A stretch of 64,000 bases of DNA from Desulfovibrionaceae bacterium (GTDB lineage Bacteria > Desulfobacterota > Desulfovibrionia > Desulfovibrionales > Desulfovibrionaceae): positions 98,435-162,434 of the forward strand of contig JACCQI010000001.1 of NCBI GenBank assembly GCA_015709315.1, in the 5' to 3' direction. This document shows, in pieces, positions 1-64,000 of the stretch. A model generated the notes under the pieces. That model saw only the letters and a program-made list of their open reading frames with translations, was not told the DNA's origin and made no database searches. The translations under genes and the position numbers were made by a program. Each line of letters begins with the position of its first letter. Positions within the stretch are counted from its first letter, which is position 1.

Positions 1-173
1 CGTCGAAGTCGCCCAGCCGATGCCCGTTGTGGAACGCCTCCCCGGACGGCAGGTCCAGGCGGACCTGTTCCATGTCGATGAGCACGCGCTCCTGTCCCGT
101 CCTTTCGGCCACGGTGTCGGCCAGCTTTTCCGAGGACCAGCCCCCCGGGGTTCCTATGACGCCTATTTTCACG
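1..173 (-). CDS. ATP-grasp (RimK-like) enzyme, N-terminal fragment; the gene runs off the window start
   Basis: A minus-strand frame opens with GTG at 173, preceded by GGAG with a 7-nt spacer. It reads VKIGVIGTPGGWSSEKLADTVAERTGQERVLIDMEQVRLDLPSGEAFHNGHRLGDFD to the window edge. It starts 21 nt after the upstream kinase stop. It is missing from the ORF track because it is truncated. Confidence 0.5.
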
Positions 174-194
174 AAGTCGCTCCTTGGTTTGCGG

Positions 195-1850
195 CTAATA
201 GTAGAGGATGTCCTCGGGCAGGGCGAACCGCTCCCAGTCGCCGTCGTCGAACTGATGGATTTTTTCCAGCAGGAACAGGGATCGGTTGTACATCTCCTTG
301 GCAAAGCCGAAGTTCAACTCGAACCGGGTGGAGGTGTAGAAGGACCGCGCCAGGGCAAAGGCCATGCGCGCCTGGAAGGTGGCGTCCCCGTGCTGTCGGG
401 CGAACCCCTTCACGAACCCGTGGAACTGGCTGATGACGTTGTTGATGCGCTCGCGGTGCTGCTGGTCGAACAGGGGCATGCGGAAATTGGAGACCAGGAA
501 GACCGAGGCGTCCTGGATGTAGTCGAAATCGCGGGAGCGGTACAGGTCGATGTAGTGTACCTGCTGCGCCTCGTGGTTGTAGACCACGTTGTTGATGTTG
601 AAGTCGCCGTGGATGAACACCGAGAAGGGGGCTTCCAGGCCCCGCTCCAGCTCGGCGCACCGCCTGAGCAGATCCTCGGAGGAGAGCACCTCGGCGTCGC
701 CCAGGTGCTTGGGCATCCGGCGGAATTCCGGGTGGGTCTGGAGCACGCCGTCCAGCCGGGCCATGAGCTGCCCGATGTAGTTGGTCCTGACGGGCAGCTT
801 TTCCAGGGTGGTGGTCCAGGTCTCCAGCACCGTGGATTCGAAGATGAACAGGGCGTTGCGGACGTATTCGTCGTCCCCGGACAGGATGAGTTCGTCCAGG
901 GTGCAGCCGTTGAGGAACTCCACCAGCATGGCGCCCTTGCCGTTGTCCTCGTGGAAGCCGTATATCTCGGCCACCAGGCCGGGGAACGTCCGCCGCCAGC
1001 GGTTGATGGACTCCCGTTCCTTGCGGATCTTCTCCAGGCTGCCCTCCTTGTAGATGGACCCCTGTTTCCGCTCCTCGGGCGACAGCTCCTCGCCGTCCCG
1101 CTTTTCCACCTTGCCGATGCGGCAGCCGGAGCGGGTCCCCCAGATGGCGCGGAAGTCGATGTCCGCGAAGCTGTCGCTGAACCCGGACTTGGACAGGGTC
1201 TGCTGCAGGGCCTCGAACTGCTCGATCTTGATCCGCTCGCCGAGCATGGAAAAGATGATGGCCTCGCCGATGTTGAGCAGGGCGTCGCCCACGCGCTCGA
1301 AATAGCGGAAGATGAACAGGGCGGTGATCAGGGACTGGGCGTCGCGCCCCAGGCCGATCTCGTTCATGATGCGGTCGAAGTGGACCTTGTAGGCGGCGTC
1401 GAGCAGCGGCTCGGCCTTGCAGATGTAGAGCGCCTTGGACATGTTCTCGTTCCGGAAGGCGTCCAGGATGGACCCCAGCCGGTCCAGGATGGTGTCGAAC
1501 ATGTCGTCGTAGTCGTACTTCTTGATGAACGACTGGTCATCGAGATAGCGCATCTGCTTGACGATGTTGACGAAGTAGTCGGCGATCTTCTCCAGGTTCA
1601 CGCACATGACCTGGATGGCGCGGATGCGGTTGATCTGGTTGGTGTCCAGGGACTTGTCCAGGTGGATGCGGGAATAGCACTTGTTCTCGATGATCGTTTT
1701 CAGGTTGTCGATGTAATCGTCCCGGTTGGTGATCTTCGCGTGCTGCTTCCTGGTCGGCTCGTCCAGGAAACGCCTGGTCGACCGGGCCTGGTTCTCCACT
1801 TCCAGGACGATGAACTTGAAGTTTTCGTCCAGCCCTTCAAAGGTCAGCAT
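195..1850 (-). CDS. Two-domain protein: N-terminal PhoU-like repeats fused to an aminoglycoside/choline-kinase (APH) type kinase domain
   Basis: Track ORF 195..1991, trimmed to the ATG at 1850 (MLTFEGLDENFKF), which lies 5 nt after the upstream gene's stop. PhoU-like motif FIFRYFERVGDALLNIGEAII. Kinase catalytic-loop motif FIHGDFNINNVVY followed by YIDLYRSRDFDY. Confidence 0.8.
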   Translation of the reverse strand: MLTFEGLDENFKFIVLEVENQARSTRRFLDEPTRKQHAKITNRDDYIDNLKTIIENKCYSRIHLDKSLDTNQINRIRAIQVMCVNLEKIADYFVNIVKQMRYLDDQSFIKKYDYDDMFDTILDRLGSILDAFRNENMSKALYICKAEPLLDAAYKVHFDRIMNEIGLGRDAQSLITALFIFRYFERVGDALLNIGEAIIFSMLGERIKIEQFEALQQTLSKSGFSDSFADIDFRAIWGTRSGCRIGKVEKRDGEELSPEERKQGSIYKEGSLEKIRKERESINRWRRTFPGLVAEIYGFHEDNGKGAMLVEFLNGCTLDELILSGDDEYVRNALFIFESTVLETWTTTLEKLPVRTNYIGQLMARLDGVLQTHPEFRRMPKHLGDAEVLSSEDLLRRCAELERGLEAPFSVFIHGDFNINNVVYNHEAQQVHYIDLYRSRDFDYIQDASVFLVSNFRMPLFDQQHRERINNVISQFHGFVKGFARQHGDATFQARMAFALARSFYTSTRFELNFGFAKEMYNRSLFLLEKIHQFDDGDWERFALPEDILYY

Positions 1851-1855
1851 ACCGC

Positions 1856-2122
1856 CTACTCCACCGTGAGACCGGTGCTTTCGCACTTCCTGCCCGAGCC
1901 GGAGTCCTTCCACTCGACCTTGATGGAGAGTTTGTTGGCGTTGCCCTTTTTCTTGGCCTTGACCGTGAAGTTGAGCAGCCCCATGGGACACAGCTCGATG
2001 GCGTCCTCGTCGGTGGACAGGGTGATGGACCCCTTGTCGAAGCCGTCGGTGAGCGAAGCCAGGAAATCCTTGATGGTGCGACAGTCCTGCAGCGAATCGA
2101 AAATGAATTTTTCTTCAGCCAT
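1856..2122 (-). CDS. Small (88 aa) amphi-Trp-domain-like protein
   Basis: ORF MAEEKFIFDSLQDCRTIKDFLASL...FTVKAKKKGNANKLSIKVEWKDSG...GLTVE. The size, the KAK..IKVEW strand and the operon context match my recollection of the amphi-Trp domain family. It is tightly packed between the kinase and PHP-like genes. Confidence 0.6.
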   Translation of the reverse strand: MAEEKFIFDSLQDCRTIKDFLASLTDGFDKGSITLSTDEDAIELCPMGLLNFTVKAKKKGNANKLSIKVEWKDSGSGRKCESTGLTVE

Positions 2123-2137
2123 GTATTCCCCTAGATG

Positions 2138-3295
2138 CTAGCCGGCGAGCCGGTCCCTGTATGCCTCGATGATGACGCGGCGGCTCTGGTTGTTGACGAT
2201 GAGTCTCTTGCGGATGGACAGGTCGTCCCAGGCGGGCTGGTAGCCGATCTCGCGGGCCGCCTTGACCGGGTCCTGCTGGTCCACGGGCTTGGTCTTCTCG
2301 CCCATGTGGCAGTCGTCGCCCATGAAGATGAGCATGTCCCGGCCCGAGGTCCGCCGTTCGTTCTGCTCGTTGACCACGGAGATGAGAAATTCCGTGTACT
2401 CCTGGGATTGCGGGTTCCAGACCTCGATGCCGTCCACGTCGTAGTTGCGCAGCAGGATGGGCCAGAATTGCTCCGGGTGCGGGATGACGATGCAGCCGCC
2501 CAGGGAGCGCGCCTCCTCGATGATCTCGCTGGCCCGGTAGAAGAAGGACAGGTCGAAGCCGCGCTTGACGATCTTCTTGACCGCCTTGAGGTAGCCCTGG
2601 ACGCGGTCCACCGCGTTGTCGCCCAGCTCCGGGCGCATGGCGTCGAACCAGTTGCGCAGCAGCTTGTTCTTCACGGACAGCCGGGGCACCTCGGTCCAGT
2701 TGTCGTCCAGGAGCGTTTCGATCCTGGTCACGTTGGCGCGAACGAATTCGATCATGTCCGCGTCCGCGCCCACGGACCTGGCCGCCTCGTTGATGCGGTC
2801 CTCGTTCGGCTTGGTGATGGTGTGCATGAAGTCGAAGAGCTGGCCGGACCGGTACTTGAAGGTGTGGGCGAGCATGGACTTGAGCACTCCCGCCTGCCCG
2901 ACCCGGTCGTTGGCGAAGTGGAGCAGAAGCTGCACTTTGCGGTTGAAGCCCGAGGAAAAGCAGTCCACCTCCACCCCGGAGTAGTCGCCCCAGCTTATGA
3001 GAACGTTGTGCTGGGTCGGGATGAGCAGCTCGTCCGTGCGGTTGGGGAACATTGCGTCCACCCGTTGCCGGATGTGCTTCATGTCCACGAATTCCGGGTG
3101 CCAGTGGACGGCCAGCAGGGCCTCCTGGCGGATGTACACGTCCGTGGGGGTGACGACCTGGTCGATCTGCCACTGTTCCAGGTCGGTGGACACCACCCGG
3201 AAAAAACGGTCGCGGTCCTCCCGGGTGATCTCTTCCGGGGACCGCGCCGGGAGGGTCCGGCATTTCGGGCAGTCGTCGCTTTTCACTATTTTCAT
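2138..3295 (-). CDS. Hypothetical 385-aa protein with PHP-like (metal-dependent phosphoesterase) motifs
   Basis: Long ORF with coding-like composition. Motifs LAVHWHPEF (HxH), CIVIPHPEQF, DGIEVWNP and MGDDCHMG are spaced like PHP-domain metal ligands. The function call is tentative. Confidence 0.45.
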   Translation of the reverse strand: MKIVKSDDCPKCRTLPARSPEEITREDRDRFFRVVSTDLEQWQIDQVVTPTDVYIRQEALLAVHWHPEFVDMKHIRQRVDAMFPNRTDELLIPTQHNVLISWGDYSGVEVDCFSSGFNRKVQLLLHFANDRVGQAGVLKSMLAHTFKYRSGQLFDFMHTITKPNEDRINEAARSVGADADMIEFVRANVTRIETLLDDNWTEVPRLSVKNKLLRNWFDAMRPELGDNAVDRVQGYLKAVKKIVKRGFDLSFFYRASEIIEEARSLGGCIVIPHPEQFWPILLRNYDVDGIEVWNPQSQEYTEFLISVVNEQNERRTSGRDMLIFMGDDCHMGEKTKPVDQQDPVKAAREIGYQPAWDDLSIRKRLIVNNQSRRVIIEAYRDRLAG

Positions 3296-3319
3296 CGAAA
3301 CGCTCTCCGGCCGGGTGTT

Positions 3320-3835
3320 TCAATCATACTTGGCGTGGCACCGGGTCTTTTCGTGGATAAGGGCGTCCACGGCCCGGTGCAGCTTCTCCATGTCGCCGTC
3401 TTCGAACGCCTCGGCCAAGCCGTCGCAGGCCCGCATGTAGCTCTCATAGTATTCGTCCCCGTATCCGGGGTAGGTGACCATGAGGGCGGAGTCGGCCAGG
3501 AAGGATTCCACGGCCTCGGCCGGGGGCGTCCGGTCTTCGTGGATCATTTTGACGATGACCTTGAAGCTGGTCTTCATCCGTTTTTTGAGGCTGGAATATT
3601 TCGGCTTGGCGGGCGTTTCGCCGCCCTCGTCCTCCTCGGAGGGGAGGCAGGCGTCCGGCACCTTGATCTTCGCCTTGAGGTGCAACTGACCGAACTCCTC
3701 CTTCACGCCGATCTTCATTTTCTTGAACGCATCGACGCATTCAAGCTCGTCCGAACCCCCGTTTTCCAGGGCGTCGGCAAGGCGGCGGAAAAACGCGGCC
3801 AGTTCCGTGCGGTCAACATACTTGCTTACCTTCAT
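3320..3835 (-). CDS. 171-aa protein with an amphi-Trp-like N-terminus and an XXXCH-type C-terminus (…HEKTRCHAKYD)
   Basis: First gene of the cassette. The N-terminal part (…EEFGQLHLKAKIKVPD) parallels the 88-aa protein's FTVKAKKK…IKVEW. Next comes an acidic/Pro linker, then a C-terminal helical region ending in RCH. Confidence 0.6.
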   Translation of the reverse strand: MKVSKYVDRTELAAFFRRLADALENGGSDELECVDAFKKMKIGVKEEFGQLHLKAKIKVPDACLPSEEDEGGETPAKPKYSSLKKRMKTSFKVIVKMIHEDRTPPAEAVESFLADSALMVTYPGYGDEYYESYMRACDGLAEAFEDGDMEKLHRAVDALIHEKTRCHAKYD

Positions 3836-3997
3836 GTCGGTCCTTGTCGGTTGAGGAAAAAGGAAAGGTGTTTGTACCTATACGTCGAGGAAGGAGTACA
3901 TCTCAATGGCCGTATCCGAATTGTAACAAAACGTAACATTGATACCCGTCAGGATATGGCGGGAGGGCGGCGCGAAGAAACGCCGCATGAGGGGAAA

Positions 3998-4030
3998 CGC
4001 GGGCCGGACCTGTGCCGGGTCCGGCCCGCG
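3998..4030 (-). terminator. Rho-independent terminator candidate after the oxidoreductase gene
   Basis: 13-bp perfect stem cgcgggccggacc / ggtccggcccgcg with a 7-nt loop. On the minus strand it is followed by TTTCCCCTCAT. Confidence 0.5.
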
Positions 4031-4074
4031 GAGTGGGATTCAAGGGAGAGGAGGGCCGAAGCGCTCCGGTTCGG

Positions 4075-5079
4075 TCAGCAGCGCACCCAGGTCCCATCCC
4101 CGGCGCTCTTGATGAGCCGTTCCAGGACCTGCATGTTGGCGTAGGCGTCGTTCAAGGTCGCGGGCGGGCGCGTGTCGTCGAGGATGGCCCTGGCAAAGGC
4201 GTCCGCCTGGAGGGAGTACTGGTCGCAGGTGTCGAAGGTGATGGTCCTGAGCTTCTCCCCGTCCGGGGCGTGGTCCCGCTGGAGGATGATGGCGCACGGC
4301 CTGTCCGGGGGCGCGTTGAAGGGGATGAGTATCTCGATGCGGCCTTCGGTGCCGAAGATGTTCACCCGCTGATGGTCGGCCAGTTGGGTGGAGCAGGTGA
4401 AGGAGGATATCCTCCCCCGGAATTCGAGCATGCCGGAGAAGAGGCGGTCCGTGCCGAAATCCGGGTCGCGGTCCATGAAGCCGATGCCCCGCGCGGGTTC
4501 GGCGTTGAAGATGAACCGGGACAGGGAGATGTTGTAGCAGCCGATGTCCATCATGGCCCCGCCGCCGATGTCCGCCTTGTTGCGGATGTTGGCCGGGTCG
4601 TCGTTGAAGTAGGAGAAGAAGGACTGGATGGTCCTCAGTTCGCCGATGGCGCCTTCGTCCACCAGCCGCTTGGCCTCGATCCACTGCGGGTGGTGGCGGT
4701 ACATGAACGCCTCCATGATCTTCAGGTCCGGGTAACGGCCCTCGGCGTTGATCAGGGCGTTGGCCTCGACGGTGTTCAGGCCGATGGGCTTCTCGCAGAG
4801 CACGTGCTTGCCCGCCTCCAGGGACTTGACGGCCCACGGGACGTGCAGGTGGTTGGGCAGGGGGATGTACACGGCGTCGATGTCCGGGTCGGCCAACAGC
4901 GCCTCGTAGGAGCCGTACGCCTTGGGGATGGACAGCGCGTCCGCGGCCGCGCGGGCGGCGGCCTCGTCGCGGGAGCCGATGGCGGTCACCCTGCACAGTT
5001 CCGAACTCTGGATGGCGGGTATGACCTTGGTGCGGCCGATCTTGGCCGTGGACAGGACGCCGAAGCGGATTCTTTCCAT
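4075..5079 (-). CDS. Gfo/Idh/MocA family NAD(P)-dependent oxidoreductase
   Basis: Track ORF 4075..5175, trimmed to the ATG at 5079 (MERIRFGVLSTAKIGRTKVIPAI). Rossmann-type N-terminus and the family motif GKHVLCEKP. Confidence 0.85.
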   Translation of the reverse strand: MERIRFGVLSTAKIGRTKVIPAIQSSELCRVTAIGSRDEAAARAAADALSIPKAYGSYEALLADPDIDAVYIPLPNHLHVPWAVKSLEAGKHVLCEKPIGLNTVEANALINAEGRYPDLKIMEAFMYRHHPQWIEAKRLVDEGAIGELRTIQSFFSYFNDDPANIRNKADIGGGAMMDIGCYNISLSRFIFNAEPARGIGFMDRDPDFGTDRLFSGMLEFRGRISSFTCSTQLADHQRVNIFGTEGRIEILIPFNAPPDRPCAIILQRDHAPDGEKLRTITFDTCDQYSLQADAFARAILDDTRPPATLNDAYANMQVLERLIKSAGDGTWVRC

Positions 5080-5286
5080 ATGCGTTTTCCCTCGCAGGTT
5101 GATGGTGTCCGATTTTGCCCAGTATAGCGGTTGTCCCGCCCCGCGCAAGGAGAAAACCGCCTGGAAGCGGCGCATGGGCCGGGAAGGCGATGCGCGCGGA
5201 AGGCCGGGAGAAGCGCGTTTGGCTGCCGTGTTTTTCCTATGGAGGCGTTGACACGTTTTTTTGAATGTGTTTTTTTTGTGACGTTA

Positions 5287-5300
5287 CGCAAACGTTTGCG
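5287..5300. promoter_or_regulatory. Perfect 14-bp palindrome CGCAAACGTTTGCG, a LacI/GalR-type operator candidate
   Basis: The sequence is self-complementary and has the AACGTT core typical of LacI-family operators. It lies 83 bp upstream of the galT ATG, in the divergent intergenic region. A half-site repeat, AGCGTTTGCG, follows at 5303..5312. Confidence 0.6.
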
Positions 5301-5382
5301 GTAGCGTTTGCGGCCCGGCCCGGCAGGGCGTGAAGCACGGTTTCGCGCCGTCGCGCCGGAGGAAATTCTTGACGGGGGACGC

Positions 5383-6426
5383 ATGCCTTTCAACGAGCAT
5401 CCGCACAGGCGGCTGAATCAACTGACCGGCGAATGGGTGCTGGTGTCCCCGCACAGGACCAAGCGGCCCTGGCAGGGGCAGCGGGAAGAGCCGGACCTGG
5501 CCGGGCTGCCCGCATACGATCCCGACTGCTACCTTTGTCCCGGCAACGCGCGGGCGGGCGGGGCGGTCAATCCCGACTACGCCGGAACCTTCGCCTTCAA
5601 TAACGATTTCGCCGCGCTCCTGCCCGACCCGCCGGAAGGCGGCCCGTCCACGGGGAGCGATCTGCTGGTGGCCGAGGCCGAGCCGGGCATCTGCCGGGTG
5701 GTTTGCTACTCCCCGCGCCACGACCTGACCATGGCCCGCCTGGGCGTGGACCGGGCGGCCGGGGTGGTGGACCTGTGGTGCCGGGAATTCGCCGATCTCG
5801 GCGGCCGGGAGAACATCGGCTACGTCCAGATTTTCGAGAACCGGGGCACGATCATGGGCTGCTCCAACCCCCATCCCCACGGCCAGATATGGGCCACCCG
5901 CTCCGTGCCCATGTACCCGGCCAACGAGGACCGGCATCAGGCCGTGCGCCTGCGGGAAAAGGGCAGTTGCCTGCTTTGCGACTACCTTGCCCTGGAGCGC
6001 GAATCCGGCGAGCGCGTCATCTTTGAAAACGACTCCTTCGTCGCCCTGGTGCCGTTCTGGGCGCTGTGGCCGTTCGAGGCCATGATCCTGCCCAGGGACC
6101 ATATGGCGACCATCCTGGACATGACCCCGGCGCAGCGGCGCGACCTGGCCGACGCCATGGTCCGGCTCAACGTGCGCTACGACAATATTTTCCAGACCTC
6201 GTTCCCCTATTCCATGGGCATTCATCAGGCCCCTGTGGACGGAGGGGAGTATCCCCACTGGCATTTTCACATCCACTACTATCCGCCGCTTTTGCGCTCC
6301 CGGTCGGTCAGGAAATTCATGGTCGGCTACGAAATGATGGCCATGCCCCAGCGGGACCTGACCCCCGAGGCCGCCGCGGACCGCATCCGCGAGCAGCCGG
6401 AAGTCCATTACCTGGAGGGCCGATGA
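5383..6426 (+). CDS. galT: Galactose-1-phosphate uridylyltransferase (class I)
   Basis: MPFNEHPHRRLNQLTGEWVLVSPHRTKRPWQG, the zinc motif CYLCPGN and the active-site motif HPHGQIWA. Start trimmed from track ORF 5308. Confidence 0.9.
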   Translation: MPFNEHPHRRLNQLTGEWVLVSPHRTKRPWQGQREEPDLAGLPAYDPDCYLCPGNARAGGAVNPDYAGTFAFNNDFAALLPDPPEGGPSTGSDLLVAEAEPGICRVVCYSPRHDLTMARLGVDRAAGVVDLWCREFADLGGRENIGYVQIFENRGTIMGCSNPHPHGQIWATRSVPMYPANEDRHQAVRLREKGSCLLCDYLALERESGERVIFENDSFVALVPFWALWPFEAMILPRDHMATILDMTPAQRRDLADAMVRLNVRYDNIFQTSFPYSMGIHQAPVDGGEYPHWHFHIHYYPPLLRSRSVRKFMVGYEMMAMPQRDLTPEAAADRIREQPEVHYLEGR

Positions 6427-7724
6427 CCGCGACCCGGCTGGACGAATGGCTCGACGCCGTGGACGGCGGGCGTCTGGACGCGACCCTGGCCGAACTGTAC
6501 GGCGAGGGTCAGGCGACGGACCAGCGGCGGCGGTATCGCTCCCTGCTCGCCCGGCTCGGGGAAGGGGCCGGGGACCGGGAATGCGTGCTGGTGACCACGC
6601 CGGGCCGCACCGAGCTGGGCGGCAACCATACCGACCACAACAACGGCGTGGTCCTGGCCGCGGGCGTGCATTTCGACATTTTGGCAGCGGCCGCTCCTAC
6701 CGGGGACGGGGTCATCCGGGTCCGGTCCGAGGGCTTCCCGGAGACGGTGGCGGTGCGCCTTGACGAGCTTTCCCCGCGCAAAGGCGAAGCGGGGACGCCC
6801 GCTGCCCTGGTGCGCGGCGTTGCCGCTGGTTTCGCCGACCGGGGGTGGGCCGTCGGCGGCTTCGACGCCTGCGTGGCCGGGGAGGTGCCGCTGGGCGCGG
6901 GCCTGAGTTCCTCGGCGGCCTTCGAGGTCTGCATGGGCCAGGTCCTGAACCAGCTCTACAACGGCGGCCAACGCACGCCCCTGGAACTGGCCGTGGTCGG
7001 GCGCGCGGCCGAGAACACGTATTTCGGCAAGCCGTGCGGCCTCATGGACCAACTGGCCTGCGCGGCACAGGGCATCCTGTCCATCGACTTCGCCGACCCC
7101 GAGGCCCCGGCGGTCCGGCAGGTGGATTTCGACTTCGCGGCCACGGACTATCGGCTCGTGGTGGTGGATACCGGCGGCAGCCACGCGGACCTGACCCCGG
7201 AGTACGCGGCCATCCCCGTGGAGATGGAGCGGGCGGCCAAGGTGCTTGGCCGGGACAAGGCGCGCGGCCTGACCGTGGCCCGGGTCCTGGACAACGCCGC
7301 GCGCATCCGCGAGGAGGCCGGGGACCGGGCGCTGCTCAGGCTGGTGCATTTCATCGAGGAGACGGACCGGGCCGTGCAACAGGCCGAGGCCCTGGACCGG
7401 GGCGACATGGCCCGCTACCTGGATTTGGTCCGGCAATCCGGGGACTCCTGCTGGCGGCTCAACCAGAACTGCATCTCCACCACGGACTATCTGGACCAGC
7501 CCATTCCCGTGGCCCTGGCCCTGACCGAGCGGTTCCTCGGGGGCGACGGTGCCTGGCGCATCCAGGGCGGGGGCTTTGCCGGGACCATCCAGGCATACGT
7601 GCCGAAGGAGCGCGTGGATGCCTATGCCGCGTACATGGAAGGCGTGTTCGGCAGGGGGGCCGTAATGCCCGTCCGCATCCGCCGTCCCGGTTTCGACGTC
7701 CTCCGTCCCGGAGGCCGCACATGA
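6423..7724 (+). CDS. galK: Galactokinase-family GHMP sugar kinase
   Basis: The ATG at 6423 overlaps the galT stop (ATGA). Motifs PGRTELGGNHTDHNNG and the GHMP ATP loop PLGAGLSSSAA. Confidence 0.85.
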   Translation: MTATRLDEWLDAVDGGRLDATLAELYGEGQATDQRRRYRSLLARLGEGAGDRECVLVTTPGRTELGGNHTDHNNGVVLAAGVHFDILAAAAPTGDGVIRVRSEGFPETVAVRLDELSPRKGEAGTPAALVRGVAAGFADRGWAVGGFDACVAGEVPLGAGLSSSAAFEVCMGQVLNQLYNGGQRTPLELAVVGRAAENTYFGKPCGLMDQLACAAQGILSIDFADPEAPAVRQVDFDFAATDYRLVVVDTGGSHADLTPEYAAIPVEMERAAKVLGRDKARGLTVARVLDNAARIREEAGDRALLRLVHFIEETDRAVQQAEALDRGDMARYLDLVRQSGDSCWRLNQNCISTTDYLDQPIPVALALTERFLGGDGAWRIQGGGFAGTIQAYVPKERVDAYAAYMEGVFGRGAVMPVRIRRPGFDVLRPGGRT

Positions 7725-8743
7725 GCTCCCTGACCATCAAGGACCTGGCACGCAAGCTGGGCGTTTCCCCGTCCACGGTGTCGCGCGCGCTTTCCGACCA
7801 CCCGGACATCAGCCCGGCCACCAAGCGGCGCGTGGCCGAGGCGGCCGCGAAATACCACTACCAGCCCAACCAGCTCGCCCAGTCCCTGCAGAAACGGCGC
7901 AGCTCCACCATCGGCGTCATTGTGCCGGAAATCCGGCATCACTTTTTTTCCACGGTCATCTCCGGCATCGAGGAGATCGCCTACGAGCACGGCTTCACCA
8001 TCATGGTCTGCCAATCGGGCGAGACCCTGGCCCGCGAGATCATCAACACCCGGGCCCTGATCGCCAACCGGGTGGCCGGGCTGCTCATCGCCATTTCCTC
8101 CGAGACCGTGCGTTACGACCATCTGGCGGCGGTCATGAGGTACGGGGTGCCCCTGGTCCAGTTCGACCGCGTGGTGGAGGACCTGGACACGGGCAAGGTG
8201 GTGGTGGACGACTATGCGGCCGCGCGCGGGGCCGTGGACCATCTGGTGGAGGCCGGATACCGGCGCATCGGCCATATGGCCGGGCGGGAGGGCATCGCCT
8301 TGAACCGCCACCGCTTCGAGGGGTACCGGGACGCCCTGCGCGGCCACGGCCTCGAAGTGGAGGAGAAATTCCACTTGTACGGCGGGTTCCGCGAAGAGGA
8401 CGGACGCAAGGGGGCCGAGCGCTACCTGGCCCTGGACGAACTGCCCGAGGCCATCCTGGCCATCAACGACCCGGTGGCCGTGGGGCTGTTCACCCGGTTC
8501 AAGGAGGCCGGGGTGCGCATCCCGGACGACGTGGCCCTGGTGGGTTTTTCCGACACCCCGGCGGCCGCGCTCATCGAGCCGGCCCTGACCACGGTCTACC
8601 AGCCCGCCCTGGAAATGGGGCGCGCGGCCGTGTCCCTGCTGCTCAAGCAGTTCGAGGCCGGCAAGGACTTTGCGCCCGAGACCGTGACCCTGTCCACCCG
8701 GCTCCTGGTGCGCGGCTCCAGCGACCCGAGGAGGCGGCCATGA
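7721..8743 (+). CDS. LacI/GalR family transcriptional repressor
   Basis: The ATG at 7721 overlaps the galK stop (ATGA). N-terminal HTH TIKDLARKLGVSPSTVSRALSDHPDISPATKRRV, followed by a periplasmic-binding-protein-like sugar-binding fold. Confidence 0.9.
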   Translation: MSSLTIKDLARKLGVSPSTVSRALSDHPDISPATKRRVAEAAAKYHYQPNQLAQSLQKRRSSTIGVIVPEIRHHFFSTVISGIEEIAYEHGFTIMVCQSGETLAREIINTRALIANRVAGLLIAISSETVRYDHLAAVMRYGVPLVQFDRVVEDLDTGKVVVDDYAAARGAVDHLVEAGYRRIGHMAGREGIALNRHRFEGYRDALRGHGLEVEEKFHLYGGFREEDGRKGAERYLALDELPEAILAINDPVAVGLFTRFKEAGVRIPDDVALVGFSDTPAAALIEPALTTVYQPALEMGRAAVSLLLKQFEAGKDFAPETVTLSTRLLVRGSSDPRRRP

Positions 8744-9777
8744 GCATCCGGCGCGAACCGTGGGGCGAGGCCGGGGCGCACCCCGTGGACCTGTACACCC
8801 TGACCTCGGCGAGCGGCATGGAGGTCTCGGTGGCCACCTACGGCGGCGTGGTCGTCCGGCTGGTCCTGCCCGACGGGACCGGCGTCACCCATGGTTACGA
8901 CGCCCTTGACGGCTACCTGGCGGACCCGTGCTATTTCGGCTGCCTGGTGGGGCGGGTGGGCAACCGCATCGGCAACGCCCGTTTCACCCTGGACGGCGTG
9001 GAGTACGCCCTGGACCAAAACCACGGCAGACACCACCTGCACGGCGGAGCCAAGGGGTTCCACACCCGCGTCTGGGAGGCCGAGGCCGGGGAGACCCCGG
9101 ACGGCCCGAAACTGCGCCTCTCCCGGACCAGCCCGGAAGGCGAGGGGGGATATCCCGGCACCGTGGAGGCCAGGGTGGAATACACCCTGCTGGAAAACGG
9201 CCTGCGCCTGGATTTTTTCGCCACCGTTGACAAGGCCACTCCGGTGTCCATGACCAACCACAGCTATTTCAACCTCTCCGGGGACCTCGGGGCGAGCTGT
9301 CTCGGCCACCGGCTGGCCATCCCGGCCGGGCGCATTCTCGAGACCGACGCGGACCTGATTCCCACGGGCGCGCTCATGGACGTGACGGGGACGCCCTTCG
9401 ACTTCCGGGATGGGGCCGCCGTCGGGGCGCGCATCGGCGAGGACCATCCGGCACTGCTCGCCGGGCGGGGGTACGACCACTATTTCGTGCTGGACGACGT
9501 TTTCGGCGGGCTTGCGAAGGGTGCCGAAGCCGTTGATCCGGCGTCCGGCCGGACCCTAACGGTCTGGACAACCGCGCCCGGCGTCCAGTTTTATTCCGGC
9601 AACCACATCCCGGCGGGCCTTTCCGGCCGGGACGGGGTTTGCTACGGGCCGTGTTGCGGATTTTGCCTGGAAACTCAAGGCTTTGTAGATGCGCCGAATC
9701 GCCCGGAATTTCCGCCGGTGACGCTCAAGGCCGGGACCGCAGGGAAACTGACAATAATGTACACGTTCATCGCGTAA
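8740..9777 (+). CDS. galM: Aldose 1-epimerase (galactose mutarotase)
   Basis: The ATG overlaps the regulator's stop (ATGA). Motifs [24 protein letters not shown] and NHSYFNL are typical of mutarotases. Confidence 0.9.
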
Positions 9778-9814
9778 TGGCGTATGGTGCAATAAACAGG
9801 AGAGACGGTCAGAT

Positions 9815-10912
<1,098 letters not shown>

Positions 10913-10988
10913 TTTTGTGGTTTTGTAACCACTTGTTTTAATAGCTGATTGATTGGAAATATAATGTAAATCAATTCTGGAGGAACGT

Positions 10989-12308
10989 ATGAAGAAAGCT
11001 TTGTTGAGTTTGACGATGCTGGCGGCTTTCATGCTGCTTCTGGTCGGTTGTGGCGAAGCGCCGGAGAAAAAGGAAGCGCCTGCTCCGGCTCCCAAGGCCG
11101 AGGCAGAGGCTCCGGCTCCCGCTCCGGCCCCTGCCAAGGGCAATGACCTGGAAATCTTCTCCTGGTGGGCCGGCGACGAAGGCCCGGCCCTGGAGGCCCT
11201 GATTGATATCTACAAGGCGCAGAATCCGACTGTGAACGTCATCAACGCCACGGTCACCGGCGGCTCCGGCGTGAACGCCAAGGCCGTTCTCAAGACCCGC
11301 ATGCTCGGCGGCGAGCCGCCGGATTCGTTCCAGGTCCACGCGGGCCAGGAACTGATCGGCACCTGGGTCAAGGCCGACCGCATGGAAGACCTGACGCCCC
11401 TGTTCAAGGAAATGGGCTGGATGGACGTCTTCCCCGAGGGGCTGGTCAAGCTGATCGGCACCGATACGGGCATCTGGTCCGTGCCGGTGAACATCCACCG
11501 CTCCAACGTCATGTGGTACATCCCGGCCAACCTGGAGAAGTGGGGCGTGGAACCGCCCAAGACCTGGGATGACTTCTTCGCCGCCGCCGAGAAGCTGAAG
11601 GCCGAGGGCGTGGTGCCCCTGTCCCTGGCCCAGAACTGGACCGCCAACCACCTGTGGGAATCCGTTGCCCTGGCCTCCATGGGGGCGGACAACTGGGACG
11701 CCCTGTGGTCGGGCGACCTGGCCTTTGACTCCCCCGAGGGCGTGAAGGCGTGGGAACTGTTCGGCAAGGTGCTTTCCTACACCAACCCGGACGCCCCCTC
11801 CCTGTCCTGGCAGCAGGCCACGGACATGGTCATCGACGGCCGTGCCGCCTTCAACGTCATGGGTGACTGGGCCGCGGGCTACATGACCACCACCAAGAAG
11901 CTCGAACCCGGCACCGGCTACGGCTGGGAAGCCTCTCCGGGCACCGCGGGCGCGTTCATGTTCCTGGCCGACTCCTTCGGCCTGCCCAAGGGTTCGCCGC
12001 ACCGCGACAACGCCATTGCCTGGCTCAAGGTCCTCGGTTCCAAGGAAGGCTCCGATGCGTTCAACCCGATCAAGGGTTCCATCTCGGCCCGCACCGACTC
12101 CGACCTGACCAAGTACAACGCCTACCTGCAGTCCGCCGCCGCTGATTTCGGCAAGGACCGCGTGGTCGGTTCCCTGGCCCACGGCGTGGCCGCCAACGAG
12201 ACCTTCATGGGCGGATTCGCCTCCGTCATGGAGATGTTCATCAACACCAAGAACGCGGAAGCCGCCGCCAAGGCGTGCGCCCAGCTTGCCGCCAAGTCCG
12301 GCATCTAA
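10989..12308 (+). CDS. Extracellular sugar-binding lipoprotein of a CUT1-type ABC transporter
   Basis: Signal peptide with lipobox LLVGC, a Pro/Ala-rich linker ([20 protein letters not shown]), then a family-1 solute-binding fold ([18 protein letters not shown]). Confidence 0.85.
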
Positions 12309-12317
12309 CGTTTTAAC

Positions 12318-12373
12318 CGGGCGGCAATCCGTGCCGGGGGCCGATCCCCCGGCACGGCCGCCCGCCAATTTTT
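12318..12373 (+). terminator. Intra-operon hairpin (attenuator/partial terminator) after the binding-protein gene
   Basis: Nested stem gggcggc…ccgtgccggggg/cccccggcacgg…gccgccc, followed by CAATTTTT. It lies between the binding-protein gene and the first permease gene. Confidence 0.55.
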
Positions 12374-12386
12374 CGGGTAGGAAGGA

Positions 12387-13502
12387 ATGCGGGAAGCATC
12401 ACGAGACAGAATCAAGGCGTTCCTGACGCTTTTGCCGTCCATGATCCTCGTCGGCGTCTTTGTCTACGGGTTCATCGGCAATACCATCTGGACATCCATG
12501 ACCGACTGGGGCGGCATGGGCGCGCTGGCGCTCGACCCAGAAAAGAACTTCGTCGGCCTGGCCAATTATGTGGAACTGTTCACCGGATTTCTGGGCAGCG
12601 GGTTCCGCCAGGACCTGGTCAACGCGGTCTACTACTCGCTGATGCTGCTCGGAGGCGCCGTGGGGCTGGGCATGTTCATCGCCATCCTGCTGGACCGCAA
12701 GCCCAGGGGCGAGGACCTGCTGCGGACCATCTTCCTGTATCCCATGTCCCTGTCGTTCATCGTTTCCGGCACCATCTGGCGCTGGCTGCTCGCCCCCCAG
12801 GGCGGGGTCAACGTGCTGCCCACCTACTTCGGGCTTGAGCCGCTGACCTTCGACTGGCTGTCCAGCCGGAGCGCGATCCTGGTCTTCAACTGGCAGGATA
12901 TTTTGCGCATCCTGCTCTACGGGGTGTCCCTGGTCTGCATCCTCGCGGGCGTGGCGGTCCTGCGGAAAAACCGGCGGAAGGCCATGCGCCGGCTCGCGTC
13001 CGGAGTGGCCGTCGGCCTGTTCGTCTGGCTCTTCGGGGACGTCGTGCCGGACGCCTATATGATGCGGGAGGAGCACGGCTTCAACCTGGCCACGCTGGGC
13101 ATCATCATGGCCACCATCTGGCAGTACTCGGGCTACACCATGGCCCTGTACCTGGCCGGGTTCAACGGCATCTCCCAGGACCTGCGCGACGCGGCCATGC
13201 TCGACGGGGCCTCCGCCGCTGGCTACTACCGGCATGTGGCCATTCCCATGCTCAAGCCCATCACCATTTCGGCGGTCATCATCCTGTCGCACATCTCGCT
13301 CAAGATGTTCGACCTGATCTTCGCCATGACCGGCCCGGACAACGCCGAGACCGGCCACCCGGCGCTGAACATGTACCTGACCACCTTCCGGGCCAACGAG
13401 TTCGCCACGGGCGCGGCCATCGCCATCGTGCTTTTCCTGATCGCGGCCACTTTCATCGTGCCCTACCTGGTCAGCCAGTACCGGGAACGGGGGAGGCGCT
13501 AG
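12387..13502 (+). CDS. Sugar ABC transporter permease (MalF/UgpA-like)
   Basis: Multi-pass hydrophobic protein with the EAA-type loop [27 protein letters not shown]. Confidence 0.85.
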
Positions 13503-13503
13503 C

Positions 13504-14331
13504 ATGAAACGACGCGCAATCACCCCCGGTTCCGTCCTGCTGTACGCCACCCTGACCCTGCTGGCGCTGTTCTTCCTCATGCCCGCCTACATGGCGGCCG
13601 TGACCGCGCTCAAGCTGCCCCAGGACATCAGCCTGCCCACCTCCTGGGAATGGCCCGCCACCCTCAACTGGGCGAGCTTTTCCCAGGCCATCGAACTGCT
13701 GAAGCCCAATTTCATCAATTCCCTCATCCTGACCGTCACCGCCACCATCGGCTCCACGGTGCTCGGGTCGCTCAACGGCTACGTCTTTTCCAAGTGGAAG
13801 TTCGCCGGTTCGGAGATCGTGTTCACCCTGTTCCTGTTCGGCATGTTCATCCCGTACCAGGTCATCCTGATCCCGCTCTTCCAGACCCTGCGGGCCATGC
13901 ACCTGTACGGCGGCCTGCCGGGGTTGATCCTGGCGCACATCGTCTACGGGTTGCCCATCACCTCGCTCATCTTCCGCAACTTCTACGCCCAGATACCCAC
14001 GGCGCTCGTGGAGTCCGCCCGGCTGGACGGCGCGGGCTTCTTCTCCATCTACCTGCGGGTGGTGTTTCCGCTCTCCATTCCGGGATTCGTGGTCACATCC
14101 CTGTGGCAGTTCACCCAGATTTGGAACGAGTTTTTGTGGGGCATCTGCCTGACCCGGCACGCGGACAATCCCATCACCGTGGGCCTGGCCCAACTGGCGG
14201 GCGGCCAGGCCGTGTCCTGGAACCTGCCCATGGCCGGGTCCATCATGGCCGCCGTGCCCGTGCTCTGCATCTACATCTTCCTGGGCCGCTATTTCATCCG
14301 CGGCTTGCTGGCCGGATCGGTCAAGGAATAG
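13504..14331 (+). CDS. Sugar ABC transporter permease (MalG/UgpE-like)
   Basis: Six hydrophobic segments and the EAA loop [27 protein letters not shown]. It starts 1 nt after the preceding stop. Confidence 0.85.
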
Positions 14332-14352
14332 GGGCGGGTCCCGACGACGCGA

Positions 14353-14388
14353 AAAGGCCCGGGCGATTCCGTCCGGGCCTTTCGATTT
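14353..14388. terminator. Bidirectional rho-independent terminator between convergent genes
   Basis: Stem aaaggcccgg / ccgggccttt with U-rich flanks on both strands (TTTCGATTTC on plus, TTTTCG on minus). Confidence 0.7.
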
Positions 14389-14403
14389 CAAAGGGATTTG
14401 CGG

Positions 14404-14532
14404 TTACTTGTCGTCTTCGCTGGAAGAATCTTCACGATTTTCGTCCTTGCTCTCCGAGAGGTTCTCGTCCCACAGCCCGCAGGTGTGGTCGATGCAGGAG
14501 AGACACGGACCGGGGTAATTCATGTTGGACAT
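14404..14532 (-). CDS. Unlisted 42-aa peptide with a CxxCxxHxC cluster and a strongly acidic Ser/Glu/Asp tail
   Basis: ATG at 14532, preceded by GGGAGG with a 5-nt spacer. Translation: MSNMNYPGPCLSCIDHTCGLWDENLSESKDENREDSSSEDDK. It ends at the bidirectional terminator. The track's 67-aa ORF 14404..14607 contains it. Confidence 0.5.
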   Translation of the reverse strand: MSNMNYPGPCLSCIDHTCGLWDENLSESKDENREDSSSEDDK

Positions 14533-14706
14533 GGTCGCCTCCCGGGTCGGTGTATCGATGTTCCGGGCAGTGCTCCCGGTCCTGATTACAAATGAATATC
14601 TTTGCATATACTGTGAGCTGAGATTCGACCGGCAAGGGGCGGTCGGGGGAAATCGCTTGTTTCTTCATCAAGGCCGCTTGTGGCGGGCCTGGGCGGGTGG
14701 CGGGTC

Positions 14707-15435
14707 CTATGCGTGCTTGTTGCAGTAATTGAGGAACTTCTGCGCTTCCACGAAGGACGGGTTGATCTTCAGGGCGCGCTCCAGGTTGGCGACGGTCTGG
14801 TCGTTGAGGCCCTTCTCGTAATAGACGCGGGCCAGGTTGAAGTAGACGTTTTCGTCGGTGTTGACGATTTCCAGGGATTTTTCGTAGTAGCGGATGGACT
14901 CGTCATAGTGGCCGTTTTTCCGCAGCGAGATGCCGAATTCGTTGAATTTCTGCCGGAACTGGTAGGTGAATGCCTCGTCGATGCCGAGCAGGGTGTCCAG
15001 CACCTTCTTGAGCTTGTCGTATTCCTTCTGCTCCGAGTAGACCTCGCCCAGCCCGTAGTTGGCCTCGACGTTCAGATCGTCGATCATCAGCGCCTTGATG
15101 AACTGGCGCTCGGCCTCGTCCAGGTCGCCTTTGGCAAAGGCCTCCTGGCCCATTTGAATCTTGCGGTTCAGGGTCTCCAGGGCGGGCACGGTGTGGACCC
15201 GGTAGAAGGCGGGTTCCGGCGTGTATTGGCGGAGGAAATCCATGTCCTTGAGTACCGAGCGGACGCCGGAAGGGACGTGGTGGGCATTGAGCGGCTGGAT
15301 CTCGAAATCTTCTTCGGAGAGCTGCCTGGCGTACCAGTAGGTGATGTTGTCGTGTTTGCCGACAGTGCCGCCGGTGCCGATTTCCGCGTCCAGCCGGAGG
15401 GAATAGACGCCGAGTATTTCAGGGTACTTGTTCAA
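14707..15435 (-). CDS. TPR-repeat protein with an uncharacterised ~95-aa N-terminal domain
   Basis: The C-terminal two thirds show repeated TPR signatures (AFAKGDLDEAERQFIKAL, NYGLGEVYSEQKEYDKL, YFNLARVYYEKGLNDQTVANLERALKINP). Confidence 0.8.
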   Translation of the reverse strand: MNKYPEILGVYSLRLDAEIGTGGTVGKHDNITYWYARQLSEEDFEIQPLNAHHVPSGVRSVLKDMDFLRQYTPEPAFYRVHTVPALETLNRKIQMGQEAFAKGDLDEAERQFIKALMIDDLNVEANYGLGEVYSEQKEYDKLKKVLDTLLGIDEAFTYQFRQKFNEFGISLRKNGHYDESIRYYEKSLEIVNTDENVYFNLARVYYEKGLNDQTVANLERALKINPSFVEAQKFLNYCNKHA

Positions 15436-15549
15436 GGGTGAATAATCCTCCTGGATCGTTTGCCGTAAAATAGGTCAACGTTAGTAAAGATAGCTAAGGT
15501 GCGCATGGAAATCAATAAATCATATCACTATTTGATATTGCATAACGGT

Positions 15550-15574
15550 AAAAAGCCCCGGAAGGGGCTTTTTA
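15550..15574 (-). terminator. Rho-independent terminator ending the pseudopilin (tadE/G) operon
   Basis: aaaaAGCCCCggaaGGGGCTtttt: a 6-bp GC stem with a tetraloop, flanked by an A-run and a T-run, so it could act in both directions. Confidence 0.7.
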
Positions 15575-15609
15575 CGTGGAGTATGGCGTTTCGGACCGAA
15601 ACCGGCCCG

Positions 15610-16077
15610 TCAATCACAGGGCTTCCAGGGTTCGTTGACCTTCCGGTCGTACCCGCGCAGGGGGATGGTGTCCGGCAGCATGGAGGCCACCAGGGGAGTG
15701 AACGGCTCGTACTGGTAGAGCACGGCCACCTCGGCCAGTTGGCACGGGCCGCCGGGGTCGTTGTCGATGCCGTCGCCCCCGGCGGAGAGGTCGGGCCAGG
15801 AGCGGACGGAGATTTCGTAGCTGCCGTGGCCCAGGGCGGTGAGTCCGGCCTCGGTGGCGGCGATGATCCGGGGCAGGCGGGTGCCTTCCTCGTCGCCCCG
15901 GCCCGTGGCCGCGAAGCGCGCGCCGATCTGGGCCGCCTTCTGCACGGTGAGCCAGGAATGGAAGGCATTGCCGCCCTCGATGACCACCATGATCAGCAGG
16001 AACATGATGGGCAGTACCAGGGCCGTTTCCACGGCTGTCGCGCCGAGCTTGCGGGAGTTTTTGGTGATGGTTCGCAT
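15610..16077 (-). CDS. TadE/TadF-like pseudopilin
   Basis: N-terminal motif KLGATAVETALVLPIMFLLIMVVIEGG, typical of the TadE-like family. Confidence 0.85.
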   Translation of the reverse strand: MRTITKNSRKLGATAVETALVLPIMFLLIMVVIEGGNAFHSWLTVQKAAQIGARFAATGRGDEEGTRLPRIIAATEAGLTALGHGSYEISVRSWPDLSAGGDGIDNDPGGPCQLAEVAVLYQYEPFTPLVASMLPDTIPLRGYDRKVNEPWKPCD

Positions 16078-16090
16078 GTCGGTGTCCTCC

Positions 16091-17368
16091 CTACAGCAGC
16101 CGCCAGCCGAGCTGTTTGCCGATCTGCTTGAAGATGTCCGGGATGTCGTACACCGAGGGCGCGTTGAAGAAGTGGTCGTCGGTGCCCTCCTTGCTGGAGG
16201 CGATCTGCTTCATGAGCGAGATGTCCACGTTGTCCGAGGAGCCGAACCGGATGGAGAAGATCTCGATGCCGGCATCCTTGGCCAGTTGCGCCTGGGCCAG
16301 CATGTCCGCATTGAGCACGCCGCCGTCGTCGCAGTGGGCGTCGGTCCGGCCCGAGCCGTAATAGGCGTTGGTCCAGTAGTTGTTGGGGTGGTAATAGACC
16401 CGGTAGGGTCCGCCGCACCCGCCGTCCTCGGTGTCGCCGTCGGTGAGCACGATCATTATCTTGCGGAAGTCCTCCCTGTCGCCGCCCTGGGTGAACGGGG
16501 GTTCGGGCGTGAGGATGTGCCGTCCCCACTTGATGCCCTCGGGGATGACCGTTCCAGACCATGCGCCGGTGGCGGACTGGGTGTTGATGGAGGTGATGAT
16601 CCGTGATTTGTCCTGGCTCAGGGGCAGGGCTTCGGGCAGGTCGGAGCAGGTGTCCAGGGTGACCTGGCGGCGCAGGTAGTAGGACAGGGCGTAGTAGTCG
16701 TCCATGAAGTCCTCGTGAATGCCCTCGTTCAGGGTGCCGTCGGCGTTGTAGCAGCCGGGCTCCAGGCTCTCGTCGCCCGCGCCGATGCGGACCTTGCCCT
16801 GGAAGGCCACCAGCCCGACCTTGGTGTCGGGGGTGGCGCCGTCGGGGATGAGCAGGTCGGTCAGGGCGATGGACGCTTCCTTGACCATGGCGATGGGCGT
16901 GCCCTTCATGGAACCGGAATTGTCGATGACGAAGACCACTTCGAGCTTGTTGAAGCCCGCGGCCGCGTGCGCCTCGACCACCGTGTCGGCCAGGCCGAGG
17001 ATGCCCATGAGCAGGAGGTTGACCTCGGCCTGGGCCGAGACCTCCACGCTGCGGATCTCGGTGCCCGCCTCCACGGCGGTCACTTCGGCGGCGTCCATGT
17101 TGGTCCCCACCATGTCTTCCACCGCCTGCCGGACAATGCCCTTGGACAGGTCGGGATCGTAGGGCAGTTGCAGGCTGCCCGCGAGCGCTCCGGCGTCCAC
17201 GGCGGCTTGCAGCCGGGTTTGGGTCATGTACATGTTGCCCACGTCGATGGCGAGGCCCGCCACCCCCAGAAGCACCGGGAGAAGCAGGGCCACCATGGTG
17301 CTGACCGTCCCCCTGCGGGAATTACGGCAGCGGCATCGTGGTCTGCGCAACGAATTGGATATCGTCAT
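16091..17368 (-). CDS. TadG-like pilus-associated protein with a von Willebrand factor A domain
   Basis: TadE/G-like N-terminus RRGTVSTMVALLLPVLLGVAGLAIDVGN and the MIDAS motif VVFVIDNSGSMKG. The annotated start overlaps the upstream tadE-like gene by 47 nt, so the exact start is uncertain. Confidence 0.8.
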   Translation of the reverse strand: MTISNSLRRPRCRCRNSRRGTVSTMVALLLPVLLGVAGLAIDVGNMYMTQTRLQAAVDAGALAGSLQLPYDPDLSKGIVRQAVEDMVGTNMDAAEVTAVEAGTEIRSVEVSAQAEVNLLLMGILGLADTVVEAHAAAGFNKLEVVFVIDNSGSMKGTPIAMVKEASIALTDLLIPDGATPDTKVGLVAFQGKVRIGAGDESLEPGCYNADGTLNEGIHEDFMDDYYALSYYLRRQVTLDTCSDLPEALPLSQDKSRIITSINTQSATGAWSGTVIPEGIKWGRHILTPEPPFTQGGDREDFRKIMIVLTDGDTEDGGCGGPYRVYYHPNNYWTNAYYGSGRTDAHCDDGGVLNADMLAQAQLAKDAGIEIFSIRFGSSDNVDISLMKQIASSKEGTDDHFFNAPSVYDIPDIFKQIGKQLGWRLL

Positions 17369-17714
17369 TGTCGTCTCCGAGCATGCCTTCCTCGCCGCTG
17401 CTACCGAAGGGCTTGTAGTTGTATGCCACCTTCACGGTGACGGTGTTGGCGACCGGGTCGGTGACCACGTCCGTGGACAGAGCGTCCTGGTCCAGGTCGG
17501 CGACCAGGGCGGACACCAGCGCATCCACGTCGGCGTCGTCGCCCTGCATGAGCACGTGGCGCGCGCCTTCGCGGCTGGCCTCGACCAGGGCGGAATACGT
17601 GTGCATGGCGTGGCTGCCTTCCGCCACCAGAAGGATCAGGAGGGCCAGGATGGGCAGCGCCAGGGCGAATTCCACCGCGGCCGTGCCCCTGCGTCCTTTG
17701 TCTCTCGTTCTCAT
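17322..17714 (-). CDS. TadE-like pseudopilin
   Basis: RRGTAAVEFALALPILALLILLVAEGS. An AAGGAG ribosome-binding site precedes the ATG at 17714. Confidence 0.85.
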   Translation of the reverse strand: MRTRDKGRRGTAAVEFALALPILALLILLVAEGSHAMHTYSALVEASREGARHVLMQGDDADVDALVSALVADLDQDALSTDVVTDPVANTVTVKVAYNYKPFGSSGEEGMLGDDNDDIQFVAQTTMPLP

Positions 17715-17773
17715 TCCCGTACTCCTTGATTATCCATTTTTCATTGGCTTGAAAGCCGTGTGCGGTTGAATAG

Positions 17774-17788
17774 GCAACGGTCGTGCCA
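17774..17788 (-). promoter_or_regulatory. Sigma-54 promoter (-24/-12) for the tadE-tadG-tadE operon
   Basis: The minus strand reads TGGCACGACCGTTGC, a perfect TGGCAC-N5-TTGC. It lies about 60 nt upstream of the ATG at 17714. Confidence 0.8.
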
Positions 17789-17897
17789 AAGTGTGCCGAG
17801 CGACGGCAAGACGTCATTCAACATCTTGTTATACAAAAGAAAAAAATTTTGTGACTCGAGGAGCGTTTTGGCCGTATGAGCAGAAGGCAAAGAAAAT

Positions 17898-17914
17898 ATC
17901 TATTTTTTGTGGAT
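17898..17914. promoter_or_regulatory. Candidate activator-binding palindrome ATCTA-N7-TGGAT
   Basis: ATCTATTTTTTGTGGAT, about 110-125 bp upstream of the tadE sigma-54 promoter. It has the same architecture as the two sites upstream of the flp promoter. Confidence 0.4.
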
Positions 17915-17979
17915 GTGTGGAGTCGATTCATGTACGGTGGCCTCCACGCGGGGGAAATGAATAACGCAGGAGAGCACCT

Positions 17980-19365
<1,386 letters not shown>

Positions 19366-19390
19366 GTACAGTCCGGCTTTCCGTTTTCTC

Positions 19391-19416
19391 AACGCCCCTC
19401 CGGCCGGAGGGGCGTT
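19391..19416 (+). terminator. Rho-independent terminator after the activator gene
   Basis: aacgcccctcc ggcc ggaggggcgtt: an 11-bp perfect stem, followed by CCATCTTTT. Confidence 0.7.
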
Positions 19417-19507
19417 CCATCTTTTGTGGTCCCCGGACCGTCTTTCGTCCCTCCTTCCCGCTGTGAAAAGACCTTTTTCGGTCCGTTTCGCAGTGTGGCT
19501 TTTGAAA

Positions 19508-19524
19508 ATCTATTTTTAGTAGAT
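19508..19524. promoter_or_regulatory. Candidate activator-binding palindrome ATCTA-N7-TAGAT
   Basis: ATCTATTTTTAGTAGAT has perfect 5-bp arms. It lies about 190-205 bp upstream of the flp sigma-54 promoter, in an AT-rich region. Confidence 0.4.
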
Positions 19525-19588
19525 ATTTATAACACGCTGTAATAAAATATTATTTTTTATTAATTTAGAGCATGGCGATTCGAAAACA

Positions 19589-19605
19589 ATCTATAAAAAA
19601 TTGAT
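19589..19605. promoter_or_regulatory. Candidate activator-binding palindrome ATCTA-N7-TTGAT
   Basis: ATCTATAAAAAATTGAT, about 110-125 bp upstream of the flp promoter. This is the same distance as site 17898..17914 from the tadE promoter. Confidence 0.4.
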
Positions 19606-19714
19606 TTCCGCCTGTTGCATAAGGGGCTGAACAAGAGTCTTTAGCGGGTGGTAATTTTTTTTATTCATTTAAATCAATATATTATAAATAAAAATGCAGG
19701 GAGGTTTTTTGCCG

Positions 19715-19729
19715 TGGCACACGGGTTGC
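19715..19729 (+). promoter_or_regulatory. Sigma-54 promoter (-24/-12) for flp and the downstream tad genes
   Basis: TGGCACACGGGTTGC is a perfect TGGCAC-N5-TTGC. It lies about 75 nt upstream of the flp ATG and is preceded by ~250 bp of AT-rich DNA. Confidence 0.85.
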
Positions 19730-19804
19730 TCTATGTGGGGCGTGGCTGGTGCTGAACACGCAAACAACGAAGTTAATTTTTTTAAAACCCCAAGGAGAAA
19801 GACA

Positions 19805-19996
19805 ATGACCAAGCTCATCAACCTGATCCGTGACGAAGAAGGCGCGACCGCCATTGAATACGGTCTGATCGCCGCCCTGATCGCTGCCGGCATCGTCGGC
19901 GCTACCATGGCCTTGGGTGGCCAGGTGGTTTCCACCTTCGAGTACATCGAAGATGAGATGGCCAAGGCCATCGCCGGCGACGAAGGCGGAGTCTAG
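19805..19996 (+). CDS. flp: Flp family type IVb pilin
   Basis: ATG at 19805 after AAGGAGAAAG. MTKLINLIRDEEGATAIEYGLIAALIAAGIV carries the Flp motif (G/ATAIEYGLI). 63 aa. Confidence 0.9.
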   Translation: MTKLINLIRDEEGATAIEYGLIAALIAAGIVGATMALGGQVVSTFEYIEDEMAKAIAGDEGGV

Positions 19997-20047
19997 GCTG
20001 AATGGAAAACCAGAGCTAACCGTTTAACGGAAGCAGCCAGAGCAGCC

Positions 20048-20088
20048 GAACCGGGGCTCGCGGGATCGGCCCGCCAGCCCCGGTTTTG
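20048..20088 (+). terminator. Hairpin with T-run after flp (likely partial terminator)
   Basis: gaaccggggct…agccccggtt followed by TTGTC. It lies between flp and the prepilin peptidase gene. Confidence 0.45.
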
Positions 20089-20142
20089 TCTCCGGGGGAA
20101 ACGGGGGCAGACAAATCGGCGCACAGGCACATCGGGGGAACC

Positions 20143-20691
20143 ATGAACATTCTCGTCACCATAGCGCTCGCAGTGGCACTCGTCACGGCCTCGGTCACCG
20201 ACCTCAGGGAGCAGCGCATCTACAACTGGCTCACCTTCCCGCTCATCATCGCGGGTTTCGCCACGCACACCGTGTTCGGCGGCTTGGAAGGGCTGAAGTT
20301 CGCCGCGAGCGGCTTCGGCCTGGGCTTCGCCGTCATGGTCGTGCCGTATTTCATGGGCGCGATGGGCGCGGGCGACGTCAAGCTCATGGCCGGCATCGGC
20401 GCATGGCTCGGGCTTGAGGCCACGTTTTCCGCATTTTTGCTCACCTGCGTCGCGGGCGGCGTCTACGCCCTCGCAATCCTGACTCTTGACCGCAAGGTCC
20501 TGAAGGCCGTGCTGGTGAACATCAAAAATGCCTTTTGCGTCTTCATGGCAACCCGCCGGTTCAACTTCACCCCCGTCCAGGCGGAAAGAACCATGCCGAG
20601 GCTTTGCTACGGCCTGGCCATCGCCGTGGGGACCTTCGCGGCCATGGGCATGCACGCCTGGCTGACGGGTTCCATACACAACGGGTATTAA
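20143..20691 (+). CDS. tadV: Prepilin peptidase, A24 family (CpaA/TadV)
   Basis: Trimmed to MNILVTIALAVALVTASVTDLREQRIYNWLTFP. The two catalytic Asp contexts are present (VTDL and GAGDVKLMAGIG). Confidence 0.85.
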   Translation: MNILVTIALAVALVTASVTDLREQRIYNWLTFPLIIAGFATHTVFGGLEGLKFAASGFGLGFAVMVVPYFMGAMGAGDVKLMAGIGAWLGLEATFSAFLLTCVAGGVYALAILTLDRKVLKAVLVNIKNAFCVFMATRRFNFTPVQAERTMPRLCYGLAIAVGTFAAMGMHAWLTGSIHNGY

Positions 20692-20703
20692 TGGAGTGAA
20701 GTC

Positions 20704-21522
20704 ATGAGCAAATCCAAGCGAGCCCTCATCCAGATCACCCTGTCCCTGCTCCTGGCCGTAGTGGCCGGAATCCTGATTTTCCGCTGGACCAGCGGCGTCA
20801 GGCAGAACGCCGCCACCGTGGCCGGAACCGCCAAAACCGTTCCGGTGATCGTGGCCAAGGCGGACATGAAGCGTGGCGTCAAGCTGACCCCCGAAATGGT
20901 CGAGGTCCGCGAGTTCACCGCCGATTCCCGCCCCTCGGGCGCCTTTTCCGAGATCAAGCAGCTCGAAGGCCGGGTGCTCAATCAGCCCGTGGGGGTGAAC
21001 GAGGCCGTCACGGCCCTGAAGCTGGCCGACGACTCGGTCATGGGCGGCGGCGTTTCCGCCCTGATCACCCAGGGCAAGCGGGCCATGGCCGTCAAGGGCA
21101 ACGCCGTCATGGGCCTGGCCGGTTTCGTCCGTCCGGGCGACCGCGTGGACGTCATCGTTTCCCTGACCGTGGGCAACAACGACGACCCCAAGGCCAAGCT
21201 GGTCCTGGAGCGGGTCAAGGTCCTGGCCACCGGCACCGAGCTGACTCCGCCCGACGAGGACGGCTCCACCGCCTCGGTGGACGTCTACACCCTGGAGCTG
21301 ACCCCGGAGGAAAGCGAGCGTCTGGCCCTGATCTCCACCCAGGGGACCCTCAACTTCGCGCTGCGCAACGAGCAGGACGACCGGCAGATCCTGACCAACG
21401 GCACCGACGTGCCCAAGACGCTGGCCGCCCTGCGTCCCAAGAAGCGGGTCGTCCGCAGCAGGAAGCCCAAGACCCAAGTCGAAGTCATCACCGGCGGTTC
21501 CGTCTCGTCGGTCAAATTCTAG
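20704..21522 (+). CDS. cpaB: Flp pilus assembly protein CpaB/RcpC
   Basis: N-terminal membrane anchor, a SAF-like region (PVIVAKADMKRGVKLTPEMVEV) and an RcpC-like C-terminal region. It sits in the conserved position upstream of the secretin. Confidence 0.85.
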   Translation: MSKSKRALIQITLSLLLAVVAGILIFRWTSGVRQNAATVAGTAKTVPVIVAKADMKRGVKLTPEMVEVREFTADSRPSGAFSEIKQLEGRVLNQPVGVNEAVTALKLADDSVMGGGVSALITQGKRAMAVKGNAVMGLAGFVRPGDRVDVIVSLTVGNNDDPKAKLVLERVKVLATGTELTPPDEDGSTASVDVYTLELTPEESERLALISTQGTLNFALRNEQDDRQILTNGTDVPKTLAALRPKKRVVRSRKPKTQVEVITGGSVSSVKF

Positions 21523-21533
21523 GAGGGAGAGTC

Positions 21534-22955
21534 ATGCAGCGCATCCGTTCCCTCGCCATCGTATCGGTCCTGTCCGTCCTGACGGCCCTTGCGGCTCTAA
21601 ACGCGGCCCATGCCGCCGTATCGCAGACCGCCGCCCCGGAGGAAATCCGCCTGGTGGTCGGCAAGTCCACGGTCATCAATACCGAGTACAAGGTGAACCG
21701 CGTATCCCTGGGGTCCGACACCGTGGTCTCCATCGTCATCCTTTCGCCCAACCAGATCTATCTGACCGGCAACGAGCTGGGGTCCACCACCCTGACCCTG
21801 TGGACCGGCAACGAGGTTTCCGATGTCTTCGACATCGTGGTTACGCCCGACGTGACCCACCTCAAGCGGCTGATCCACGAGGTCATGCCCGAGGAGAACA
21901 ACCTCAAGATATTGTCCACCGGGGATTCCGTGACCCTGTCCGGGTACGTGTCCAACACCACCAACCTTGCCTCCGTGCTGGCCCTGGCCGAGGCCGCGGC
22001 CCCGGACAAGGTGGTTAACCTCCTGTCCGTGGACGGCATCCAGCAGGTCATGCTGGAGGTCCGCGTGGCCGAGATGTCCCGTTCGGTGACCAAGCGGCTG
22101 GGCATCAACCTGGTGGCCACGTTCTCCAACTTCTCCGTCTACTCCATCATCAACAACCTGACGAGCTACAACGCCAAGGACAACGTCTACGAGATGACCG
22201 AGAAGATCAACCTGACCGGGCAGTACCGCTCCGGCTCGACGAGTTTCCTGGGCATGATCGACGCGCTCAAGGCCAACGGCCTGGTGCGGATGCTGGCCGA
22301 GCCGAACCTGACCTGCGTGTCCGGCGAATCCGCCGAGTTCCTGGTGGGCGGCGAGGTGCCCATTCCCATGCCCGGCGCGCTGGGCAACGTGACCATCGAC
22401 TACAAGCCCTACGGCATCGGGTTGCGGTTCACGGCCACGGTCATGAGTTCCGGCCGCATCAACCTGCAGGTCAACCCCGAGGTCTCGGAGCTGGACTACT
22501 CGCGCACCGTTGCCGTGCGGGGCTACGAGGTGCCGACCATCTCCACCCGGCGGGCCAACACCGTGGTCGAACTGGGCGACGGCCAGACCTTCATCATCGC
22601 CGGGCTGATCAGCGACTCCATGAAGGACAACATCCATCGGTTCCCCGGCATCGGCGACATTCCGATTTTGGGCACCTTGTTCAGTTCCAAGGAATACGAG
22701 TCCAACAAGACCGAACTGATGGTCATGGTCACCGCGCACCTGGCCAAGCCCGCGGACAAGAACGGCATCACCCTGCCCACGGACGGCTACGTGCCGCCCA
22801 CGGACAGCGAATTCTACCTGTTCGGCCTGCTGGAAGGGCAGGGCGACACCACCGACGACCGCCCGGCACCCGCCCGGGGTGCGGCCCAGCCCGGCGCGGT
22901 CGTCCGCCCGGAATCCGGCTTCGACGGCGAATTCGGCCATTCCTGGCCCAAGTAA
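21534..22955 (+). CDS. cpaC: Outer-membrane secretin CpaC/RcpA
   Basis: Signal peptide, a BON/T2SS-N-like region and the secretin core (LAEPNLTCVSGESAEFLVGGEVPIP…IPILGTLFSS). Confidence 0.9.
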   Translation: MQRIRSLAIVSVLSVLTALAALNAAHAAVSQTAAPEEIRLVVGKSTVINTEYKVNRVSLGSDTVVSIVILSPNQIYLTGNELGSTTLTLWTGNEVSDVFDIVVTPDVTHLKRLIHEVMPEENNLKILSTGDSVTLSGYVSNTTNLASVLALAEAAAPDKVVNLLSVDGIQQVMLEVRVAEMSRSVTKRLGINLVATFSNFSVYSIINNLTSYNAKDNVYEMTEKINLTGQYRSGSTSFLGMIDALKANGLVRMLAEPNLTCVSGESAEFLVGGEVPIPMPGALGNVTIDYKPYGIGLRFTATVMSSGRINLQVNPEVSELDYSRTVAVRGYEVPTISTRRANTVVELGDGQTFIIAGLISDSMKDNIHRFPGIGDIPILGTLFSSKEYESNKTELMVMVTAHLAKPADKNGITLPTDGYVPPTDSEFYLFGLLEGQGDTTDDRPAPARGAAQPGAVVRPESGFDGEFGHSWPK

Positions 22956-22973
22956 CGACGAGGAGGAAACGTC

Positions 22974-23261
22974 ATGCAGAACATTCTCATCTATCTGGCA
23001 ATGGTGTTCATCATGCTCCAGGCCGGAGGCTGCAACACCATCCTGCATCATGCCGAGAATTCCAACACGCCCGCTTTCGGCTCTTCGGTCCGGCTGGCCG
23101 TGTCCGAGCAGACCGCCAATCCCGAGGCGGGCGGGGACGCCCCGGTCGTGGGCATCGACGGCAAGTACGCCGCTGCCGCCGCCGCCAAGTACCAGAAGGG
23201 GCCGCGCGAGGCGAGTGAAGCCAAGTCCTCCTCCATCTTCGGCATCGTGGACAACAAGTGA
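22974..23261 (+). CDS. Small lipoprotein of the tad locus (possible secretin-associated/pilotin-like)
   Basis: Signal peptide with lipobox LQAGGC. 95 aa. It lies immediately downstream of the secretin gene. Confidence 0.6.
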   Translation: MQNILIYLAMVFIMLQAGGCNTILHHAENSNTPAFGSSVRLAVSEQTANPEAGGDAPVVGIDGKYAAAAAAKYQKGPREASEAKSSSIFGIVDNK

Positions 23262-23413
23262 TGCCCAGCTTCGGTCGGTTCGAATATTGGCGCGAGCTGG
23301 TGCTTGTGCTCCTGATGCTGACCGTCCTGGTGCTCGACCTGGCGCTGTTCGACAGCCTTTGGCCGTACGGGGAAGACGGTACGGGAACCGCCAGGATCAT
23401 GAAGGTCGAATAG
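23261..23413 (+). CDS. Unlisted 50-aa single-pass membrane protein
   Basis: The ATG overlaps the preceding TGA (TGATG). Translation: MPSFGRFEYWRELVLVLLMLTVLVLDLALFDSLWPYGEDGTGTARIMKVE. It has one hydrophobic helix and is below the ORF track's size cutoff. Confidence 0.5.
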   Translation: MPSFGRFEYWRELVLVLLMLTVLVLDLALFDSLWPYGEDGTGTARIMKVE

Positions 23414-23446
23414 GCTGAAAAGGGAACAAGGGGAAAAGGGGGAACC

Positions 23447-24640
23447 ATGAACAACCGCATTATTCCGATCACGCTGGCCGTCAGCGACAAGGAACAGAAG
23501 AAGCGCTTCGAGCGGATGATCTCGTCCAGCACCATGGTCCGGCCGGCGGACGACGAGTCCGACGAGATGGGCGTGCTCGTCTACGAGCCGGGCGCCAACG
23601 TGGAAGAGGATCTTCCGTACATCATCCAGGCCCTGGAGTCGGGCCAGGCCGAAGACGTCTATCTCGTGGGCAACAACGCCGACCCGAACATCCTGATCCG
23701 GGCCATGCGGAGCGGCATCCGCGAATTCCTTCAGTATCCCGTCGAGGAGAACGACTTCCGCTCCGCCATCATGCGGACGGCCATGCGCAACAGCCTGGGC
23801 GTGGAAGAGGGCGACAAGGGCAAGCTGTTCACCGTGCTCGGGGCCAAGCCCGGCGTCGGCTCCTCCACCCTGGCGGTCAACCTGGCCTGCGCCCTGAACG
23901 CGCGCGAGCCGGGCCGGACCGCGCTGGTCGACCTGCGCCGCCCCTACGGCGAGGCCCACTATTTCCTGGACCTTTCCTTTGAATACACCTGGGCCGACCT
24001 GGTCGAGGACATCACCCGCCTGGACGCCACCTACCTGCGTTCCGTCATGTCCGAGCACTCCTCCGGCCTGCACGTCCTGCCCGGCCCGGCCGCGGCGGAA
24101 AAGCCCGACGCCCAGTCCCTGCACCTCATCCTGGAACACCTCCGGTACAGCTACGACTACGTGGTCGTGGATGCCGCCTGCTCGCCGGAAGAGGATTTGC
24201 CCAAGGAGATCGAGCACGCGGACGCCGTGCTCGTCGCCCTGCAACTGACCCTGCCGTGCCTGGCCCGGGCCGCCCGGCTGCTGGAGTCCGTCCGCAGCCA
24301 GGACCCGGAATCCGACCGGCGCATCAAGCTGGTGGCCTCCCGCGTCCGCAAGAATTCCAACATCGGCCTGAGCGAGGCGGCCGGGGTCCTGAACCGGGAG
24401 ATCCCCTGGACCATCCCCGAGGACGCGGATTCCGCCCTGTCCGCCATCAACCAGGGGACCCCCCTGGTCGTGGCCTACCCCAAGTCGGCGGCCGCCAGGT
24501 CCATCCTGGCCATCGCCGGGGAGCTGGATCCCAGGCCCGCCAAGGCGCGCAAGGGCCTTTCCCTGCCGTTCGCCTCGCTGTTCCGCCGGAAGACCAAGTC
24601 CTCCGACGGCGGCGACAACCTGGCCGGAGCCGCGTTATGA
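23447..24640 (+). CDS. tadZ: TadZ/CpaE: receiver-like N-domain plus ParA/MinD-type ATPase
   Basis: Deviant Walker A in [24 protein letters not shown], with a pseudo-receiver N-terminus. Confidence 0.85.
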
Positions 24641-26043
24641 ACCTCGCGGAACGACTGAACAGGAACGCGGCCAGGCGCGGCTCCGCGTCCACGGGCAAGG
24701 GCAAGGTCAAGGCGGTCCCCGGCAAGAAGAAGACGCACGCCGAGTCCCAGGACCACTATTTCGACGTCAAGACCCGCATCCACGGCCGTCTCATCGACAT
24801 GATCGACCTGTCGCTCCTGGACAAGCTGTCCGAGACCGAGATGCGCGTCGAGATCGCCAAGGTGGCCGAGGGGCTGCTCTGGGAGGAATTCCAGAACGCG
24901 CCGCTGAACATGGCCGAGCGCAAGCGGATGCTGTCCGAGATCCAGGACGAGGTCATCGGCCTGGGGCCGCTTGAGCCGTTCATCAAGGACCCGACGGTCA
25001 ACGACATCCTGGTCAACGGCCACAACCAGGTCTACGTGGAGCGGGCGGGCAGGCTGGAACTGACTCCGGCCCGGTTCAAGGACGACGACCACCTGCGCAA
25101 GATCATCGACCGCATCGTGTCCAAGGTCGGCCGCCGCATCGACGAATCCCAGCCCCTGTGCGACGCCCGCCTGCTGGACGGCTCGCGCGTCAACGCGGTC
25201 ATCCCGCCGCTGGCCATCGACGGCCCTTCGCTCTCCATCCGCAAATTCTCCAAGGACCCGCTCGAGGTGGCCGACCTCATCGGCTTTGATTCGCTGACCC
25301 AGGGGATGGCCCAGCTCATGGAGGGCATCGTCCGCACGCAGCTCAACGTGCTCATCTCCGGCGGCACCGGCTCGGGCAAGACCACGCTGCTGAACTGCCT
25401 GTCCCGCAACGTGCCCGAGGAAGAGCGCATCGTGACCATCGAGGACGCGGCCGAGCTGCAGCTCAAGCAGGAGCACGTGGTCCGGCTTGAGACCCGCCCG
25501 GCCAACATCGAGGGCAAGGGCGAGATCACCATGCGCGACCTGGTCAAGAACTGCCTGCGCATGCGCCCGGACCGCATCATCGTCGGCGAGGTCCGTTCGG
25601 CCGAGGCCCTGGACATGCTCCAGGCCATGAACACCGGCCACGACGGCTCCCTGACCACCATCCACGCCAACAGCCCGCGCGACGCGCTGATGCGCCTGGA
25701 AACCATGATCTCCATGGCCGGGCTGAACCTGTCGCCCGTGTCCATGAAGCGCTACATCTCCTCGGCCATCGACGTCATCATCCAGGCCACCCGCCTGGTG
25801 GACGGCACCAGGAAGGTCATCTCCATCTCGGAAGTGACCGGCATGGAAGGGGAGATGATCACCATGCAGGAAATCTTCGCCTTCGAGCAGACCGGCGTGG
25901 ACGGCGACGGCAAGGTGCTGGGCTACCACACCGCGCGCGGCATCCGCCCGAAGTTCGCCGAAAAGCTCGAGCGCATGGGCTGCCCCTTCCCCACGGAGAT
26001 GTTCAATGTTTCGCCCCTGGCGAGAAAGGAGGCGCGGCCGTGA
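24637..26043 (+). CDS. tadA: Tad secretion ATPase CpaF/TadA
   Basis: The ATG at 24637 overlaps the tadZ stop (ATGA). Walker [10 protein letters not shown], Asp box [10 protein letters not shown], Walker [12 protein letters not shown] and His box [11 protein letters not shown]. Confidence 0.9.
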
Positions 26044-27011
26044 TCATGACCGTTCTCATATCCGCCGTCGGCGTGCAGGTCGTCTTTTTGCTGATCATGG
26101 GCATCGGCTCGCTCATGCAGTCCGGCTCGGACAAGGCCGACCGCCGCGTCCGGGACCGCCTCCGCGCCCTGGCCGAGGCCGAGGGCGAGGACGAGGCCAT
26201 CGACCTGGTCCTGCGCGAGACCGCCATGAGCGATGTCCCATGGTTCAACCGGCTGCTGGAGAAGGTGCGCTGGATGGGCAGGCTGGAAAAGCTCATCTAT
26301 CAGGCCGAGGCCAAGGGATCGGCGGGCGTCTACCTGCTTTCCTGCGCTCTGCTGGCCGTGGTCGGCGCGTACGCGGGCAGCTTTTCCGGCCGGTTGTGGG
26401 TCGTCGCCCTGACCGGCGGACTGTTGGGTTACCTGCCCATCGGGCGGCTGTCCGGCAAGAAGCGCAAGCGCATGAACAAGTTCCAGCAGCAGTTGCCCGA
26501 GGCCCTGGACCTCATGGCCCGCGCGCTCAAGGCCGGGCACACCTTCGGCGGCGGCATGCGCATGGTGGCCGACGAGTTCGAGTCCCCCATCGGCCCCGAG
26601 TTCGGCAAGACGCTCGACGAGATCAACTACGGCATGGACGTGGACCGGGCGCTGGCCAACCTCCAGGACCGGGTGGACTGCCCGGACCTCAAGTTCTTCG
26701 TGGTGTCCATCAACATCCAGCGCGAGACCGGCGGCAACCTGGCCGAGATCATCGCCAAGATTTCCACCCTGGTGCGGGAGCGGTTCGCCCTGTTCGGCAA
26801 GATCCGCGTGCTCTCGGCCGAGGGAAGGGTGTCCGCCTACATCCTGGTGGCCCTGCCCTTCATCATCGTGGGCATCCTGTTTCTGATCAACGCGGACTAC
26901 ATCAGCCTGTTGTGGAAGCGGGACCTGGGCGTCTCCATGCTCTATTGCGCGTCGGCGTTCATGGTCCTGGGCGTTCTCATCATCCGCAAGATCATCAAGA
27001 TCAAGGTCTAG
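26040..27011 (+). CDS. tadB: TadB, type II secretion system F-family inner-membrane protein
   Basis: The GTG at 26040 overlaps the tadA stop; an ATG at 26046 is an alternative start. T2SS-F domain ([22 protein letters not shown]). Confidence 0.85.
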
Positions 27012-27020
27012 GAGGCGGGC

Positions 27021-27974
27021 ATGAGTGAACAGTTGATTCCCCTGATCGCCGCCTTCGTCGGCTTCGTGTCCGTGTTGCTGGCCGGATACGGCCTGATGGG
27101 CTACCTGGGCGGCGCCGGCGAGTCCGCCCGCCTCAAGGAGCGGGTCTCCGGCACCACGGTCAAGCGGAGCGAGGCCCTGGCCGCGCCCCTGTCCTCGGCC
27201 GCGGGCACCCTGCTCGGATTATTCGGCCGCCTGGGCACCAGGATCGGCCCCACCGAGTCCGAGGAGATCGACAAGAACCGCCTTCGCCTGGTCCGGGCCG
27301 GATTGCGGAAGCCCGATTCCTACAAGGTCTTCCAAGGGGCCAAGGGCTGTCTGGCCCTGGCCCTGTCGGGCGGCTTCCTGCTCCTCCGCTTCGTCATCTT
27401 CACCGACATGACCATCGCCACTACGGCCTTCGTGTTCGTGGCCCTGGCCGCCCTGGGCGTGTACGGCCCCGAATACTGGCTGTCCAAGAAAATCAACAAG
27501 CGCAGGCTGGCCCTGGGCGACGAACTGCCCGACGCCCTCGACCTGCTGGTGGTCTGCGTGGAGGCGGGCATGGGGCTTGACCAGGCCATCGACCGGGTCT
27601 GCCATGAAATGGCGACATCCGGCCCCATCATCAGTTCCGAATTCAAGCTGCTCACCCTGGAGCTTCGGGCGGGCAAGGCGCGCACCGAAGCCCTGCGTTC
27701 CCTGGCCGAAAGGGCCGGGCTGGACGACCTGAACAGCCTGACTTCCCTGCTCATACAGGCCGACGCCTTCGGCATCAGCGTCGGCCGCACCTTGCGCGTC
27801 TACTCGGACGCCATGCGCCTGAAGCGCTCCCAGCGCGCCGAGGAAAAGGCCGCGCGGATGCCGGTGCTGCTGCTTCTCCCCCTTGTGGCGTTCATCCTGC
27901 CGTCCCTGTTCGTGGCCATTCTCGGCCCGGCGGTCATCATGTCCATCGACATGTTCGCGGCGATGAACAAGTAG
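27021..27974 (+). CDS. tadC: TadC, type II secretion system F-family inner-membrane protein
   Basis: LPDALDLLVVCVEAGMGLDQAI and a C-terminal pair of transmembrane helices. GGAGG ribosome-binding site. Confidence 0.85.
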   Translation: MSEQLIPLIAAFVGFVSVLLAGYGLMGYLGGAGESARLKERVSGTTVKRSEALAAPLSSAAGTLLGLFGRLGTRIGPTESEEIDKNRLRLVRAGLRKPDSYKVFQGAKGCLALALSGGFLLLRFVIFTDMTIATTAFVFVALAALGVYGPEYWLSKKINKRRLALGDELPDALDLLVVCVEAGMGLDQAIDRVCHEMATSGPIISSEFKLLTLELRAGKARTEALRSLAERAGLDDLNSLTSLLIQADAFGISVGRTLRVYSDAMRLKRSQRAEEKAARMPVLLLLPLVAFILPSLFVAILGPAVIMSIDMFAAMNK

Positions 27975-27997
27975 TTTTTTGCCAAGGAGAAAATATC

Positions 27998-29377
27998 ATG
28001 TACAAGAAATTCCTCATCGTCCTCATGGCCCTGGTCGGCGCGTGCATGCTGTCCGGCTGCATGGGCATGACCCACAGGGACCAGACCTTCAAGGAATTCG
28101 CCTACAACGACGAATCGCCGGTGGACTTCACCAGCGAGCAGCACGAGCAGGTCGGCGACGGCTACCTCCGACGGGGCAACCCCGAGATGGCGCTCATGCA
28201 TTACAACAAGGCCATCACCCTGGACGAAGGCAATCTCGACGCCCGCGTGAAGCGGGGCGATCTGCTGGTCGCCCAGGGATTGGACGAGCAGGCGCTCGCC
28301 GAATACAACGCCGTGCTCAAGGCCGAGCCTGGGCACGCCATCGCCAACGAGTCGGCGGGCGGCGTCTATTTCCGGGCCGGGCTGTACGAAGAGGCCGCCG
28401 CCCACCTGGAAAGGGCGGTGAAGCTCAATCCCATGCTCTGGAAGGCCCACAATTACCTGGGCATCCTGCATGACCGCGCCCACGATTACGACAAGGCGGC
28501 CGAGCACTTCACGCTCGCCCTGGAACTGCACCAGGGCAACGGCGTGGACGAGATCTACAACAACCTGGGCGTGGTCCGCATGGCCCGCAAGGAATACGCC
28601 CAGGCCGTGGAGTCCTTCCGCCTGGCATTGAAGAACGGCGGCATGGACGAGCGCACCTACAACAATCTCGGCCTGGCCCTGACCCGCATGGGCCGCCTGA
28701 ACGAGGCGCTGGAGTCCTTCAAGTACGCCGGAGGCGAGGCCAAGGCGCACAACAACGTCGGCTACGTGCTCCTGACGGACAACCAGCCGGCCAAGGCCGT
28801 CCCCTATTTCGAGAAGGCCATCGAACTGGCCCCCAGCTACTATGTCAAGGCGGCCGACAACCTGAAGCGCGCCCGCCTGGCCGCCCGCTTTCAGCGGGCC
28901 GAAACCAAATCGAGTGGTTCCACCCCGAACCCTCTGCTTCGTCCGTCTTTCCCCGACGCGAAGCAGAACCCCGGCGGGCCTACGGCATCTCCCGCGTCCG
29001 TAGGCTCGCCTCCCCCTCCTGCCGCCATCCAGAAGATAGCCTATGTGCGGCCGGGGTCCGGGGCAGATGATATACCGGCGACGGAAAAGAAGACCTACGG
29101 GCTGCACGTCAGCTCCTGGCGCGACCATGAATGGGCCTTCCGCCATTGCGACCAGCTGCGGAAGCAGGGATTCGACACCTGGATCAACCAGGTCGATCTC
29201 GGCGACAAGGGCATCTGGTACCGCGTCCTGGTGGGCAGCTTCGCCACGGTCGAGGAGGCCAAGGCCGAACGGCCCGACGTGCTGGCCGTCCTGAACATCG
29301 ACCGCGCGCCCGTCTACCGCAAGGTCGTTCCCAGAGCCGACGGCTCCCACATGAGGGGCATGGCTTCAGCCCGCTGA
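27998..29377 (+). CDS. TadD-like TPR lipoprotein fused to a C-terminal SPOR (peptidoglycan-binding) domain
   Basis: Lipobox MLSGC. There are about 6 TPR units (GDGYLRRGNPEMALMHYNKAITLD…), then a Pro/Ser-rich linker. The C-terminus YGLHVSSWRDHEWAFRHCDQLRKQGFDTWINQVDLGDKGIWYRVLVGSFATVEEAKAE matches the SPOR pattern (Y.vq..s…A……L…G……..YRV.vG.F….eA). Confidence 0.8.
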   Translation: MYKKFLIVLMALVGACMLSGCMGMTHRDQTFKEFAYNDESPVDFTSEQHEQVGDGYLRRGNPEMALMHYNKAITLDEGNLDARVKRGDLLVAQGLDEQALAEYNAVLKAEPGHAIANESAGGVYFRAGLYEEAAAHLERAVKLNPMLWKAHNYLGILHDRAHDYDKAAEHFTLALELHQGNGVDEIYNNLGVVRMARKEYAQAVESFRLALKNGGMDERTYNNLGLALTRMGRLNEALESFKYAGGEAKAHNNVGYVLLTDNQPAKAVPYFEKAIELAPSYYVKAADNLKRARLAARFQRAETKSSGSTPNPLLRPSFPDAKQNPGGPTASPASVGSPPPPAAIQKIAYVRPGSGADDIPATEKKTYGLHVSSWRDHEWAFRHCDQLRKQGFDTWINQVDLGDKGIWYRVLVGSFATVEEAKAERPDVLAVLNIDRAPVYRKVVPRADGSHMRGMASAR

Positions 29378-29400
29378 ACAGTTTGATGCAGCCCACCCGC

Positions 29401-29451
29401 GACGCCCCGGACAGGTAGGGATTTTCCAGCCGGTCCGGGCGTCCTTTTTTT
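29401..29451 (+). terminator. Rho-independent terminator ending the tad operon
   Basis: gacgccccggac…ggtccgggcgtc (one bulge) followed by CTTTTTTTG. Confidence 0.7.
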
Positions 29452-29541
29452 GATGGCGACCTTCCCTTTTTCTCCGAGTTTCCGTATGTTTCCTCGTATC
29501 AGCAGACCAAAGAAAGGGGTGTCCCGCCCCTGGGAGAACCT

Positions 29542-31692
29542 GTGTTGGCCGGAGACATGACCAAGCGATTCCGCGTCCTCGCCGTGGACCATGACGAGGA
29601 CATGCTCACACTCTACCGCGACATCCTCTGCTTCGAGAGCGAGGAGCCGTCGTCTCTGGAGGCGCTGTTCGGCGACGACGCCCGGCTGCCGTCCAGGGAG
29701 GAGATCGTCGAGGACGAGAACCGGCCGGTGCTCGACATCGTGCCCGCGTCCACGGTCGAGGAGGGGCTTGCTGCGGCCGGCCGGTCCCTGGAGGAGGACG
29801 CCCCGTTCGCCGTGGCCCTGGTCGACATCCATCTCTCGGACACCGAGGCCAACCGGGCGGGGCTGGGCCTGGCCGAGCGGCTCCGCGCCCTGGACCCGAA
29901 CATGGAGATCGTGCTCCTCACGGCCCGGCACGACGTGCCGCTTAAGGAGATCAACCGGCGCGTCCAGCCGCCGGAGAAGCTGCTGTTTCTGCAAAAGCCC
30001 TTTCGTTCGCCCGAGCTCAAGCAGATCGTGACCTCGCTGGGGGCCAAGTGGGACGCCGAAAACCGGCTGCGCGACCTCAACGAAACGCTGTATTCCAAGG
30101 TCGAGGCCCGGACCGCCGAACTCAACGCCGCCAACCGGCGGCTGCGCAGCGACATCGCCAAGCGCGCCGCCGTGCTGCGGGAACTCCAGGTGTCGGAGCA
30201 GCGCTACCGGCTGTTGTTCGAGCGCAACATCACCGGCAACTTCGCGGCGGACGAAAACGGCCTGATCCTGGACTGCAACATGGCCTTTGCCGCTCTGTTC
30301 GACTTTCCCGTCCCGGAGGAGGCGCGCGGGGTGAACATCTTCGATTTGTGGGAAAAGGCCGGCGCGCCGGAGTCCCTGCGCGGCCTGGTGGCGAGCGAGG
30401 GACGGCTGGTCAACCACGAGGTGACCATCCGGCGGGGCGTTCTTGCGCGCTACCTGCTGCTGAGCTGCGACACGGTCATCAACGCCGGGGGTGCGGTGGA
30501 GGAACTGCGCGGATACATCTTCGACATCTCCGAGGCCAAGCGGCTGGAGGAGCAGCTCCGCCAGTCGCAGAAGATGGAGGCGCTGGGCACCCTGGCGGGC
30601 GGCATCGCCCACGACTTCAACAACATCCTGGGCGTCATCCTCGGATACGCCGAGATCATCGAGTCCAACGCCGAACCCGAGTCCGGCCTGGACCGGCGCA
30701 TCAAGGAGATCACCCGGGCGGGCAAGCGGGCGCGCGACCTGGTCACCCAGATATTGAATTTCTCTCGCCAGGGGCCGCAGGAACGGCATGCAATGACCAT
30801 GCGGCCGCTGGTCAAGGAGGCCCTCAAGCTCCTGCGGTCCTCGGTGCCCGCCAACGTGGAGATCATCTCCCGCATCAAGACCGACCGGGACAGCGTCATG
30901 GCCGACCCCACGCAGTTGCACCAGATCATGCTCAACCTGTGCGGCAACGCCTCCCACGCCATGCAGGAGACCGGCGGCACCCTGACCGTGACCCTGGCCG
31001 ACGTGCATGCCGACGACCCCGTGACGCCGCCCGAGGACCTGGGCAGGCCCGAGCGGTTCGTGCGCCTGACCGTGGCCGACACCGGGCCGGGCATCGACCC
31101 GGAGGTGGCGGACCGGGTGTTCGACCCCTTTTTCACCACCAAGAAGCAGGGCGAGGGCACGGGCATGGGGTTGGCCATGGTCCATGGCATCGTCAAGCGG
31201 CACGACGGCCACATGGAGCTGGAGAACCATCCGGGCGAAGGGGCGGTCTTCCACGTGTTCCTGCCCAAGACTTCGGAGACCGAGCGCCCGGAAACGGACC
31301 TGCCCGCCGACCTGGTCTTCCGCCAGGGCCGCATCCTGTTCGTGGACGACGAGAAGCCGCTCGCGGACATCGGCATGGAAATGCTCGAATCCTGCGGTTT
31401 CGAGGTGGTCACCCGTACCTCGTCGGTGGAGGCCCTGGAGGCGTTCAAGTTCCGGTCGCGCGACTTCGACCTGGTCATCACCGACCAGACCATGCCCAAC
31501 ATGACCGGCATGGAGTTCGCCCGCGAAATACTCAAGATCCGGCCCGACATGCCCATCATCCTCTGTACCGGATTCTCGGACGCGGTCTCCTACGACCGCC
31601 TGCGCGACGTGGGCATCGGCGACTTCATCATGAAGCCCATCCTCAAGCACGACCTGATCGCCTCCATCAGCCGGTTGCTGACCAAGGACTAG
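29542..31692 (+). CDS. Cytoplasmic hybrid sensor histidine kinase (receiver-like N-domain, PAS, HisKA, HATPase_c, REC)
   Basis: H-box GGIAHDFNNIL, G-boxes DTGPGI and GEGTGMGL, and the C-terminal receiver ILFVDDE…DLVITDQTMPNMTG. No transmembrane segment was seen. The start is either GTG 29542 or ATG 29557. Confidence 0.85.
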   Translation: MLAGDMTKRFRVLAVDHDEDMLTLYRDILCFESEEPSSLEALFGDDARLPSREEIVEDENRPVLDIVPASTVEEGLAAAGRSLEEDAPFAVALVDIHLSDTEANRAGLGLAERLRALDPNMEIVLLTARHDVPLKEINRRVQPPEKLLFLQKPFRSPELKQIVTSLGAKWDAENRLRDLNETLYSKVEARTAELNAANRRLRSDIAKRAAVLRELQVSEQRYRLLFERNITGNFAADENGLILDCNMAFAALFDFPVPEEARGVNIFDLWEKAGAPESLRGLVASEGRLVNHEVTIRRGVLARYLLLSCDTVINAGGAVEELRGYIFDISEAKRLEEQLRQSQKMEALGTLAGGIAHDFNNILGVILGYAEIIESNAEPESGLDRRIKEITRAGKRARDLVTQILNFSRQGPQERHAMTMRPLVKEALKLLRSSVPANVEIISRIKTDRDSVMADPTQLHQIMLNLCGNASHAMQETGGTLTVTLADVHADDPVTPPEDLGRPERFVRLTVADTGPGIDPEVADRVFDPFFTTKKQGEGTGMGLAMVHGIVKRHDGHMELENHPGEGAVFHVFLPKTSETERPETDLPADLVFRQGRILFVDDEKPLADIGMEMLESCGFEVVTRTSSVEALEAFKFRSRDFDLVITDQTMPNMTGMEFAREILKIRPDMPIILCTGFSDAVSYDRLRDVGIGDFIMKPILKHDLIASISRLLTKD

Positions 31693-31778
31693 CGCCCTTC
31701 GGCGGGCGGGTTGCGGAAACTGCGCCGGGCGGCGGGGGAAAGGACGGACGGGCGGCCGGATTCGGCAGCCGGGAGAGC

Positions 31779-33074
31779 CTAGCTCGGGTCCACGTAGTAG
31801 GTGATGCGCGACCTGGGAGAGAGATAGTCGTGGGCTTCCCTGGAGAGCTGGGCCAACCGGATGGACTTTTCCACGCGCAGGTCGGGTTCGTCGGCCAGGT
31901 CCACGATCAGCGCTTCCTTCTTGGGCACCGCCGGATCGTAGAGCATGACGCTCGGGTTGAGCTGGTTCTTGGGGTTCACGGCCATGACCATGCCGATCTC
32001 GCCGTTTGAGAGCTCCACCACGGTGCCGGGGGGATAGACGCCCAGGCAGCGGATGAACAGGGCCAGGATTTCCACGTCGAACACGGTCTTTTGCTGGCCG
32101 AACATGTAGGAAAGCGCCAGGTAGGGCGTCAGCGACTCCCTGGGGACCGCGTGGTTGCAGTGGTTGTCGTAGGCGTCGGCAATGGCCACCACGCGGGCCA
32201 TGCGGTCGATGGCCTCGCCCTTGAGGCCCGAGGGATAGCCCGATCCGTCCATGCGTTCATGATGCTGGGCCACCACGCGGGCCACGGTCTTGGGAAAGAT
32301 GTCCACATCGAGCAGCAGCCTGGCCCCGAGGACGGGATGTTGCCGGAGGACGTCCTCCTCGGCCCTGGTCCGGTCCCGCTTCTTGATCACCCGCTTGTCG
32401 ATCTGCTCCTTGCCGATGTCGTGGAAGAGCGCGCTCAGGCCGAGCGTGGTCAGCTCGTCGGCGGACATGCCCGTTTCCCGGCCGACCATCATGGACAGCA
32501 CGGCCACGTTCATGGGGTGGGAGTAAGTGGCCTCGCCCTTGTCCATGACGTTCATCAGGTGCAGGGTGGATTCCCTGTCGGCCACGAAATAGTCGGACAG
32601 CCTGCCCACGAAGGCCACGGCCTCACCCAGGGACTCGATGTTGCCGCCGAGGATCTTGGACAGGATGGAATTGAAGGACTTGATGCAGGCGTTGAAGCGC
32701 TTTTCGCACCGGGCGATCCGCTCCTTCTTTTCCTTGAGCCGCCTGGCGCGCTCGCGCTTGATCTCCCACAGGTGGTCGATAGCCTCCTGCGAGAGTTCCT
32801 TTTCCGGTCCGGCCGGTTCCGGCTCGGCATTTTTCGCCAGGGCCGAGGCGGGCAGCACGTCGGACTTCTCCGGGATGCAGATCACATGGGCGATGCCCAG
32901 TCTCTTGATGAGCGCTATCTGCTCCTGGTCCTTGATCTTGAAGTTGGAAAACAGGAAGGGATGGTCGAACCAGCTCGTCCTTTCCAGCCGGATGAACACG
33001 CCGGGGCGGAGCTGATCGACCTGTATGCGGTATTCTGCCTTGCTGCCGTTTTCCATGGCCGCACCATACAGCAT
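31779..33074 (-). CDS. HD-GYP domain protein (putative c-di-GMP phosphodiesterase) with an uncharacterised N-terminal domain
   Basis: Motifs LSALFHDIGK and VVAQHHERMDGSGYPSG. It is convergent with the hybrid kinase gene. Confidence 0.85.
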   Translation of the reverse strand: MLYGAAMENGSKAEYRIQVDQLRPGVFIRLERTSWFDHPFLFSNFKIKDQEQIALIKRLGIAHVICIPEKSDVLPASALAKNAEPEPAGPEKELSQEAIDHLWEIKRERARRLKEKKERIARCEKRFNACIKSFNSILSKILGGNIESLGEAVAFVGRLSDYFVADRESTLHLMNVMDKGEATYSHPMNVAVLSMMVGRETGMSADELTTLGLSALFHDIGKEQIDKRVIKKRDRTRAEEDVLRQHPVLGARLLLDVDIFPKTVARVVAQHHERMDGSGYPSGLKGEAIDRMARVVAIADAYDNHCNHAVPRESLTPYLALSYMFGQQKTVFDVEILALFIRCLGVYPPGTVVELSNGEIGMVMAVNPKNQLNPSVMLYDPAVPKKEALIVDLADEPDLRVEKSIRLAQLSREAHDYLSPRSRITYYVDPS

Positions 33075-33375
33075 CGGCTGGCGGTCGACAATAGCCTTGG
33101 CCGGCCGGTTGCGGCAACTGTCCGATTAATCAAGACGTTACGTCCGTTGCCTCCCGTTCTTCCCGAGGCTGTTTGGGCATGTGCGAAAACGGGCCAGGCG
33201 AAAGACTCATTGATATCATTGAACTTTCATTTTTTGTCAAAGGGTGCCGGACAAGGGCCGCATCGCCGGGTTTTTCGTTGCCAACCGGCGGCAACTGGTT
33301 TAAATGTCATATGGTCACTGATTGTTTTTTTGCCTCTTTCCATTTGAGAATACTGAGATTTCAGGTGAAGATATA

Positions 33376-33867
33376 ATGATGAAAAAACGCGCCGGATTTG
33401 GAAGGAATTCCAAGGTCGGCATGCTGGCTGTGATGTGTTTCCTCATTGCCGGAATTAGTCTTGTCTACTTCAAGACGGACCTGATCCGTCATGTCGCGGC
33501 AAAGCCCGAGAGCCTGTCCGGGCTGGTTACGGTCCGGGGGGCCGTTTCCCTGGACCAACTGCACCTTTCGCAACAGGAGGTCCACGCCATCAACCAGGTG
33601 GTCAACGACCACAAGGATACCTTTTCCAAGGTGGACATGATCGTGGATGCGGTCGGGCACGTCAACGAGATCACCGAGGACACCCTGCTGGTCTTCGCCG
33701 TGTCGCTCAAGGCCGGGGACCTGGAGGTCAAGTCCTGGAGCCGCAAGCTCGAGCGCCGGATACTGGTGGCCCAGTTCGTGGACTACATCCGCAAGGCGGC
33801 CACGGAGTACGAGGAATTCCGCAAGTTTCCGGACGTGAAGAAGAATTTCAAGACGCTGTACATCTAG
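33376..33867 (+). CDS. Hypothetical membrane-anchored protein (163 aa)
   Basis: Trimmed to MMKKRAGFGRNSKVGMLAVMCFLIAGISLVYF (one N-terminal transmembrane helix). I recognise no family. Confidence 0.6.
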   Translation: MMKKRAGFGRNSKVGMLAVMCFLIAGISLVYFKTDLIRHVAAKPESLSGLVTVRGAVSLDQLHLSQQEVHAINQVVNDHKDTFSKVDMIVDAVGHVNEITEDTLLVFAVSLKAGDLEVKSWSRKLERRILVAQFVDYIRKAATEYEEFRKFPDVKKNFKTLYI

Positions 33868-33885
33868 CGTCTGCCTGTAAGCACA

Positions 33886-33920
33886 AAAGAGGCCCCGGAC
33901 TTCGGTTCGGGGCCTTTCTT
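33886..33920. terminator. Bidirectional terminator between convergent genes
   Basis: aggccccgga cttcggt tcggggcct, with TTTCTTATC on plus and TCTTTTGTG on minus. Confidence 0.65.
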
Positions 33921-34004
33921 ATCGGCCCCGGCCGCGTGTCCGGGGCCGGCTTCACGGCGTTCCGCGACCCTTTAGGAGCGGGATGGCGTGGTTGTGATCT
34001 GGCT

Positions 34005-34313
34005 CTAGATACCCAGGTTGTAGGACGCGACGTATGCGCCGACCCGTTTGCTGGAATCGGCGATACGCTTGCCGAGCGACCGTTTGTACTCGTCGAGATC
34101 CAACTGCCTGCGGGCCACGCCGCCTTCCATGGCGGCCTTGGCCACGGCCACGGACACGTACTCGATGAGACGCAGGTCCAGCGCCTTGGGAATGACGTAG
34201 TCCGGGCCGAATTCAAGCTTGTCCACGCCGAACGCCTCGCACACGTATTTCGGGGCCTCGGTCTTGGCCAGGTCGGCCAGGGCCTGGGCCGCGGCCAGCT
34301 TCATTTCCTCGGT
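34005..34313 (-). pseudogene. Orphan duplicated 3' fragment of the malic-enzyme gene (last ~102 codons)
   Basis: Track ORF 34005..34304 (MKLAAAQALADLAKTEAP…ASYNLGI) is identical to the C-terminus of the full gene at 34337..35659. No properly spaced ribosome-binding site is present. Confidence 0.8.
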
Positions 34314-34336
34314 GATGGCGTGGTTGTGATCTGGCT

Positions 34337-35659
<1,323 letters not shown>

Positions 35660-35757
35660 GCTAGTCTCCTTGATAGTGGTTTGCATTGTTGAGTATCCGG
35701 CCGACCGGGCGTTTTCCCATGAGCCTTCGGGCCGGTAAAAGTCCTTGCGTTGCCCGC

Positions 35758-37011
35758 TTAGCCCCTGGCCACGTCCGGGAGCGTGGAGCCGCCGTAGGGC
35801 ATGACCACGATCCGCGCCGCTTCGCCGAGTTTTTCCCGGGCCTTTTTCAGGGCCGTTTCCATGTCGGGGCACGGGGTGACGAACATGTTCGCCATGACCG
35901 CGTCATCCAGCTCGGAAACCATGTACACGTCGGCCTTTTTTTCGGTCATGGCGATGGCCGCGGCCTTGTGCCCGCCCAACTGGAATTTGGAACGCACCCT
36001 GTCGATGAGGTCGTCCGGGCAGCCCGCCTCGTTGAGCCACTGCTCGAAAACGGCCGATCCGTAGCCCTCCTGGCAGGCGGCCGCCCAGATGATGACCCCG
36101 CCGGGGCGCACCGCGTAGGTGGCGTTGTCCAGGGCCTTCTGGGCCTGGTAGATGTTCAGGTCCTTGGGGTAGCCGCCAGGGGAAACCACGACGATGTCCG
36201 CGCCCCGGTCAAGGGGAAAACGGTACAGCTTGTCGAGGTAGGCGCAGCCCGCCCTGTGAGCCTTGATGCAGTCCCCGGCCGTGGCGTGCAGCACGGTCTT
36301 GTCCGGGGCAAGGACGACGTTGAGGATCATGTCGACCGAGAGGAAGCCGAGCAGTTCTTCCAAGTCGTCCCGGACCGGATTGCCGTTCAGGTTTCCCGTG
36401 GCCGCCTTTTCCTCCACCATGAAGGTGTGGTTGGCCTGGATGGTCTTGTGCGAGCAGACGCCCGGCACGATGGCCTTGACGCCGCCGCTGTACCCGGCGA
36501 AGTAGTGATATTCGATATTTCCCAGGCAGATGCGCCGGGATGCTTCGGCCACCGGCCGGAAGACTTCGAAGGGAGTGCCGTTGGAGGAAGTTCCCACCAG
36601 GACCACGTCCTCGGGTTCCATGTCGATGCAGCGGTACCGTTTTACGATGTCGGTTCCAACGAGATGCTCGATTTCTTCCTGCGTGTGCTTTCTGTGCGCC
36701 CCGAGGGCAAAGACGATGAACACGTCCTCGGTGCGGACACCGGCCCGGTGCAATTCCTCAAGGAGCGGAGGCAGCATCTTGTAGGAAGGACAGGGCCGGG
36801 TGACGTCGCTGGTCACGATGCACACGCTTTGGCCGGGGCCGAAGGTATCCCGTATCGTCCCGGTGCCGATGGGATTTTTCAGAGCGGAACGGATCAGTTC
36901 CGCTTCGCTTTCCGGGAAGGTTATGTCGTTGAGCTTGAGCACGGCGTCGATCCGGGCCTCGTCAATGTCGGCCTCGATGGCGCCTTTGCCGTAACCAAGG
37001 GTGATTTTCAT
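35758..37011 (-). CDS. larA: LarA-family nickel-pincer-dependent 2-hydroxyacid racemase/epimerase (DUF2088-type)
   Basis: MKITLGYGKGAIEADIDEARI…VCIVTSDVTRPCPS…ALGAHRKHT…GNIEYHYFAGYSGG…KAHRAGC resemble lactate racemase LarA motifs. The substrate is not determinable from sequence. Confidence 0.75.
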   Translation of the reverse strand: MKITLGYGKGAIEADIDEARIDAVLKLNDITFPESEAELIRSALKNPIGTGTIRDTFGPGQSVCIVTSDVTRPCPSYKMLPPLLEELHRAGVRTEDVFIVFALGAHRKHTQEEIEHLVGTDIVKRYRCIDMEPEDVVLVGTSSNGTPFEVFRPVAEASRRICLGNIEYHYFAGYSGGVKAIVPGVCSHKTIQANHTFMVEEKAATGNLNGNPVRDDLEELLGFLSVDMILNVVLAPDKTVLHATAGDCIKAHRAGCAYLDKLYRFPLDRGADIVVVSPGGYPKDLNIYQAQKALDNATYAVRPGGVIIWAAACQEGYGSAVFEQWLNEAGCPDDLIDRVRSKFQLGGHKAAAIAMTEKKADVYMVSELDDAVMANMFVTPCPDMETALKKAREKLGEAARIVVMPYGGSTLPDVARG

Positions 37012-37196
37012 CAGTCTCGCTCGCTGTTTTCCAGGTTGAAGAGGTGCAGGCGGCGCTGGAGGAAATCGTCCCGCGTGCGGAACGTCCGGCTGGCGGCGTC
37101 GTCTTCGTAATCGTAAAATCCGGCCCCGTTTTTCAGGTCCAGCCGTTTCTTTTCGTCAGGGACGAGAGAAAGGATGCGCCGTCTTCGCTCTGCCAT
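37011..37196 (-). other. 61-aa ORF overlapping the larA start by 1 nt; possibly the C-terminal remnant of a 3-hydroxyacyl-CoA dehydrogenase-like gene
   Basis: …KKRLDLKNGAGFYDYEDD resembles the G(R/K)K.G.GFYDY C-terminal motif of hydroxyacyl-CoA dehydrogenases. No matching N-terminal domain lies upstream. Its TGA overlaps the larA ATG. Confidence 0.3.
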
Positions 37197-37436
37197 CCGT
37201 ATTCAGGCAGGGCGTTGACGGCCCCCAAAACGAAATTGACCATTGTTCCGCAATTGAAACGGAAGTTCCTTTCCATGACGTATTCTTTGGCAATGGTGCC
37301 CTGCCGTTCGGCGAAGCAGTCATTTACATGTTCTTTTTATTCGTTTTTTTCATGAATGTCAGCAAGGGAAGTATGATTTCGGAGAGGAAACGCACCAAGG
37401 CGGGGCCACGCGGCAAGCGGCCAGGACGTCGTTGAA

Positions 37437-37634
37437 ATGGTTTTGGCCGACCAGGACGGCTGGGACAGATACGAGGCGGCCAAATGGCTCACCATGCGCC
37501 GATGGCTTGATGCCAATCCCGGCGACGAATTGGCTGAAGAGGTCCGGGCCAAACTGGACTCGGAGCCCCAGCGGTACGCCGCCTACACGCGTGAATACCT
37601 GGGCTGGGGCGTGTTCGCACTGATGCGGCGGTGA
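37437..37634 (+). pseudogene. C-terminal fragment of a SAM-dependent methyltransferase-like gene
   Basis: The frame reads …GQDVVEMVLADQDGWDRYEAAKWLTMRRWLDANPGDELAEEVRAKLDSEPQRYAAYTREYLGWGVFALMRR. This is a C-terminal tail type I recall from class I methyltransferases. An in-frame stop at 37374 excludes any catalytic domain upstream. Confidence 0.4.
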
Positions 37635-37772
37635 TGCGGCGTATCAGTGCCGGGGGAGGCTGCGGACTTGTTATTCGTTTCTGCCGCCGTGAAAACGCGC
37701 GGACGAAAACAGCCGAGCGAGCTTGCTTCGGCGTCGAAAGGATGCGAAGGCGGATTGCCCCCGACGGCCGGG

Positions 37773-38381
37773 TCAGGACAGCGCCCTGATCGGGGTCACG
37801 CAATCCATGTTCCCCCACCGTTTGAAGTCTTTTCCCTCCACGCCGAATTCATGCAGGATTTTCCCCACGATATGATTGGTCATGTCGGAAACGGATTGCG
37901 GGTGGTTGTAGTATGTCAGCATGGGCGGCATGACGACGACGCCCATTTCGGCGAGGGAAAGCATGTTTCGCAGATGTATCGGGCTGAGAGGGGTTTCCCT
38001 GGCGACCACGACCAGCTTGCGCCGCTCCTTGAGGGTCACGTCCGCGGCCCGGAGGAGCAGGTTGTCGGAATAGCCCGTGCAGATGCCTGCCACGGTCTTC
38101 ATGCTGCACGGCACAATGGCCATGCCTTCGGTAACGAAGGTGCCGCTTGCGATATTTGCCCCGATGTCCTCCCGGTCGTACACCAGGTCGGCCAGGTCGG
38201 CCAGCCGCGACTCCGTGACGTGCGTTTCGTGTTCAAGGGTTCTGACGCCCGCCTTGCTGATGACGAGGTGCGTTTCCCAATCCGGGAGAGCCTTGAGGGC
38301 CTTGAGCAGCCCCAGGGCCAGGACCGAGCCGCTGGCACCGCTTATGCCGACGGTCAGGCGTTTTTTCTTGAGCTGAATCAT
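37773..38381 (-). CDS. ubiX: UbiX/Pad1-family flavin prenyltransferase
   Basis: RLTVGISGASGSVLALGLLKAL…HLVISKAG…MAIVPCSMKTVAGI…DNLLLRAADVTLKERRKLVVVARETPLS. Confidence 0.9.
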   Translation of the reverse strand: MIQLKKKRLTVGISGASGSVLALGLLKALKALPDWETHLVISKAGVRTLEHETHVTESRLADLADLVYDREDIGANIASGTFVTEGMAIVPCSMKTVAGICTGYSDNLLLRAADVTLKERRKLVVVARETPLSPIHLRNMLSLAEMGVVVMPPMLTYYNHPQSVSDMTNHIVGKILHEFGVEGKDFKRWGNMDCVTPIRALS

Positions 38382-38494
38382 TGTTTCCTCTTCGGTATTG
38401 AACGGGCAGGCCCTTCACCGCCGGGATAAAATGAACGCCGCCCGCGAGGCAGGGGCGGCGTCGGATGAACAGGCCTTTCGGGGAAAGCATTCGG

Positions 38495-39313
38495 CTACCG
38501 TCCTACAAACTGTTCCACAGCCTCGTCAATGTCCAAAGTGAATGAGCGGTCGGGAGCCTGGAACAGCCTGGAGGATTCGGCCGCGGCCAAAGGAATTTCA
38601 TACAGAAGCTTTTGGGAAAAGTATCTGTCCAGCCGCACCGTCGGGATGGAGCAGCTTATGGTGGCGATGATGTTCCCGGTGTCGTCGAACACGGGAGCGG
38701 CGGCACACCGGACTCCCTTGTAGAGCTCCTCGAAGTCGAAACCGATCCCCTTTTCCCGGACGCTTTCGATTTCCTTGTAGATATGGTTGATCATGTCGGT
38801 CGTGACGCTTGAATCGCTGCGCCGCAATTCCTTGATGAAGCGCCGCAGGTCGTCCTCCGGCAAAAAGGCCAGAAAGACCTTCCCGGAAGCGGAGAAATAG
38901 GCGGGAAAGGAGTCTCCGATGACGGAATCCATCTGGAGCGCATGGTCCGAAGTCACCTGATGGACGAGAACCATGTTCACGCCCGAGAGCACGCTTAGGT
39001 TGACGGTCTCGTTCACCTTGTCCCGCAGCTTGACGAGAACGGGCTTGAGGGTGGAGCTCAGATCGCTTTGGGAGGCTATCTGCTTGCCGATCTTCAGGAG
39101 CTTGAGCGTCAAGGCGTAGGCGCCGCCGCGTTCCAGCTGACGGACGTATCCCAACTCCTCCAAGGTTCGCAGGATGCGTTGCAGCGTGCCTTTGGGGATG
39201 GAGCACGCTTCATTGAGCGTCTTCAGTTTCCAGTTGCTCTTGGTCGCCATTGTTTCAATGACATAGAGAGCCTTTTCCAAAGAGCGCACCATAAAATACT
39301 TGTCATCTGCCAT
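38495..39313 (-). CDS. IclR family transcriptional regulator
   Basis: N-terminal winged HTH (RSLEKALYVIETMATKSNWKLKTLNEACSIPKGTLQRILRTLEELGYV) and a C-terminal IclR effector domain. Confidence 0.9.
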   Translation of the reverse strand: MADDKYFMVRSLEKALYVIETMATKSNWKLKTLNEACSIPKGTLQRILRTLEELGYVRQLERGGAYALTLKLLKIGKQIASQSDLSSTLKPVLVKLRDKVNETVNLSVLSGVNMVLVHQVTSDHALQMDSVIGDSFPAYFSASGKVFLAFLPEDDLRRFIKELRRSDSSVTTDMINHIYKEIESVREKGIGFDFEELYKGVRCAAAPVFDDTGNIIATISCSIPTVRLDRYFSQKLLYEIPLAAAESSRLFQAPDRSFTLDIDEAVEQFVGR

Positions 39314-39355
39314 TATCGTCCTCTGAGAATACGCTTTTCATTTTTTCTGATCCGG

Positions 39356-39392
39356 GGAAAAACCAAGGCTCTTCTACAGTAGGAAGAGCCTT
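39356..39392 (-). terminator. Rho-independent terminator after the BCCT gene
   Basis: The minus strand reads AAGGCTCTTC ctactgt AGAAGAGCCTT, followed by GGTTTTTCC. Confidence 0.6.
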
Positions 39393-39397
39393 TATTG

Positions 39398-40963
39398 TTA
39401 GTCATTTTCCCTTTCATTGTCTAGCCAATCGGGTTTTTTCAGCAATTCCATACCATCCTTCACAAGCGAAATGCACATGGCGAAAGTGAATAGCATCATT
39501 GGGAAACCGGCCAAGGATATCAAGCCGCGGACCGGCTCGATTCCTCCCGCTACGCACAAGACATAGGCGATGAGGCCGACCACGATTCCCCAGACGATTT
39601 TCAGGCGCTTGGGCGGTTCTTCGTTCACGTGGATTCCCTTGGTGGAAATGATCGCCAGGGTCGCTACCAGGGAGTCCGTCATGGTGGCGAACGAAAAGAC
39701 GATGGTGACGACGAACAATCCCATCAGGATTTTGCTGAAAGGGAACTGGGAAAGAAGGATGTAAACCATGGACTCCATGCCGAATTCGTGGATGCCCGAC
39801 CATACGTCCACCATGCCGCTCCACTGGAAGTACACCGCGGTTCCGCCGAAGGTCGAAATCCAGAAATGGCAGAAAACGGTCGGCGGGATGATGTTCACCA
39901 GGATGAACTGGCGAATGGTTCTTCCTTTGCCCATGCGCGCCAGGAAGTGTCCCAGCAGCGGGGCGAAGATGAAGAAAATCTCCATGTAGGGGACAAGCCA
40001 CTGCATGGGCCACTTGTCTTCGATCTGCATGGTGTTGAGCAGGGTGCTGTTGCGGAAGAAATTGTTGGCGAAATAGCCGAACGATTCCACGCCGAGGCCC
40101 AGTATGAACAGCGTGGGGCCTGCGAAAAGGACCAACGCCATGAAAAAGAAGAACGCCCTGGTGGTGCCGGTGGACAGAAAGCGCATGCCTTTCTTGAGGC
40201 CGGAATACGAGGACAGAATGTAGATCGGGATGATGATTGCCGCTGCGGCCGCCCATGTCCCGGGGCCCGGGGTATAATCGAAGATCCTGCCGGTGCCGCT
40301 GCCTATCTGCATGAGGCCGGCCCCCATGCTGGTGGCGATGGCGCAGCAGAGGGAAAAGAGACAGATGGCGTGTACGGTCGATGACAGGGCGGGGCGCCAT
40401 GACCGGGGGAAGATGGCGTACATTCCGGCGGCCACGGACAGGGGGGTGTTGCGGTTGTAGCTCACCAACCCGATGGCCACCGCGCATATGGTGTAAAAGC
40501 AATATTGGGCGATGGTCCAGTGCAGCGTGGTCTGGGCGATGGCAAAGACCCCGGCATCCTTGGAACCCGGCTCGATGCCCAGGCTGAGAGGCGGCTGCAT
40601 CATGTGATATATGGGCTCGCCCATGGCCCAAAAGAGAATTCCGATGCCGATGCATCCGCACAACGACAGGGCAAACCACTGCCAGAAGGTGAAGTCGGGC
40701 TTGGCGTCCTTGCCGCCGAACCGGATGTTGCCGATGGGAGAGAAGGCGATTCCCGCCGTGAACAGGACGATGATTATGCCCAGAGAGACTTCCAGCCATC
40801 CGAAGTTCACGTGTATCCAGCCCATGATTTCGCCCAGGACGACCGCAATGCGGTCCTGGTACGCCAGGCCCAGGGTTATCCCCGTTACCAAAAGCGTGAA
40901 TCCGGGCCAGAAAGTGAAGTGATTGAGTTTTCTTCGTTGGTCGATCTGTCGTGCCTCCGGCAT
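39398..40963 (-). CDS. BCCT (betaine/carnitine/choline) family transporter
   Basis: Trimmed to the ATG at 40963 after AGGAGGAG. There are twelve hydrophobic segments, and Trp-rich stretches (FWAMGEPIYH, TLHWTIAQY, WISTFGGTAVYFQW) are typical of BCCT carriers. Confidence 0.85.
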   Translation of the reverse strand: MPEARQIDQRRKLNHFTFWPGFTLLVTGITLGLAYQDRIAVVLGEIMGWIHVNFGWLEVSLGIIIVLFTAGIAFSPIGNIRFGGKDAKPDFTFWQWFALSLCGCIGIGILFWAMGEPIYHMMQPPLSLGIEPGSKDAGVFAIAQTTLHWTIAQYCFYTICAVAIGLVSYNRNTPLSVAAGMYAIFPRSWRPALSSTVHAICLFSLCCAIATSMGAGLMQIGSGTGRIFDYTPGPGTWAAAAAIIIPIYILSSYSGLKKGMRFLSTGTTRAFFFFMALVLFAGPTLFILGLGVESFGYFANNFFRNSTLLNTMQIEDKWPMQWLVPYMEIFFIFAPLLGHFLARMGKGRTIRQFILVNIIPPTVFCHFWISTFGGTAVYFQWSGMVDVWSGIHEFGMESMVYILLSQFPFSKILMGLFVVTIVFSFATMTDSLVATLAIISTKGIHVNEEPPKRLKIVWGIVVGLIAYVLCVAGGIEPVRGLISLAGFPMMLFTFAMCISLVKDGMELLKKPDWLDNEREND

Positions 40964-41113
40964 GTGCTCCTCCTGTTTGTCGGTGGAATCATCGTCATCG
41001 CGGCGTAGGTTGTTGCTCCTTAGCCCGACGGCCGTTCTTTGGGGAGAACGGCAGTTTTTAACGGAATTTTTTCTAGGCGTGAGTGTTATATGGACGCCGA
41101 ATTTTAATACTCC

Positions 41114-41129
41114 GTACCACTTTGTGGTA
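41114..41129. promoter_or_regulatory. Palindrome GTACCAC-TTT-GTGGTA in the divergent BCCT/oxidoreductase intergenic region
   Basis: TACCACTTTGTGGTA has perfect 6-bp arms. It shares the GTACCAC half-site with the site at 41394..41409. Confidence 0.35.
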
Positions 41130-41331
41130 AACGTAGGGCAACACGCGGATGATGTCAATGGCCTTTTTAAATTGTCTCGGTACAGTTCTCATAGGTCTGG
41201 TCGTATAGAAAAACCGCACTGGCATTGGGTTCAAGCTGACACTTCATATATTTAAGAGGCCGTAGATTTGTTGGAGATTGGGGTTGACGGGAATTTATGC
41301 GTGAGATAGTGTTCGAAAAAATGGAACTAGA

Positions 41332-41346
41332 TACCGTAATTCGGTA
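41332..41346. promoter_or_regulatory. Palindrome TACCG-TAATT-CGGTA
   Basis: Perfect 15-bp palindrome that fits TACC-N7-GGTA, like the site at 41115..41129. Confidence 0.35.
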
Positions 41347-41393
41347 CGCAATTCGACAGGTCAAGGACGGCAAATTTTTTTTACGCTTTTAAA

Positions 41394-41409
41394 TGGTACC
41401 TCGTACCAC
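41394..41409. promoter_or_regulatory. Palindrome TGGTAC-CTC-GTACCA(C), about 55 bp upstream of the oxidoreductase operon start
   Basis: Perfect 6-bp arms. It contains the same GTACCAC heptamer as 41114..41120. Confidence 0.35.
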
Positions 41410-41462
41410 GATGTGAAATTTAATTGCTTGGACGAACCGTAACAAATTCCATTGAGGTGAAT

Positions 41463-42533
41463 ATGACTCAGGAAACTTTGTTTTTGAAAAACACGGAAAC
41501 CTTTGCCGAGAGCTTGGCCCGTTGCGGAGTGAAATACCATTTCGCATACCCCATTACTCCGGCAACGGACGTCATGAAGAGGATGGCGGTCATCCTGCCC
41601 CAGTACGGCGGGCAGATGATGCAGATGGAAAGCGAGTTGGCGGTGTCCAGCGCGCTGGCCGGCGCGGCCTGCACCGGCAAGCTGGCGGCCACCTCCAGCT
41701 CCGGCCCCGGCCTGACCCTCATGCATGAGGCCATCGGCTTCATGTGCGCTGCGGAACTGCCTTGCATCGTCTTCGACTCCATGCGCGTCGGTCCCGGCGA
41801 CGGCGACATCCTGGGCGCCCAGAGCGACTACTACGTCGTCACCAGGGGCGGCGGGCACGGCGACTACCACACCATCGTGCTGGCTCCGTCCTCCGGGCAG
41901 GAGATCGCCGACATCATGCCCCACGGCGTGCGCCTGGCCTACAAGTACCGGGCCCCGGTCCTGTTCGTGCTCGACGGCGTGAGCGCCCAGACGACCGAAT
42001 CCACGACCCTCCCGGCATACAACGACTATTCCGCCGAGTTCGACACCTCCGAGTGGGCCTTCACCGGCACCAAGGATCACGCGAAGCGCGCGCTCATCAC
42101 CGGCAGCTACACCCACCAGGACGGCTACGAGATGAACGAGATGCTTCGCGCCAAGTACGAAGTGATCCGCAACAACGAACAGATGTGGGAGCAGGAGCAG
42201 GTCGAGGATGCGGAACTGGTCGTCGCCGCCTTCGGCATCCACGGCCGCATGTGCCGCGACATGGTCGCCAAGATGCGGGCCGAGGGCAGGAAGGTCGGGT
42301 TCATCCGGCCCATCACCCTGTGGCCTTTCCCGGACAACGCCTTCGAGGCCCTGCCGGAATCGGTGAAGAACATCCTGGTGGTCGAGATGAACCACGGGCA
42401 GATGGTCGATGACGTCCGGCTGGCGGTCAACGGGCGCGTTCCCGTTCACTTCATGGGCAAGACGGGCGGTGACCAGCCCATGCATACCCTGGCAGAAATG
42501 ATCACCGAAGCAAACAGAATCCTGGGGGAATAA
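41463..42533 (+). CDS. 2-oxoacid:ferredoxin oxidoreductase, alpha subunit
   Basis: Trimmed to MTQETLFLKNTETFAESLARCGVKYHFAYPITPATDVMKRM. The AYPITP motif is typical of OFOR alpha subunits. Confidence 0.85.
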   Translation: MTQETLFLKNTETFAESLARCGVKYHFAYPITPATDVMKRMAVILPQYGGQMMQMESELAVSSALAGAACTGKLAATSSSGPGLTLMHEAIGFMCAAELPCIVFDSMRVGPGDGDILGAQSDYYVVTRGGGHGDYHTIVLAPSSGQEIADIMPHGVRLAYKYRAPVLFVLDGVSAQTTESTTLPAYNDYSAEFDTSEWAFTGTKDHAKRALITGSYTHQDGYEMNEMLRAKYEVIRNNEQMWEQEQVEDAELVVAAFGIHGRMCRDMVAKMRAEGRKVGFIRPITLWPFPDNAFEALPESVKNILVVEMNHGQMVDDVRLAVNGRVPVHFMGKTGGDQPMHTLAEMITEANRILGE

Positions 42534-42536
42534 CTC

Positions 42537-43298
42537 ATGGAAAATCTCAGCTCTAAATACGGAAAAACCTTAAATCTGGACAAGTTGACCAGTTATTGCC
42601 CCGGCTGCGGGCACGGCATCGTGACCAGGCTTGTGGGCGAGGCCATCGAGGAACTGGGGGTCATGGAAAGGACCATCGCCGTCGTGGGCATCGGTTGTGG
42701 CGGGTTCTCCCACCACTACATGGACATCGACGCCATCGAAGCCACTCACGGCAGGTCTCCTTCCTTCGCCGTCGGCTACAAGCTGGCCATGCCGGAAAAC
42801 ATCGTCTTCACCTACGCGGGCGACGGCGACACCTGCGCCATCGGCCTCGGCGATCTCATGCATGCGGCCAACAAGGGCATGCCCATCACCACCATCATGG
42901 TCAACAACACCGTGTTCGGGATGACCGGCGGCCAGATGTCTCCCACCACCCTCGAAGGGCAGGTGACCGCCACTTCGGTCAAGGGCCGCGACATCTCCTC
43001 GCAGGGCTATCCCCTTCTGGTGCCGGAAATGATGCAGTCCATGGCCGGAGTCAAGTACCTGGCCAGGGAGAGCGTTGATTCCCCCAAGGCCATCCGCAAA
43101 GCGAAAAAAAGCATCAGGAAGGCATTCGAATGCCAGGTCAAGGGGCTGGGCTACGCCTTCGTGGAAGTCATCGTTCCCTGTCCGACCGGCCTCAAGATGC
43201 GGGTCAAGGACTCCTATGAACGGTGTGCCAACGAAATGACCGACTATTTCAAACCTCAGGTCTTCAAAGATGAAACGGAGCAAGGCGATGTTGCATAA
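42537..43298 (+). CDS. 2-oxoacid:ferredoxin oxidoreductase, beta (TPP-binding) subunit
   Basis: YCPGCGHGI, the GIGC cluster Cys residues and the TPP motif GDGDTCAIGLGDLMHAANKGMPITTIMVNNTVFGMTGGQ. Confidence 0.9.
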   Translation: MENLSSKYGKTLNLDKLTSYCPGCGHGIVTRLVGEAIEELGVMERTIAVVGIGCGGFSHHYMDIDAIEATHGRSPSFAVGYKLAMPENIVFTYAGDGDTCAIGLGDLMHAANKGMPITTIMVNNTVFGMTGGQMSPTTLEGQVTATSVKGRDISSQGYPLLVPEMMQSMAGVKYLARESVDSPKAIRKAKKSIRKAFECQVKGLGYAFVEVIVPCPTGLKMRVKDSYERCANEMTDYFKPQVFKDETEQGDVA

Positions 43299-43827
43299 AT
43301 GTATGTTTTCCGGGTCCGGCGGCCAGGGATCCGCGCTCATGGCGAAGATGGTCTGCCTCGGCGCAATCAAGGAAGGTCTCAAGGTCGTCATGACCCAGAC
43401 CTACGGCATTGAGCAGCGCGGCGGCGATTCCACCGCCTTCGTGATTGTCTCCGACGAGCCTATCGGCAGCCCCATCGTGGAAAACGATGCGGACATCGCC
43501 GTGGCCCTCAGCCAATCCATCTACGGCAACTGCTTCGAGGGCGTGGTCCCCGGCGGCACGCTCTTCACCAACACCTCGATCGTCGAGGAACCCGGTGATG
43601 CCGAAGGCTTCGAGCAGGTGCTCCTCCCCGTGTCCGACACCGCCGTGGAGCTCGGAACCGTTCGGTGCGCCAACATGGTGATGCTGGGCGCAGTGCTCGG
43701 CAAAACCGGGCTGCTGAAGCTGGAAACCGTGGAGGAAGTCGTCCGGGAGTCTTTCGGAGCGAAGAAGCCGAAATTGGTGGATCTGAACATTGAAGCGTTG
43801 CGTACCGGCTTCGCCGCAGTGAAATAA
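43288..43827 (+). CDS. 2-oxoacid:ferredoxin oxidoreductase, gamma subunit
   Basis: MFSGSGGQGSALMAKMV…MTQTYGIEQRGG. The start is ATG 43288 (11-nt overlap with beta) or ATG 43303. Confidence 0.85.
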   Translation: MLHKCMFSGSGGQGSALMAKMVCLGAIKEGLKVVMTQTYGIEQRGGDSTAFVIVSDEPIGSPIVENDADIAVALSQSIYGNCFEGVVPGGTLFTNTSIVEEPGDAEGFEQVLLPVSDTAVELGTVRCANMVMLGAVLGKTGLLKLETVEEVVRESFGAKKPKLVDLNIEALRTGFAAVK

Positions 43828-43838
43828 GGAGTTTGAAA

Positions 43839-44051
43839 ATGGCTGAAAAACGTCATGTTATCGATGCCCGCCGCTGCAAATCCTGCGAGTTGTGCGTGGA
43901 AAAGTGCCCCAAGGGCGTTCTCGAACTCGGAAGCGCGATCAATGGCCAGGGGTACAACTATGTTGTGCAGGCACACCCCGAGAAATGCGTGCTTTGCGAC
44001 ATCTGCGGGATCGTCTGCCCTGATATGGCTATTGGTGTCGTCGTCGAATAA
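43839..44051 (+). CDS. 2x[4Fe-4S] ferredoxin-type delta subunit
   Basis: ATG at 43839, 7 nt after AAGGAG (the track used TTG 43833). Cluster motifs CKSCELCVEKCP and CVLCDICGIVCP. Confidence 0.85.
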   Translation: MAEKRHVIDARRCKSCELCVEKCPKGVLELGSAINGQGYNYVVQAHPEKCVLCDICGIVCPDMAIGVVVE

Positions 44052-44108
44052 TACTGCAATCCCATCCCCGGAACGCTCCGGGGATGGGACTTTTCAAGGA
44101 GTTTTCCC

Positions 44109-46256
44109 ATGAGTGATCTGGTCCCTCTGTTTCAACCCAAAAGCGTCGCCCTGATCGGTGCTTCTTCCAACTCGAAGAAGTACGGCTACTGGACGGCGAA
44201 AAGCCTGGTTGAAAATAAATTCGAAGGGGATATCTATCTCGTTTCCCGTTCCGGCGGAGAGCTGTTCGGCCAGCCGACCTACCCGGACATTCTTTCCGTT
44301 CCCGGCGAAGTCGATCTGGCGATCATCGCCATTGCCCCCAAGTTCATCCTGCCGGTCATGGAGCAGTGCGTGGAGAAGGGCGTCAAGTGCGCCATCGTGG
44401 TCTCCACCGGGTTCGGCGAAGTCGGCCCGGAGGGCAAGGAGCTTGAACGGCAGATGCTGGAAATCGCCCGCAAGGGCAACATGCGCGTACAGGGTCCCAA
44501 CTGCATGGGCACCTACAGTGCGGCCAAGAGCATGAATGCGAGCATCATCGACCTCGCGCCCGGCCCCATGAGCCTGGTTCTCCAGAGCGGCAACTTCGGC
44601 ATCGACATCAACTTCAACGCCAAGTCCAGGAACCTCGGCTACAGCTGCTGGGCCACCATCGGCAACCAGATGGACATGCGGTTCCACGACTTTGTCGAAT
44701 ACATCGAGACCGACGACAACACCAAGGTCCTTCTCCTGTACATGGAAGGGCTTCGCGTCGAGAGCGAGGAAGACGGCCGCAAGTTCCTCGAGGCCGCCCG
44801 GAAGACCGCCGTCAAGACGCCCATCGCCGCCATCAAGATCGGCCGGAGCGCCGCAGGCGCCCGCGCCGCCGCCTCCCATACCGGATCCCTGGCCGGCAGC
44901 GAAAAGATCTTCGACGCCGCCCTCAAGCAGGCGGGCATCATCCGTGTGGACAGCCCCGGCCAGCTTTTGGACGCGGCCGAGGCGTTCTCCAAGTGCAAGC
45001 CCGCAAAGGGCAACCGCATAGCCATTCTGACCGACGGCGGCGGGCACGGCGTCATGGCCACCGACTTTGCCGAGAAGTTCAACCTTGAAGCGCCGGTGCT
45101 TTCCGAGGCCACCCAGGCCAAGCTGCGGGAAATTCTGATGCCGCATTGCCCCATCAGGAACCCGGTGGACCTGGCGGGCACGCCCGAAGCGGACATGTGG
45201 GTCTTCGACCGCTGCCTGGAAGTCCTTCTGGACGATCCGGACGTGGACGGCATCGTCATCGTGGGATTGTACGGCGGCTACGCCGACCTGTCAGAGGAGT
45301 TCCGCGTTCTGGAAATGGACGTGGCCAAAAGCATGGTCGAAAAGATCGCCGCGGGCGACAAGGCGGTCGTCATGCACTCCATTTACGAGCCCCAGAATCC
45401 CGAATGCCTGAACTACATCCGCGAAAACGGCGTTCCGGTCTTCGGCGAAGTGGATGCCGCCGTGCGGACCATGGGATTGCTTTCCGGCTACAGTGACATT
45501 AGGAAGGCCCTGCAGGAGGAAGCCGGCGAGGAATTGCCGGAAATGCCTTCCGACCGCAAGGAAAAGGCCGCGGCCATCATCGATGCCGTGAGGACGGCCG
45601 GGCGCGTGAATCTCGTCGAGACCGAGGCCCGGGAAATCCTGCGGTGCTACGGCCTCAAGATCACCGAGGACTATCTGGCCACCAATGCGGACGAAGCCGC
45701 CGAGTTCTACCGGAAGATTGGCGGCAAGGTGGTCATGAAAATCGTGTCTCCCGACATCCTGCACAAGACCGATGCCGGCGGCGTGGCCCTGGGCATCGAG
45801 TCCGAGGACAAGGCGCGCGAAGCCTTCGACCAACTGGTCAAGAATGGCCGCCGGTACAGGTCCGATGCCGACATCTTCGGCGTCATGATGACCGCCATGC
45901 TTCCGGCCGGCGTCGAGTGCATCATCGGTTCGAGCTATGACAACACCTTTGGACCGACCGTCATGTTCGGCCTCGGCGGCATCTTCGTCGAGATCCTCAA
46001 GGACGTGGCCTTCCGGGTGGCTCCGGTGAACATGCCTTCCTGCCGGAGCATGGTCCGCGAGATCAAGGGCCTGGGAATGCTCCAGGGCGCACGCGGCAGC
46101 AAGCCCTGCGACCTGGAGGCGTTGGCCGAAACCGCCTGTGTCATTTCGCATCTCGTGAACGAGCTGCGCGACATCGCGGAGGTCGATCTCAACCCCGTAT
46201 TCGCACAGGAAAAGGGCCTGGCCATTGCGGACGCCAGAATCGTCCTGCACGACTAG
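44109..46256 (+). CDS. ADP-forming acyl-CoA synthetase (fused alpha/beta; NDP-forming acetyl-CoA synthetase family)
   Basis: CoA-binding N-terminus PKSVALIGASSNSKKYG, succinyl-CoA-synthetase-like ligase domains including the phospho-His segment SHTGSLAG, and a C-terminal ATP-grasp domain (VVMKIVSPDILHKTDAGGV). Confidence 0.85.
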   Translation: MSDLVPLFQPKSVALIGASSNSKKYGYWTAKSLVENKFEGDIYLVSRSGGELFGQPTYPDILSVPGEVDLAIIAIAPKFILPVMEQCVEKGVKCAIVVSTGFGEVGPEGKELERQMLEIARKGNMRVQGPNCMGTYSAAKSMNASIIDLAPGPMSLVLQSGNFGIDINFNAKSRNLGYSCWATIGNQMDMRFHDFVEYIETDDNTKVLLLYMEGLRVESEEDGRKFLEAARKTAVKTPIAAIKIGRSAAGARAAASHTGSLAGSEKIFDAALKQAGIIRVDSPGQLLDAAEAFSKCKPAKGNRIAILTDGGGHGVMATDFAEKFNLEAPVLSEATQAKLREILMPHCPIRNPVDLAGTPEADMWVFDRCLEVLLDDPDVDGIVIVGLYGGYADLSEEFRVLEMDVAKSMVEKIAAGDKAVVMHSIYEPQNPECLNYIRENGVPVFGEVDAAVRTMGLLSGYSDIRKALQEEAGEELPEMPSDRKEKAAAIIDAVRTAGRVNLVETEAREILRCYGLKITEDYLATNADEAAEFYRKIGGKVVMKIVSPDILHKTDAGGVALGIESEDKAREAFDQLVKNGRRYRSDADIFGVMMTAMLPAGVECIIGSSYDNTFGPTVMFGLGGIFVEILKDVAFRVAPVNMPSCRSMVREIKGLGMLQGARGSKPCDLEALAETACVISHLVNELRDIAEVDLNPVFAQEKGLAIADARIVLHD

Positions 46257-46290
46257 CCATCATATCAACCTTTAATGAAAGAGTTGCATC

Positions 46291-47616
46291 ATGAAAGACG
46301 TAAAGCTTTTCCCCACTACCACCGGCCAGAGCTGGCTGGAAATGTCGGCTTACAAGAATCATGCGTTCAAGGACGCCTCCGCCATCAAGGATGAATACGA
46401 TTTCGTGGTCATCGGCGCGGGCTACGGGGGACAGGCTGCGGCCAGGCATTTGTCCGAACTGCATCCGGATTCCAAGATCGCCGTCTTTGAAGCGATCAGG
46501 ATCGGCGACAACGACAGCGGCAAAAACGCCGGCTTCATCATCGACGTTCCGCACGACTTCGGCGACCAGGGGGCCTCTTCCTTTGAAGAGAACAAGAAAT
46601 ACTTCGAGTTGAACACCTTCATCATCAAGTGGATGGAAGACACCATCAAGAACAACGGGATAGAAGATGTCGACTGGGATCACTGCGGAAAGTATCTCTG
46701 CTGCGCGGAGGAAAAAAGCTTCAAGCTGATCGAGCACGAAGTCGATGAACTCAAGCGGATGAACTGCTCGTACGAGGTCGTCGAGGGAGAGGAACTGCGC
46801 CGCCGCACCGGCACCTCCTACTACAAGAAGGCGCTCTACACCGCCGGAACCGTGCTCATCAACCCTGCGGACGTCCTGCGCGGCCTGTTCTCCGTGATGC
46901 CCGAAAACGTGGATGTCTTTGAAGAGTGCCCGGTCATGCGCATCGACGAAGGCAGCCCGACCAGCATCGCCCTGCGGAACGGAAAGCGGGTCAAGACCAA
47001 GTTCGCGCTGGTTACCGGCGGCCCCTTCATCCCCCAGTTCGGCATCGGCAACAAGGTGTTCTGCCCCGTGCTTTCCTACGGCGCGTTCACCCGTCGGTTC
47101 ACCGATGAGGAGATGCGGCATTTCGCAGGCGTCAAGCCCTGGGGCTGCACCGCCGGCCATCCGGCGGGCACGACCGTCCGCTTCACCCGCGACAACCGGA
47201 TCTTTGTCCGCAACGGGTTCTCCTTTGCCACCCATCTCACCACGTCCCACCAGCGCATCCAGCGGGCCATCCCCAAACTGCGCAAGGCGTACGAAAACCG
47301 TTACCCGGAACTCAAGCACGTCAACTTCGAGTACGTGTATGGCGGCATGATCAACATGACCATGAACTTCCGTCCCCTGATGATGCAGCAGAACTCCACC
47401 GTTTTCGCTTCCGCCAGCGGCGAGGGAGCGGGCGTGGCCAAGACCAGCCTGTGCGGATACTACCTGGCGGAATGGGTCAGCGGCATGTTCAGCGACGAAC
47501 TGACCTTCCTGCGGAACATCTCCACGCCCAAGCGCCTGCCGCCCGAGCCGTTCCTCACCATGGGCGCCGAAGCCAGGCTCATGATTGAAGAGTTCTGCGC
47601 CAAGAAAGAAATCTAA
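46291..47616 (+). CDS. FAD-dependent oxidoreductase (DAO / amine or amino-acid oxidoreductase family)
   Basis: Dinucleotide fold DFVVIGAGYGGQAAA. The length (441 aa) and overall pattern resemble glycine/D-amino-acid oxidase-type or PuuB-type enzymes. The substrate is unknown. Confidence 0.75.
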   Translation: MKDVKLFPTTTGQSWLEMSAYKNHAFKDASAIKDEYDFVVIGAGYGGQAAARHLSELHPDSKIAVFEAIRIGDNDSGKNAGFIIDVPHDFGDQGASSFEENKKYFELNTFIIKWMEDTIKNNGIEDVDWDHCGKYLCCAEEKSFKLIEHEVDELKRMNCSYEVVEGEELRRRTGTSYYKKALYTAGTVLINPADVLRGLFSVMPENVDVFEECPVMRIDEGSPTSIALRNGKRVKTKFALVTGGPFIPQFGIGNKVFCPVLSYGAFTRRFTDEEMRHFAGVKPWGCTAGHPAGTTVRFTRDNRIFVRNGFSFATHLTTSHQRIQRAIPKLRKAYENRYPELKHVNFEYVYGGMINMTMNFRPLMMQQNSTVFASASGEGAGVAKTSLCGYYLAEWVSGMFSDELTFLRNISTPKRLPPEPFLTMGAEARLMIEEFCAKKEI

Positions 47617-47708
47617 CCCCCTCACCCTAGCCAGCTCCTGGTCAACCGGAAGGATGCCGCGCCCCCGGCATCCTTCCGGCAGGAGCCCCACACTCCAAGG
47701 AGGACGAA

Positions 47709-48086
47709 ATGGAATTCATCAATTCCCCGGAATCAGCTGAAGTCGTAGGCCCTTACAGCCATTGCGTGAAGGCCGGAAATACCTATTACACATGCGGTCA
47801 GGTTCCCTTCCACCCCGTGACCGGCGAGGTCGTCGGCCTGACCATCAAGGAACAGGCTTTTCAGACCCTCATCAATCTGAAGATGGTTCTGGACGCGGCC
47901 GGACTCGCAATCTCGGACATAGTCAAAGTGAATGTTTTTTTGACCAGCATGGACGACTTTGACGGGTTCAACGAAATCTATGCCGACTTCATGGGAAACC
48001 ATCGCCCGGCACGCATGTGTTTGGCGGCCGGTGAAATCGCCCACGGCTGTCTGCTGGAGTTGGATGTAATCGCCTGCAAGGAATAG
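47709..48086 (+). CDS. ridA: RidA (YjgF/YER057c/UK114) family enamine/imine deaminase
   Basis: VVGPYSHCVKAGNTYYTCGQVPFHPVTGEVVG…VKVNVFLTSMDDFDGFNEIY…PARMCLAAGEIAHGCLLELDVIA. Confidence 0.9.
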   Translation: MEFINSPESAEVVGPYSHCVKAGNTYYTCGQVPFHPVTGEVVGLTIKEQAFQTLINLKMVLDAAGLAISDIVKVNVFLTSMDDFDGFNEIYADFMGNHRPARMCLAAGEIAHGCLLELDVIACKE

Positions 48087-48142
48087 TTGCGTTGAACTAA
48101 AATGCAATTATTTCAATTAATTTATTACCGAAAACGAGGTCA

Positions 48143-49495
48143 ATGATGGCACCTAACGGACAGAACTGTATCAGTTTTGAAGATGCTCCTTTTTCCCCCG
48201 TTCATAAGAAAATCGCAGTGGGCACCTTCATGGGCCAGATTTGCGACGGGTATATCCTCGGCATTGTCGGCATTGCATTGTCTTACGCAACGGGCGCTCT
48301 CGGCCTGGACAGTTTCTGGATGGGGCTGATAGGAGCCGGTGCCCTCTTCGGAATTCTCTTCGGAAGCCTGCTCACCGGCATCATCATCGACCGCATGGGC
48401 AGAAAGGCGGCTTACACTCTCGTATCGATCATCATTCTTGTCCTGTCCGTCGCTCAGTTCTTCATTTCGGACGCGACGATTCTGGTGACGGTCCGGTTCC
48501 TTCTCGGCATGTGCGTCGGCGCGGACTACACCGTGGGCGTCGCCCTGCTCAGTGAATGGACTCCCGAAAAAATCCGCACCAAGATGATGAGCTGGCTCAT
48601 GGCCGCCTGGACCTTCGGATACATCATCTCCTACTTTGCCGGTTTCTTCATCGCCTCCCTGGGCGATCTCGGCGACAACGGATGGCGTTGGATCATCAGT
48701 TCCTCCGCCGCGTTCGCGGCGATCACCCTGGTCCTGCGCCTGGGTTCCCCGGAATCCCCGTCCTGGGTTCAGGCCAAGAAGGGCGCGGGCGCCGCCCTGG
48801 AGCTGATTCATCGGTACATCGGCAAGAATTACGCCTTGCCCGAAGTGAAGGAAGAAGCCAAATCCGCCTCCTTCTTCAGGCTGTTCAGCCCGGAGTTGTG
48901 GCGCAACACCGTTACCTCCTGCACCTTCTTTCTGTGTCAGGTCCTTCCCTTCTTCGCCATCTCCATCTTCCTGCCCGTGGTCGTCGAGGGCCTTCACATC
49001 TCCAACCCCCACGCCTCCGGCATGATGTACAACGGCTTCACCATGGTCGGCGTCATCATCGGCATCCTGATTGCCGGGAAGATATCCCGCCGCGCGTTCC
49101 TGATGTGGACGTTCTACGGCGCGGGTGCAATCCTGGCCGTCATGACCGTCTGGCAGGGCATGCCGGCCACCATGGCCTTCATCCTGCTGGGCGCCTTCTC
49201 CACCGTGCTCGCCATCTCCATCGTCGCCGAATGGCTGTATCCGCCGGAACTCTTCCCCACGGAACTCCGTGGTTCCGGCGTGGGCCTGACCATTGCCGCA
49301 AGCCGCATCGGCGCGGGCATGGGGACCTGGATGCTTCCGGTCGTCACCGAGCAATACGGCGTTACGGTCACCCTGGCATGCTGCATCGCGGCCCTGGTCC
49401 TCGGCGGCGTCGTCTGCCAGCTCCTGGCTCCCGAAACCTCGCCCCGGTTTGTTTCCCGCAAATCGATCGGCGCGGCCAGCTGCGCAAAAGCGTAA
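48143..49495 (+). CDS. MFS transporter (metabolite/sugar:H+ symporter-like)
   Basis: Twelve hydrophobic segments. MFS motif A GIIIDRMGRKAAY and a second-half motif PELFPTELRGSGVG. Confidence 0.85.
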   Translation: MMAPNGQNCISFEDAPFSPVHKKIAVGTFMGQICDGYILGIVGIALSYATGALGLDSFWMGLIGAGALFGILFGSLLTGIIIDRMGRKAAYTLVSIIILVLSVAQFFISDATILVTVRFLLGMCVGADYTVGVALLSEWTPEKIRTKMMSWLMAAWTFGYIISYFAGFFIASLGDLGDNGWRWIISSSAAFAAITLVLRLGSPESPSWVQAKKGAGAALELIHRYIGKNYALPEVKEEAKSASFFRLFSPELWRNTVTSCTFFLCQVLPFFAISIFLPVVVEGLHISNPHASGMMYNGFTMVGVIIGILIAGKISRRAFLMWTFYGAGAILAVMTVWQGMPATMAFILLGAFSTVLAISIVAEWLYPPELFPTELRGSGVGLTIAASRIGAGMGTWMLPVVTEQYGVTVTLACCIAALVLGGVVCQLLAPETSPRFVSRKSIGAASCAKA

Positions 49496-49516
49496 GGACA
49501 TACGATATAACCTCCA

Positions 49517-49552
49517 GGCAATGCCCTCCGGTTTCGGCTGGAGGGCATTGCC
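49517..49552 (+). terminator. Rho-independent terminator ending the catabolic operon
   Basis: 13-bp perfect stem ggcaatgccctcc / ggagggcattgcc. The T-tract that follows is weak (GCCCCCGTTTAT). Confidence 0.6.
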
Positions 49553-49632
49553 GCCCCCGTTTATCAGCCCAGAACAAGCCGTCGTTCCCGCGGGACAGTG
49601 CCGTCACGGGGTTTTTGAAGCCGGAGCAGAAC

Positions 49633-50799
49633 GTGATTCGCAAAATATGGATCAATTGCAGCGAGGCGTCCGGCGACATGTGTGCGGGCGCTCTTGCCGG
49701 GGAGATTCGTCGGCAAAGCCCGGCCGTAGCGATAAGCGGCATGGGCGGACCGGCGCTTTCCGCTGCCGGGGCCGAGGTGCGGTTTCCCATGAGCCGCATC
49801 TGCTTTTCCGGCTTTCGCGACGTCCTTTTCGGCCTGCCGGGCGTATTCCGCTTGCAGAGGGAGATAGCCGGAGTCTGGGAAAAGGACCGCCCGGACGCGG
49901 TCGTGATGGTGGATTGCCCGGACTTCAATCTGCCGTTGGCAAAAACAGCACACTCGTTGGGAATCCCCGTATATTACTTCATTGCCCCGCAGTTCTGGGC
50001 GTGGAGGCAGCAAGGCATCAGGACCATGCGCGAATGCGTGAGCAGGATCTGTTGCGCGTTGCCGTTCGAGCCTCGATATTTCAGGAACCGTGGCTGTCGG
50101 GCGCAGTTCGTGGGGCACCCGCTTCTCGACATCATCCCCCTGCAATCCCTGGATGGATTGGCCCCGGACCCGTCTCGCATAGGCATCATGCCGGGAAGCC
50201 GGGGAAAAGAGATTTCCTTTTTGCTCCCGGTGTTCGCGGCGGCCGCAGCCAGGCTGTACCGGGACAATCCGTCGCTGACGTTCCATATCGCCCGCGCACC
50301 GGGCATCCAGCGGGACTTTCTTAAGAGGTTCTGGCCGGAAAACCTGCCTGCGGCCGTTGTGGAACCTGAGGGCAGGTATCGCATGATCAGGCAATCCTGC
50401 CTTATGCTGTCCGCTTCGGGCACGGCCACGCTCGAAACCGCGCTTATCGGAACGCCGACCATCGTCGCCTACAAGCTGGACCGGCCTGCGGCCTATATCG
50501 CGCGCAAACTGGCTTATTCCAAATTCATCAGCCTGACCAACATCCTGTTTCAACGGGAAGTGTTTCCCGAACTGCTGCAGGAACACGCCACGGCGGACAA
50601 TTGCTGCCGACAGGCGGCGGCATGGCTGCAACGCCCCGAAGCGCTCGGGCGGTTGCGAAACACGTTGCGGGAAGTGCGCGCCATCGCAGGTCCGCCTGGC
50701 GGCCTGAGGGGCGCGGCAAAGGCAATTCTGAGGCGGCCGGGTCCGGTGATGTCTCGCCCCTCGGCGGCCGGGGCAGGGTGGGAATTGCAGGAATCCTGA
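49633..50799 (+). CDS. lpxB: Lipid-A-disaccharide synthase
   Basis: GTG at 49633. IWINCSEASGD…DAVVMVDCPDFNLPLAK…PVYYFIAPQFWAWRQ…CALPFEPRYF…FVGHPLLD is collinear with E. coli LpxB as I remember it. The first 359 codons of track ORF 48556..50799 are a spurious extension. Confidence 0.85.
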   Translation: MIRKIWINCSEASGDMCAGALAGEIRRQSPAVAISGMGGPALSAAGAEVRFPMSRICFSGFRDVLFGLPGVFRLQREIAGVWEKDRPDAVVMVDCPDFNLPLAKTAHSLGIPVYYFIAPQFWAWRQQGIRTMRECVSRICCALPFEPRYFRNRGCRAQFVGHPLLDIIPLQSLDGLAPDPSRIGIMPGSRGKEISFLLPVFAAAAARLYRDNPSLTFHIARAPGIQRDFLKRFWPENLPAAVVEPEGRYRMIRQSCLMLSASGTATLETALIGTPTIVAYKLDRPAAYIARKLAYSKFISLTNILFQREVFPELLQEHATADNCCRQAAAWLQRPEALGRLRNTLREVRAIAGPPGGLRGAAKAILRRPGPVMSRPSAAGAGWELQES

Positions 50800-50868
50800 A
50801 GCCGTCATTTTCACAATGACGCCGACACCGGGCCGTGAAGGGAAAAGGCCCGGTCCCATGGCCTCGCC

Positions 50869-51567
50869 CTAGCGCGAATACCGTTCCTCCTTCCAGGGGT
50901 CGGCGGAGTTGCTGTAGCCGCGTTTTTCCCAGTATCCCCGTTCGTCCCGGGAGGCGATCTTCAGCCCGGTCACCCATTTGGCGCTCTTGTAGAAGTACCG
51001 ATCCGGGACCACGGCCCGCACGGGGCCGCCGTTGGCGTGGGGCAGGGGGGTGCCCGACAGGGTATGCCCCAGGAACACGTTTTCTTTCCGCGCCTCGTCA
51101 AGCGGGATGCTCGTGGTGTACCCGTGGGCCGCCTGGATGATGAGAAACCCCCTGTCCGGCGTGGGCCGCGCCCGCTCCAGCAGGGCGGAAACGGGCACGC
51201 CGCGCCAGGCGGAGTCGAGCAGGGTCCACCCGGTCACGCAGTGGACGTCGCAGACGATGTCCGTCTGCGGGAACTCCATGAGTTCCTTGAAGCCGATTTC
51301 GTACGGGTTTTCGATCTCCCCGTGGACCCGGAGCCGGAAATCCTCGGGGTCGGCCGGTCCGGGCCTGCCGCCCATGTTTTCGATTTCCTCGACCGCCGAC
51401 TGTCCCGGCGGGACCCTGGACCTTCCGTCCTTGCGAAGCTCCGTGGCCAGGTCCCGCTCCCGCGCTTCCGAAACCGTGGCGAACAGGCCGGGCAATCCGA
51501 TGGTGACCACGGTTCCGGCCGCGACGGCCAAAAAGGTGCGTCTGGACAACGTGCTGTCTTTATCCAT
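50869..51567 (-). CDS. Tat-exported sulfite-oxidase-family molybdopterin protein (YedY/MsrP-like catalytic subunit)
   Basis: Trimmed to the ATG at 51567 after GGAGGA. Twin-arginine signal [21 protein letters not shown]. Core motifs [22 protein letters not shown] and [12 protein letters not shown]. No MsrQ/YedZ-like partner gene is adjacent. Confidence 0.8.
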
Positions 51568-51758
51568 GAGATATCCTCCATGAAGTCGGGGTCGCAGCCA
51601 TGGCCGCCGTCCGCCGATATTCGGCGGGCGGGGCGTGAACCGGCGAAAGCGCCACCTCTGCCGCAATATCCCAAAGAGCGGTCGGAAGCGCAAGTGCAAA
51701 CCATTATTATTTGCTTCGGGGCGCGATCCAACGGGACAGGGATTCGGGAGGCGCGCTG

Positions 51759-51787
51759 AAAAAAGGCCCCCTTCGAAGGGGGCCTTT
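51759..51787 (-). terminator. Strong rho-independent terminator after the octahaem cytochrome gene
   Basis: The minus strand reads AAAGGCCCCC ttcgaa GGGGGCC, followed by TTTTTT. Confidence 0.8.
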
Positions 51788-51816
51788 GCCAACAAGGGGG
51801 AGGTCGGCTTGGCGGC

Positions 51817-53178
51817 TTAGATCGGTCCGGTGCTCATGACTGTGGACAGGTCTTCTATCTTGCCGGTTTCCAGGCGTTTCTTGTAGATGGCCTCCATGTC
51901 CTTGTAGACCTGGAAGACCTGGAAGAACCCGTGCCAGTGCGAATAGTCCGGGCCGTTCATGGCCGTGCCCTGGCGGGCGCGGCGTCCGGTGTGATGCCAC
52001 AGGTAGTACATCAGTTCCTGGAAGCCGTCCTTCCACGGGTCCTTGCCGAGCAGGTTCTTTTCCTTGAGTTCCTTTTTCATGGCCACGGCCTTGTCCCAAT
52101 ACGTGTTGTACAGGGCGACCGCGCTGTCCAGCAATTCGCGCTGGTAGTTGGTGTGCAGGGAACTGTGGCAGTTCTTGCAGACCTGGCGCATGAGCCTGTC
52201 GCCCTTTTCGCCGTCGCCGCGCTCGTTTTTCCGCAGTTCGCTCCGCTTGTGCATCAGGTCCCACTTGAGGCGCTCGTTGACGTTGTGGGTGGTGGTCACG
52301 TCGCCGATGCCGGACATGTGGCAGACGGCGCAGGTGGGCGAATGGTAGTCGCCCGGTTCCCAGGTGTCCGGCGCGGCCTCGAAGTTCCACTTGTCGCCGT
52401 GGGCCAGGTATATCTGGCCGTGCTTGGATTCGTTGTAGATTTCAATGTTCGGGTGGTCCGGGCCGAGGTGGCAGGAGGCGCATGCCTCGGGCTTGCGGGC
52501 CTCGGCCACGGAGAACTGGTGGCGGGTGTGGCAGACCGTGCAGTTGCCGATGGAGCCGTCGGGATAACGGGTGCCCACGCCGCCCGGCCAGGTGGCGTTG
52601 ACGGGCTTGTTGTCCTTGCCCAGCTCCACCTGGCCGCCGTGGCAGGCCTGGCAACCCGCGGCGCGGGAGGCGTTGTTGACGGGAGAACCCTTTTCGACGC
52701 CGAGGAAACCGGCGCCCTCGTTCAAGTACATCAAGCTCTGCATGCCGTCGGATTCGAGGACCGGGACACCCGCCAGGCGGGCATGCCCGGATTTCAGGAA
52801 CTGCTCCGCTTCGCGCGGATGGCATTTGGAGCAGGTCTGGGAGGATATCATCGGGGACGTGTAGATGTCCGTCCCCTTGAGGCCCTCGCACTGGCTCGCC
52901 ATGGGGGAATCCTTTTCAACGACATGACAGTCGTAGCAGGAGACCGTGGCGTGCCCCATCTTGCCGTTTTTCCAATTCTCCACGATGCCGGGCGTATTCT
53001 TGGAATGGCATTCGATGCATTGCTTGGCCGCTTCCGTGTAACCCCGGTGGACGATCAGGACCTGCTTCTCCAACTCTATGCCGTGCGTTTTTTCGGCCGG
53101 CGTTTGGGCCGGTGCCGCAGCGGGCGAAAGAAGCCAGAAAAGTCCGGCCATCACAGCCAAAACACGTCTGTTCTTCAT
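51817..53178 (-). CDS. Periplasmic octahaem c-type cytochrome, hydroxylamine-oxidoreductase (HAO) family-like
   Basis: ATG at 53178, 5 nt after AAGGAG. It has a signal peptide and eight CxxCH motifs (CIECH, CYDCH, CSKCH, CQACH, CTVCH, CASCH, CAVCH, CKNCH). [22 protein letters not shown] resembles a conserved HAO-family segment as I recall it. Confidence 0.75.
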
Positions 53179-53187
53179 CACAACTCC

Positions 53188-53766
53188 TTATTGGGGCTTG
53201 CCCTGGGCAAGCTCTTTTTTTCCGTAGTACCTGTTGATTTCCGTGACCATGTTCCTGTGGCCCACATGCTCATGGCAATCCACGCATCGCTTGTCGATTG
53301 TCCCCGTCATGTACTGCCGGTGCGCCATTATTCCCGAGGTCCGCATCCCCTGCGGCGTCAGATCCTGATGGCAGCTGCGACAGGCGTTGTCATAGGTGAA
53401 TTCGCGCCGGGAGCCGGTGCGTCCCACCCAGTCATAGGTCTCGGGATCAATGACCATGTTCAGTATGACGTCGCGGGTGCCCGTGTAGGCTTTGGCGGCG
53501 ACATACTCCGCGAAGCCTCCGTGGGGCAGGTGGCAGTCAACGCACTGCGCGACCACGCCCTTGGCGTTGGCGCCGCCGTGGGGCGCATTGCGCCATGCCG
53601 TCCTGAAGGGCTTCATGACGTGGCACGCCACGCAGAAGGTGTCGGTGTTGGTCACCTCGATCATGAATCCCGAAGCGAGAACGCAGATTGCGGTCAGGAA
53701 AACCCCGATGAGAATTCCCGGCCACCAGCGTTTGTTTCTCGGGGCCTGCTTGTTACTGGGAGTCAT
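53188..53766 (-). CDS. NapC/NirT/NrfH-family membrane-anchored tetrahaem quinol dehydrogenase
   Basis: An N-terminal transmembrane helix and four CxxCH motifs (CVACH, CVDCH, CRSCH, CVDCH). It ends 9 nt upstream of the octahaem gene start. Confidence 0.85.
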   Translation of the reverse strand: MTPSNKQAPRNKRWWPGILIGVFLTAICVLASGFMIEVTNTDTFCVACHVMKPFRTAWRNAPHGGANAKGVVAQCVDCHLPHGGFAEYVAAKAYTGTRDVILNMVIDPETYDWVGRTGSRREFTYDNACRSCHQDLTPQGMRTSGIMAHRQYMTGTIDKRCVDCHEHVGHRNMVTEINRYYGKKELAQGKPQ

Positions 53767-53889
53767 CCATACTTTCCTTCCTTACCGTTGAGTCTCGAAT
53801 GAAACGGTCCTCGAACCGCCGTTTCCAGCCGACCTTGTTTCCCTTGGACGCGAATCTCCGCCGAGGGATTTGCGGCGGATACAACAAAT

Positions 53890-53905
53890 TTCATGCCACC
53901 AGGAC
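53890..53905. repeat. 16-nt direct repeat, copy A (TTCATGCCACCAGGAC)
   Basis: Matches copy B at 15 of 16 positions. On the minus strand it reads GTCCTGGTGGCATGAA and contains a -24-like TGGCAT. Confidence 0.6.
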
Positions 53906-54013
53906 GGCACGAAGATTGAAGCTTTACAATGACGGCTGGTGGGCGGTAATCCCGAACTAGCGCTGATTATTGCAATATATGCAGTCCGGGGCTGTCTTGT
54001 TTGTATGACGGCG

Positions 54014-54029
54014 TTCATGCCGCCAGGAC
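54014..54029. repeat. 16-nt direct repeat, copy B (TTCATGCCGCCAGGAC)
   Basis: Lies 124 bp from copy A in the same divergent intergenic region. The minus strand reads CTGGCGGCATGAACGCC, which has GG-N10-GC spacing. Confidence 0.6.
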
Positions 54030-54072
54030 ACGATGTCCGCAATAGCTGACACTACGCGGCAGAGGATGCGAT

Positions 54073-56346
54073 ATGGATCGATTGAACAAGCACCTGTTGA
54101 GGACCCGGTTGAAGTGGCCCTTGATCTTCGGGCTGCTGTGGCTTGTGTCCCTCTCGGCCCTGGCCGCCTGGAGCGCCAAGTCCGAGCGGGGGCATTCGCT
54201 TGATTCCGCGGAACGCAAGGCCAAGATCCTTTTTGAACAGATGGTTCTCATGCGGTCCTGGAACAGCCGACATGTCGGGGTGTTCGTAAAGAGTTCCAAG
54301 GACTCTCCGCCTAATCCGCATCTGAAGCCGGAGGACCGTGTGCTCACGGCCGCCGACGGGACCCGGTACTCGCGCATCAACCCGGCCTACATGACCAGGC
54401 AGCTCGGAATCCTTTCCGAAAAGGCGGGCAATGTCGTCTTCCACATCGCCGGTTTGGAACCCATGAGCCTCAGCAACAAGCCGGACACCTGGGAAAAGGA
54501 AAGTTTGATCAGTTTTGAGCGCGGCGGCCAAGCGCGTTTTCAGTTGGTCGATACGCCCCAGGGCAAGCAGTTCAAATACATGGCCCCGCTGAAGGTGGAG
54601 GAGAAGTGCCTTGTCTGCCATACTTCGGCCGGAAACAGAAAAACGCTTGGCGGCATTTCCGTATCCTTTCCGGCGGAAGAGTCGATTGCCTCCTGCCGGG
54701 AGTCTGTGGCCCGCACGCACATAGCCTTTACGCTGATCGGGTTGGTCGGCCTGACCGGCATAGTGGGTTCTTCATATCAAATCTTGAAAAAGCGGGATGA
54801 GGCCCAGCGCGCCAACCTGGCGAAATCCATGTTCATCGCCAACATGAGCCACGACATGCGGACCCCGCTCACCGGCATCATGGGCATGGCCGAGCTGGTG
54901 GAGCGAGGCGGGCTGGACAAGGAGCGGAAGCAGTACATGCTGCGGGTCCGCCAGTCGGCCCAGACCCTGTTGGAGATTGTTGACGACATCACGGAATTTT
55001 CCCGCCTGGAGTCCGGACAGATGACGCTGGCATGCTCTCCATTCGACCTTCGGGCCGTTCTCGGCGACGTGTTGGACGTGTACGGTTTCGCCGCCTCGTC
55101 CAAAAACCTGGATTTGCGCCTGTCGGTTGCCGACGACGTCCCGCAATACCTGGTCGGCGATTCATTCCGCATCAAGCAGATCATCAGCAATCTCGTCGGG
55201 AACGCCGTGAAGTTCACGGAAAAGGGATCGGTCGGCATTCACGTCGCCCGTTGCTGTCCGCCGTCATGGGCAAAACAGGATGAGGTCTGCCTCGAGATCA
55301 AGGTGGCAGACACCGGCATCGGGATACCGGAGGCGGAGTTCGGCCGCATCTTTTACAGTTTCAACCAGATCGACAATTCCTATGCGAAACGGCATGTAGG
55401 CACGGGCCTGGGGCTGTCCATCTGCAAACGGTTGGCCGAAATGATGCACGGCGGCATCCGTGTCGAAAGCGTGCCGGGCAGCGGCTCCACCTTCACGCTT
55501 TCGTTGCGCCTGGCCGAGGCCGGGGAATCCCCGGCGCGCAAAGAGGGCCAATCGGCCGCCCCCGGTGCGGAAAGGAATGCGAAAACCATCCTTCTCGTCG
55601 AGGACAACGACCTCAACCAATGTTTTTTCATCAACGTGCTCCAGGACGCGGGGCACACCGTGGTCAGCGCCGCAAACAGCGTCGAAGCGGGCAGGCAATT
55701 GCGGGAGGGCGCGTTCGACCTGGTTCTCATGGATATCCAGATCCCCGGCGTGGACGGCCTGGAAATCAGCCGCCGCATCCGCGGGGGCGGGCTCGGCGCC
55801 GACACGGACATCCCCATTCTCGGGATCACCGCTTCGGTGGGACCCGACGTGGAGGAAAACTGCAGCCGGGCGGGCATGAACGGGTATTTGCCCAAGCCGT
55901 TGTCGGGCGAAGCGCTGCTTGAGTCGGTGGCGGCGTATACCGCCAACGCATCTCCGGGGTGCGAACCGGAGCAGGGAACGGATGTGGCTTCCGAGGAATC
56001 GGCGTTGATCGATCGGGACGCGGCGCTGCGCAACCTGGGCGGCAAAACCAAACTCTATGACCGGCTGCTGGACGCTTTTGTCGATGACGTGCCTGCCAAG
56101 ATCGCGGCATTGCGCCGGGCCGTCCGGGAAGAGAACCGTGACGAGGTGATCCGGCTTTCGCATGCGGTCAAGAACTCGGCCGCCCTGGTCCAGGCCAACC
56201 AACTCGCATGCCTGGCGCGGGAGATGGAGGAGCGGGCCGACGGCGAGGGCCTGGAGGCCGTCGGGGGATTGTTCGCGGGTATCGAGTCGAAGTGCGGGGA
56301 AACGGTTGCCCTGATCCGGGCCGAAAGAGGAGAACGCCGTGGGTAA
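54073..56346 (+). CDS. Hybrid sensor histidine kinase with a periplasmic haem-c (DUF3365-like) sensor domain, HisKA, HATPase_c, REC and HPt
   Basis: Two transmembrane segments flank a ~190-aa domain that ends in KYMAPLKVEEKCLVCHTS (a single CxxCH). H-box FIANMSHDMRTPL, G-boxes DTGIGI and GTGLGLSI, receiver ILLVEDN…DLVLMDIQIPGVDG, and a C-terminal HPt (SHAVKNSAA). Confidence 0.85.
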   Translation: MDRLNKHLLRTRLKWPLIFGLLWLVSLSALAAWSAKSERGHSLDSAERKAKILFEQMVLMRSWNSRHVGVFVKSSKDSPPNPHLKPEDRVLTAADGTRYSRINPAYMTRQLGILSEKAGNVVFHIAGLEPMSLSNKPDTWEKESLISFERGGQARFQLVDTPQGKQFKYMAPLKVEEKCLVCHTSAGNRKTLGGISVSFPAEESIASCRESVARTHIAFTLIGLVGLTGIVGSSYQILKKRDEAQRANLAKSMFIANMSHDMRTPLTGIMGMAELVERGGLDKERKQYMLRVRQSAQTLLEIVDDITEFSRLESGQMTLACSPFDLRAVLGDVLDVYGFAASSKNLDLRLSVADDVPQYLVGDSFRIKQIISNLVGNAVKFTEKGSVGIHVARCCPPSWAKQDEVCLEIKVADTGIGIPEAEFGRIFYSFNQIDNSYAKRHVGTGLGLSICKRLAEMMHGGIRVESVPGSGSTFTLSLRLAEAGESPARKEGQSAAPGAERNAKTILLVEDNDLNQCFFINVLQDAGHTVVSAANSVEAGRQLREGAFDLVLMDIQIPGVDGLEISRRIRGGGLGADTDIPILGITASVGPDVEENCSRAGMNGYLPKPLSGEALLESVAAYTANASPGCEPEQGTDVASEESALIDRDAALRNLGGKTKLYDRLLDAFVDDVPAKIAALRRAVREENRDEVIRLSHAVKNSAALVQANQLACLAREMEERADGEGLEAVGGLFAGIESKCGETVALIRAERGERRG

Positions 56347-57697
56347 AATATTATTGGTGGACGACGAACCGTTGCAGCACATGCTTTTTCAGGATGTGGC
56401 CGAGGACCAGGGACACGAATTCGTCGGCGTCCTCAGCCTCGGCGAGGGCAGGCGGATAGCGGAGAAGAATGCATTCGACATGGTCTTTCTGGATGTGCTT
56501 TTGCCGGACGGAAACGGCATTGAAAACGTGCAGACCTTCAAGCAAGGTCCCGGGTGCCCGGAGGTGGTCGTCATCACCAGCAAGGGCGATGTCACCGGGG
56601 CCGAGAAGGTGCTCAAGGACGGCGGCAACGCCTATCTGCAAAAGCCGCTGTCCATGGAGCGCATCGAGCAGTCCGTCAAGGAGATATTCCAGTTCCGCCA
56701 GAACAGCCACGCCCTGGGCGAAACCTCGATCTGCTGCGACAATATCCTGGGCGGCCCGCTCATCGATGTCTGCAAGCAGCAGGCCGCCAAGGCGGCCCGT
56801 TCCAATGTCTCGGTCGTGGTCTACGGAGAGACCGGAACGGGCAAGGAGTTGTTCGCGCGGGCCGTGCATGACCACAGCAGGCGGGCCAAGGGGCCGTTCA
56901 TCGCCCTGGATTGCGCCTCCCTTTCCCCGTCGCTTGTGGCTTCATTGCTTTTCGGCCATGTCCGCGGGGCCTTTACCGGGGCGGACCGCGACCGTCAGGG
57001 CGTGGTGGCCATGGCCAACCGCGGCACGCTCTTTCTGGATGAGATAGGCGAACTGCCCCCGGAGCAGCAGGTTTCCCTGCTTCGCGTCCTGGAGACCCGC
57101 CGCTTCAGGCCTGTCGGGGGCCAGCATGAACTGGAGAGCGATTTCCGGTTGGTGGCCGCCACCAACCGGAACCTGGAGAAAATGGTCGAGGAGGGGTCGT
57201 TCCGAAGCGATTTGCTCTACCGGCTCCAGGGCGTGACCATCAACCTTCCCCCGCTGCGCGACCGGATAGACGACGTCGCGCTTCTGGTGGAGCACCGGCT
57301 CCAGGATTTCGGGCGTGAAGCCAAGCCGTTCAGCGACGAGTGCATGGCGACGCTCAAGGCATACGACTGGCCCGGCAATGTCCGCGAATTGGTTCACACG
57401 GTGGACAGCGCCCTGGCCGCCGCCCAGGACAGCCCCGTGGTGTACGCGCGGCATCTGCCCGTGCGTCTCAGGATCAAGGCCACCCAGGCGCACCTCAGCG
57501 GTGATCAGGCCCGGCAGATCGATCCCGATTCCCCCTTTTTCCCGACGCTCAAGGAGTACCGGATGCAGACGGAAGGGGACTATGTCCGCAGATTGCTGGA
57601 GCACTCGGGCAACAATGTGAAGCGCGCCGCCGACACGGCGGGCATTTCGCGCGGATACCTGTATGAAATGATGAAGAAATTCGGCATATCCCGCTGA
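56339..57697 (+). CDS. Sigma-54-dependent response regulator (NtrC family)
   Basis: The GTG at 56339 overlaps the kinase gene by 8 nt. Receiver ILLVDDE…DMVFLDVLLPDGNG, Walker [15 protein letters not shown] loop and a C-terminal HTH. Confidence 0.9.
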   Translation: MGKILLVDDEPLQHMLFQDVAEDQGHEFVGVLSLGEGRRIAEKNAFDMVFLDVLLPDGNGIENVQTFKQGPGCPEVVVITSKGDVTGAEKVLKDGGNAYLQKPLSMERIEQSVKEIFQFRQNSHALGETSICCDNILGGPLIDVCKQQAAKAARSNVSVVVYGETGTGKELFARAVHDHSRRAKGPFIALDCASLSPSLVASLLFGHVRGAFTGADRDRQGVVAMANRGTLFLDEIGELPPEQQVSLLRVLETRRFRPVGGQHELESDFRLVAATNRNLEKMVEEGSFRSDLLYRLQGVTINLPPLRDRIDDVALLVEHRLQDFGREAKPFSDECMATLKAYDWPGNVRELVHTVDSALAAAQDSPVVYARHLPVRLRIKATQAHLSGDQARQIDPDSPFFPTLKEYRMQTEGDYVRRLLEHSGNNVKRAADTAGISRGYLYEMMKKFGISR

Positions 57698-57713
57698 CCG
57701 GGAGGCGGGAATC

Positions 57714-57749
57714 GGAAAGGGCCTGGACAGTGTTGTCCAGGCCCTTTCC
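57714..57749. terminator. Bidirectional terminator between the regulator gene and napH
   Basis: 16-bp perfect stem ggaaagggcctggaca / tgtccaggccctttcc with a 4-nt loop, followed by TTTTG. Confidence 0.8.
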
Positions 57750-57780
57750 TTTTGAGGGGTGTCGTAGGAGGTGAAAGTTC

Positions 57781-58587
57781 CTATTGACGTTTGGCAAAGC
57801 CTTGGGAAAGCGCGTGTCCGAAGTGGGCGCAACGCACGACGCAGTCGCCGCAGTTGGTGCATTCGGGGTGGATGGCCCGTTCCCGGGGGTCCAGCCCGTA
57901 GGGGCATGCCTGGGAGCAGGGGGAGGGCGACTGGTCCTTGCAGATGCAGCGGCCGGGATCGTAGACGACCCTGAACCGGTAGGGCAGGATTCTTCCGGCC
58001 AATTGCAGCAGCAGCGACTGAGGGCAGATGTACCGGCACCAGAAGCGCCTGCCGCCGCCCAGGTCGAGGCATGCGGCAAAGGGCAGCAGCCAGAATCCGG
58101 CGGGAATGACGCCATACAGCCACAGCATTTGCATGGTGCGGGTATACCAGCCGGGCAGGGAAAGCTGGTTCAGCAGCGGCGGAGCGCCGGTCAGCGCCAG
58201 CGCGCCCACCACGATCAGGGCAACGGTCCCCTTGATGTACCATGCCTTGGACGACGGGGTGGTGGTCCGCCGGGGGGGCAGTTTCCCCACAAGGTCCGCC
58301 ATCAGGCCGTATGGGCAGATCCAGCCGCAGAAAACGGGTCCCATGGCAACGGCCAGGGTGAGCACCAGCATCGCGCCCAGGGCCGGCGTAATCGCCATGT
58401 GGCCGGTGGAAACCCATACCTGGAGGGCGGCCAGCGGGTCGGCGAAGGGAATCTTCAGGAACTCGAAAGAGAGCAGGTTTCCGGTGACGAAACGGATGTC
58501 GTGCATGTTCAGCCACGGAATGGCGATAAACGAGAGGGCGACGGTCGCCTGGCAGATCCGGCGAACGATTTTCCGGTTGATGTGCAT
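57781..58587 (-). CDS. napH: NapH-type membrane quinol dehydrogenase subunit (polyferredoxin)
   Basis: Trimmed to the ATG at 58587, overlapping the napG stop (TAATG). It has four transmembrane segments, CGWICPYG and CRYICPQ motifs, and C-terminal Fe-S Cys clusters. Confidence 0.85.
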   Translation of the reverse strand: MHINRKIVRRICQATVALSFIAIPWLNMHDIRFVTGNLLSFEFLKIPFADPLAALQVWVSTGHMAITPALGAMLVLTLAVAMGPVFCGWICPYGLMADLVGKLPPRRTTTPSSKAWYIKGTVALIVVGALALTGAPPLLNQLSLPGWYTRTMQMLWLYGVIPAGFWLLPFAACLDLGGGRRFWCRYICPQSLLLQLAGRILPYRFRVVYDPGRCICKDQSPSPCSQACPYGLDPRERAIHPECTNCGDCVVRCAHFGHALSQGFAKRQ

Positions 58588-59072
58588 TATGCCTCGCTCC
58601 GAACTTTTGCCTGCAACTGCTCGCGTGAAATGAGGGTGATGGCGTGCTGCGGGCAGACGTAATGGCACACCCCGCAGCCGACGCAGTCATCCGTGATTTC
58701 CGGGTAGGTGCCGTTTTTCAACACAATGGCCGTGTTGCGCATGGGGCATTTCTCGAAACAGGTCCGGCACAGGACGGCGCCCATGTAGGTGAAGCACTGG
58801 TCCTTGTTCAAAAACGCGGTGCCCATGTCCGCGTCCTTTTGCTCCAGGGCCGATATGGCCCCGGTGGGGCAGGCCGGGCCGCAGTGCATGCACAAAAAGC
58901 ACGGCGCTTTTTTCGGGTCGATGTACGGGGTCCCCGCCGTGAGGGGATCGAGGCCCTTGGTCAGCTTGATGGCGTCGAACCGGCAGGACTCGGCGCATTT
59001 TCCGCAGTGGATGCAATTTTGGAGAAAGCGTTCTCTGTCGCCTGCCCCGGGAGGAAGTAGTTTCATGGACAT
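58587..59072 (-). CDS. napG: NapG-type 4x[4Fe-4S] ferredoxin subunit
   Basis: Four cluster motifs: CIHCGKCAESC, CFLCMHCGPACP, CRTCFEKCP and CVGCGVCHYVCP. The start was chosen at ATG 59072 (GAGAGGGA upstream). No twin-arginine signal is visible in any candidate N-terminus. Confidence 0.8.
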   Translation of the reverse strand: MSMKLLPPGAGDRERFLQNCIHCGKCAESCRFDAIKLTKGLDPLTAGTPYIDPKKAPCFLCMHCGPACPTGAISALEQKDADMGTAFLNKDQCFTYMGAVLCRTCFEKCPMRNTAIVLKNGTYPEITDDCVGCGVCHYVCPQHAITLISREQLQAKVRSEA

Positions 59073-59154
59073 TATGTCCCTCTCTTTCCCGCGCCGGATT
59101 CCGGGAACGGACATCCGGCGCGGGAGTCGAGGTTAGGGTGTGACTGTGGCGAAT

Positions 59155-59388
59155 TTACTGTTCGTCCTCGGTGTTCACGAAGGTGGTGTACACGGCGAGA
59201 ACACCGTCGGTTTTTTCCAGTCCTTCCAGGCGTCTCTTCAACTCCCGCGAAGGCATTTCCCCGACGATGACGAGGTGCTTTTCCTCATGCAGGCCGTAGA
59301 ATTGCAGGTCGTCGCTTTGTTCCACCATGGCCCGAACCGCGTCGGTCTTTTCTCCCAGCGTATGCAGGATGATGCCGGTGATGGCCAT
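59155..59388 (-). CDS. napD: NapD chaperone
   Basis: 77 aa. MAITGIILHTLGEKTDAVRAMVEQSDDLQFYG…VIVGE. It lies directly downstream of napA with a 1-nt gap. Confidence 0.85.
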   Translation of the reverse strand: MAITGIILHTLGEKTDAVRAMVEQSDDLQFYGLHEEKHLVIVGEMPSRELKRRLEGLEKTDGVLAVYTTFVNTEDEQ

Positions 59389-59389
59389 G

Positions 59390-61633
59390 TTACACCTTCC
59401 TTACCTTGCAGGCGCAGATCTTGAATTCGGGCTGCTTGGAGCCGGGGTCGATGGCGTCGATGGTCAGCTCGTTGATCAGGCGGTCCGGGTCGAACCATGG
59501 CACAAAGACCAGCCCCGGATTGCACACGTCGCCGACCCGCGCCTGGAAGACCATGGCCCCGCGCCGGGAGATGAGTTCCACGTTGTCGCCGTTCTGGACC
59601 CCCAGTCGCTTGGCGTCCTGGTCGTTGATTTCCACATAGGCCTCGGGGAACGACTTGTTGATCTCGGGAACCTTGTTGGTCATGGTCCCGGTATGCCAGT
59701 GGTCGATGACCCGGCCCGTGGTCAGCACGAACGGATACTCGGCGTCAGCGGGTTCCGCCGGCGGCTTTTGGGGACGCATCCAGACCACGGCCCTGCCGTC
59801 CTCGTTGCCGTAGAACCAGTATTTGTTGGGATAGTCCGCCGGAATGTTCGGGTCTTCACCCCTGACATAGCGCCGCTTGGTGCCGGGATGGTCCTCGGTG
59901 GGGCAGGGCCACAGTATGCCGGATTCCTTGCGAAGCCGTTCGCGGGTGATGCCCATGAAGTTGTACGGCGTGGAGGAGGAAACCTCGCGCCATTCGTTCC
60001 AGACGTCCTCGGAGTTCTTGTAGGGAACGAGCTTGGGGTCCACGCCCATCCGCACGGCCAGGTCCACGAGGATGTTGACCGAGTCCCGGCATTCGCCCGG
60101 CGCGTCGATGGCCTTGCCGATCAGGGCGTAGCGGCGCTCGGAGCATCCGTAGACGCCTTCGCGCTCCACCCAGAAGGACGGCGGGAACACCACGTCGGCG
60201 AATTCCAGGGTCTTGGCGTCGCTGAAGGTCTCGATGCAGGCCAGGAAGCATTGCTTCAGGCCCGGATTGAACTTGTGCAGGTTGGGCAGCGAGTGGGCGG
60301 GGTTGGTGCAGAGGGTCAGCAGGCAGTTCACCTCGCCCTTGCTCATGGCCTCGAACAGGGCCGTGGTGTGCAGCCCCGGCTTGGGATTCAGGGAGTCCTG
60401 GGGGATGCCCCATTGCTTTTCCACCTGGTTGCGGTGGGCCTTCTTGGCGATGACCCGGCCCGCGGGGAGCAGGTGGGAAAGGCCGCCCGTGTCGCGGACG
60501 CCGCCGCAGGCGTTGGGCTGGCCGGTCAGGGAGAAGGGGGAGGAGCCGGGCTTGCCGATCTTGCCCGTTATCAGGTGGAGGTTGCTGATAAGGTTGTTGG
60601 CCCAGACCCCGCGCGTGCGCTGGTTGGCGCCCATGCACCACAGGGAAAGGGAAGCCGGGGCCTCGCCGAACATCCGCCCGGCCCTCCATATGTCCTCGGC
60701 CGTGACGCCCACCAGGTCGGCCACCTTCTCCGGGGTGTAATCGTCCAGGAAGCGGAGGTATTCTTCGAGAGTGTGCGTCTTTTTCTCGTTGTCCTTGAAG
60801 TGGACGTACCGCTCGATGAACCGGGGGTCGTCCAGCTCTTCACGGAAGATGACGTAGGCCATGGCGTTGAGCAGGGCGAGGTCGTTGCCCGCCTTGACCT
60901 TGAGGTGCAGGTCCGCGATCCGCGCCGTGTTGGTGGTGCGCGGGTCCACGACGATGACCTTGACCTTGGGGTCGCTCTGCTTGCGGTCCGCGATGCGCCT
61001 GAAGAGCACGGGGTGGCACTCCGAGGTGTTGGACCCGAAGATGAAGAAGCAACTGGTGGCGTCGATGTCCTCGAAGCAGCCGCAGGGCTCGTCCTTGCCG
61101 AAGGTGGTGGTGTAGCCGCCCACGGCCGAGGCCATGCACAGGCGGGGGTTGCCTTCCACGTTGTTCGATTTCAGTCCGGCCTTGAATATCTTGCTGGCCA
61201 GGTAGGTCTCTTCGGTCAGGGCCTGGCCCGAGCCGTAATAGCCCACGGATTCCGGGCCGAACTTGTCGATGCTTTCCCGGAATTTCCGGGCGGTCAGGTC
61301 CAGGGCCTCGTCCCAGGATGCCGGTTCCAGCTTGCCGTTGCGCCGGATGAGCGGTTTGGTCACCCGCTCCTTGGCATAGATGACCGGGGCCAGGAGCGCG
61401 CCCTTGAGGCACAGAAGCCCTTTGTTGTGGTTGTTGGGGTCGCCCTTGACCGTGACCACCTTGCCGTCCTTGACGCCGACCATCACGCCGCAGCCCGTGC
61501 CGCAGTATCGGCAGACCGCCTTGCTCCAGAAGTCGATGTTTTGATCGGCCTTGGCCTTGGTGGGAATGCCGAGGGCGGTCAGGGCCGACATGGCGGCCAG
61601 TTGCTTTATGAAATCCCTTCTCGAAAGGCTCAT
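59390..61633 (-). CDS. napA: Periplasmic nitrate reductase catalytic subunit
   Basis: Tat signal MSLSRRDFIKQLAAMSALTALG, the [4Fe-4S] motif CRYCGTGCGV…LCLKG and molybdopterin oxidoreductase domains. 747 aa. Confidence 0.95.
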   Translation of the reverse strand: MSLSRRDFIKQLAAMSALTALGIPTKAKADQNIDFWSKAVCRYCGTGCGVMVGVKDGKVVTVKGDPNNHNKGLLCLKGALLAPVIYAKERVTKPLIRRNGKLEPASWDEALDLTARKFRESIDKFGPESVGYYGSGQALTEETYLASKIFKAGLKSNNVEGNPRLCMASAVGGYTTTFGKDEPCGCFEDIDATSCFFIFGSNTSECHPVLFRRIADRKQSDPKVKVIVVDPRTTNTARIADLHLKVKAGNDLALLNAMAYVIFREELDDPRFIERYVHFKDNEKKTHTLEEYLRFLDDYTPEKVADLVGVTAEDIWRAGRMFGEAPASLSLWCMGANQRTRGVWANNLISNLHLITGKIGKPGSSPFSLTGQPNACGGVRDTGGLSHLLPAGRVIAKKAHRNQVEKQWGIPQDSLNPKPGLHTTALFEAMSKGEVNCLLTLCTNPAHSLPNLHKFNPGLKQCFLACIETFSDAKTLEFADVVFPPSFWVEREGVYGCSERRYALIGKAIDAPGECRDSVNILVDLAVRMGVDPKLVPYKNSEDVWNEWREVSSSTPYNFMGITRERLRKESGILWPCPTEDHPGTKRRYVRGEDPNIPADYPNKYWFYGNEDGRAVVWMRPQKPPAEPADAEYPFVLTTGRVIDHWHTGTMTNKVPEINKSFPEAYVEINDQDAKRLGVQNGDNVELISRRGAMVFQARVGDVCNPGLVFVPWFDPDRLINELTIDAIDPGSKQPEFKICACKVRKV

Positions 61634-61658
61634 TGTTCGCCTCCTTCTCTATCCTGTC

Positions 61659-62114
61659 TTAGTCCAGGGTCTTTTTGGACTGGGTTTTCTGGAACGCTTC
61701 ATGATGAATGGAGTTCTGATGATACGGATGGCATTCGTTGCACTGGGCGCGCAGTCCGTACTTCTCCTGCATCCGGTTCACGGCCGGGTCGTGGCATTTG
61801 CGGCAGACCGTGTCCGGATCGGGATTGGCCGCGAACTCGATCGCGCCCTTGCCGTCGGGCTGTCCGTGACAGACGAAGCATTTGACGAGCAGCACGCCGT
61901 GCTTGCCCTCATACCAGTCCTGGGCGATTTTCGGGGTCGCCTTTACGTGGCAGGCGTAGCAGTCCCCGGCCATTTTGGTCTCGTCGGTCAGGTGCTTGGC
62001 CTCGCACCGATTTTCGGGAAAGGCGGCCATGACATAGGCGTAGCCTCCCACGGCAACGATAATGACCGCGAGCAAGGCCACGGCCGACCACTTTCCTGTT
62101 TTGGTTTTGAACAT
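61659..62114 (-). CDS. napM: Membrane-anchored tetrahaem cytochrome c, NapM-like
   Basis: Four CxxCH motifs (CYACH, CFVCH, CRKCH, CNECH). It lies between napC and napA, as in the napCMADGH operon described for Desulfovibrio desulfuricans ATCC 27774. Confidence 0.75.
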   Translation of the reverse strand: MFKTKTGKWSAVALLAVIIVAVGGYAYVMAAFPENRCEAKHLTDETKMAGDCYACHVKATPKIAQDWYEGKHGVLLVKCFVCHGQPDGKGAIEFAANPDPDTVCRKCHDPAVNRMQEKYGLRAQCNECHPYHQNSIHHEAFQKTQSKKTLD

Positions 62115-62116
62115 CG

Positions 62117-62701
62117 TTATTTCCCCTCCTGGGCGGCCATCTTGGCCGCGAATTCGGCATTCTGCACATACCGCCTGTCGAAAATCGGAAGGTGCGCCAT
62201 GTTTTGGTGGCAGTCGGCGCAGCCTTTATCCGTCCTGCCGTTGGTCCCCAGATACGCCTCGTGCGCCAGCTTGCCCTCGCGGGAGATCGGCTCGTCCTTG
62301 ACGTTCTTTTCCAGATTTTCATGGCAGGCGCGGCAACTGTCGTCGGGCACGAAGCGCCGGGCGGACATCTGCAGTTCCCTGCGGTAAAAATCGTTGACCG
62401 GGTCGCCAACGGTGTGGACAACCACGTCCTTGACCCCGAGATAGGCTTTCAGGGCCACGTAGGTCGGGCCGAAACTTGCCGGCAGATGGCACTGTCGGCA
62501 CTCGATGGGGCGTTTGTCCTTGTCCAGGGCATGCGGCGACAGCTTCAGCTCAGCCTGATGCCGCTCCATCTCATGGCAGGACACGCAGAAGCCGGTCGAG
62601 GAGGTCTTTTCAAAGGCGACGGCGCCGGCGGCGGCAACCACCAGTACGCACGCCAATGAAAGGGCCACGGTTTTTACCCGGCCGGGCGATCCCTTCTTCA
62701 T
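62117..62701 (-). CDS. napC: NapC tetrahaem quinol dehydrogenase
   Basis: N-terminal anchor and four CxxCH motifs (CVSCH, CRQCH, CRACH, CADCH). GAGGAGGA ribosome-binding site. Confidence 0.9.
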   Translation of the reverse strand: MKKGSPGRVKTVALSLACVLVVAAAGAVAFEKTSSTGFCVSCHEMERHQAELKLSPHALDKDKRPIECRQCHLPASFGPTYVALKAYLGVKDVVVHTVGDPVNDFYRRELQMSARRFVPDDSCRACHENLEKNVKDEPISREGKLAHEAYLGTNGRTDKGCADCHQNMAHLPIFDRRYVQNAEFAAKMAAQEGK

Positions 62702-62782
62702 GCTTCCTCCTCACTTGCCAGTGGATGTTTCATTCTCTCTCCTGTTCGTTGCGGTTGCCGCATCGAATTCAGAGTGGGAATT

Positions 62783-62797
62783 CCAACATGCGTGCCA
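62783..62797 (-). promoter_or_regulatory. Imperfect sigma-54-like element upstream of napC
   Basis: The minus strand reads TGGCACGCATGTTGG: a perfect -24, but -12 is TTGG rather than TTGC. It lies about 80 nt upstream of the napC ATG. Confidence 0.3.
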
Positions 62798-63102
62798 TGA
62801 GGCTGCGGAGATGTTTAAAATCTTAACATATTGGAATTATATTGAATATTGTATTCCTATATCGTGCCATAAAAGGCATGGATGTCCGCTGTGCATGACA
62901 CGCTGTAAGGTCGGTACAACGACTGTCCTGGATACATGACGGTGCGTCGAAAGGCGTCGTGCCGGAACTCCGACGTCATGGGATTTGGTACAATTTCCCG
63001 GGAGTTCGGAAGGAATGATCAAGCGGGCGAACCGGGGCCATTCCGCCGGGCCTCATGCCCGACGCATGAAGAGGAGCCGGAGTGTTGTTCGCCCATAAGA
63101 AG

Positions 63103-63145
63103 GCCGCTCCCGGCTGCTGTGAAATACAGCAGCCGGGAGCGGCCT
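63103..63145. terminator. Strong bidirectional terminator hairpin
   Basis: 18-bp perfect stem ggccgctcccggctgctg / cagcagccgggagcggcc with a 7-nt loop. TTTAGTAGGTTT follows on plus and TTCTTATGG on minus. Confidence 0.8.
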
Positions 63146-63194
63146 TTAGTAGGTTTATGTATCGTCTTCGGATCTATTGTCTTTTTACTGATCC

Positions 63195-64000
63195 TTACCC
63201 CTGTGGCCGGGAGATGCCCACTGTGACGGTTTTGGCCTGGTGGCGGATGGTGTCGATGGGGCGGGTCATTTCCTCGATGGCCTTGTTCAGGATGGTCAGG
63301 ATGTCGGCGAGCCGGGCCTCGGGGGCGCAGATCTCGACGGACTGGTTGACCAGCCAGAGCATGTAGTTGGCGAGGCTCGAAGCCACGCGGGCGGGCAGGG
63401 CCGAGTCCGTGGCGCCGGACGCGATGCGCTCGTTGCACAGGTTGAGGGCCTCAAGCAATTCCTTGCGGTCCCACTTGGCCGTGTTTTCCAGCATTTCGCC
63501 GATGAGCACCCGGGCCTTGCGGAAGGGCTCGGCGTGGGAGTCGATGGCTTTGGCCGCGGACACGCCCCACCAGTGGCCGGCCACGGTCTCCAGCACGAAG
63601 TTGAGGCCGCCGCCCACGCGGGGGACCTTGATGGTCGCCTCGGCCACCGCGTCGAACCGGGTCTCGTCGTCCGCGCAGAACACGATGGGCGAGCCGTTGT
63701 GGGCCTTGAAAATGGTGGTTTCCTTGACCGTGTCCATGACCACCATTTCGGGCAGGTCCGAGGCCATGACCAGGGTCAGCGGCTCGGTGGACAGGTCGAT
63801 GTGCTTCTTGTCCTCGGTCACGTCGCAGGGGATGGACTTGTAGCACAACTCGGAGAGCTTGATCCGCACCTCCTGGGCCGCGATGCAGTTGGACCCGTTG
63901 CCCACCAGCGCCCAATAGCGGTGGACCGGGGCGTATTTCCGGGCCACCTCGGCGATGGCGTCCTTGCCTTCCAGCACGCGGTCGATCTTGCCGGGCAGGT
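63195..64000 (-). CDS. SIS (sugar isomerase/phosphosugar-binding) domain protein, C-terminal part; the gene continues past the window end
   Basis: The frame stays open to position 64000 (…LPGKIDRVLEGKDAIAEVARKY…). YWALVGNGSNCIAAQEVRIKLSELCYKSI is a SIS-domain signature. It is GlmS-like, but its C-terminus (…TVTVGISRPQG) is atypical. Confidence 0.7.
   Translation of the reverse strand, partial: LPGKIDRVLEGKDAIAEVARKYAPVHRYWALVGNGSNCIAAQEVRIKLSELCYKSIPCDVTEDKKHIDLSTEPLTLVMASDLPEMVVMDTVKETTIFKAHNGSPIVFCADDETRFDAVAEATIKVPRVGGGLNFVLETVAGHWWGVSAAKAIDSHAEPFRKARVLIGEMLENTAKWDRKELLEALNLCNERIASGATDSALPARVASSLANYMLWLVNQSVEICAPEARLADILTILNKAIEEMTRPIDTIRHQAKTVTVGISRPQG

Follow-up and report, generated by a model that had tools for sequence, protein, structure and literature searches.

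A GAK-system operon of sulfate-reducing bacteria and its probable link to phosphate starvation

Examining a 64-kb stretch of DNA (the window), we found that positions 1-3938 almost certainly contain the promoter of a canonical GAK-system operon together with its first five genes, in a Desulfovibrionaceae (Pseudodesulfovibrio-like) genome. The GAK system is a widely conserved, uncharacterised operon of sulfate-reducing bacteria; consistent with the preliminary description, our literature search found no publication on it and no assigned function. Evidence from its promoters and gene neighbourhoods suggests that the operon probably belongs to the phosphate-starvation (Pho) regulon, with a PhoB-type regulator binding an upstream direct repeat. 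This link to phosphate is new and provides the first experimentally testable lead for an orphan system.

Table 1 Features of the GAK operon and its 5' boundary in the window
Feature	Position	Strand	Remarks
Upstream Gfo/Idh/MocA oxidoreductase gene	5175..4075		neighbour 5' of GAK operon
Terminator-like hairpin	3983..4002	minus	3' of oxidoreductase gene; 5' boundary of GAK transcription unit
PhoB-box-like direct repeat TGTTAC-GTTT-TGTTAC	3923..3938	minus	starts 103 nt upstream of XXXCH ATG
XXXCH gene (gene 1)	3835..3320	minus	171 aa
PHP-like gene (gene 2)	3295..2138	minus	385 aa
Amphi-Trp gene (gene 3)	2122..1856	minus	88 aa
PhoU-kinase gene (gene 4)	1850..195	minus	551 aa
ATP-grasp gene (gene 5), partial	172..1	minus	GTG start at 172; 57 codons in window

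Operon structure and conservation

The five genes are co-directional, as described before, and separated by 24, 15, 5 and 22 nt, the last gap having been given as 21 nt. A GGAG-like ribosome-binding site can be read ahead of every start codon, and the 4-nt overlaps and 5-24-nt gaps found among GAK genes of the window and Pseudodesulfovibrio indicus suggest translational coupling. The XXXCH gene was assigned as the operon start because its upstream neighbour in P. indicus is a different gene on the opposite strand. Since the left window edge truncates the ATP-grasp gene, leaving its remaining codons outside, the genes do not form the complete five-gene cassette first proposed. Comparison with relatives shows that they are the promoter-proximal end of an operon of 7-11 genes, which is visible as a whole in P. 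indicus and ~160 other loci.

In these relatives, the ATP-grasp gene precedes genes for an HprK-related kinase B and a CofD-like protein, often with further amphi-Trp proteins, and orthologous clusters also score against TIGR04355 (545 bits) and TIGR04357 (524 bits). Synteny makes it nearly certain that the window operon likewise continues off-window with the HprK-related kinase B, the CofD-like protein and usually further amphi-Trp proteins. To judge from the TIGRFAM text and NCBIfam names, the K of GAK most likely denotes this off-window kinase, not the PhoU-APH kinase.

Comparison of GAK loci from 80 species-level genomes and 80 metagenome loci bore out the conserved neighbourhood that had been expected, with the order PHP-like, 88-aa amphi-Trp, PhoU-kinase, ATP-grasp and HprK-B kept in ~160 loci, all from Desulfobacterota wherever taxonomy is known. 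Among species-level genomes with sufficiently long contigs, the region 3' of the PHP-like gene contained the 88-aa gene in 74/79 cases, the PhoU-kinase in 73/73, the ATP-grasp gene in 70/70 and HprK-B in 61/64, an arrangement far beyond chance that persists even where the PHP-like protein has 32% identity. All genomic loci kept the ATP-grasp gene, but 13/76 genomic and 32/56 metagenomic clusters lacked the XXXCH gene. One distant locus, L090, carries a PHP-like/ATP-grasp pair without any amphi-Trp gene, in the order ppk1-ppx-PHP-like-grasp_GAK, and some PHP-like homologues occur alone, indicating that the enzymes may act on something besides amphi-Trp proteins.

Predicted products of the operon

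Profile searches supported the GAK membership and the family names proposed earlier. The 171-aa product matched TIGR04358 at 108 bits (NCBIfam; cut-off 40), the 88-aa product matched TIGR04354 at 66 bits (cut-off 31) and Pfam PF20068 at 30.5 bits, and the truncated ATP-grasp product matched positions 1-55 of 287 in TIGR04356 at 52 bits. A full-length ATP-grasp orthologue in locus L002 scored 449 bits with TIGR04356, followed by MptN (145), the RimK family (103) and LysX (81), with a weak match to CofF and another, of 30 bits, to the RiPP maturase TIGR04187. Gene 5 is accordingly annotated here, by homology, as a predicted GAK-system ATP-grasp enzyme of RimK/MptN-like type. The motifs quoted in the preliminary description (HGDFNINN, HWH, PHPE, DDCH and TRCHAKYD) were all present, and were invariant or nearly so in ~80 orthologues.

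Residues 1-58 of the XXXCH protein resemble a degenerate amphi-Trp-like beta-alpha-beta-beta domain (only 41% probability against the amphi-Trp profile in hhalign), followed by a disordered acidic linker. Its C-terminal part was modelled as a four-helix bundle (helices 80-99, 106-119, 127-146 and 149-170; AF2, pLDDT 88.7) that ends in an invariant C166-H167-x-x-Y-K/D. Almost all of the ~50 best Foldseek matches were cytochrome c'/b562, and sub-threshold Pfam and PDB matches to these proteins aligned in register with the heme motif. The model thus predicts a cytochrome c'/b562-like bundle retaining the Cys-His of CXXCH, which looks like a cofactor-binding domain, not the modifiable tail that had been suggested.

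The 385-aa protein had no match among Pfam or NCBIfam HMMs, and its earlier designation as PHP-like was upheld instead by structure and conserved ligand residues. Its AF2 model (pLDDT 88.8, pTM 0.85) carries a large helical insertion at ~residues 129-265. The significant Foldseek matches of this model were all PHP phosphoesterases, namely 3e0f/3o0f and the RNase AM of V. cholerae (9etk), with TM 0.45-0.56, probability 1.0 and E 3e-5 to 1.2e-4. The motifs of this protein lie at H64-W-H66, P272-H-P-E275 and D327-D-C-H330, and the invariant residues of the family include H64, H66, E68, H96, E109, D111, H126, H273, E275, D288, E291, D327, D328 and H330. We predict a PHP-fold metal-dependent phosphoesterase, from an isolated family that lacks a Pfam or NCBIfam model and comprises only 94 clusters at 50% identity among 1.84 billion proteins.

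The PhoU and APH domains named previously were both recovered by Pfam in the 551-aa protein, in which a two-repeat PhoU domain (~7-210; 66 bits in two stretches) is fused to an APH/EcKL-type kinase domain (~230-551; APH 24.5 bits, EcKL 27.5 bits). PhoU structures in the PDB matched residues 32-211, the kinase domain had only a marginal PDB match, to APH(3'), and the score against TIGR02135 was 78.8 bits, under the cut-off of 130. The catalytic motifs (G-x-RSGC loop, K-E-G, HGDFNxNN and IDL) were intact and invariant in the orthologue alignment.

The 88-aa product is assigned by sequence to a GAK-specific subfamily of amphi-Trp domain proteins, and no relative with a solved structure was found by sequence search. 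It has a Lys-rich beta-hairpin. Its invariant residues are F6, Q12, D13, K59 and W71, with S10 near-invariant, and the conservation of F6, S10, Q12 and D13 is specific to the GAK subfamily. The C-terminus of its 76 orthologues varies in length and in residue, ending in S, T, R, E, D, N or others. On conservation, Ser10 is therefore a better candidate modification site than the C-terminus.

Probable phosphate regulation

A response regulator of the OmpR/PhoB type probably uses the direct repeat ahead of the XXXCH gene as its operator. The repeat is the single match in the window, and it recurs 90-95 nt upstream in nine other loci (L002, L006, L009, L010, L011, L012, L136, L142 and L161), within flanks that are otherwise unconserved. 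Searching 2.2 Mb of loci for TGTTAC-N4-TGTTAC with ≤1 mismatch gave 18 matches, of which 10 lay directly upstream of XXXCH. Its half-sites equal the Desulfovibrio PhoB half-site (c/t)GTnAC defined by EMSA and DAP-chip, but its period is 10 bp, in contrast to 11 bp in every Desulfovibrio PhoB site listed (PMC3333781).

GAK promoter zones, 71.5 kb in all, contained 18 exact copies of the canonical box [CT]GTNAC-N5-[CT]GTNAC, spread over 13 loci, against 13 copies in the remaining 1.97 Mb. The counts behind this 38-fold enrichment overstate independence, since the loci share ancestry and a few recur in more than one collection. Control spacers of 3 and 6 bp gave 0 matches. Most other exact matches precede pstS, PhoH2-like genes or genes for PhoB-type regulators (best family TIGR02154, 257-261 bits), providing a positive control within the same genomes; the motif model is lineage-limited, as Desulfococcaceae pstS promoters in the loci examined were without it. 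In locus L074, pstS-pstC-pstA-pstB-phoU lie immediately upstream of the GAK cluster on the same strand (Pfam-verified). Among 90 loci with enough upstream sequence, 13 had at least 4 of the 5 pst/phoU genes and ~24 had some pst genes, the linked loci spanning Desulfococcaceae/Desulfobacteraceae, Desulfobulbales and Desulfovibrionaceae. The phosphate responsiveness guessed earlier from the PhoU domain is thus strengthened by PhoB boxes and pst adjacency, and the ppk1-ppx neighbours in L090 point the same way.

Given its 10-bp period, the window box could be bound by a different OmpR-family regulator, in which case pst adjacency would be inherited synteny and the main response would be to heme, redox or a gas ligand through XXXCH, whose predicted fold resembles the NO/CO-binding cytochromes c'. 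We consider this improbable: related loci such as L008 (-90), L005, L021 and L022 have canonical boxes of 11-bp period at this promoter position, linkage to pst genes recurs in three or more families whose Pst proteins have diverged strongly, and the PhoU fusion, unlike the optional XXXCH protein, is present in every case (73/73).

Possible modes of action

Our best reading, for which we judge the chances about even, is a Pho-controlled, phosphate-responsive protein-modification module; that such phosphate-status-dependent modification is how the system works is a more tentative proposal, the favoured mechanism but less likely than not. Both kinases, the PhoU-fused APH-type enzyme with its PhoU domain reporting Pi status and the off-window HprK-like enzyme, would phosphorylate the small amphi-Trp protein, with Ser10 in FxxES(L)QD as best candidate site. 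The MptN/RimK-like ATP-grasp enzyme and CofD-like phosphotransferase might extend the modification by joining an amino acid, probably glutamate, through an amide bond to a group held in phosphoester linkage, and the PHP-fold phosphoesterase would reverse or trim it. The optional XXXCH protein, combining its bundle with an amphi-Trp-like domain, could make the system responsive to heme, redox state or a gas ligand. That phosphate-starved cells would spend ATP on kinases is in keeping with signalling, without giving a clue to the output.

RimK adds C-terminal glutamate tails to ribosomal protein S6, and the preliminary description proposed that the 88-aa and 171-aa proteins are likewise tailed, phosphorylated or both, with the PHP protein as eraser. 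Membership of the ATP-grasp enzyme in the RimK/LysX/MptN clade, its tight co-encoding with the small proteins, and the XXXCH C-terminus, conserved in sequence and exact distance from the end, are in keeping with this. It has become improbable nonetheless: the variable 88-aa terminus, with Glu only in the window protein and a single further orthologue out of 76, leaves RimK-style tailing unsupported, XXXCH ends in K or D instead of E and is often missing where the ATP-grasp gene is not, L090 has the enzyme without a small protein, and tailing is not needed to account for the conserved XXXCH C-terminus, whose Cys-His aligns where cytochromes c'/b562 have their heme ligand. Less doubtful, though still unlikely, is biosynthesis of a small molecule or cofactor tail, by analogy with the tails of F420 and tetrahydromethanopterin, in which a kinase would make a phosphorylated hydroxy-acid, the CofD-like enzyme transfer it as a phosphodiester, the MptN/CofF-like ATP-grasp enzyme cap it with alpha-glutamate and the PHP enzyme hydrolyse or edit it, amphi-Trp proteins serving as carriers, scaffolds or regulators, not end products. 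MptN as best characterised relative, the weak CofF match, the CofD-family protein as a core component (51/57 genomic loci), closest PHP structures that act on nucleotide phosphoesters (RNase AM and the BAD_1165/Cv1693 type) and the L090 pair all suit this route. Yet the cluster has no conserved CofC-type nucleotidyltransferase, transporter or other biosynthetic genes in the loci compared, the 88-aa gene nearly always sits between the enzyme genes (74/79), CofD is missing in 13/34 metagenomic clusters with enough sequence, and the non-catalytic YvcK type (116 bits) is no more distant from the GAK CofD-like family than CofD itself.

Another improbable role is a granule or polymer system tied to phosphate storage, in which Lys-rich amphi-Trp proteins would cover or seed either polyphosphate or an anionic polymer lacking phosphorus; the latter (e.g. 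poly-alpha-glutamate), made by the ATP-grasp enzyme, would replace polyP under starvation, and a ParA-like ATPase would position the body. The arrangement in L090 fits this picture, as do the Pseudodesulfovibrio clusters, which encode a ParA/MinD-like ATPase plus two additional amphi-Trp proteins whose tails are rich in Lys, Ala and Pro. In Dissulfuribacter thermophilus an amphi-Trp protein ranks in the top 20 by abundance (PMC13490349), and D. alaskensis G20, a possible GAK carrier, loses polyP granules and forms other inclusions under phosphate limitation (PMC5193443). Against it, ppk-ppx adjacency was seen once in ~170 loci, and ParA, limited to some clades, in only 7/53 genomic clusters. 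Far less probable still is an anti-phage defence island or RiPP cluster. HprK-related kinases and ATP-grasp enzymes are known in RiPP pathways, and the weak TIGR04187 match points the same way, but the small proteins are folded conserved domains instead of leader/core peptides, protease and exporter are absent from the cluster, PADLOC gave no matches except a trivial P-loop, and the context is stable, chromosomal and beside housekeeping phosphate genes.

Known enzymes bear both ways on the phosphate-responsive module that we prefer. Established HprK/P enzymes use Pi in their reverse reaction; counting against the module, MptN, the nearest characterised relative of the GAK ATP-grasp enzyme, acts on a small molecule.

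Gene content and conservation of the locus

At the left edge of the window, five co-directional minus-strand genes were each preceded by a GGAG-like ribosome-binding site, and all the sequence motifs quoted for their products in the preliminary description were found. Its intergenic gaps of 24, 15 and 5 nt were likewise confirmed, while the last gap measured 22 nt rather than 21 nt. The wording "five-gene cassette" had to be dropped, because only a fragment of the fifth gene is present, with the operon running on past the window. No Rfam family, tRNA or riboswitch was detected in or near the operon, and no sigma-70 consensus promoter was found at it.

Features of the operon in the window and genes that accompany it in relatives, with the number of genomic loci carrying each gene
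Feature	Coordinates	Strand	Size or position	Genomic loci
PhoB-box-like repeat TGTTAC-GTTT-TGTTAC	3938..3923	minus	starts 103 nt 5' of XXXCH ATG	
XXXCH protein	3835..3320	minus	171 aa	63/76
PHP-like protein	3295..2138	minus	385 aa	
amphi-Trp protein	2122..1856	minus	88 aa	74/79
PhoU-kinase	1850..195	minus	551 aa	73/73
GAK ATP-grasp fragment	GTG start at 172, off left window edge	minus	57 codons	70/70
HprK-B				61/64
CofD-like				51/57
extra amphi-Trp genes				32/53
ParA				7/53

Searches with NCBIfam models upheld the suggested family assignments for the XXXCH protein (TIGR04358, 108.4 bits over profile positions 1-90 of 90; cut-off 40), the 88-aa amphi-Trp protein (TIGR04354, 66.1 bits, cut-off 31; Pfam PF20068, 30.5, cut-off 27) and the ATP-grasp N-terminus. 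The 57 residues of the last matched a single family, TIGR04356, with 52 bits over positions 1-55 of 287, the cut-off for the whole model being 300 bits and full-length orthologues in the same position reaching 449 bits in Pseudodesulfovibrio indicus (locus L002) and 378 bits in a divergent locus (L090). In addition, a protein identical to the 171-aa product is labelled "GAK system XXXCH domain-containing protein" by NCBI. The locus is almost certainly a typical GAK-system member, and it is an ordinary representative of a system that has already been defined computationally and labelled by NCBI. The K in the name is presumably the HprK-related kinase of the TIGRFAM text, encoded off the window, rather than the PhoU-APH kinase for which the preliminary description had taken it.

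The extent of the operon can be seen in P. indicus, where the orthologous cluster starts with the XXXCH, PHP-like, 88-aa amphi-Trp and PhoU-kinase genes, continues with those for the ATP-grasp enzyme, HprK-B (TIGR04355, 545 bits) and a CofD-like protein (TIGR04357, 524 bits), and ends with genes for an amphi-Trp protein (156 aa), a 68-aa protein, a ParA/MinD-like ATPase and a second amphi-Trp protein (150 aa). For the locus in the window, the HprK-B and CofD-like genes present in relatives would fall beyond the left edge; the one other contig found with the identical XXXCH protein stops within the PHP-like gene. The distal P. indicus genes (L002 16309-18207) form a combination that recalls cargo-positioning systems, and one of the two longer amphi-Trp proteins carries a Lys/Ala/Pro-rich, histone-H1-like tail (...ADKKAAKPAKKQ).

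Scanning one genome per species, we found relatives of the PHP-like protein in at least 363 species. Neighbouring genes were mapped for the best 80 of the 363 species, all Desulfobacterota, and for 80 further metagenome loci, presence being counted only where the contig was long enough. The conserved neighbourhood on which the preliminary description had staked its reading was borne out, as cluster order was kept across genomic and metagenome loci, and a member with just 32% identity still lay inside the same cluster. The metagenome counts agreed with the genomic ones, XXXCH being present there in only 24 of 56 loci. By these counts, the PHP enzyme and the PhoU-kinase belong to the core of GAK just as the named components do, though neither has a GAK family model, and XXXCH is optional, being dispensable in many clusters.

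In the most divergent GAK cluster examined (L085 784-3027), the single PHP-like gene is replaced by a tandem pair of paralogues (365 and 379 aa), with a split CorA-like gene downstream and an ArsC-like gene upstream. L090 (6915-12020) shows a minimal arrangement, in which ppk1, ppx, a PHP-like gene (38% identity) and a genuine GAK ATP-grasp gene (TIGR04356) occur and amphi-Trp, kinase and CofD genes are lacking; a GGDEF-EAL gene adjoins it on the other strand. A further pointer towards phosphate, the ppk-ppx neighbourhood was seen this once and did not recur in the 80 metagenome loci, so we treat it as an anecdote.

Beside the operon (window 4075-10912) lie a Gfo/Idh/MocA oxidoreductase gene on the minus strand, galT-galK-lacI-galM and a gene for a MalK-like ABC ATPase, and the same neighbours occur in P. 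indicus. In L086, a distant PHP-like homologue that belongs to no GAK cluster is located near genes for GalT, a GHMP kinase and an epimerase, possibly by coincidence. Elsewhere in the window (33982-34652), 332 bp are duplicated in tandem without a single difference (100%), comprising the 3' end of a malic-enzyme-like gene on the minus strand (34337..35872) and downstream sequence and leaving a second, identical 99-codon C-terminal ORF (34005..34304); it is either a MAG assembly artefact or a very recent duplication.

Promoter elements and phosphate-related neighbours

Four independent observations point the same way, towards a link with phosphate. A PhoU-fused kinase is encoded in every cluster. 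A Desulfococcus MAG has the cluster immediately behind pstS-pstC-pstA-pstB-phoU and in the same orientation, as verified with Pfam. Of the 90 loci whose upstream sequence reached 6 kb or more, 13 had at least four of the five pst/phoU genes just upstream, and about 24 had some pst genes within 9 kb. These pst-linked loci belong to three families, and their pst proteins are strongly diverged.

The repeat upstream of the XXXCH gene is the single such site in 64 kb. It recurs at -90 to -95 in related promoters with otherwise unconserved flanks, and 10 of its 18 matches in 2.2 Mb of loci fall at that promoter position. Using DAP-chip and EMSA, Rajeev et al. (2011, PMC3333781) defined the box of Desulfovibrio PhoB (DVU1083), which consists of (c/t)GTnAC half-sites in tandem. 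In the text of that paper, the D. vulgaris box is given as 6-bp repeats separated by 4 bp, whereas all of its listed sites have an 11-bp period, equivalent to a 5-bp spacer between 6-bp cores, a mismatch that matters for motif scanning. The half-sites in the window fit (c/t)GTnAC exactly, with a period of 10 bp against the published 11 bp, a spacing that leaves room for a different OmpR-family regulator.

Counts in loci that are mutually related, with a few duplicates between the collections, gave 18 exact matches to the canonical 11-bp box (13 loci) in 71.5 kb of GAK promoter zones and 13 in the other 1.97 Mb, a 38-fold enrichment. The 10-bp variant was enriched 23-fold in the same zones, where control spacers of 3 and 6 bp gave zero matches, and one locus (L008) carries the 11-bp box at the homologous -90 position at which its relatives carry the 10-bp box. 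Most of the remaining exact boxes precede pstS, PhoB-family regulator genes (257-261 bits) or PhoH2-like genes, several of which adjoin a GAK cluster, thus providing a positive control in the same genomes. The Desulfovibrio-type box was absent from Desulfococcaceae pstS promoters, making the motif unusable in that family. Among the published D. vulgaris PhoB targets (PMC3333781), a strain that may itself lack the system, no GAK genes could be identified, and the literature searched gave nothing usable for ND132 locus tags. Taken as a whole, control of the operon by the Pho system appears probable.

Several phosphate-related genes next to GAK clusters carry boxes of their own. In two Desulfobacterales loci, PhoH2-like RNA helicase genes (L052 16813-18231 and L054 7746-9080) lie immediately downstream of the cluster, each with an exact PhoB box before it. 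In three Desulfovibrionaceae loci, a PhoB-type regulator gene with its own PhoB boxes is located a few kb 5' of the cluster (L027 2974-3687, L069 4860-5573 and L081 7019-7726) and is followed by pstB and/or phoU.

Predicted folds and conserved motifs of the encoded proteins

The 385-aa protein gave no Pfam or NCBIfam match at E<=0.01 and no PDB sequence match, and an exhaustive phmmer search of 1.84 billion representatives returned only 94 clusters, all from its own family. An AlphaFold2 model built from 61 homologues (pLDDT 88.8, pTM 0.85) had Foldseek matches at E<0.001 only to PHP phosphoesterases, namely BAD_1165 (3e0f/3o0f) and V. cholerae RNase AM (9etk), with E values of 3e-5 to 1.2e-4, probability 1.0 and TM scores of 0.45-0.56. 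Residues H64-W-H66, P-H273-P-E275, D327-D-C-H330, H96, E109, D111, H126, D288 and E291 are invariant in homologues down to 28% identity, giving a putative metal-ligand pattern with HxH at the start and DxH at the end. The earlier designation of the protein as PHP-like is right by structure and ligand pattern, and only by these. The protein is predicted to be a highly diverged PHP enzyme. The TrpH/YciV-type PHP phosphoesterases include RNase AM and the 3',5'-bisphosphate nucleotidases of the BAD_1165/Cv1693 type. Two stand-alone homologues outside GAK clusters (P0122 and P0123, locus L088; 500-517 aa) have an N-terminal extension of about 140 residues in which no fused domain was recognisable.

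For the XXXCH protein, the AlphaFold2 model (pLDDT 88.7) began with a beta-alpha-beta-beta domain, followed by a linker that is acidic and disordered and then by four helices; the N-terminal domain is weakly related to amphi-Trp (hhalign probability 41%). Almost all of the top 50 or so Foldseek matches were cytochromes c' or b562 (probability about 1.0, TM about 0.6, rmsd about 3 A, E 6e-3 to 0.1). Sequence matches, all below family thresholds, ran in the same direction: among 46 family members scanned, Cytochrom_B562 was hit in 6 (best E 2.6e-5) and Cytochrom_C_2 (Cytochrome C') in 6 (best 1.1e-3), one distant homologue had a precomputed cytochrome b562 Pfam match, and the window protein matched with E 0.19 over profile positions 81-120 of 121, corresponding to the heme-motif helix. 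The family profile also aligned with many PDB cytochromes c' at E 0.1-1 in this C-terminal stretch. The single sequence had no match in PDB, and hhalign of the profile against the E. coli b562 sequence did not reach significance (local E 0.017, probability 2.7%), so the cytochrome link rests on Foldseek together with sub-threshold, in-register Pfam and PDB matches.

The C-terminus of the XXXCH family is conserved as C-H-x-x-[YFH]-[KD]-end, with Cys166 and His167 invariant. These two take the places that the second Cys and the His have in CXXCH, hence the name XXXCH. The motif's first Cys is absent, and inspection revealed no signal peptide, the N-terminus being a folded domain. The models suggest that XXXCH is a cytochrome c'/b562-like domain, which would be cytoplasmic given the missing signal peptide and hence unable to use periplasmic maturation systems; it may be able to bind heme, either non-covalently or by one thioether bond.

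The 551-aa protein consists of two PhoU repeats (Pfam PF01895, 66 bits), with PDB PhoU structures aligning to residues 32-211, followed by an APH/EcKL-type kinase domain scoring just above the Pfam thresholds (APH 24.5 against 23.2; EcKL 27.5 against 22). Its score with the PhoU equivalog model was 78.8 bits, below the cut-off of 130, so the protein has a PhoU domain and is not PhoU itself. The kinase motifs (a G-x-RSGC loop, K-E-G, HGDFNxNN and IDL) were invariant in 12 diverse orthologues, including the HxDxxxxN catalytic loop and the metal-binding Asp.

The preliminary description had suggested, as a testable idea, that the small proteins are substrates of a C-terminal tailing or phosphorylation cycle. 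RimK and LysX ligate onto a conserved C-terminal Glu of S6 or LysW. Across 76 orthologues of 87-99 aa, the 88-aa protein ended variably in S, T, R, E, D, N, Q, K, G and other residues, the terminal Glu of the window copy recurring in just one other, and XXXCH proteins end in K or D. On this C-terminal variability, the idea of a substrate of the LysW/S6 type with a C-terminal Glu was rejected. The XXXCH C-terminus is conserved, but many clusters do without that protein, and L090 pairs the PHP-like and ATP-grasp genes in the absence of any amphi-Trp gene. Conserved in the 88-aa protein is an N-terminal motif, F6-x-x-[DE]-S10-x-Q12-D13, specific to the GAK amphi-Trp subfamily; the Lys-rich hairpin and W71 are features of amphi-Trp domains in general. 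Because the N-terminal motif is conserved and the C-terminus is not, we infer that Ser10 would be the better candidate modification site. A PDB sequence search with the 88-aa protein was empty, and its family profile gave only noise against PDB (for example FABP and YfiR at E>0.01).

Proposed mechanism, alternatives and known systems

Building on the gene content and order, the intact kinase motifs, the PHP fold with its conserved ligand-type residues, the conserved promoter element and the recurrent pst/phoB/phoH neighbourhood, we put forward a mechanism that is possible as a whole and that we hold only tentatively. When phosphate is limiting, PhoB would switch the operon on, and the PhoU-kinase and the HprK-like kinase would phosphorylate the 88-aa amphi-Trp protein, probably at Ser10, and the PHP esterase would reverse that phosphorylation. 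The MptN/RimK-like ligase and the CofD-like transferase would add further groups, and XXXCH would supply heme or redox input. A more elaborate version, which we regard as unlikely in its entirety, sees GAK as a PhoB-controlled machine that would install and remove a composite modification of a kind not described before on small amphi-Trp proteins. This modification, a phosphoester-linked group with an amide-Glu cap, would be built by a kinase, the CofD-like phosphotransferase and the MptN-like ligase and erased by the PHP esterase. It would let sulfate reducers tune some later process, for example translation or the dynamics of storage granules, to their phosphate status and, via the cytoplasmic, single-Cys, cytochrome-like XXXCH protein, to heme, redox or gas status.

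As the main rival we consider a tail chemistry on small molecules like that of F420 and methanopterin, for which the presence of a CofD-like protein and the relationship of the ATP-grasp enzyme to MptN, its closest characterised relative, both speak. The PHP-like/ATP-grasp pair can also stand alone, as in L090, where no amphi-Trp gene is present. Against this chemistry, the amphi-Trp gene is near-obligate and tightly coupled to the cluster, and the other biosynthetic genes are missing. For a granule or polymer system the evidence is thin, comprising ParA, the Lys-rich tails, one ppk-ppx neighbour and the high abundance of an amphi-Trp protein in one proteome, and roles in defence or as a RiPP are unlikely, PADLOC having returned no defence-system match.

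The preliminary description was right that no function has been assigned: the literature searched did not mention the GAK system, a function for amphi-Trp or the TIGR accessions, its sole match being a proteomics table in which an amphi-Trp protein is among the 20 most abundant in Dissulfuribacter thermophilus. It is this unassigned function that makes the locus interesting, GAK being one of the multi-gene systems that exist solely as HMM names. Relative to that literature, the computational case for Pho-regulon membership appears to be new, as do the recognition of the PHP enzyme and the PhoU-kinase as core components and the structure-based predictions that XXXCH is a cytochrome c'/b562-like domain and that the 385-aa protein belongs, in diverged form, to the PHP enzymes; neither the Pho-regulon link nor a cytochrome-like XXXCH was found in any of it. 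Phosphate limitation shapes the physiology of sulfate reducers in anoxic sediments. Placement in the Pho regulon turns GAK from an annotation curiosity into something testable by experiment. If Pho control is true, a dedicated cluster that combines two kinases with a ligase and an esterase would be a new branch of the phosphate-limitation response. The XXXCH and PHP identifications provide concrete biochemical assays for two proteins without functional annotation.

Compared with the GAK system as named, the locus differs in nothing essential: the window proteins match its models and relatives hold the full set in the same order, with the PHP-fold esterase and the PhoU-APH kinase, which have no family model, standing outside the named set. 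The TrpH/YciV-type PHP enzymes are the best and only significant structural matches of the 385-aa protein and share its HxH...DxH pattern and inserted helical domain, but identity is 14-15%, TM scores stay at 0.45-0.56, Pfam PHP does not match and the insertion in the 385-aa protein is much larger. With class II cytochromes c and b562, XXXCH shares a predicted four-helix bundle and a Cys-His four residues from the C-terminus, in register with CXXCH and its His ligand; a conserved Met87 in helix 1 parallels the Met7 ligand of b562 in an alignment that is not statistically significant. Unlike these cytochromes, XXXCH has no first Cys and no export signal and is fused to an amphi-Trp-like domain.

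RimK/S6 and LysX/LysW resemble GAK in the ATP-grasp clade (the P. indicus orthologue scores 103 bits with the RimK family and 81 bits with LysX) and in a small co-encoded protein adjoining the ligase, but the 88-aa amphi-Trp protein has no conserved C-terminal residue and no LysZ/Y/J/K-type genes are present. The tail enzymes of F420 and tetrahydromethanopterin likewise pair a CofD-family protein with an MptN/CofF-like ATP-grasp enzyme of the alpha-L-glutamate-ligase type; in GAK, however, scores fall far below equivalog cut-offs (for example MptN, 145 against 350), CofC/CofE and deazaflavin or pterin genes are absent, the hosts are sulfate reducers, and the partners are protein-like and accompanied by two kinases. 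HPr kinase/phosphorylase with HPr offers a different parallel, in which an HprK-related P-loop kinase, here off the window, stands beside a small protein with a near-invariant Ser. Only the P-loop region of HprK-B matches HprK (26 bits), and the amphi-Trp protein shows no relation to HPr in sequence comparison. HprK/P uses Pi for dephosphorylation, reversing its own reaction, which fits phosphate sensing. Finally, the promoter element departs from the Desulfovibrio Pho regulon in the period of its repeat and agrees with it in having identical half-sites, a promoter-proximal position and a setting near pstSCAB-phoU, phoB and phoH2.

Follow-up and report, generated by a model that had tools for sequence, protein, structure and literature searches.

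A conserved, putatively repressor-controlled gene cluster of Desulfovibrionaceae with a probable route from FAD-dependent amino-acid oxidation to ATP

A divergent gene cluster in a 64 kb stretch of Desulfovibrionaceae DNA (the window, analysed here as a whole) combines two carriers with a flavoenzyme, a RidA deaminase, a 2-oxoacid:ferredoxin oxidoreductase (OFOR) and an acyl-CoA synthetase, which raises the question of what compound these proteins catabolize and by what route. All ten genes named in the first-pass annotation were borne out, in strand and family, by Pfam and NCBIfam. The features are:

37773-38381, minus strand: UbiX-family flavin prenyltransferase (NF004685, TIGR00421), last gene of the BCCT-IclR-UbiX unit
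38495-39313, minus strand: IclR-family transcriptional regulator (Pfam HTH_IclR, IclR_C)
39365-39392: hairpin with an 11-bp stem, between the BCCT and IclR genes
39398-40963, minus strand: BCCT-family carrier of an atypical subfamily (Pfam BCCT, 7e-113)
41115-41129: operator-like palindrome O1, TACCACTTTGTGGTA, overlapping the BCCT promoter-like site
41284-41312, plus strand: predicted sigma-70-type promoter of the OFOR operon (TTGACG, 17-nt spacer, TAGTGT)
41332-41346: operator-like palindrome O2, TACCGTAATTCGGTA, between the promoter and the OFOR alpha start codon
41463-42533, plus strand: OFOR alpha (Pfam POR_N, PFOR_II)
42537-43298, plus strand: OFOR beta, binding ThDP and a [4Fe-4S] cluster (Pfam TPP_enzyme_C)
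43270-43827, plus strand: OFOR gamma (Pfam POR, 1e-38; TIGR02175, 83.1 bits against a cut-off of 81.1)
43833-44051, plus strand: OFOR delta, a 72-aa 2x[4Fe-4S] ferredoxin with two CxxCxxCxxxCP motifs
44109-46256, plus strand: fused alpha-beta NDP-forming acyl-CoA synthetase (Pfam CoA_binding_2, Succ_CoA_lig, ATP-grasp_5)
46291-47616, plus strand: FAD-dependent amine/amino-acid dehydrogenase of the DAO/GR2 fold (Pfam DAO)
47709-48086, plus strand: RidA imine/enamine deaminase (TIGR00004, 118.8 bits against a cut-off of 106.25)
48143-49495, plus strand: MFS carrier (Pfam Sugar_tr, MFS_1)
49621-50799: lpxB, downstream of the cluster (TIGR00215)

Gaps of -29 to 92 nt between the plus-strand genes are compatible with a single operon. 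The four OFOR subunits first proposed stand, with the fourth corrected to the ferredoxin at 43833-44051; its motifs are CKSCELCVEKCP and CVLCDICGIVCP, and its orthologues at three loci (L001, L003 and L004) have Fer4 Pfam matches. An 85-aa ORF (43855-44112) was rejected as OFOR delta, as it overlaps the ferredoxin gene and has no family match. The BCCT protein begins at MPEARQ, the ORF listed to 41158 being an upstream extension. The UbiX gene, missing from the earlier gene list, extends the minus-strand unit; its product scores 252.8 bits against NF004685 (cut-off 188) and 227.9 bits against TIGR00421, and is 40-46% identical to the flavoprotein of the Bilophila and Maridesulfovibrio clusters. 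Neither the 64 kb window nor any OFOR-cluster locus yielded a UbiD partner.

The cluster is conserved in sulfate-reducing Desulfovibrionaceae, where it is predicted to be under repressor control, and is also carried by the gut pathobiont Bilophila wadsworthia; we found no published description of it in the literature. Neighbourhood mining, which had been suggested for this block, placed synthetase relatives (at least 54% identity) immediately behind this set of four OFOR genes in 28 of 28 non-redundant public contigs. These modules also contain RidA (22 of 28), the MFS carrier (20), the flavoenzyme clade (19), IclR (16), BCCT (14) and UbiX (10), and their gene order is reshuffled from clade to clade while the content is retained. 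When clustered at 50% identity, OFOR alpha forms one full-length representative, with the next nearest representatives at 45% identity or less. This separation and the invariable linkage to the synthetase mark the OFOR as a dedicated enzyme rather than a housekeeping one. The BCCT pairing, initially called unusual, recurs in half of the modules and so is not unusual within this family.

The GC content of the cluster is lower than that of its surroundings (58.6%, against 63.7% in the left flank and 61.9% in the right), in line with the first-pass comparison with the tad and nap genes, but the hint of acquisition drawn from it did not hold. Recent acquisition is not supported, because cluster and flanking genes overlap in GC3 (0.64-0.87 and 0.79-0.88, respectively), a 500-bp intergenic region at 44% GC accounts for part of the dip, and the block together with downstream lpxB is syntenic with several related Pseudodesulfovibrio-type contigs.

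A 15-bp palindrome, TACC-N7-GGTA, lies ahead of both divergent units. Against an expectation of 0.13 matches, the 64 kb window has just two, and both fall between the divergent units; a third, degenerate copy is found at about 41402-41416. The BCCT promoter-like site is at 41130-41101 on the minus strand, and the O1 column is conserved across six related intergenic regions; in the six aligned regions, GGGGTTGACG, at the predicted OFOR promoter, is invariant. At 12 related loci in different genera, the palindrome lies 67-143 nt 5' of OFOR alpha and again precedes the divergent carrier. In M. ferrireducens it precedes a BCCT gene 7 kb away from the cluster, which indicates that the BCCT carrier belongs to the same regulon. 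The shared palindrome thus backs the original reading of the divergent BCCT gene together with the main operon. IclR, for which no NCBIfam equivalog model reached its cut-off, is the predicted repressor of both units. On the minus strand the BCCT-IclR hairpin is followed by GGTTTTTCCC and may act as a terminator-like or attenuating element.

We consider the general route, in which FAD oxidation is followed by RidA, OFOR and synthetase, to be probable: every computational test run agrees with the order put forward in the first-pass annotation, from import through to an ADP-forming synthetase. OFOR, synthetase and RidA each retain their key residues, in keeping with catalytic competence of these enzymes. 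OFOR alpha contains YPITP and Arg108, and OFOR beta has CPGCGHG, GIGC, GDG-X25-NN and PCPT, so that the motifs and Cys ligands are intact. The synthetase carries both phosphohistidine motifs, with His257 (SHTGSLAG) and His552 (ILHKTDAGGV) invariant in our alignment (A2); its best solved relative is 8wzu, an ADP-forming 4-hydroxybutyrate-CoA ligase (1e-130). RidA has the GPYSH, PAR and LELD residues, with Tyr, Arg and Glu intact. The flavoenzyme and RidA are paired across phyla, and sister flavoenzyme clades occur in clusters whose chemistry gives 2-imino or 2-oxo acids. We infer the direction of flux, as we do the electron acceptor of the flavoenzyme.

It had been stated that nothing in the sequence identifies the substrate; clues do exist in the OFOR loop, the flavoenzyme's sister clusters and the genes of variant modules. 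In OFOR alpha the sequence of the substrate loop is RVGPGDGDI, against R(G/S)GPSTG in canonical enzymes. Asp113 and Asp115 take the place of Ser-Thr of the canonical enzymes or Leu/Asn of VorB-like ones, on the loop where StOFOR1 has its pocket residue Thr349. Both aspartates are conserved without change in 115 of the 120 closest homologues and throughout the module variants, and are rare among the nearest other OFORs; from sequence, they suggest a cationic 2-oxoacid. Mutation T349L of StOFOR1 had little effect (PMC5020499), so it is the position of the aspartates, not any proven determinant, that carries this argument. In OFOR beta, Phe takes the position of StOFOR1 beta Lys49 (Arg in KorB and MmOGOR), and the enzyme thus lacks the Lys/Arg needed for 2-oxoglutarate.

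The AF2 model of the flavoenzyme (pLDDT 90.7) has its best Foldseek matches in glycine oxidase, L-amino acid deaminase, sarcosine oxidase beta, proline dehydrogenase and DauA, a set that identifies no substrate. OFOR-linked flavoenzymes are monophyletic in a neighbour-joining tree without support values. The nearest clades in that tree (45-50% identity, no bootstrap) belong to DHDPS-RidA-aldehyde dehydrogenase-DAO clusters and one DHDPS-DAO-OpuAC cluster, whose arrangement matches that of the D-hydroxyproline/Hyp-betaine pathway (PMC4113996). Proline-racemase-superfamily (PRS) genes, 69-74% identical, occur in three different module architectures (L099, L111 and L121), and L121 also has a second PRS gene, an HpbD/cis-3-Hyp-dehydratase-like enolase, and MttB with a corrinoid protein. 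The MFS carrier, which weakly resembles aromatic-acid/metabolite:H+ symporter subfamilies, is 45% identical to the MFS adjoining the PRS gene in L099 and 44% identical to that of Pseudomonas DAO-MFS-RidA clusters. In one clade proC is operonic, though it could be nearby through ancestral synteny alone.

On this basis we tentatively read the cluster, at slightly less than an even chance, as an IclR-repressed catabolic regulon for an amino acid with a positively charged 2-oxoacid, the likeliest being a D-proline/hydroxyproline-type imino acid or an N-methyl derivative. Within this reading, the choice of a proline-type substrate is less secure than the general route and stands at or a little below that level. 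The solute would enter via the atypical BCCT carrier, the MFS carrier or both, and the FAD enzyme would oxidise its alpha C-N bond to a 2-imino acid, which for a proline-type substrate would be delta1-pyrroline-2-carboxylate or its 4-hydroxy form. RidA would help hydrolysis to the open 2-oxoacid, for example 5-amino-2-oxopentanoate; the four-subunit OFOR would decarboxylate this omega-amino-2-oxoacid to an omega-aminoacyl-CoA with reduced ferredoxin; and the fused synthetase would release a GABA-type omega-amino acid and one ATP. It may be that one carrier serves for export of the product or for its exchange with substrate. That 4-hydroxybutyrate, the substrate of 8wzu, is isosteric with GABA counts weakly toward a proline-type compound. 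Counting against it, 4-aminobutyryl-CoA would tend to form a lactam, and UbiX has no place in the scheme. The cluster in the 64 kb window contains no racemase/epimerase, MttB or proC. The pyrroline-2-carboxylate equilibrium favours the ring over the open chain, and we know of no demonstrated role for RidA on such cyclic compounds.

RidA acts on acyclic 2-imino acids, and this would suit the same route with a basic or quaternary alpha-amino acid (D-ornithine, D-lysine, D-arginine or N-epsilon-trimethyllysine), whose 2-oxoacid retains the omega-ammonium group and which would yield GABA, 5-aminovalerate, 4-guanidinobutyrate or delta-valerobetaine plus ATP. In favour are an OFOR pocket whose acidic and aromatic residues fit such substrates, D-arginine dehydrogenase (DauA) among the Foldseek matches, and a BCCT carrier within the regulon; D-ornithine shares its 2-oxoacid with D-proline, and other basic amino acids would suit the acidic pocket equally. 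Nevertheless, the PRS genes, HpbD-like enolase, proC and DHDPS-type sister clusters suggest proline rather than lysine or arginine chemistry, and the cluster BCCTs lack the canonical tryptophan box for trimethylammonium groups. TM8 of the BCCT reads PYMEIFFIF in place of FYWAWWISW, the examined IclR- and DAO-linked BCCTs show a similar change, and the canonical motif is absent from all 76 matches, among the 120 best, with an extractable TM8 segment; the carrier also falls far under the cut-offs of the NCBIfam betaine, choline and carnitine models. We regard a basic amino acid as unlikely.

The BCCT gene could instead point to the end of glycine betaine catabolism, where oxidation of dimethylglycine, sarcosine or glycine at the alpha carbon would give glyoxylate and a methylamine, OFOR would form formyl-CoA and the synthetase formate and ATP. 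In variant L072 this OFOR-synthetase pair is coupled to a canonical BCCT, MttB and DgcA/DgcB-like genes, glycine reductase genes adjoin the cluster in Bilophila and L069, and the flavoenzyme's best sequence and fold matches are glycine oxidases, which oxidise sarcosine too. However, a pocket with two invariant aspartates and a Phe is difficult to square with glyoxylate, which has no side chain, and we know of no OFOR that uses glyoxylate with CoA. With PRS, enolase and DHDPS contexts favouring proline-type compounds, and MttB and Dgc genes absent from the 64 kb window, we give this explanation only a small chance.

An equally slim prospect is a system for neutral D-amino acids (D-alanine, D-methionine), converted through pyruvate or another neutral 2-oxoacid and its acyl-CoA to acetate or another acid plus ATP. 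The DAO-RidA pairing does resemble the Pseudomonas dad operon, Succinivibrio homologues lie within MetNIQ-type methionine importers, a metagenomic gene call fuses one homologue to an alanine-racemase C-terminal domain, and OFOR alpha scores just below the NCBIfam VorB subfamily cut-off (383 against 399 bits). The VorB-like relatives, however, have Leu and Asn at the positions of the two aspartates of this OFOR family, the flavoenzyme has no match to the NCBIfam DadA models, a BCCT in the regulon is unexpected for neutral amino acids, and Desulfovibrionaceae already own PFOR with Pta-AckA for pyruvate.

It is very improbable that the synthetase runs in the ATP-consuming direction of DddX, turning an imported betaine-like acid into its CoA ester in a pathway other than the one drawn here. 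DddX (7cm9), an ATP-dependent DMSP lyase from the same superfamily, is detectably related (2e-65), and its own cluster includes a linked BCCT carrier, but the synthetase is far closer to ADP-forming ligases, it always sits directly behind OFOR in the classic arrangement for substrate-level phosphorylation, and FAD amine oxidation with RidA is sensible only upstream of a 2-oxoacid. That the genes are chance neighbours around a housekeeping pyruvate or 2-oxoglutarate enzyme, as the generic "pyruvate/2-oxoglutarate ferredoxin oxidoreductase" names from some sources would have it, is already contradicted by the 28 of 28 co-occurrence, the content kept despite rearrangement, the operator common to both units, the missing basic residue for 2-oxoglutarate and the tightness of the OFOR subfamily.

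The regulon for an amino acid with a cationic 2-oxoacid can be set beside several known systems. In CaiT-type BCCT carriers and DddX/DddT, a genetic link joins a BCCT to the metabolism, at the CoA level, of a small charged solute, as it does here, and a substrate/product exchange mode is conceivable; DddT structures are among the BCCT comparison matches. The cluster's BCCT differs in lacking the canonical TM8 tryptophan motif, and its synthetase, unlike DddX, is nearer ADP-forming ligases, with no lyase chemistry indicated. The dadA-ridA-dadX type operons of Pseudomonas likewise pair an FAD-dependent D-amino acid dehydrogenase with a RidA-family imine deaminase, whereas our flavoenzyme is not a DadA orthologue, has no racemase beside it, is followed by OFOR and synthetase in the pathway, and belongs to an anaerobic host.

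Amino-acid fermentation in Pyrococcus and Thermococcus uses POR, VOR, IOR and KGOR with ACS I/II, and there too a four-subunit OFOR followed by an NDP-forming acyl-CoA synthetase gives reduced ferredoxin and one ATP per 2-oxoacid. In the cluster, by contrast, an FAD dehydrogenase and RidA would supply the 2-oxoacid in place of a transaminase or GDH. Its synthetase has alpha and beta fused in one chain, the substrate loop of its OFOR is acidic (GPGDGD), and the genes share one regulated catabolic operon with carriers. In Clostridium scatologenes, HpdDEFG-HpdJ-HpdK comprises a p-hydroxyphenylpyruvate:ferredoxin oxidoreductase, a phosphotransacylase and a kinase (PMC13285125). This is likewise a dedicated OFOR in a catabolic cluster, taking an amino-acid-derived 2-oxoacid to an acid with conservation of ATP; its substrate is aromatic, it lacks the flavoenzyme-RidA front end and the BCCT, and it makes ATP via an acyl-phosphate with two enzymes where the cluster has an ADP-forming synthetase.

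The D-hydroxyproline pathway employs cis-4-hydroxy-D-proline oxidase/dehydrogenase (DAAO superfamily), a Pyr4H2C deaminase (DHDPS family) and alpha-ketoglutarate semialdehyde dehydrogenase, with a Hyp-betaine/proline-betaine extension that includes HpbD (PMC4113996, PMC3950512). The likeness lies in the nearest flavoenzyme clades, of which those in the DHDPS-DAO-OpuAC layout are near an HpbD-like enolase and MttB, and in the PRS genes beside some OFOR modules. Unlike that pathway, the cluster in the window has OFOR and synthetase instead of a DHDPS deaminase and aldehyde dehydrogenase, and its route would be oxygen-independent and ATP-yielding, ending in an omega-amino acid rather than 2-oxoglutarate.

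The region between positions 37773 and 49495 contains every gene listed for it in the first-pass annotation, as well as a UbiX gene that the annotation had overlooked. The genes, identified with Pfam and NCBIfam unless another basis is given, are as follows (OFOR, 2-oxoacid:ferredoxin oxidoreductase):

37773-38381, minus strand: UbiX-family flavin prenyltransferase, directly after the IclR gene
38495-39313, minus strand: IclR regulator
39398-40963, minus strand: BCCT carrier, with its true start at MPEARQ
41463-42533, plus strand: OFOR alpha subunit
42537-43298, plus strand: OFOR beta subunit
43270-43827, plus strand: OFOR gamma subunit
43833-44051, plus strand: OFOR delta subunit, a 72-aa 2x[4Fe-4S] ferredoxin, from its two CxxCxxCxxxCP motifs
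44109-46256, plus strand: fused alpha-beta NDP-forming acyl-CoA synthetase
46291-47616, plus strand: DAO-type flavoenzyme
47709-48086, plus strand: RidA, above its curated cut-off
48143-49495, plus strand: MFS carrier

Gaps between genes of the plus-strand unit range from -29 to 92 nt, and the closest homologues, at 85-92% identity, are from Pseudodesulfovibrio and its relatives among the Desulfovibrionaceae. An 85-aa ORF at 43855-44112, which has neither Cys motifs nor a family match, was ruled out as the delta subunit. This ORF (plus strand, over the delta ferredoxin) and another at 48556-50799 (plus strand, over the MFS carrier and lpxB) are spurious; long ORFs of this kind are typical of high-GC DNA and could mislead an ORF-based reading. 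Rfam returned no credible riboswitch or leader RNA in 37000-50000.

Whether the block forms a unit was tested by neighbourhood look-ups of homologues, a species-level genome scan, a metagenome scan with the synthetase alignment and tblastn panels, and 28 modules remained after collapsing at 97% synthetase identity. This mining of gene neighbourhoods, which had been proposed as a check on the flavoenzyme-RidA-OFOR-synthetase block, revealed coupling: a synthetase of at least 54% identity lies directly behind the OFOR genes in all 28 modules. The accompanying genes are RidA (22 of the 28), MFS (20), this flavoenzyme clade (19), IclR (16), BCCT (14), proC (10) and UbiX (10; its place in the cluster varies among genera, with three positions in all). 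Below 38% identity the relatives of the synthetase are generic, and only one of them (locus L146) has an OFOR nearby, itself distant at 42-44% identity. Gene order takes several forms. The window-type arrangement is UbiX-IclR-BCCT divergent from the four OFOR genes, synthetase, flavoenzyme, RidA and MFS; in the Bilophila type an MFS gene diverges from the OFOR genes, synthetase, flavoenzyme, RidA, BCCT, IclR and UbiX; and a clade of modules about 50% identical has MFS, flavoenzyme, OFOR genes, synthetase, RidA, MFS, sometimes IclR, and proC. Because gene content is kept while order is shuffled, a classic sign of functional coupling, we consider the block to be functionally coupled. In a library clustered at 50% identity, the OFOR alpha subunit is one full-length representative with a few fragments and the next nearest representatives share at most 45% identity; it therefore belongs to a tight, separate subfamily and is not a housekeeping enzyme. 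The cluster occurs in Bilophila and in marine and gut Desulfovibrionaceae.

The lower GC content of these genes had been taken as a hint of horizontal acquisition. The cluster is indeed at 58.6% GC versus 62-64% in its flanks, and a 500-bp intergenic region at 44% GC adds to the dip. The hint was set aside on the basis of third-position GC, which at 0.64-0.87 in cluster genes overlaps that of flanking genes (0.79-0.88), and of synteny, as seven related contigs are collinear with the cluster and the downstream lpxB (49621-50799). We see no evidence of recent acquisition; the cluster's uneven distribution among genera, with its gene order rearranged, is compatible with older transfers.

Several flanking genes deserve mention in their own right. 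A nickel-pincer (LarA-type) malate racemase of the LarAH6 family (34337-37011, minus strand; NF052593, 542 bits versus a cut-off of 500) adjoins a malic enzyme gene, the two overlapping as ORFs are called, and they may form a pair for D-/L-malate utilisation. On the other side, 50869-53766 (minus strand) encodes in a row a molybdopterin-binding oxidoreductase (PF00174), a multihaem cytochrome c and a NapC/NirT-type tetrahaem cytochrome, which looks like a periplasmic redox module; relatives have proC after lpxB at this place. A hybrid histidine kinase with Tll0287-like sensor, receiver and Hpt domains (54073-56346, plus strand) appears unrelated to the cluster.

The 500-bp divergent region has a conserved promoter-like site, TTGACG-N17-TAGTGT (41284-41312), and two copies of a 15-bp palindrome, TACC-N7-GGTA, one at 41115-41129, overlapping the BCCT promoter-like site, and one at 41332-41346, between the OFOR promoter-like site and the start codon. 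The second copy is followed by a third that is degenerate. No other match occurs in the 64 kb window, for which the expected number is 0.13. In 12 related loci, from Pseudodesulfovibrio-type contigs, Bilophila, gut Desulfovibrio, the 50% clade and the module variant L108, the OFOR alpha gene is likewise preceded by the palindrome, at a distance of 67-143 nt, and related loci also have it in front of the divergent carrier; LysR-type module variants are without it. In M. ferrireducens it precedes, by 128 nt, a BCCT gene lying 7 kb from the cluster whose product is 84% identical to the window BCCT. The IclR protein has both an N-terminal HTH_IclR and a C-terminal IclR ligand domain. We infer that IclR represses both units at this predicted operator and that its predicted regulon includes the BCCT. 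Separate transcription of BCCT and IclR-UbiX is suggested by a hairpin at 39365-39392.

Sequence motifs assign the window OFOR to the four-subunit 2-oxoacid:ferredoxin oxidoreductases. The alpha subunit has YPITP (as FAYPITPATD), and its Arg108 aligns with the carboxylate-binding Arg344 of alpha in StOFOR1, a reference OFOR with a solved structure. In beta (Pfam TPP_enzyme_C) we find the ThDP motif GDG-X(24-27)-NN (GDGDTCAIGLGDLMHAANKGMPITTIMVNN) and the four Cys residues for the proximal [4Fe-4S] cluster, in CPGC, GIGC and PCPT; gamma matches Pfam POR (1e-38), and the delta ORF (72 aa, 43833-44051) contains both of its CxxCxxCxxxCP motifs. The side-chain pocket of StOFOR1 consists of alpha Ser41, Thr349 and Asp468' with beta Lys49 and Leu123; K49I abolished 2-oxoglutarate use and T349L had little effect (PMC5020499). 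The basic residue expected at the beta Lys49 position in 2-oxoglutarate oxidoreductases (KorAB/OGOR) is absent from our alignment of the window protein: Phe stands there (GIGCGGFSHHYM), as it does in 53 of 57 module loci, compared to Arg in structures 8ys5 and 6n2n (KorB, MmOGOR). The Leu123 position is Met. The substrate loop reads RVGPGDGD versus R(G/S)GPSTG, with Asp113 where StOFOR1 has Thr349 and an additional Asp115; RVGPGDGDI is unchanged in 115 of the 120 nearest homologues and throughout the module variants, down to 54% identity. We also compared the loop across the 150 nearest representatives at 50% clustering. In those with a readable loop, GPGLG(N/S/G/T) and GPSTG are commonest; outside this subfamily, in which the full-length representative and two fragments carry it, GPGDGD occurs in a single protein at 40% identity, and two others have related acidic forms. 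Assignment as a VorB-type 2-ketoisovalerate oxidoreductase (NF005507) was rejected, the score of 383.1 bits being below the cut-off of 399 and the loop being GPGDGD, not the Leu/Asn form GPGLGN. We infer that the substrate is not 2-oxoglutarate; it is probably not a small or hydrophobic 2-oxoacid either, and one with a cationic group is more likely, by an argument that is positional.

The remaining enzymes can be placed by family. The synthetase has CoA-binding, ligase-CoA and ATP-grasp domains (Pfam) and both phosphohistidine sites (SHTG in alpha, HK(T/S)D in beta), with His257 and His552 invariant in the synthetase alignment A2. Among solved structures its closest relative is the ADP-forming 4-hydroxybutyrate-CoA ligase 8wzu (full-length match, 1e-130), DddX being more distant, and it reached no NCBIfam equivalog cut-off. 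RidA scores 118.8 bits against TIGR00004 (cut-off 106.25), and its GPYSH, PARM and LELD supply the Tyr, Arg and Glu that form the active site in true RidA proteins. The flavoenzyme matches Pfam DAO over residues 37-395, with the GxGxxG glycines G42, G44 and G47 invariant. Its AF2 model (pLDDT 90.7) gave Foldseek TM scores (query-normalised) of about 0.6-0.7 to glycine oxidase, sarcosine oxidase, LAAD and proline dehydrogenase. The closest folds, at 12-18% identity, are glycine oxidase, L-amino acid deaminase, sarcosine oxidase beta, N-methyltryptophan oxidase, proline dehydrogenases and DauA, and the predicted structure confidently points to the DAO/GR2 amine-oxidising class. Profile search and Foldseek yielded generic amine-oxidase relatives only, from which the substrate could not be read. 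A phmmer search of the PDB returned nothing, and tblastn of a plasmid collection gave unannotated 'FAD-binding oxidoreductases' of at most 38% identity, with no characterised opine or Hyp oxidase among them. No electron-acceptor partner is encoded in the cluster; the acceptor is perhaps quinone. The DAO/alanine-racemase 'fusion' P0045 was set aside, as it comes from a 4.9-kb low-coverage contig without informative neighbours.

The BCCT fold is clear (Pfam BCCT, 7e-113; solved BCCT structures match up to 1.8e-62), and the canonical TM8 tryptophan motif FYWAWWISW, the trimethylammonium box, is absent from the window carrier. The TM8 segment reads PYMEIFFIF in the window and VYMGAFFAY in Bilophila, keeping Phe/Tyr at two box positions as mapped onto BetP numbering. 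Of the 120 nearest BCCT matches, 76 had an extractable segment and none of these had the canonical motif; no subfamily member (homologues P0241-P0360) bears an informative name. A substrate that is cationic, and not necessarily trimethylammonium, fits this segment, and we draw no firmer conclusion. The subfamily lacking the tryptophan motif spans Desulfovibrionaceae, Desulfoluna, a Gottschalkiaceae bacterium and many metagenomic sequences. UbiX is well above its cut-off (NF004685, 252.8 bits versus 188), and a search of the window and of all OFOR-cluster loci turned up no UbiD-family gene. In these loci UbiX is an orphan, conserved without a UbiD partner.

Clues to the amino acid come from relatives of the flavoenzyme. 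OFOR-linked flavoenzymes are monophyletic in a neighbour-joining tree without support values, and the nearest clades are at 45-50% identity. In a Desulfovibrionales MAG (L069), a sigma54 regulator is followed by DHDPS-RidA-aldehyde dehydrogenase-DAO and then by a BCCT-like stretch without a gene call. In L009 a sister-clade flavoenzyme stands within DHDPS-RidA-DAO-MFS, and the arrangement in Mesorhizobium (L006) is DHDPS-DAO-OpuAC ABC transporter, with genes for an HpbD-like enolase, MttB and a Rieske protein close by. These three contexts match the D-hydroxyproline/Hyp-betaine pathway, where a DHDPS-family deaminase and an aldehyde dehydrogenase act after a DAAO-superfamily oxidase (PMC4113996, PMC3950512). 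The window differs from the cis-4-hydroxy-D-proline pathway (LhpB/HypO) in that the DHDPS deaminase and KGSA dehydrogenase of the latter are absent.

In Succinivibrio, sister flavoenzymes lie inside MetNIQ-type importers. The homologues there (L010, L013 and L016; 38-42% identity) occur with MetN-MetI-MetQ genes, sometimes as two copies per locus, and an M15 D-Ala-D-Ala carboxypeptidase-like gene adjoins; these loci may serve salvage of D-methionine or a related D-amino acid.

Module variants in which this flavoenzyme is missing have other front ends: a different DAO in L108, a PF01593 amine oxidase with MttB in L071 and L111, and MttB with DgcA/DgcB-like demethylase genes and a canonical BCCT in L072. 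L121 has two proline-racemase-superfamily (PRS) genes, an ABC importer, MttB with a corrinoid protein, and an enolase nearest to cis-3-hydroxyproline dehydratase/HpbD. A specific PRS orthologue (69-74% identity) stands beside three architectures (L099, L111 and L121); the one full-length copy, in L099, has a Ser/Cys catalytic pair and is paired with an MFS carrier 45% identical to that of the window. The sole Ser/Cys member characterised in PMC4113996 is 4-hydroxyproline 2-epimerase. The proC gene is operonic in the 50% clade and 2 kb downstream in the window's closest relatives; outside that clade it is syntenic only, 2-9 kb away. MttB, Dgc, Grd, PRS, enolase, DHDPS and proC genes are all absent from the 64-kb window.

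Three of these neighbourhoods show further features. In L072 (positions 1-17400, from a 6-Mb Desulfobacterota genome), the canonical BCCT, four OFOR genes, synthetase and MttB occur together with two DgcA-like OYE flavoenzymes around a GlcF/DgcB-like Fe-S protein, RidA and another FAD protein, which suggests stepwise N-demethylation upstream of the module. The metagenomic L121 (1379-22142) runs from an AFOR gene to PRS-RidA-OFOR-synthetase-enolase-ABC importer-MttB-corrinoid protein-PRS and looks like an anaerobic (hydroxy)proline-betaine pathway feeding the same OFOR-synthetase pair without the flavoenzyme. In Bilophila wadsworthia (L064/L065/L008, about 15400-21300), the cluster abuts glycine-reductase genes (split selenoprotein GrdA, thioredoxin, GrdD, GrdC, thioredoxin reductase and GrdB), and GrdC/GrdD genes adjoin the sister DHDPS-RidA-aldehyde dehydrogenase-DAO cluster of L069; this adjacency could be chance or a Stickland-like pairing.

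The general route that the first-pass annotation had proposed, FAD oxidation followed by RidA, OFOR and synthetase, is well supported, and we consider it probable. For its substrate, the reading we favour, at somewhat short of an even chance, is a D-proline- or hydroxyproline-type imino acid or its N-methyl form. The imino acid would be oxidised to pyrroline-2-carboxylate and ring-opened to an omega-amino-2-oxoacid, which would be converted to an omega-aminoacyl-CoA and then to a GABA-type product with a gain of ATP. Against this, RidA action on cyclic imines is putative, 4-aminobutyryl-CoA is prone to lactam formation and the window is without an epimerase. The main rival is a basic or quaternary alpha-amino acid, which would fit the OFOR pocket and RidA as well as a proline-type substrate does, D-ornithine even giving the same 2-oxoacid as D-proline; we regard it as unlikely. 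A glycine-betaine line ending in glyoxylate and ordinary D-amino acids each agree with part of the context but do not suit the acidic OFOR pocket, and both are improbable.

Building on the proline-type reading, it is conceivable, if on balance doubtful, that Desulfovibrionaceae including Bilophila wadsworthia, and some other Desulfobacterota, possess an undescribed O2-independent, ATP-yielding pathway from proline/hydroxyproline-type imino acids (betaines after MttB demethylation) to GABA-type omega-amino acids, with a new OFOR specificity class for cationic 2-oxoacids, recognisable by its GPGDGD loop, a new BCCT subfamily, IclR acting on TACC-N7-GGTA and a requirement for UbiX. If so, sulfate/sulfite reducers would gain substrate-level ATP and low-potential electrons from abundant nitrogenous solutes, including collagen-derived hydroxyproline and proline and the proline betaines of plants and marine environments, for which we know of no anaerobic oxidative route. 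The cluster is present in Bilophila wadsworthia and gut Desulfovibrio, and in the gut it could influence what H2S producers draw from the diet, as well as the neuroactive omega-amino acids or betaines released by them. Experimental handles are offered by the OFOR subfamily with its acidic loop, by the BCCT subfamily that lacks the tryptophan box and by the predicted, regulon-defining IclR operator.

Targeted full-text literature searching found no description of the cluster or its predicted chemistry. The families of all its parts are known, and so is the logic of passing an amino-acid-derived 2-oxoacid to an OFOR and then to substrate-level phosphorylation. Archaeal acyl-CoA synthetase systems couple an OFOR to substrate-level phosphorylation in this way. 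The Hpd pathway is another case in which a 2-oxoacid, an OFOR and substrate-level phosphorylation are linked (PMC13285125). Beside these systems, the features that appear to be undescribed are the FAD-RidA front end, the acidic-loop OFOR subfamily, the atypical BCCT, the operator and the link to UbiX.
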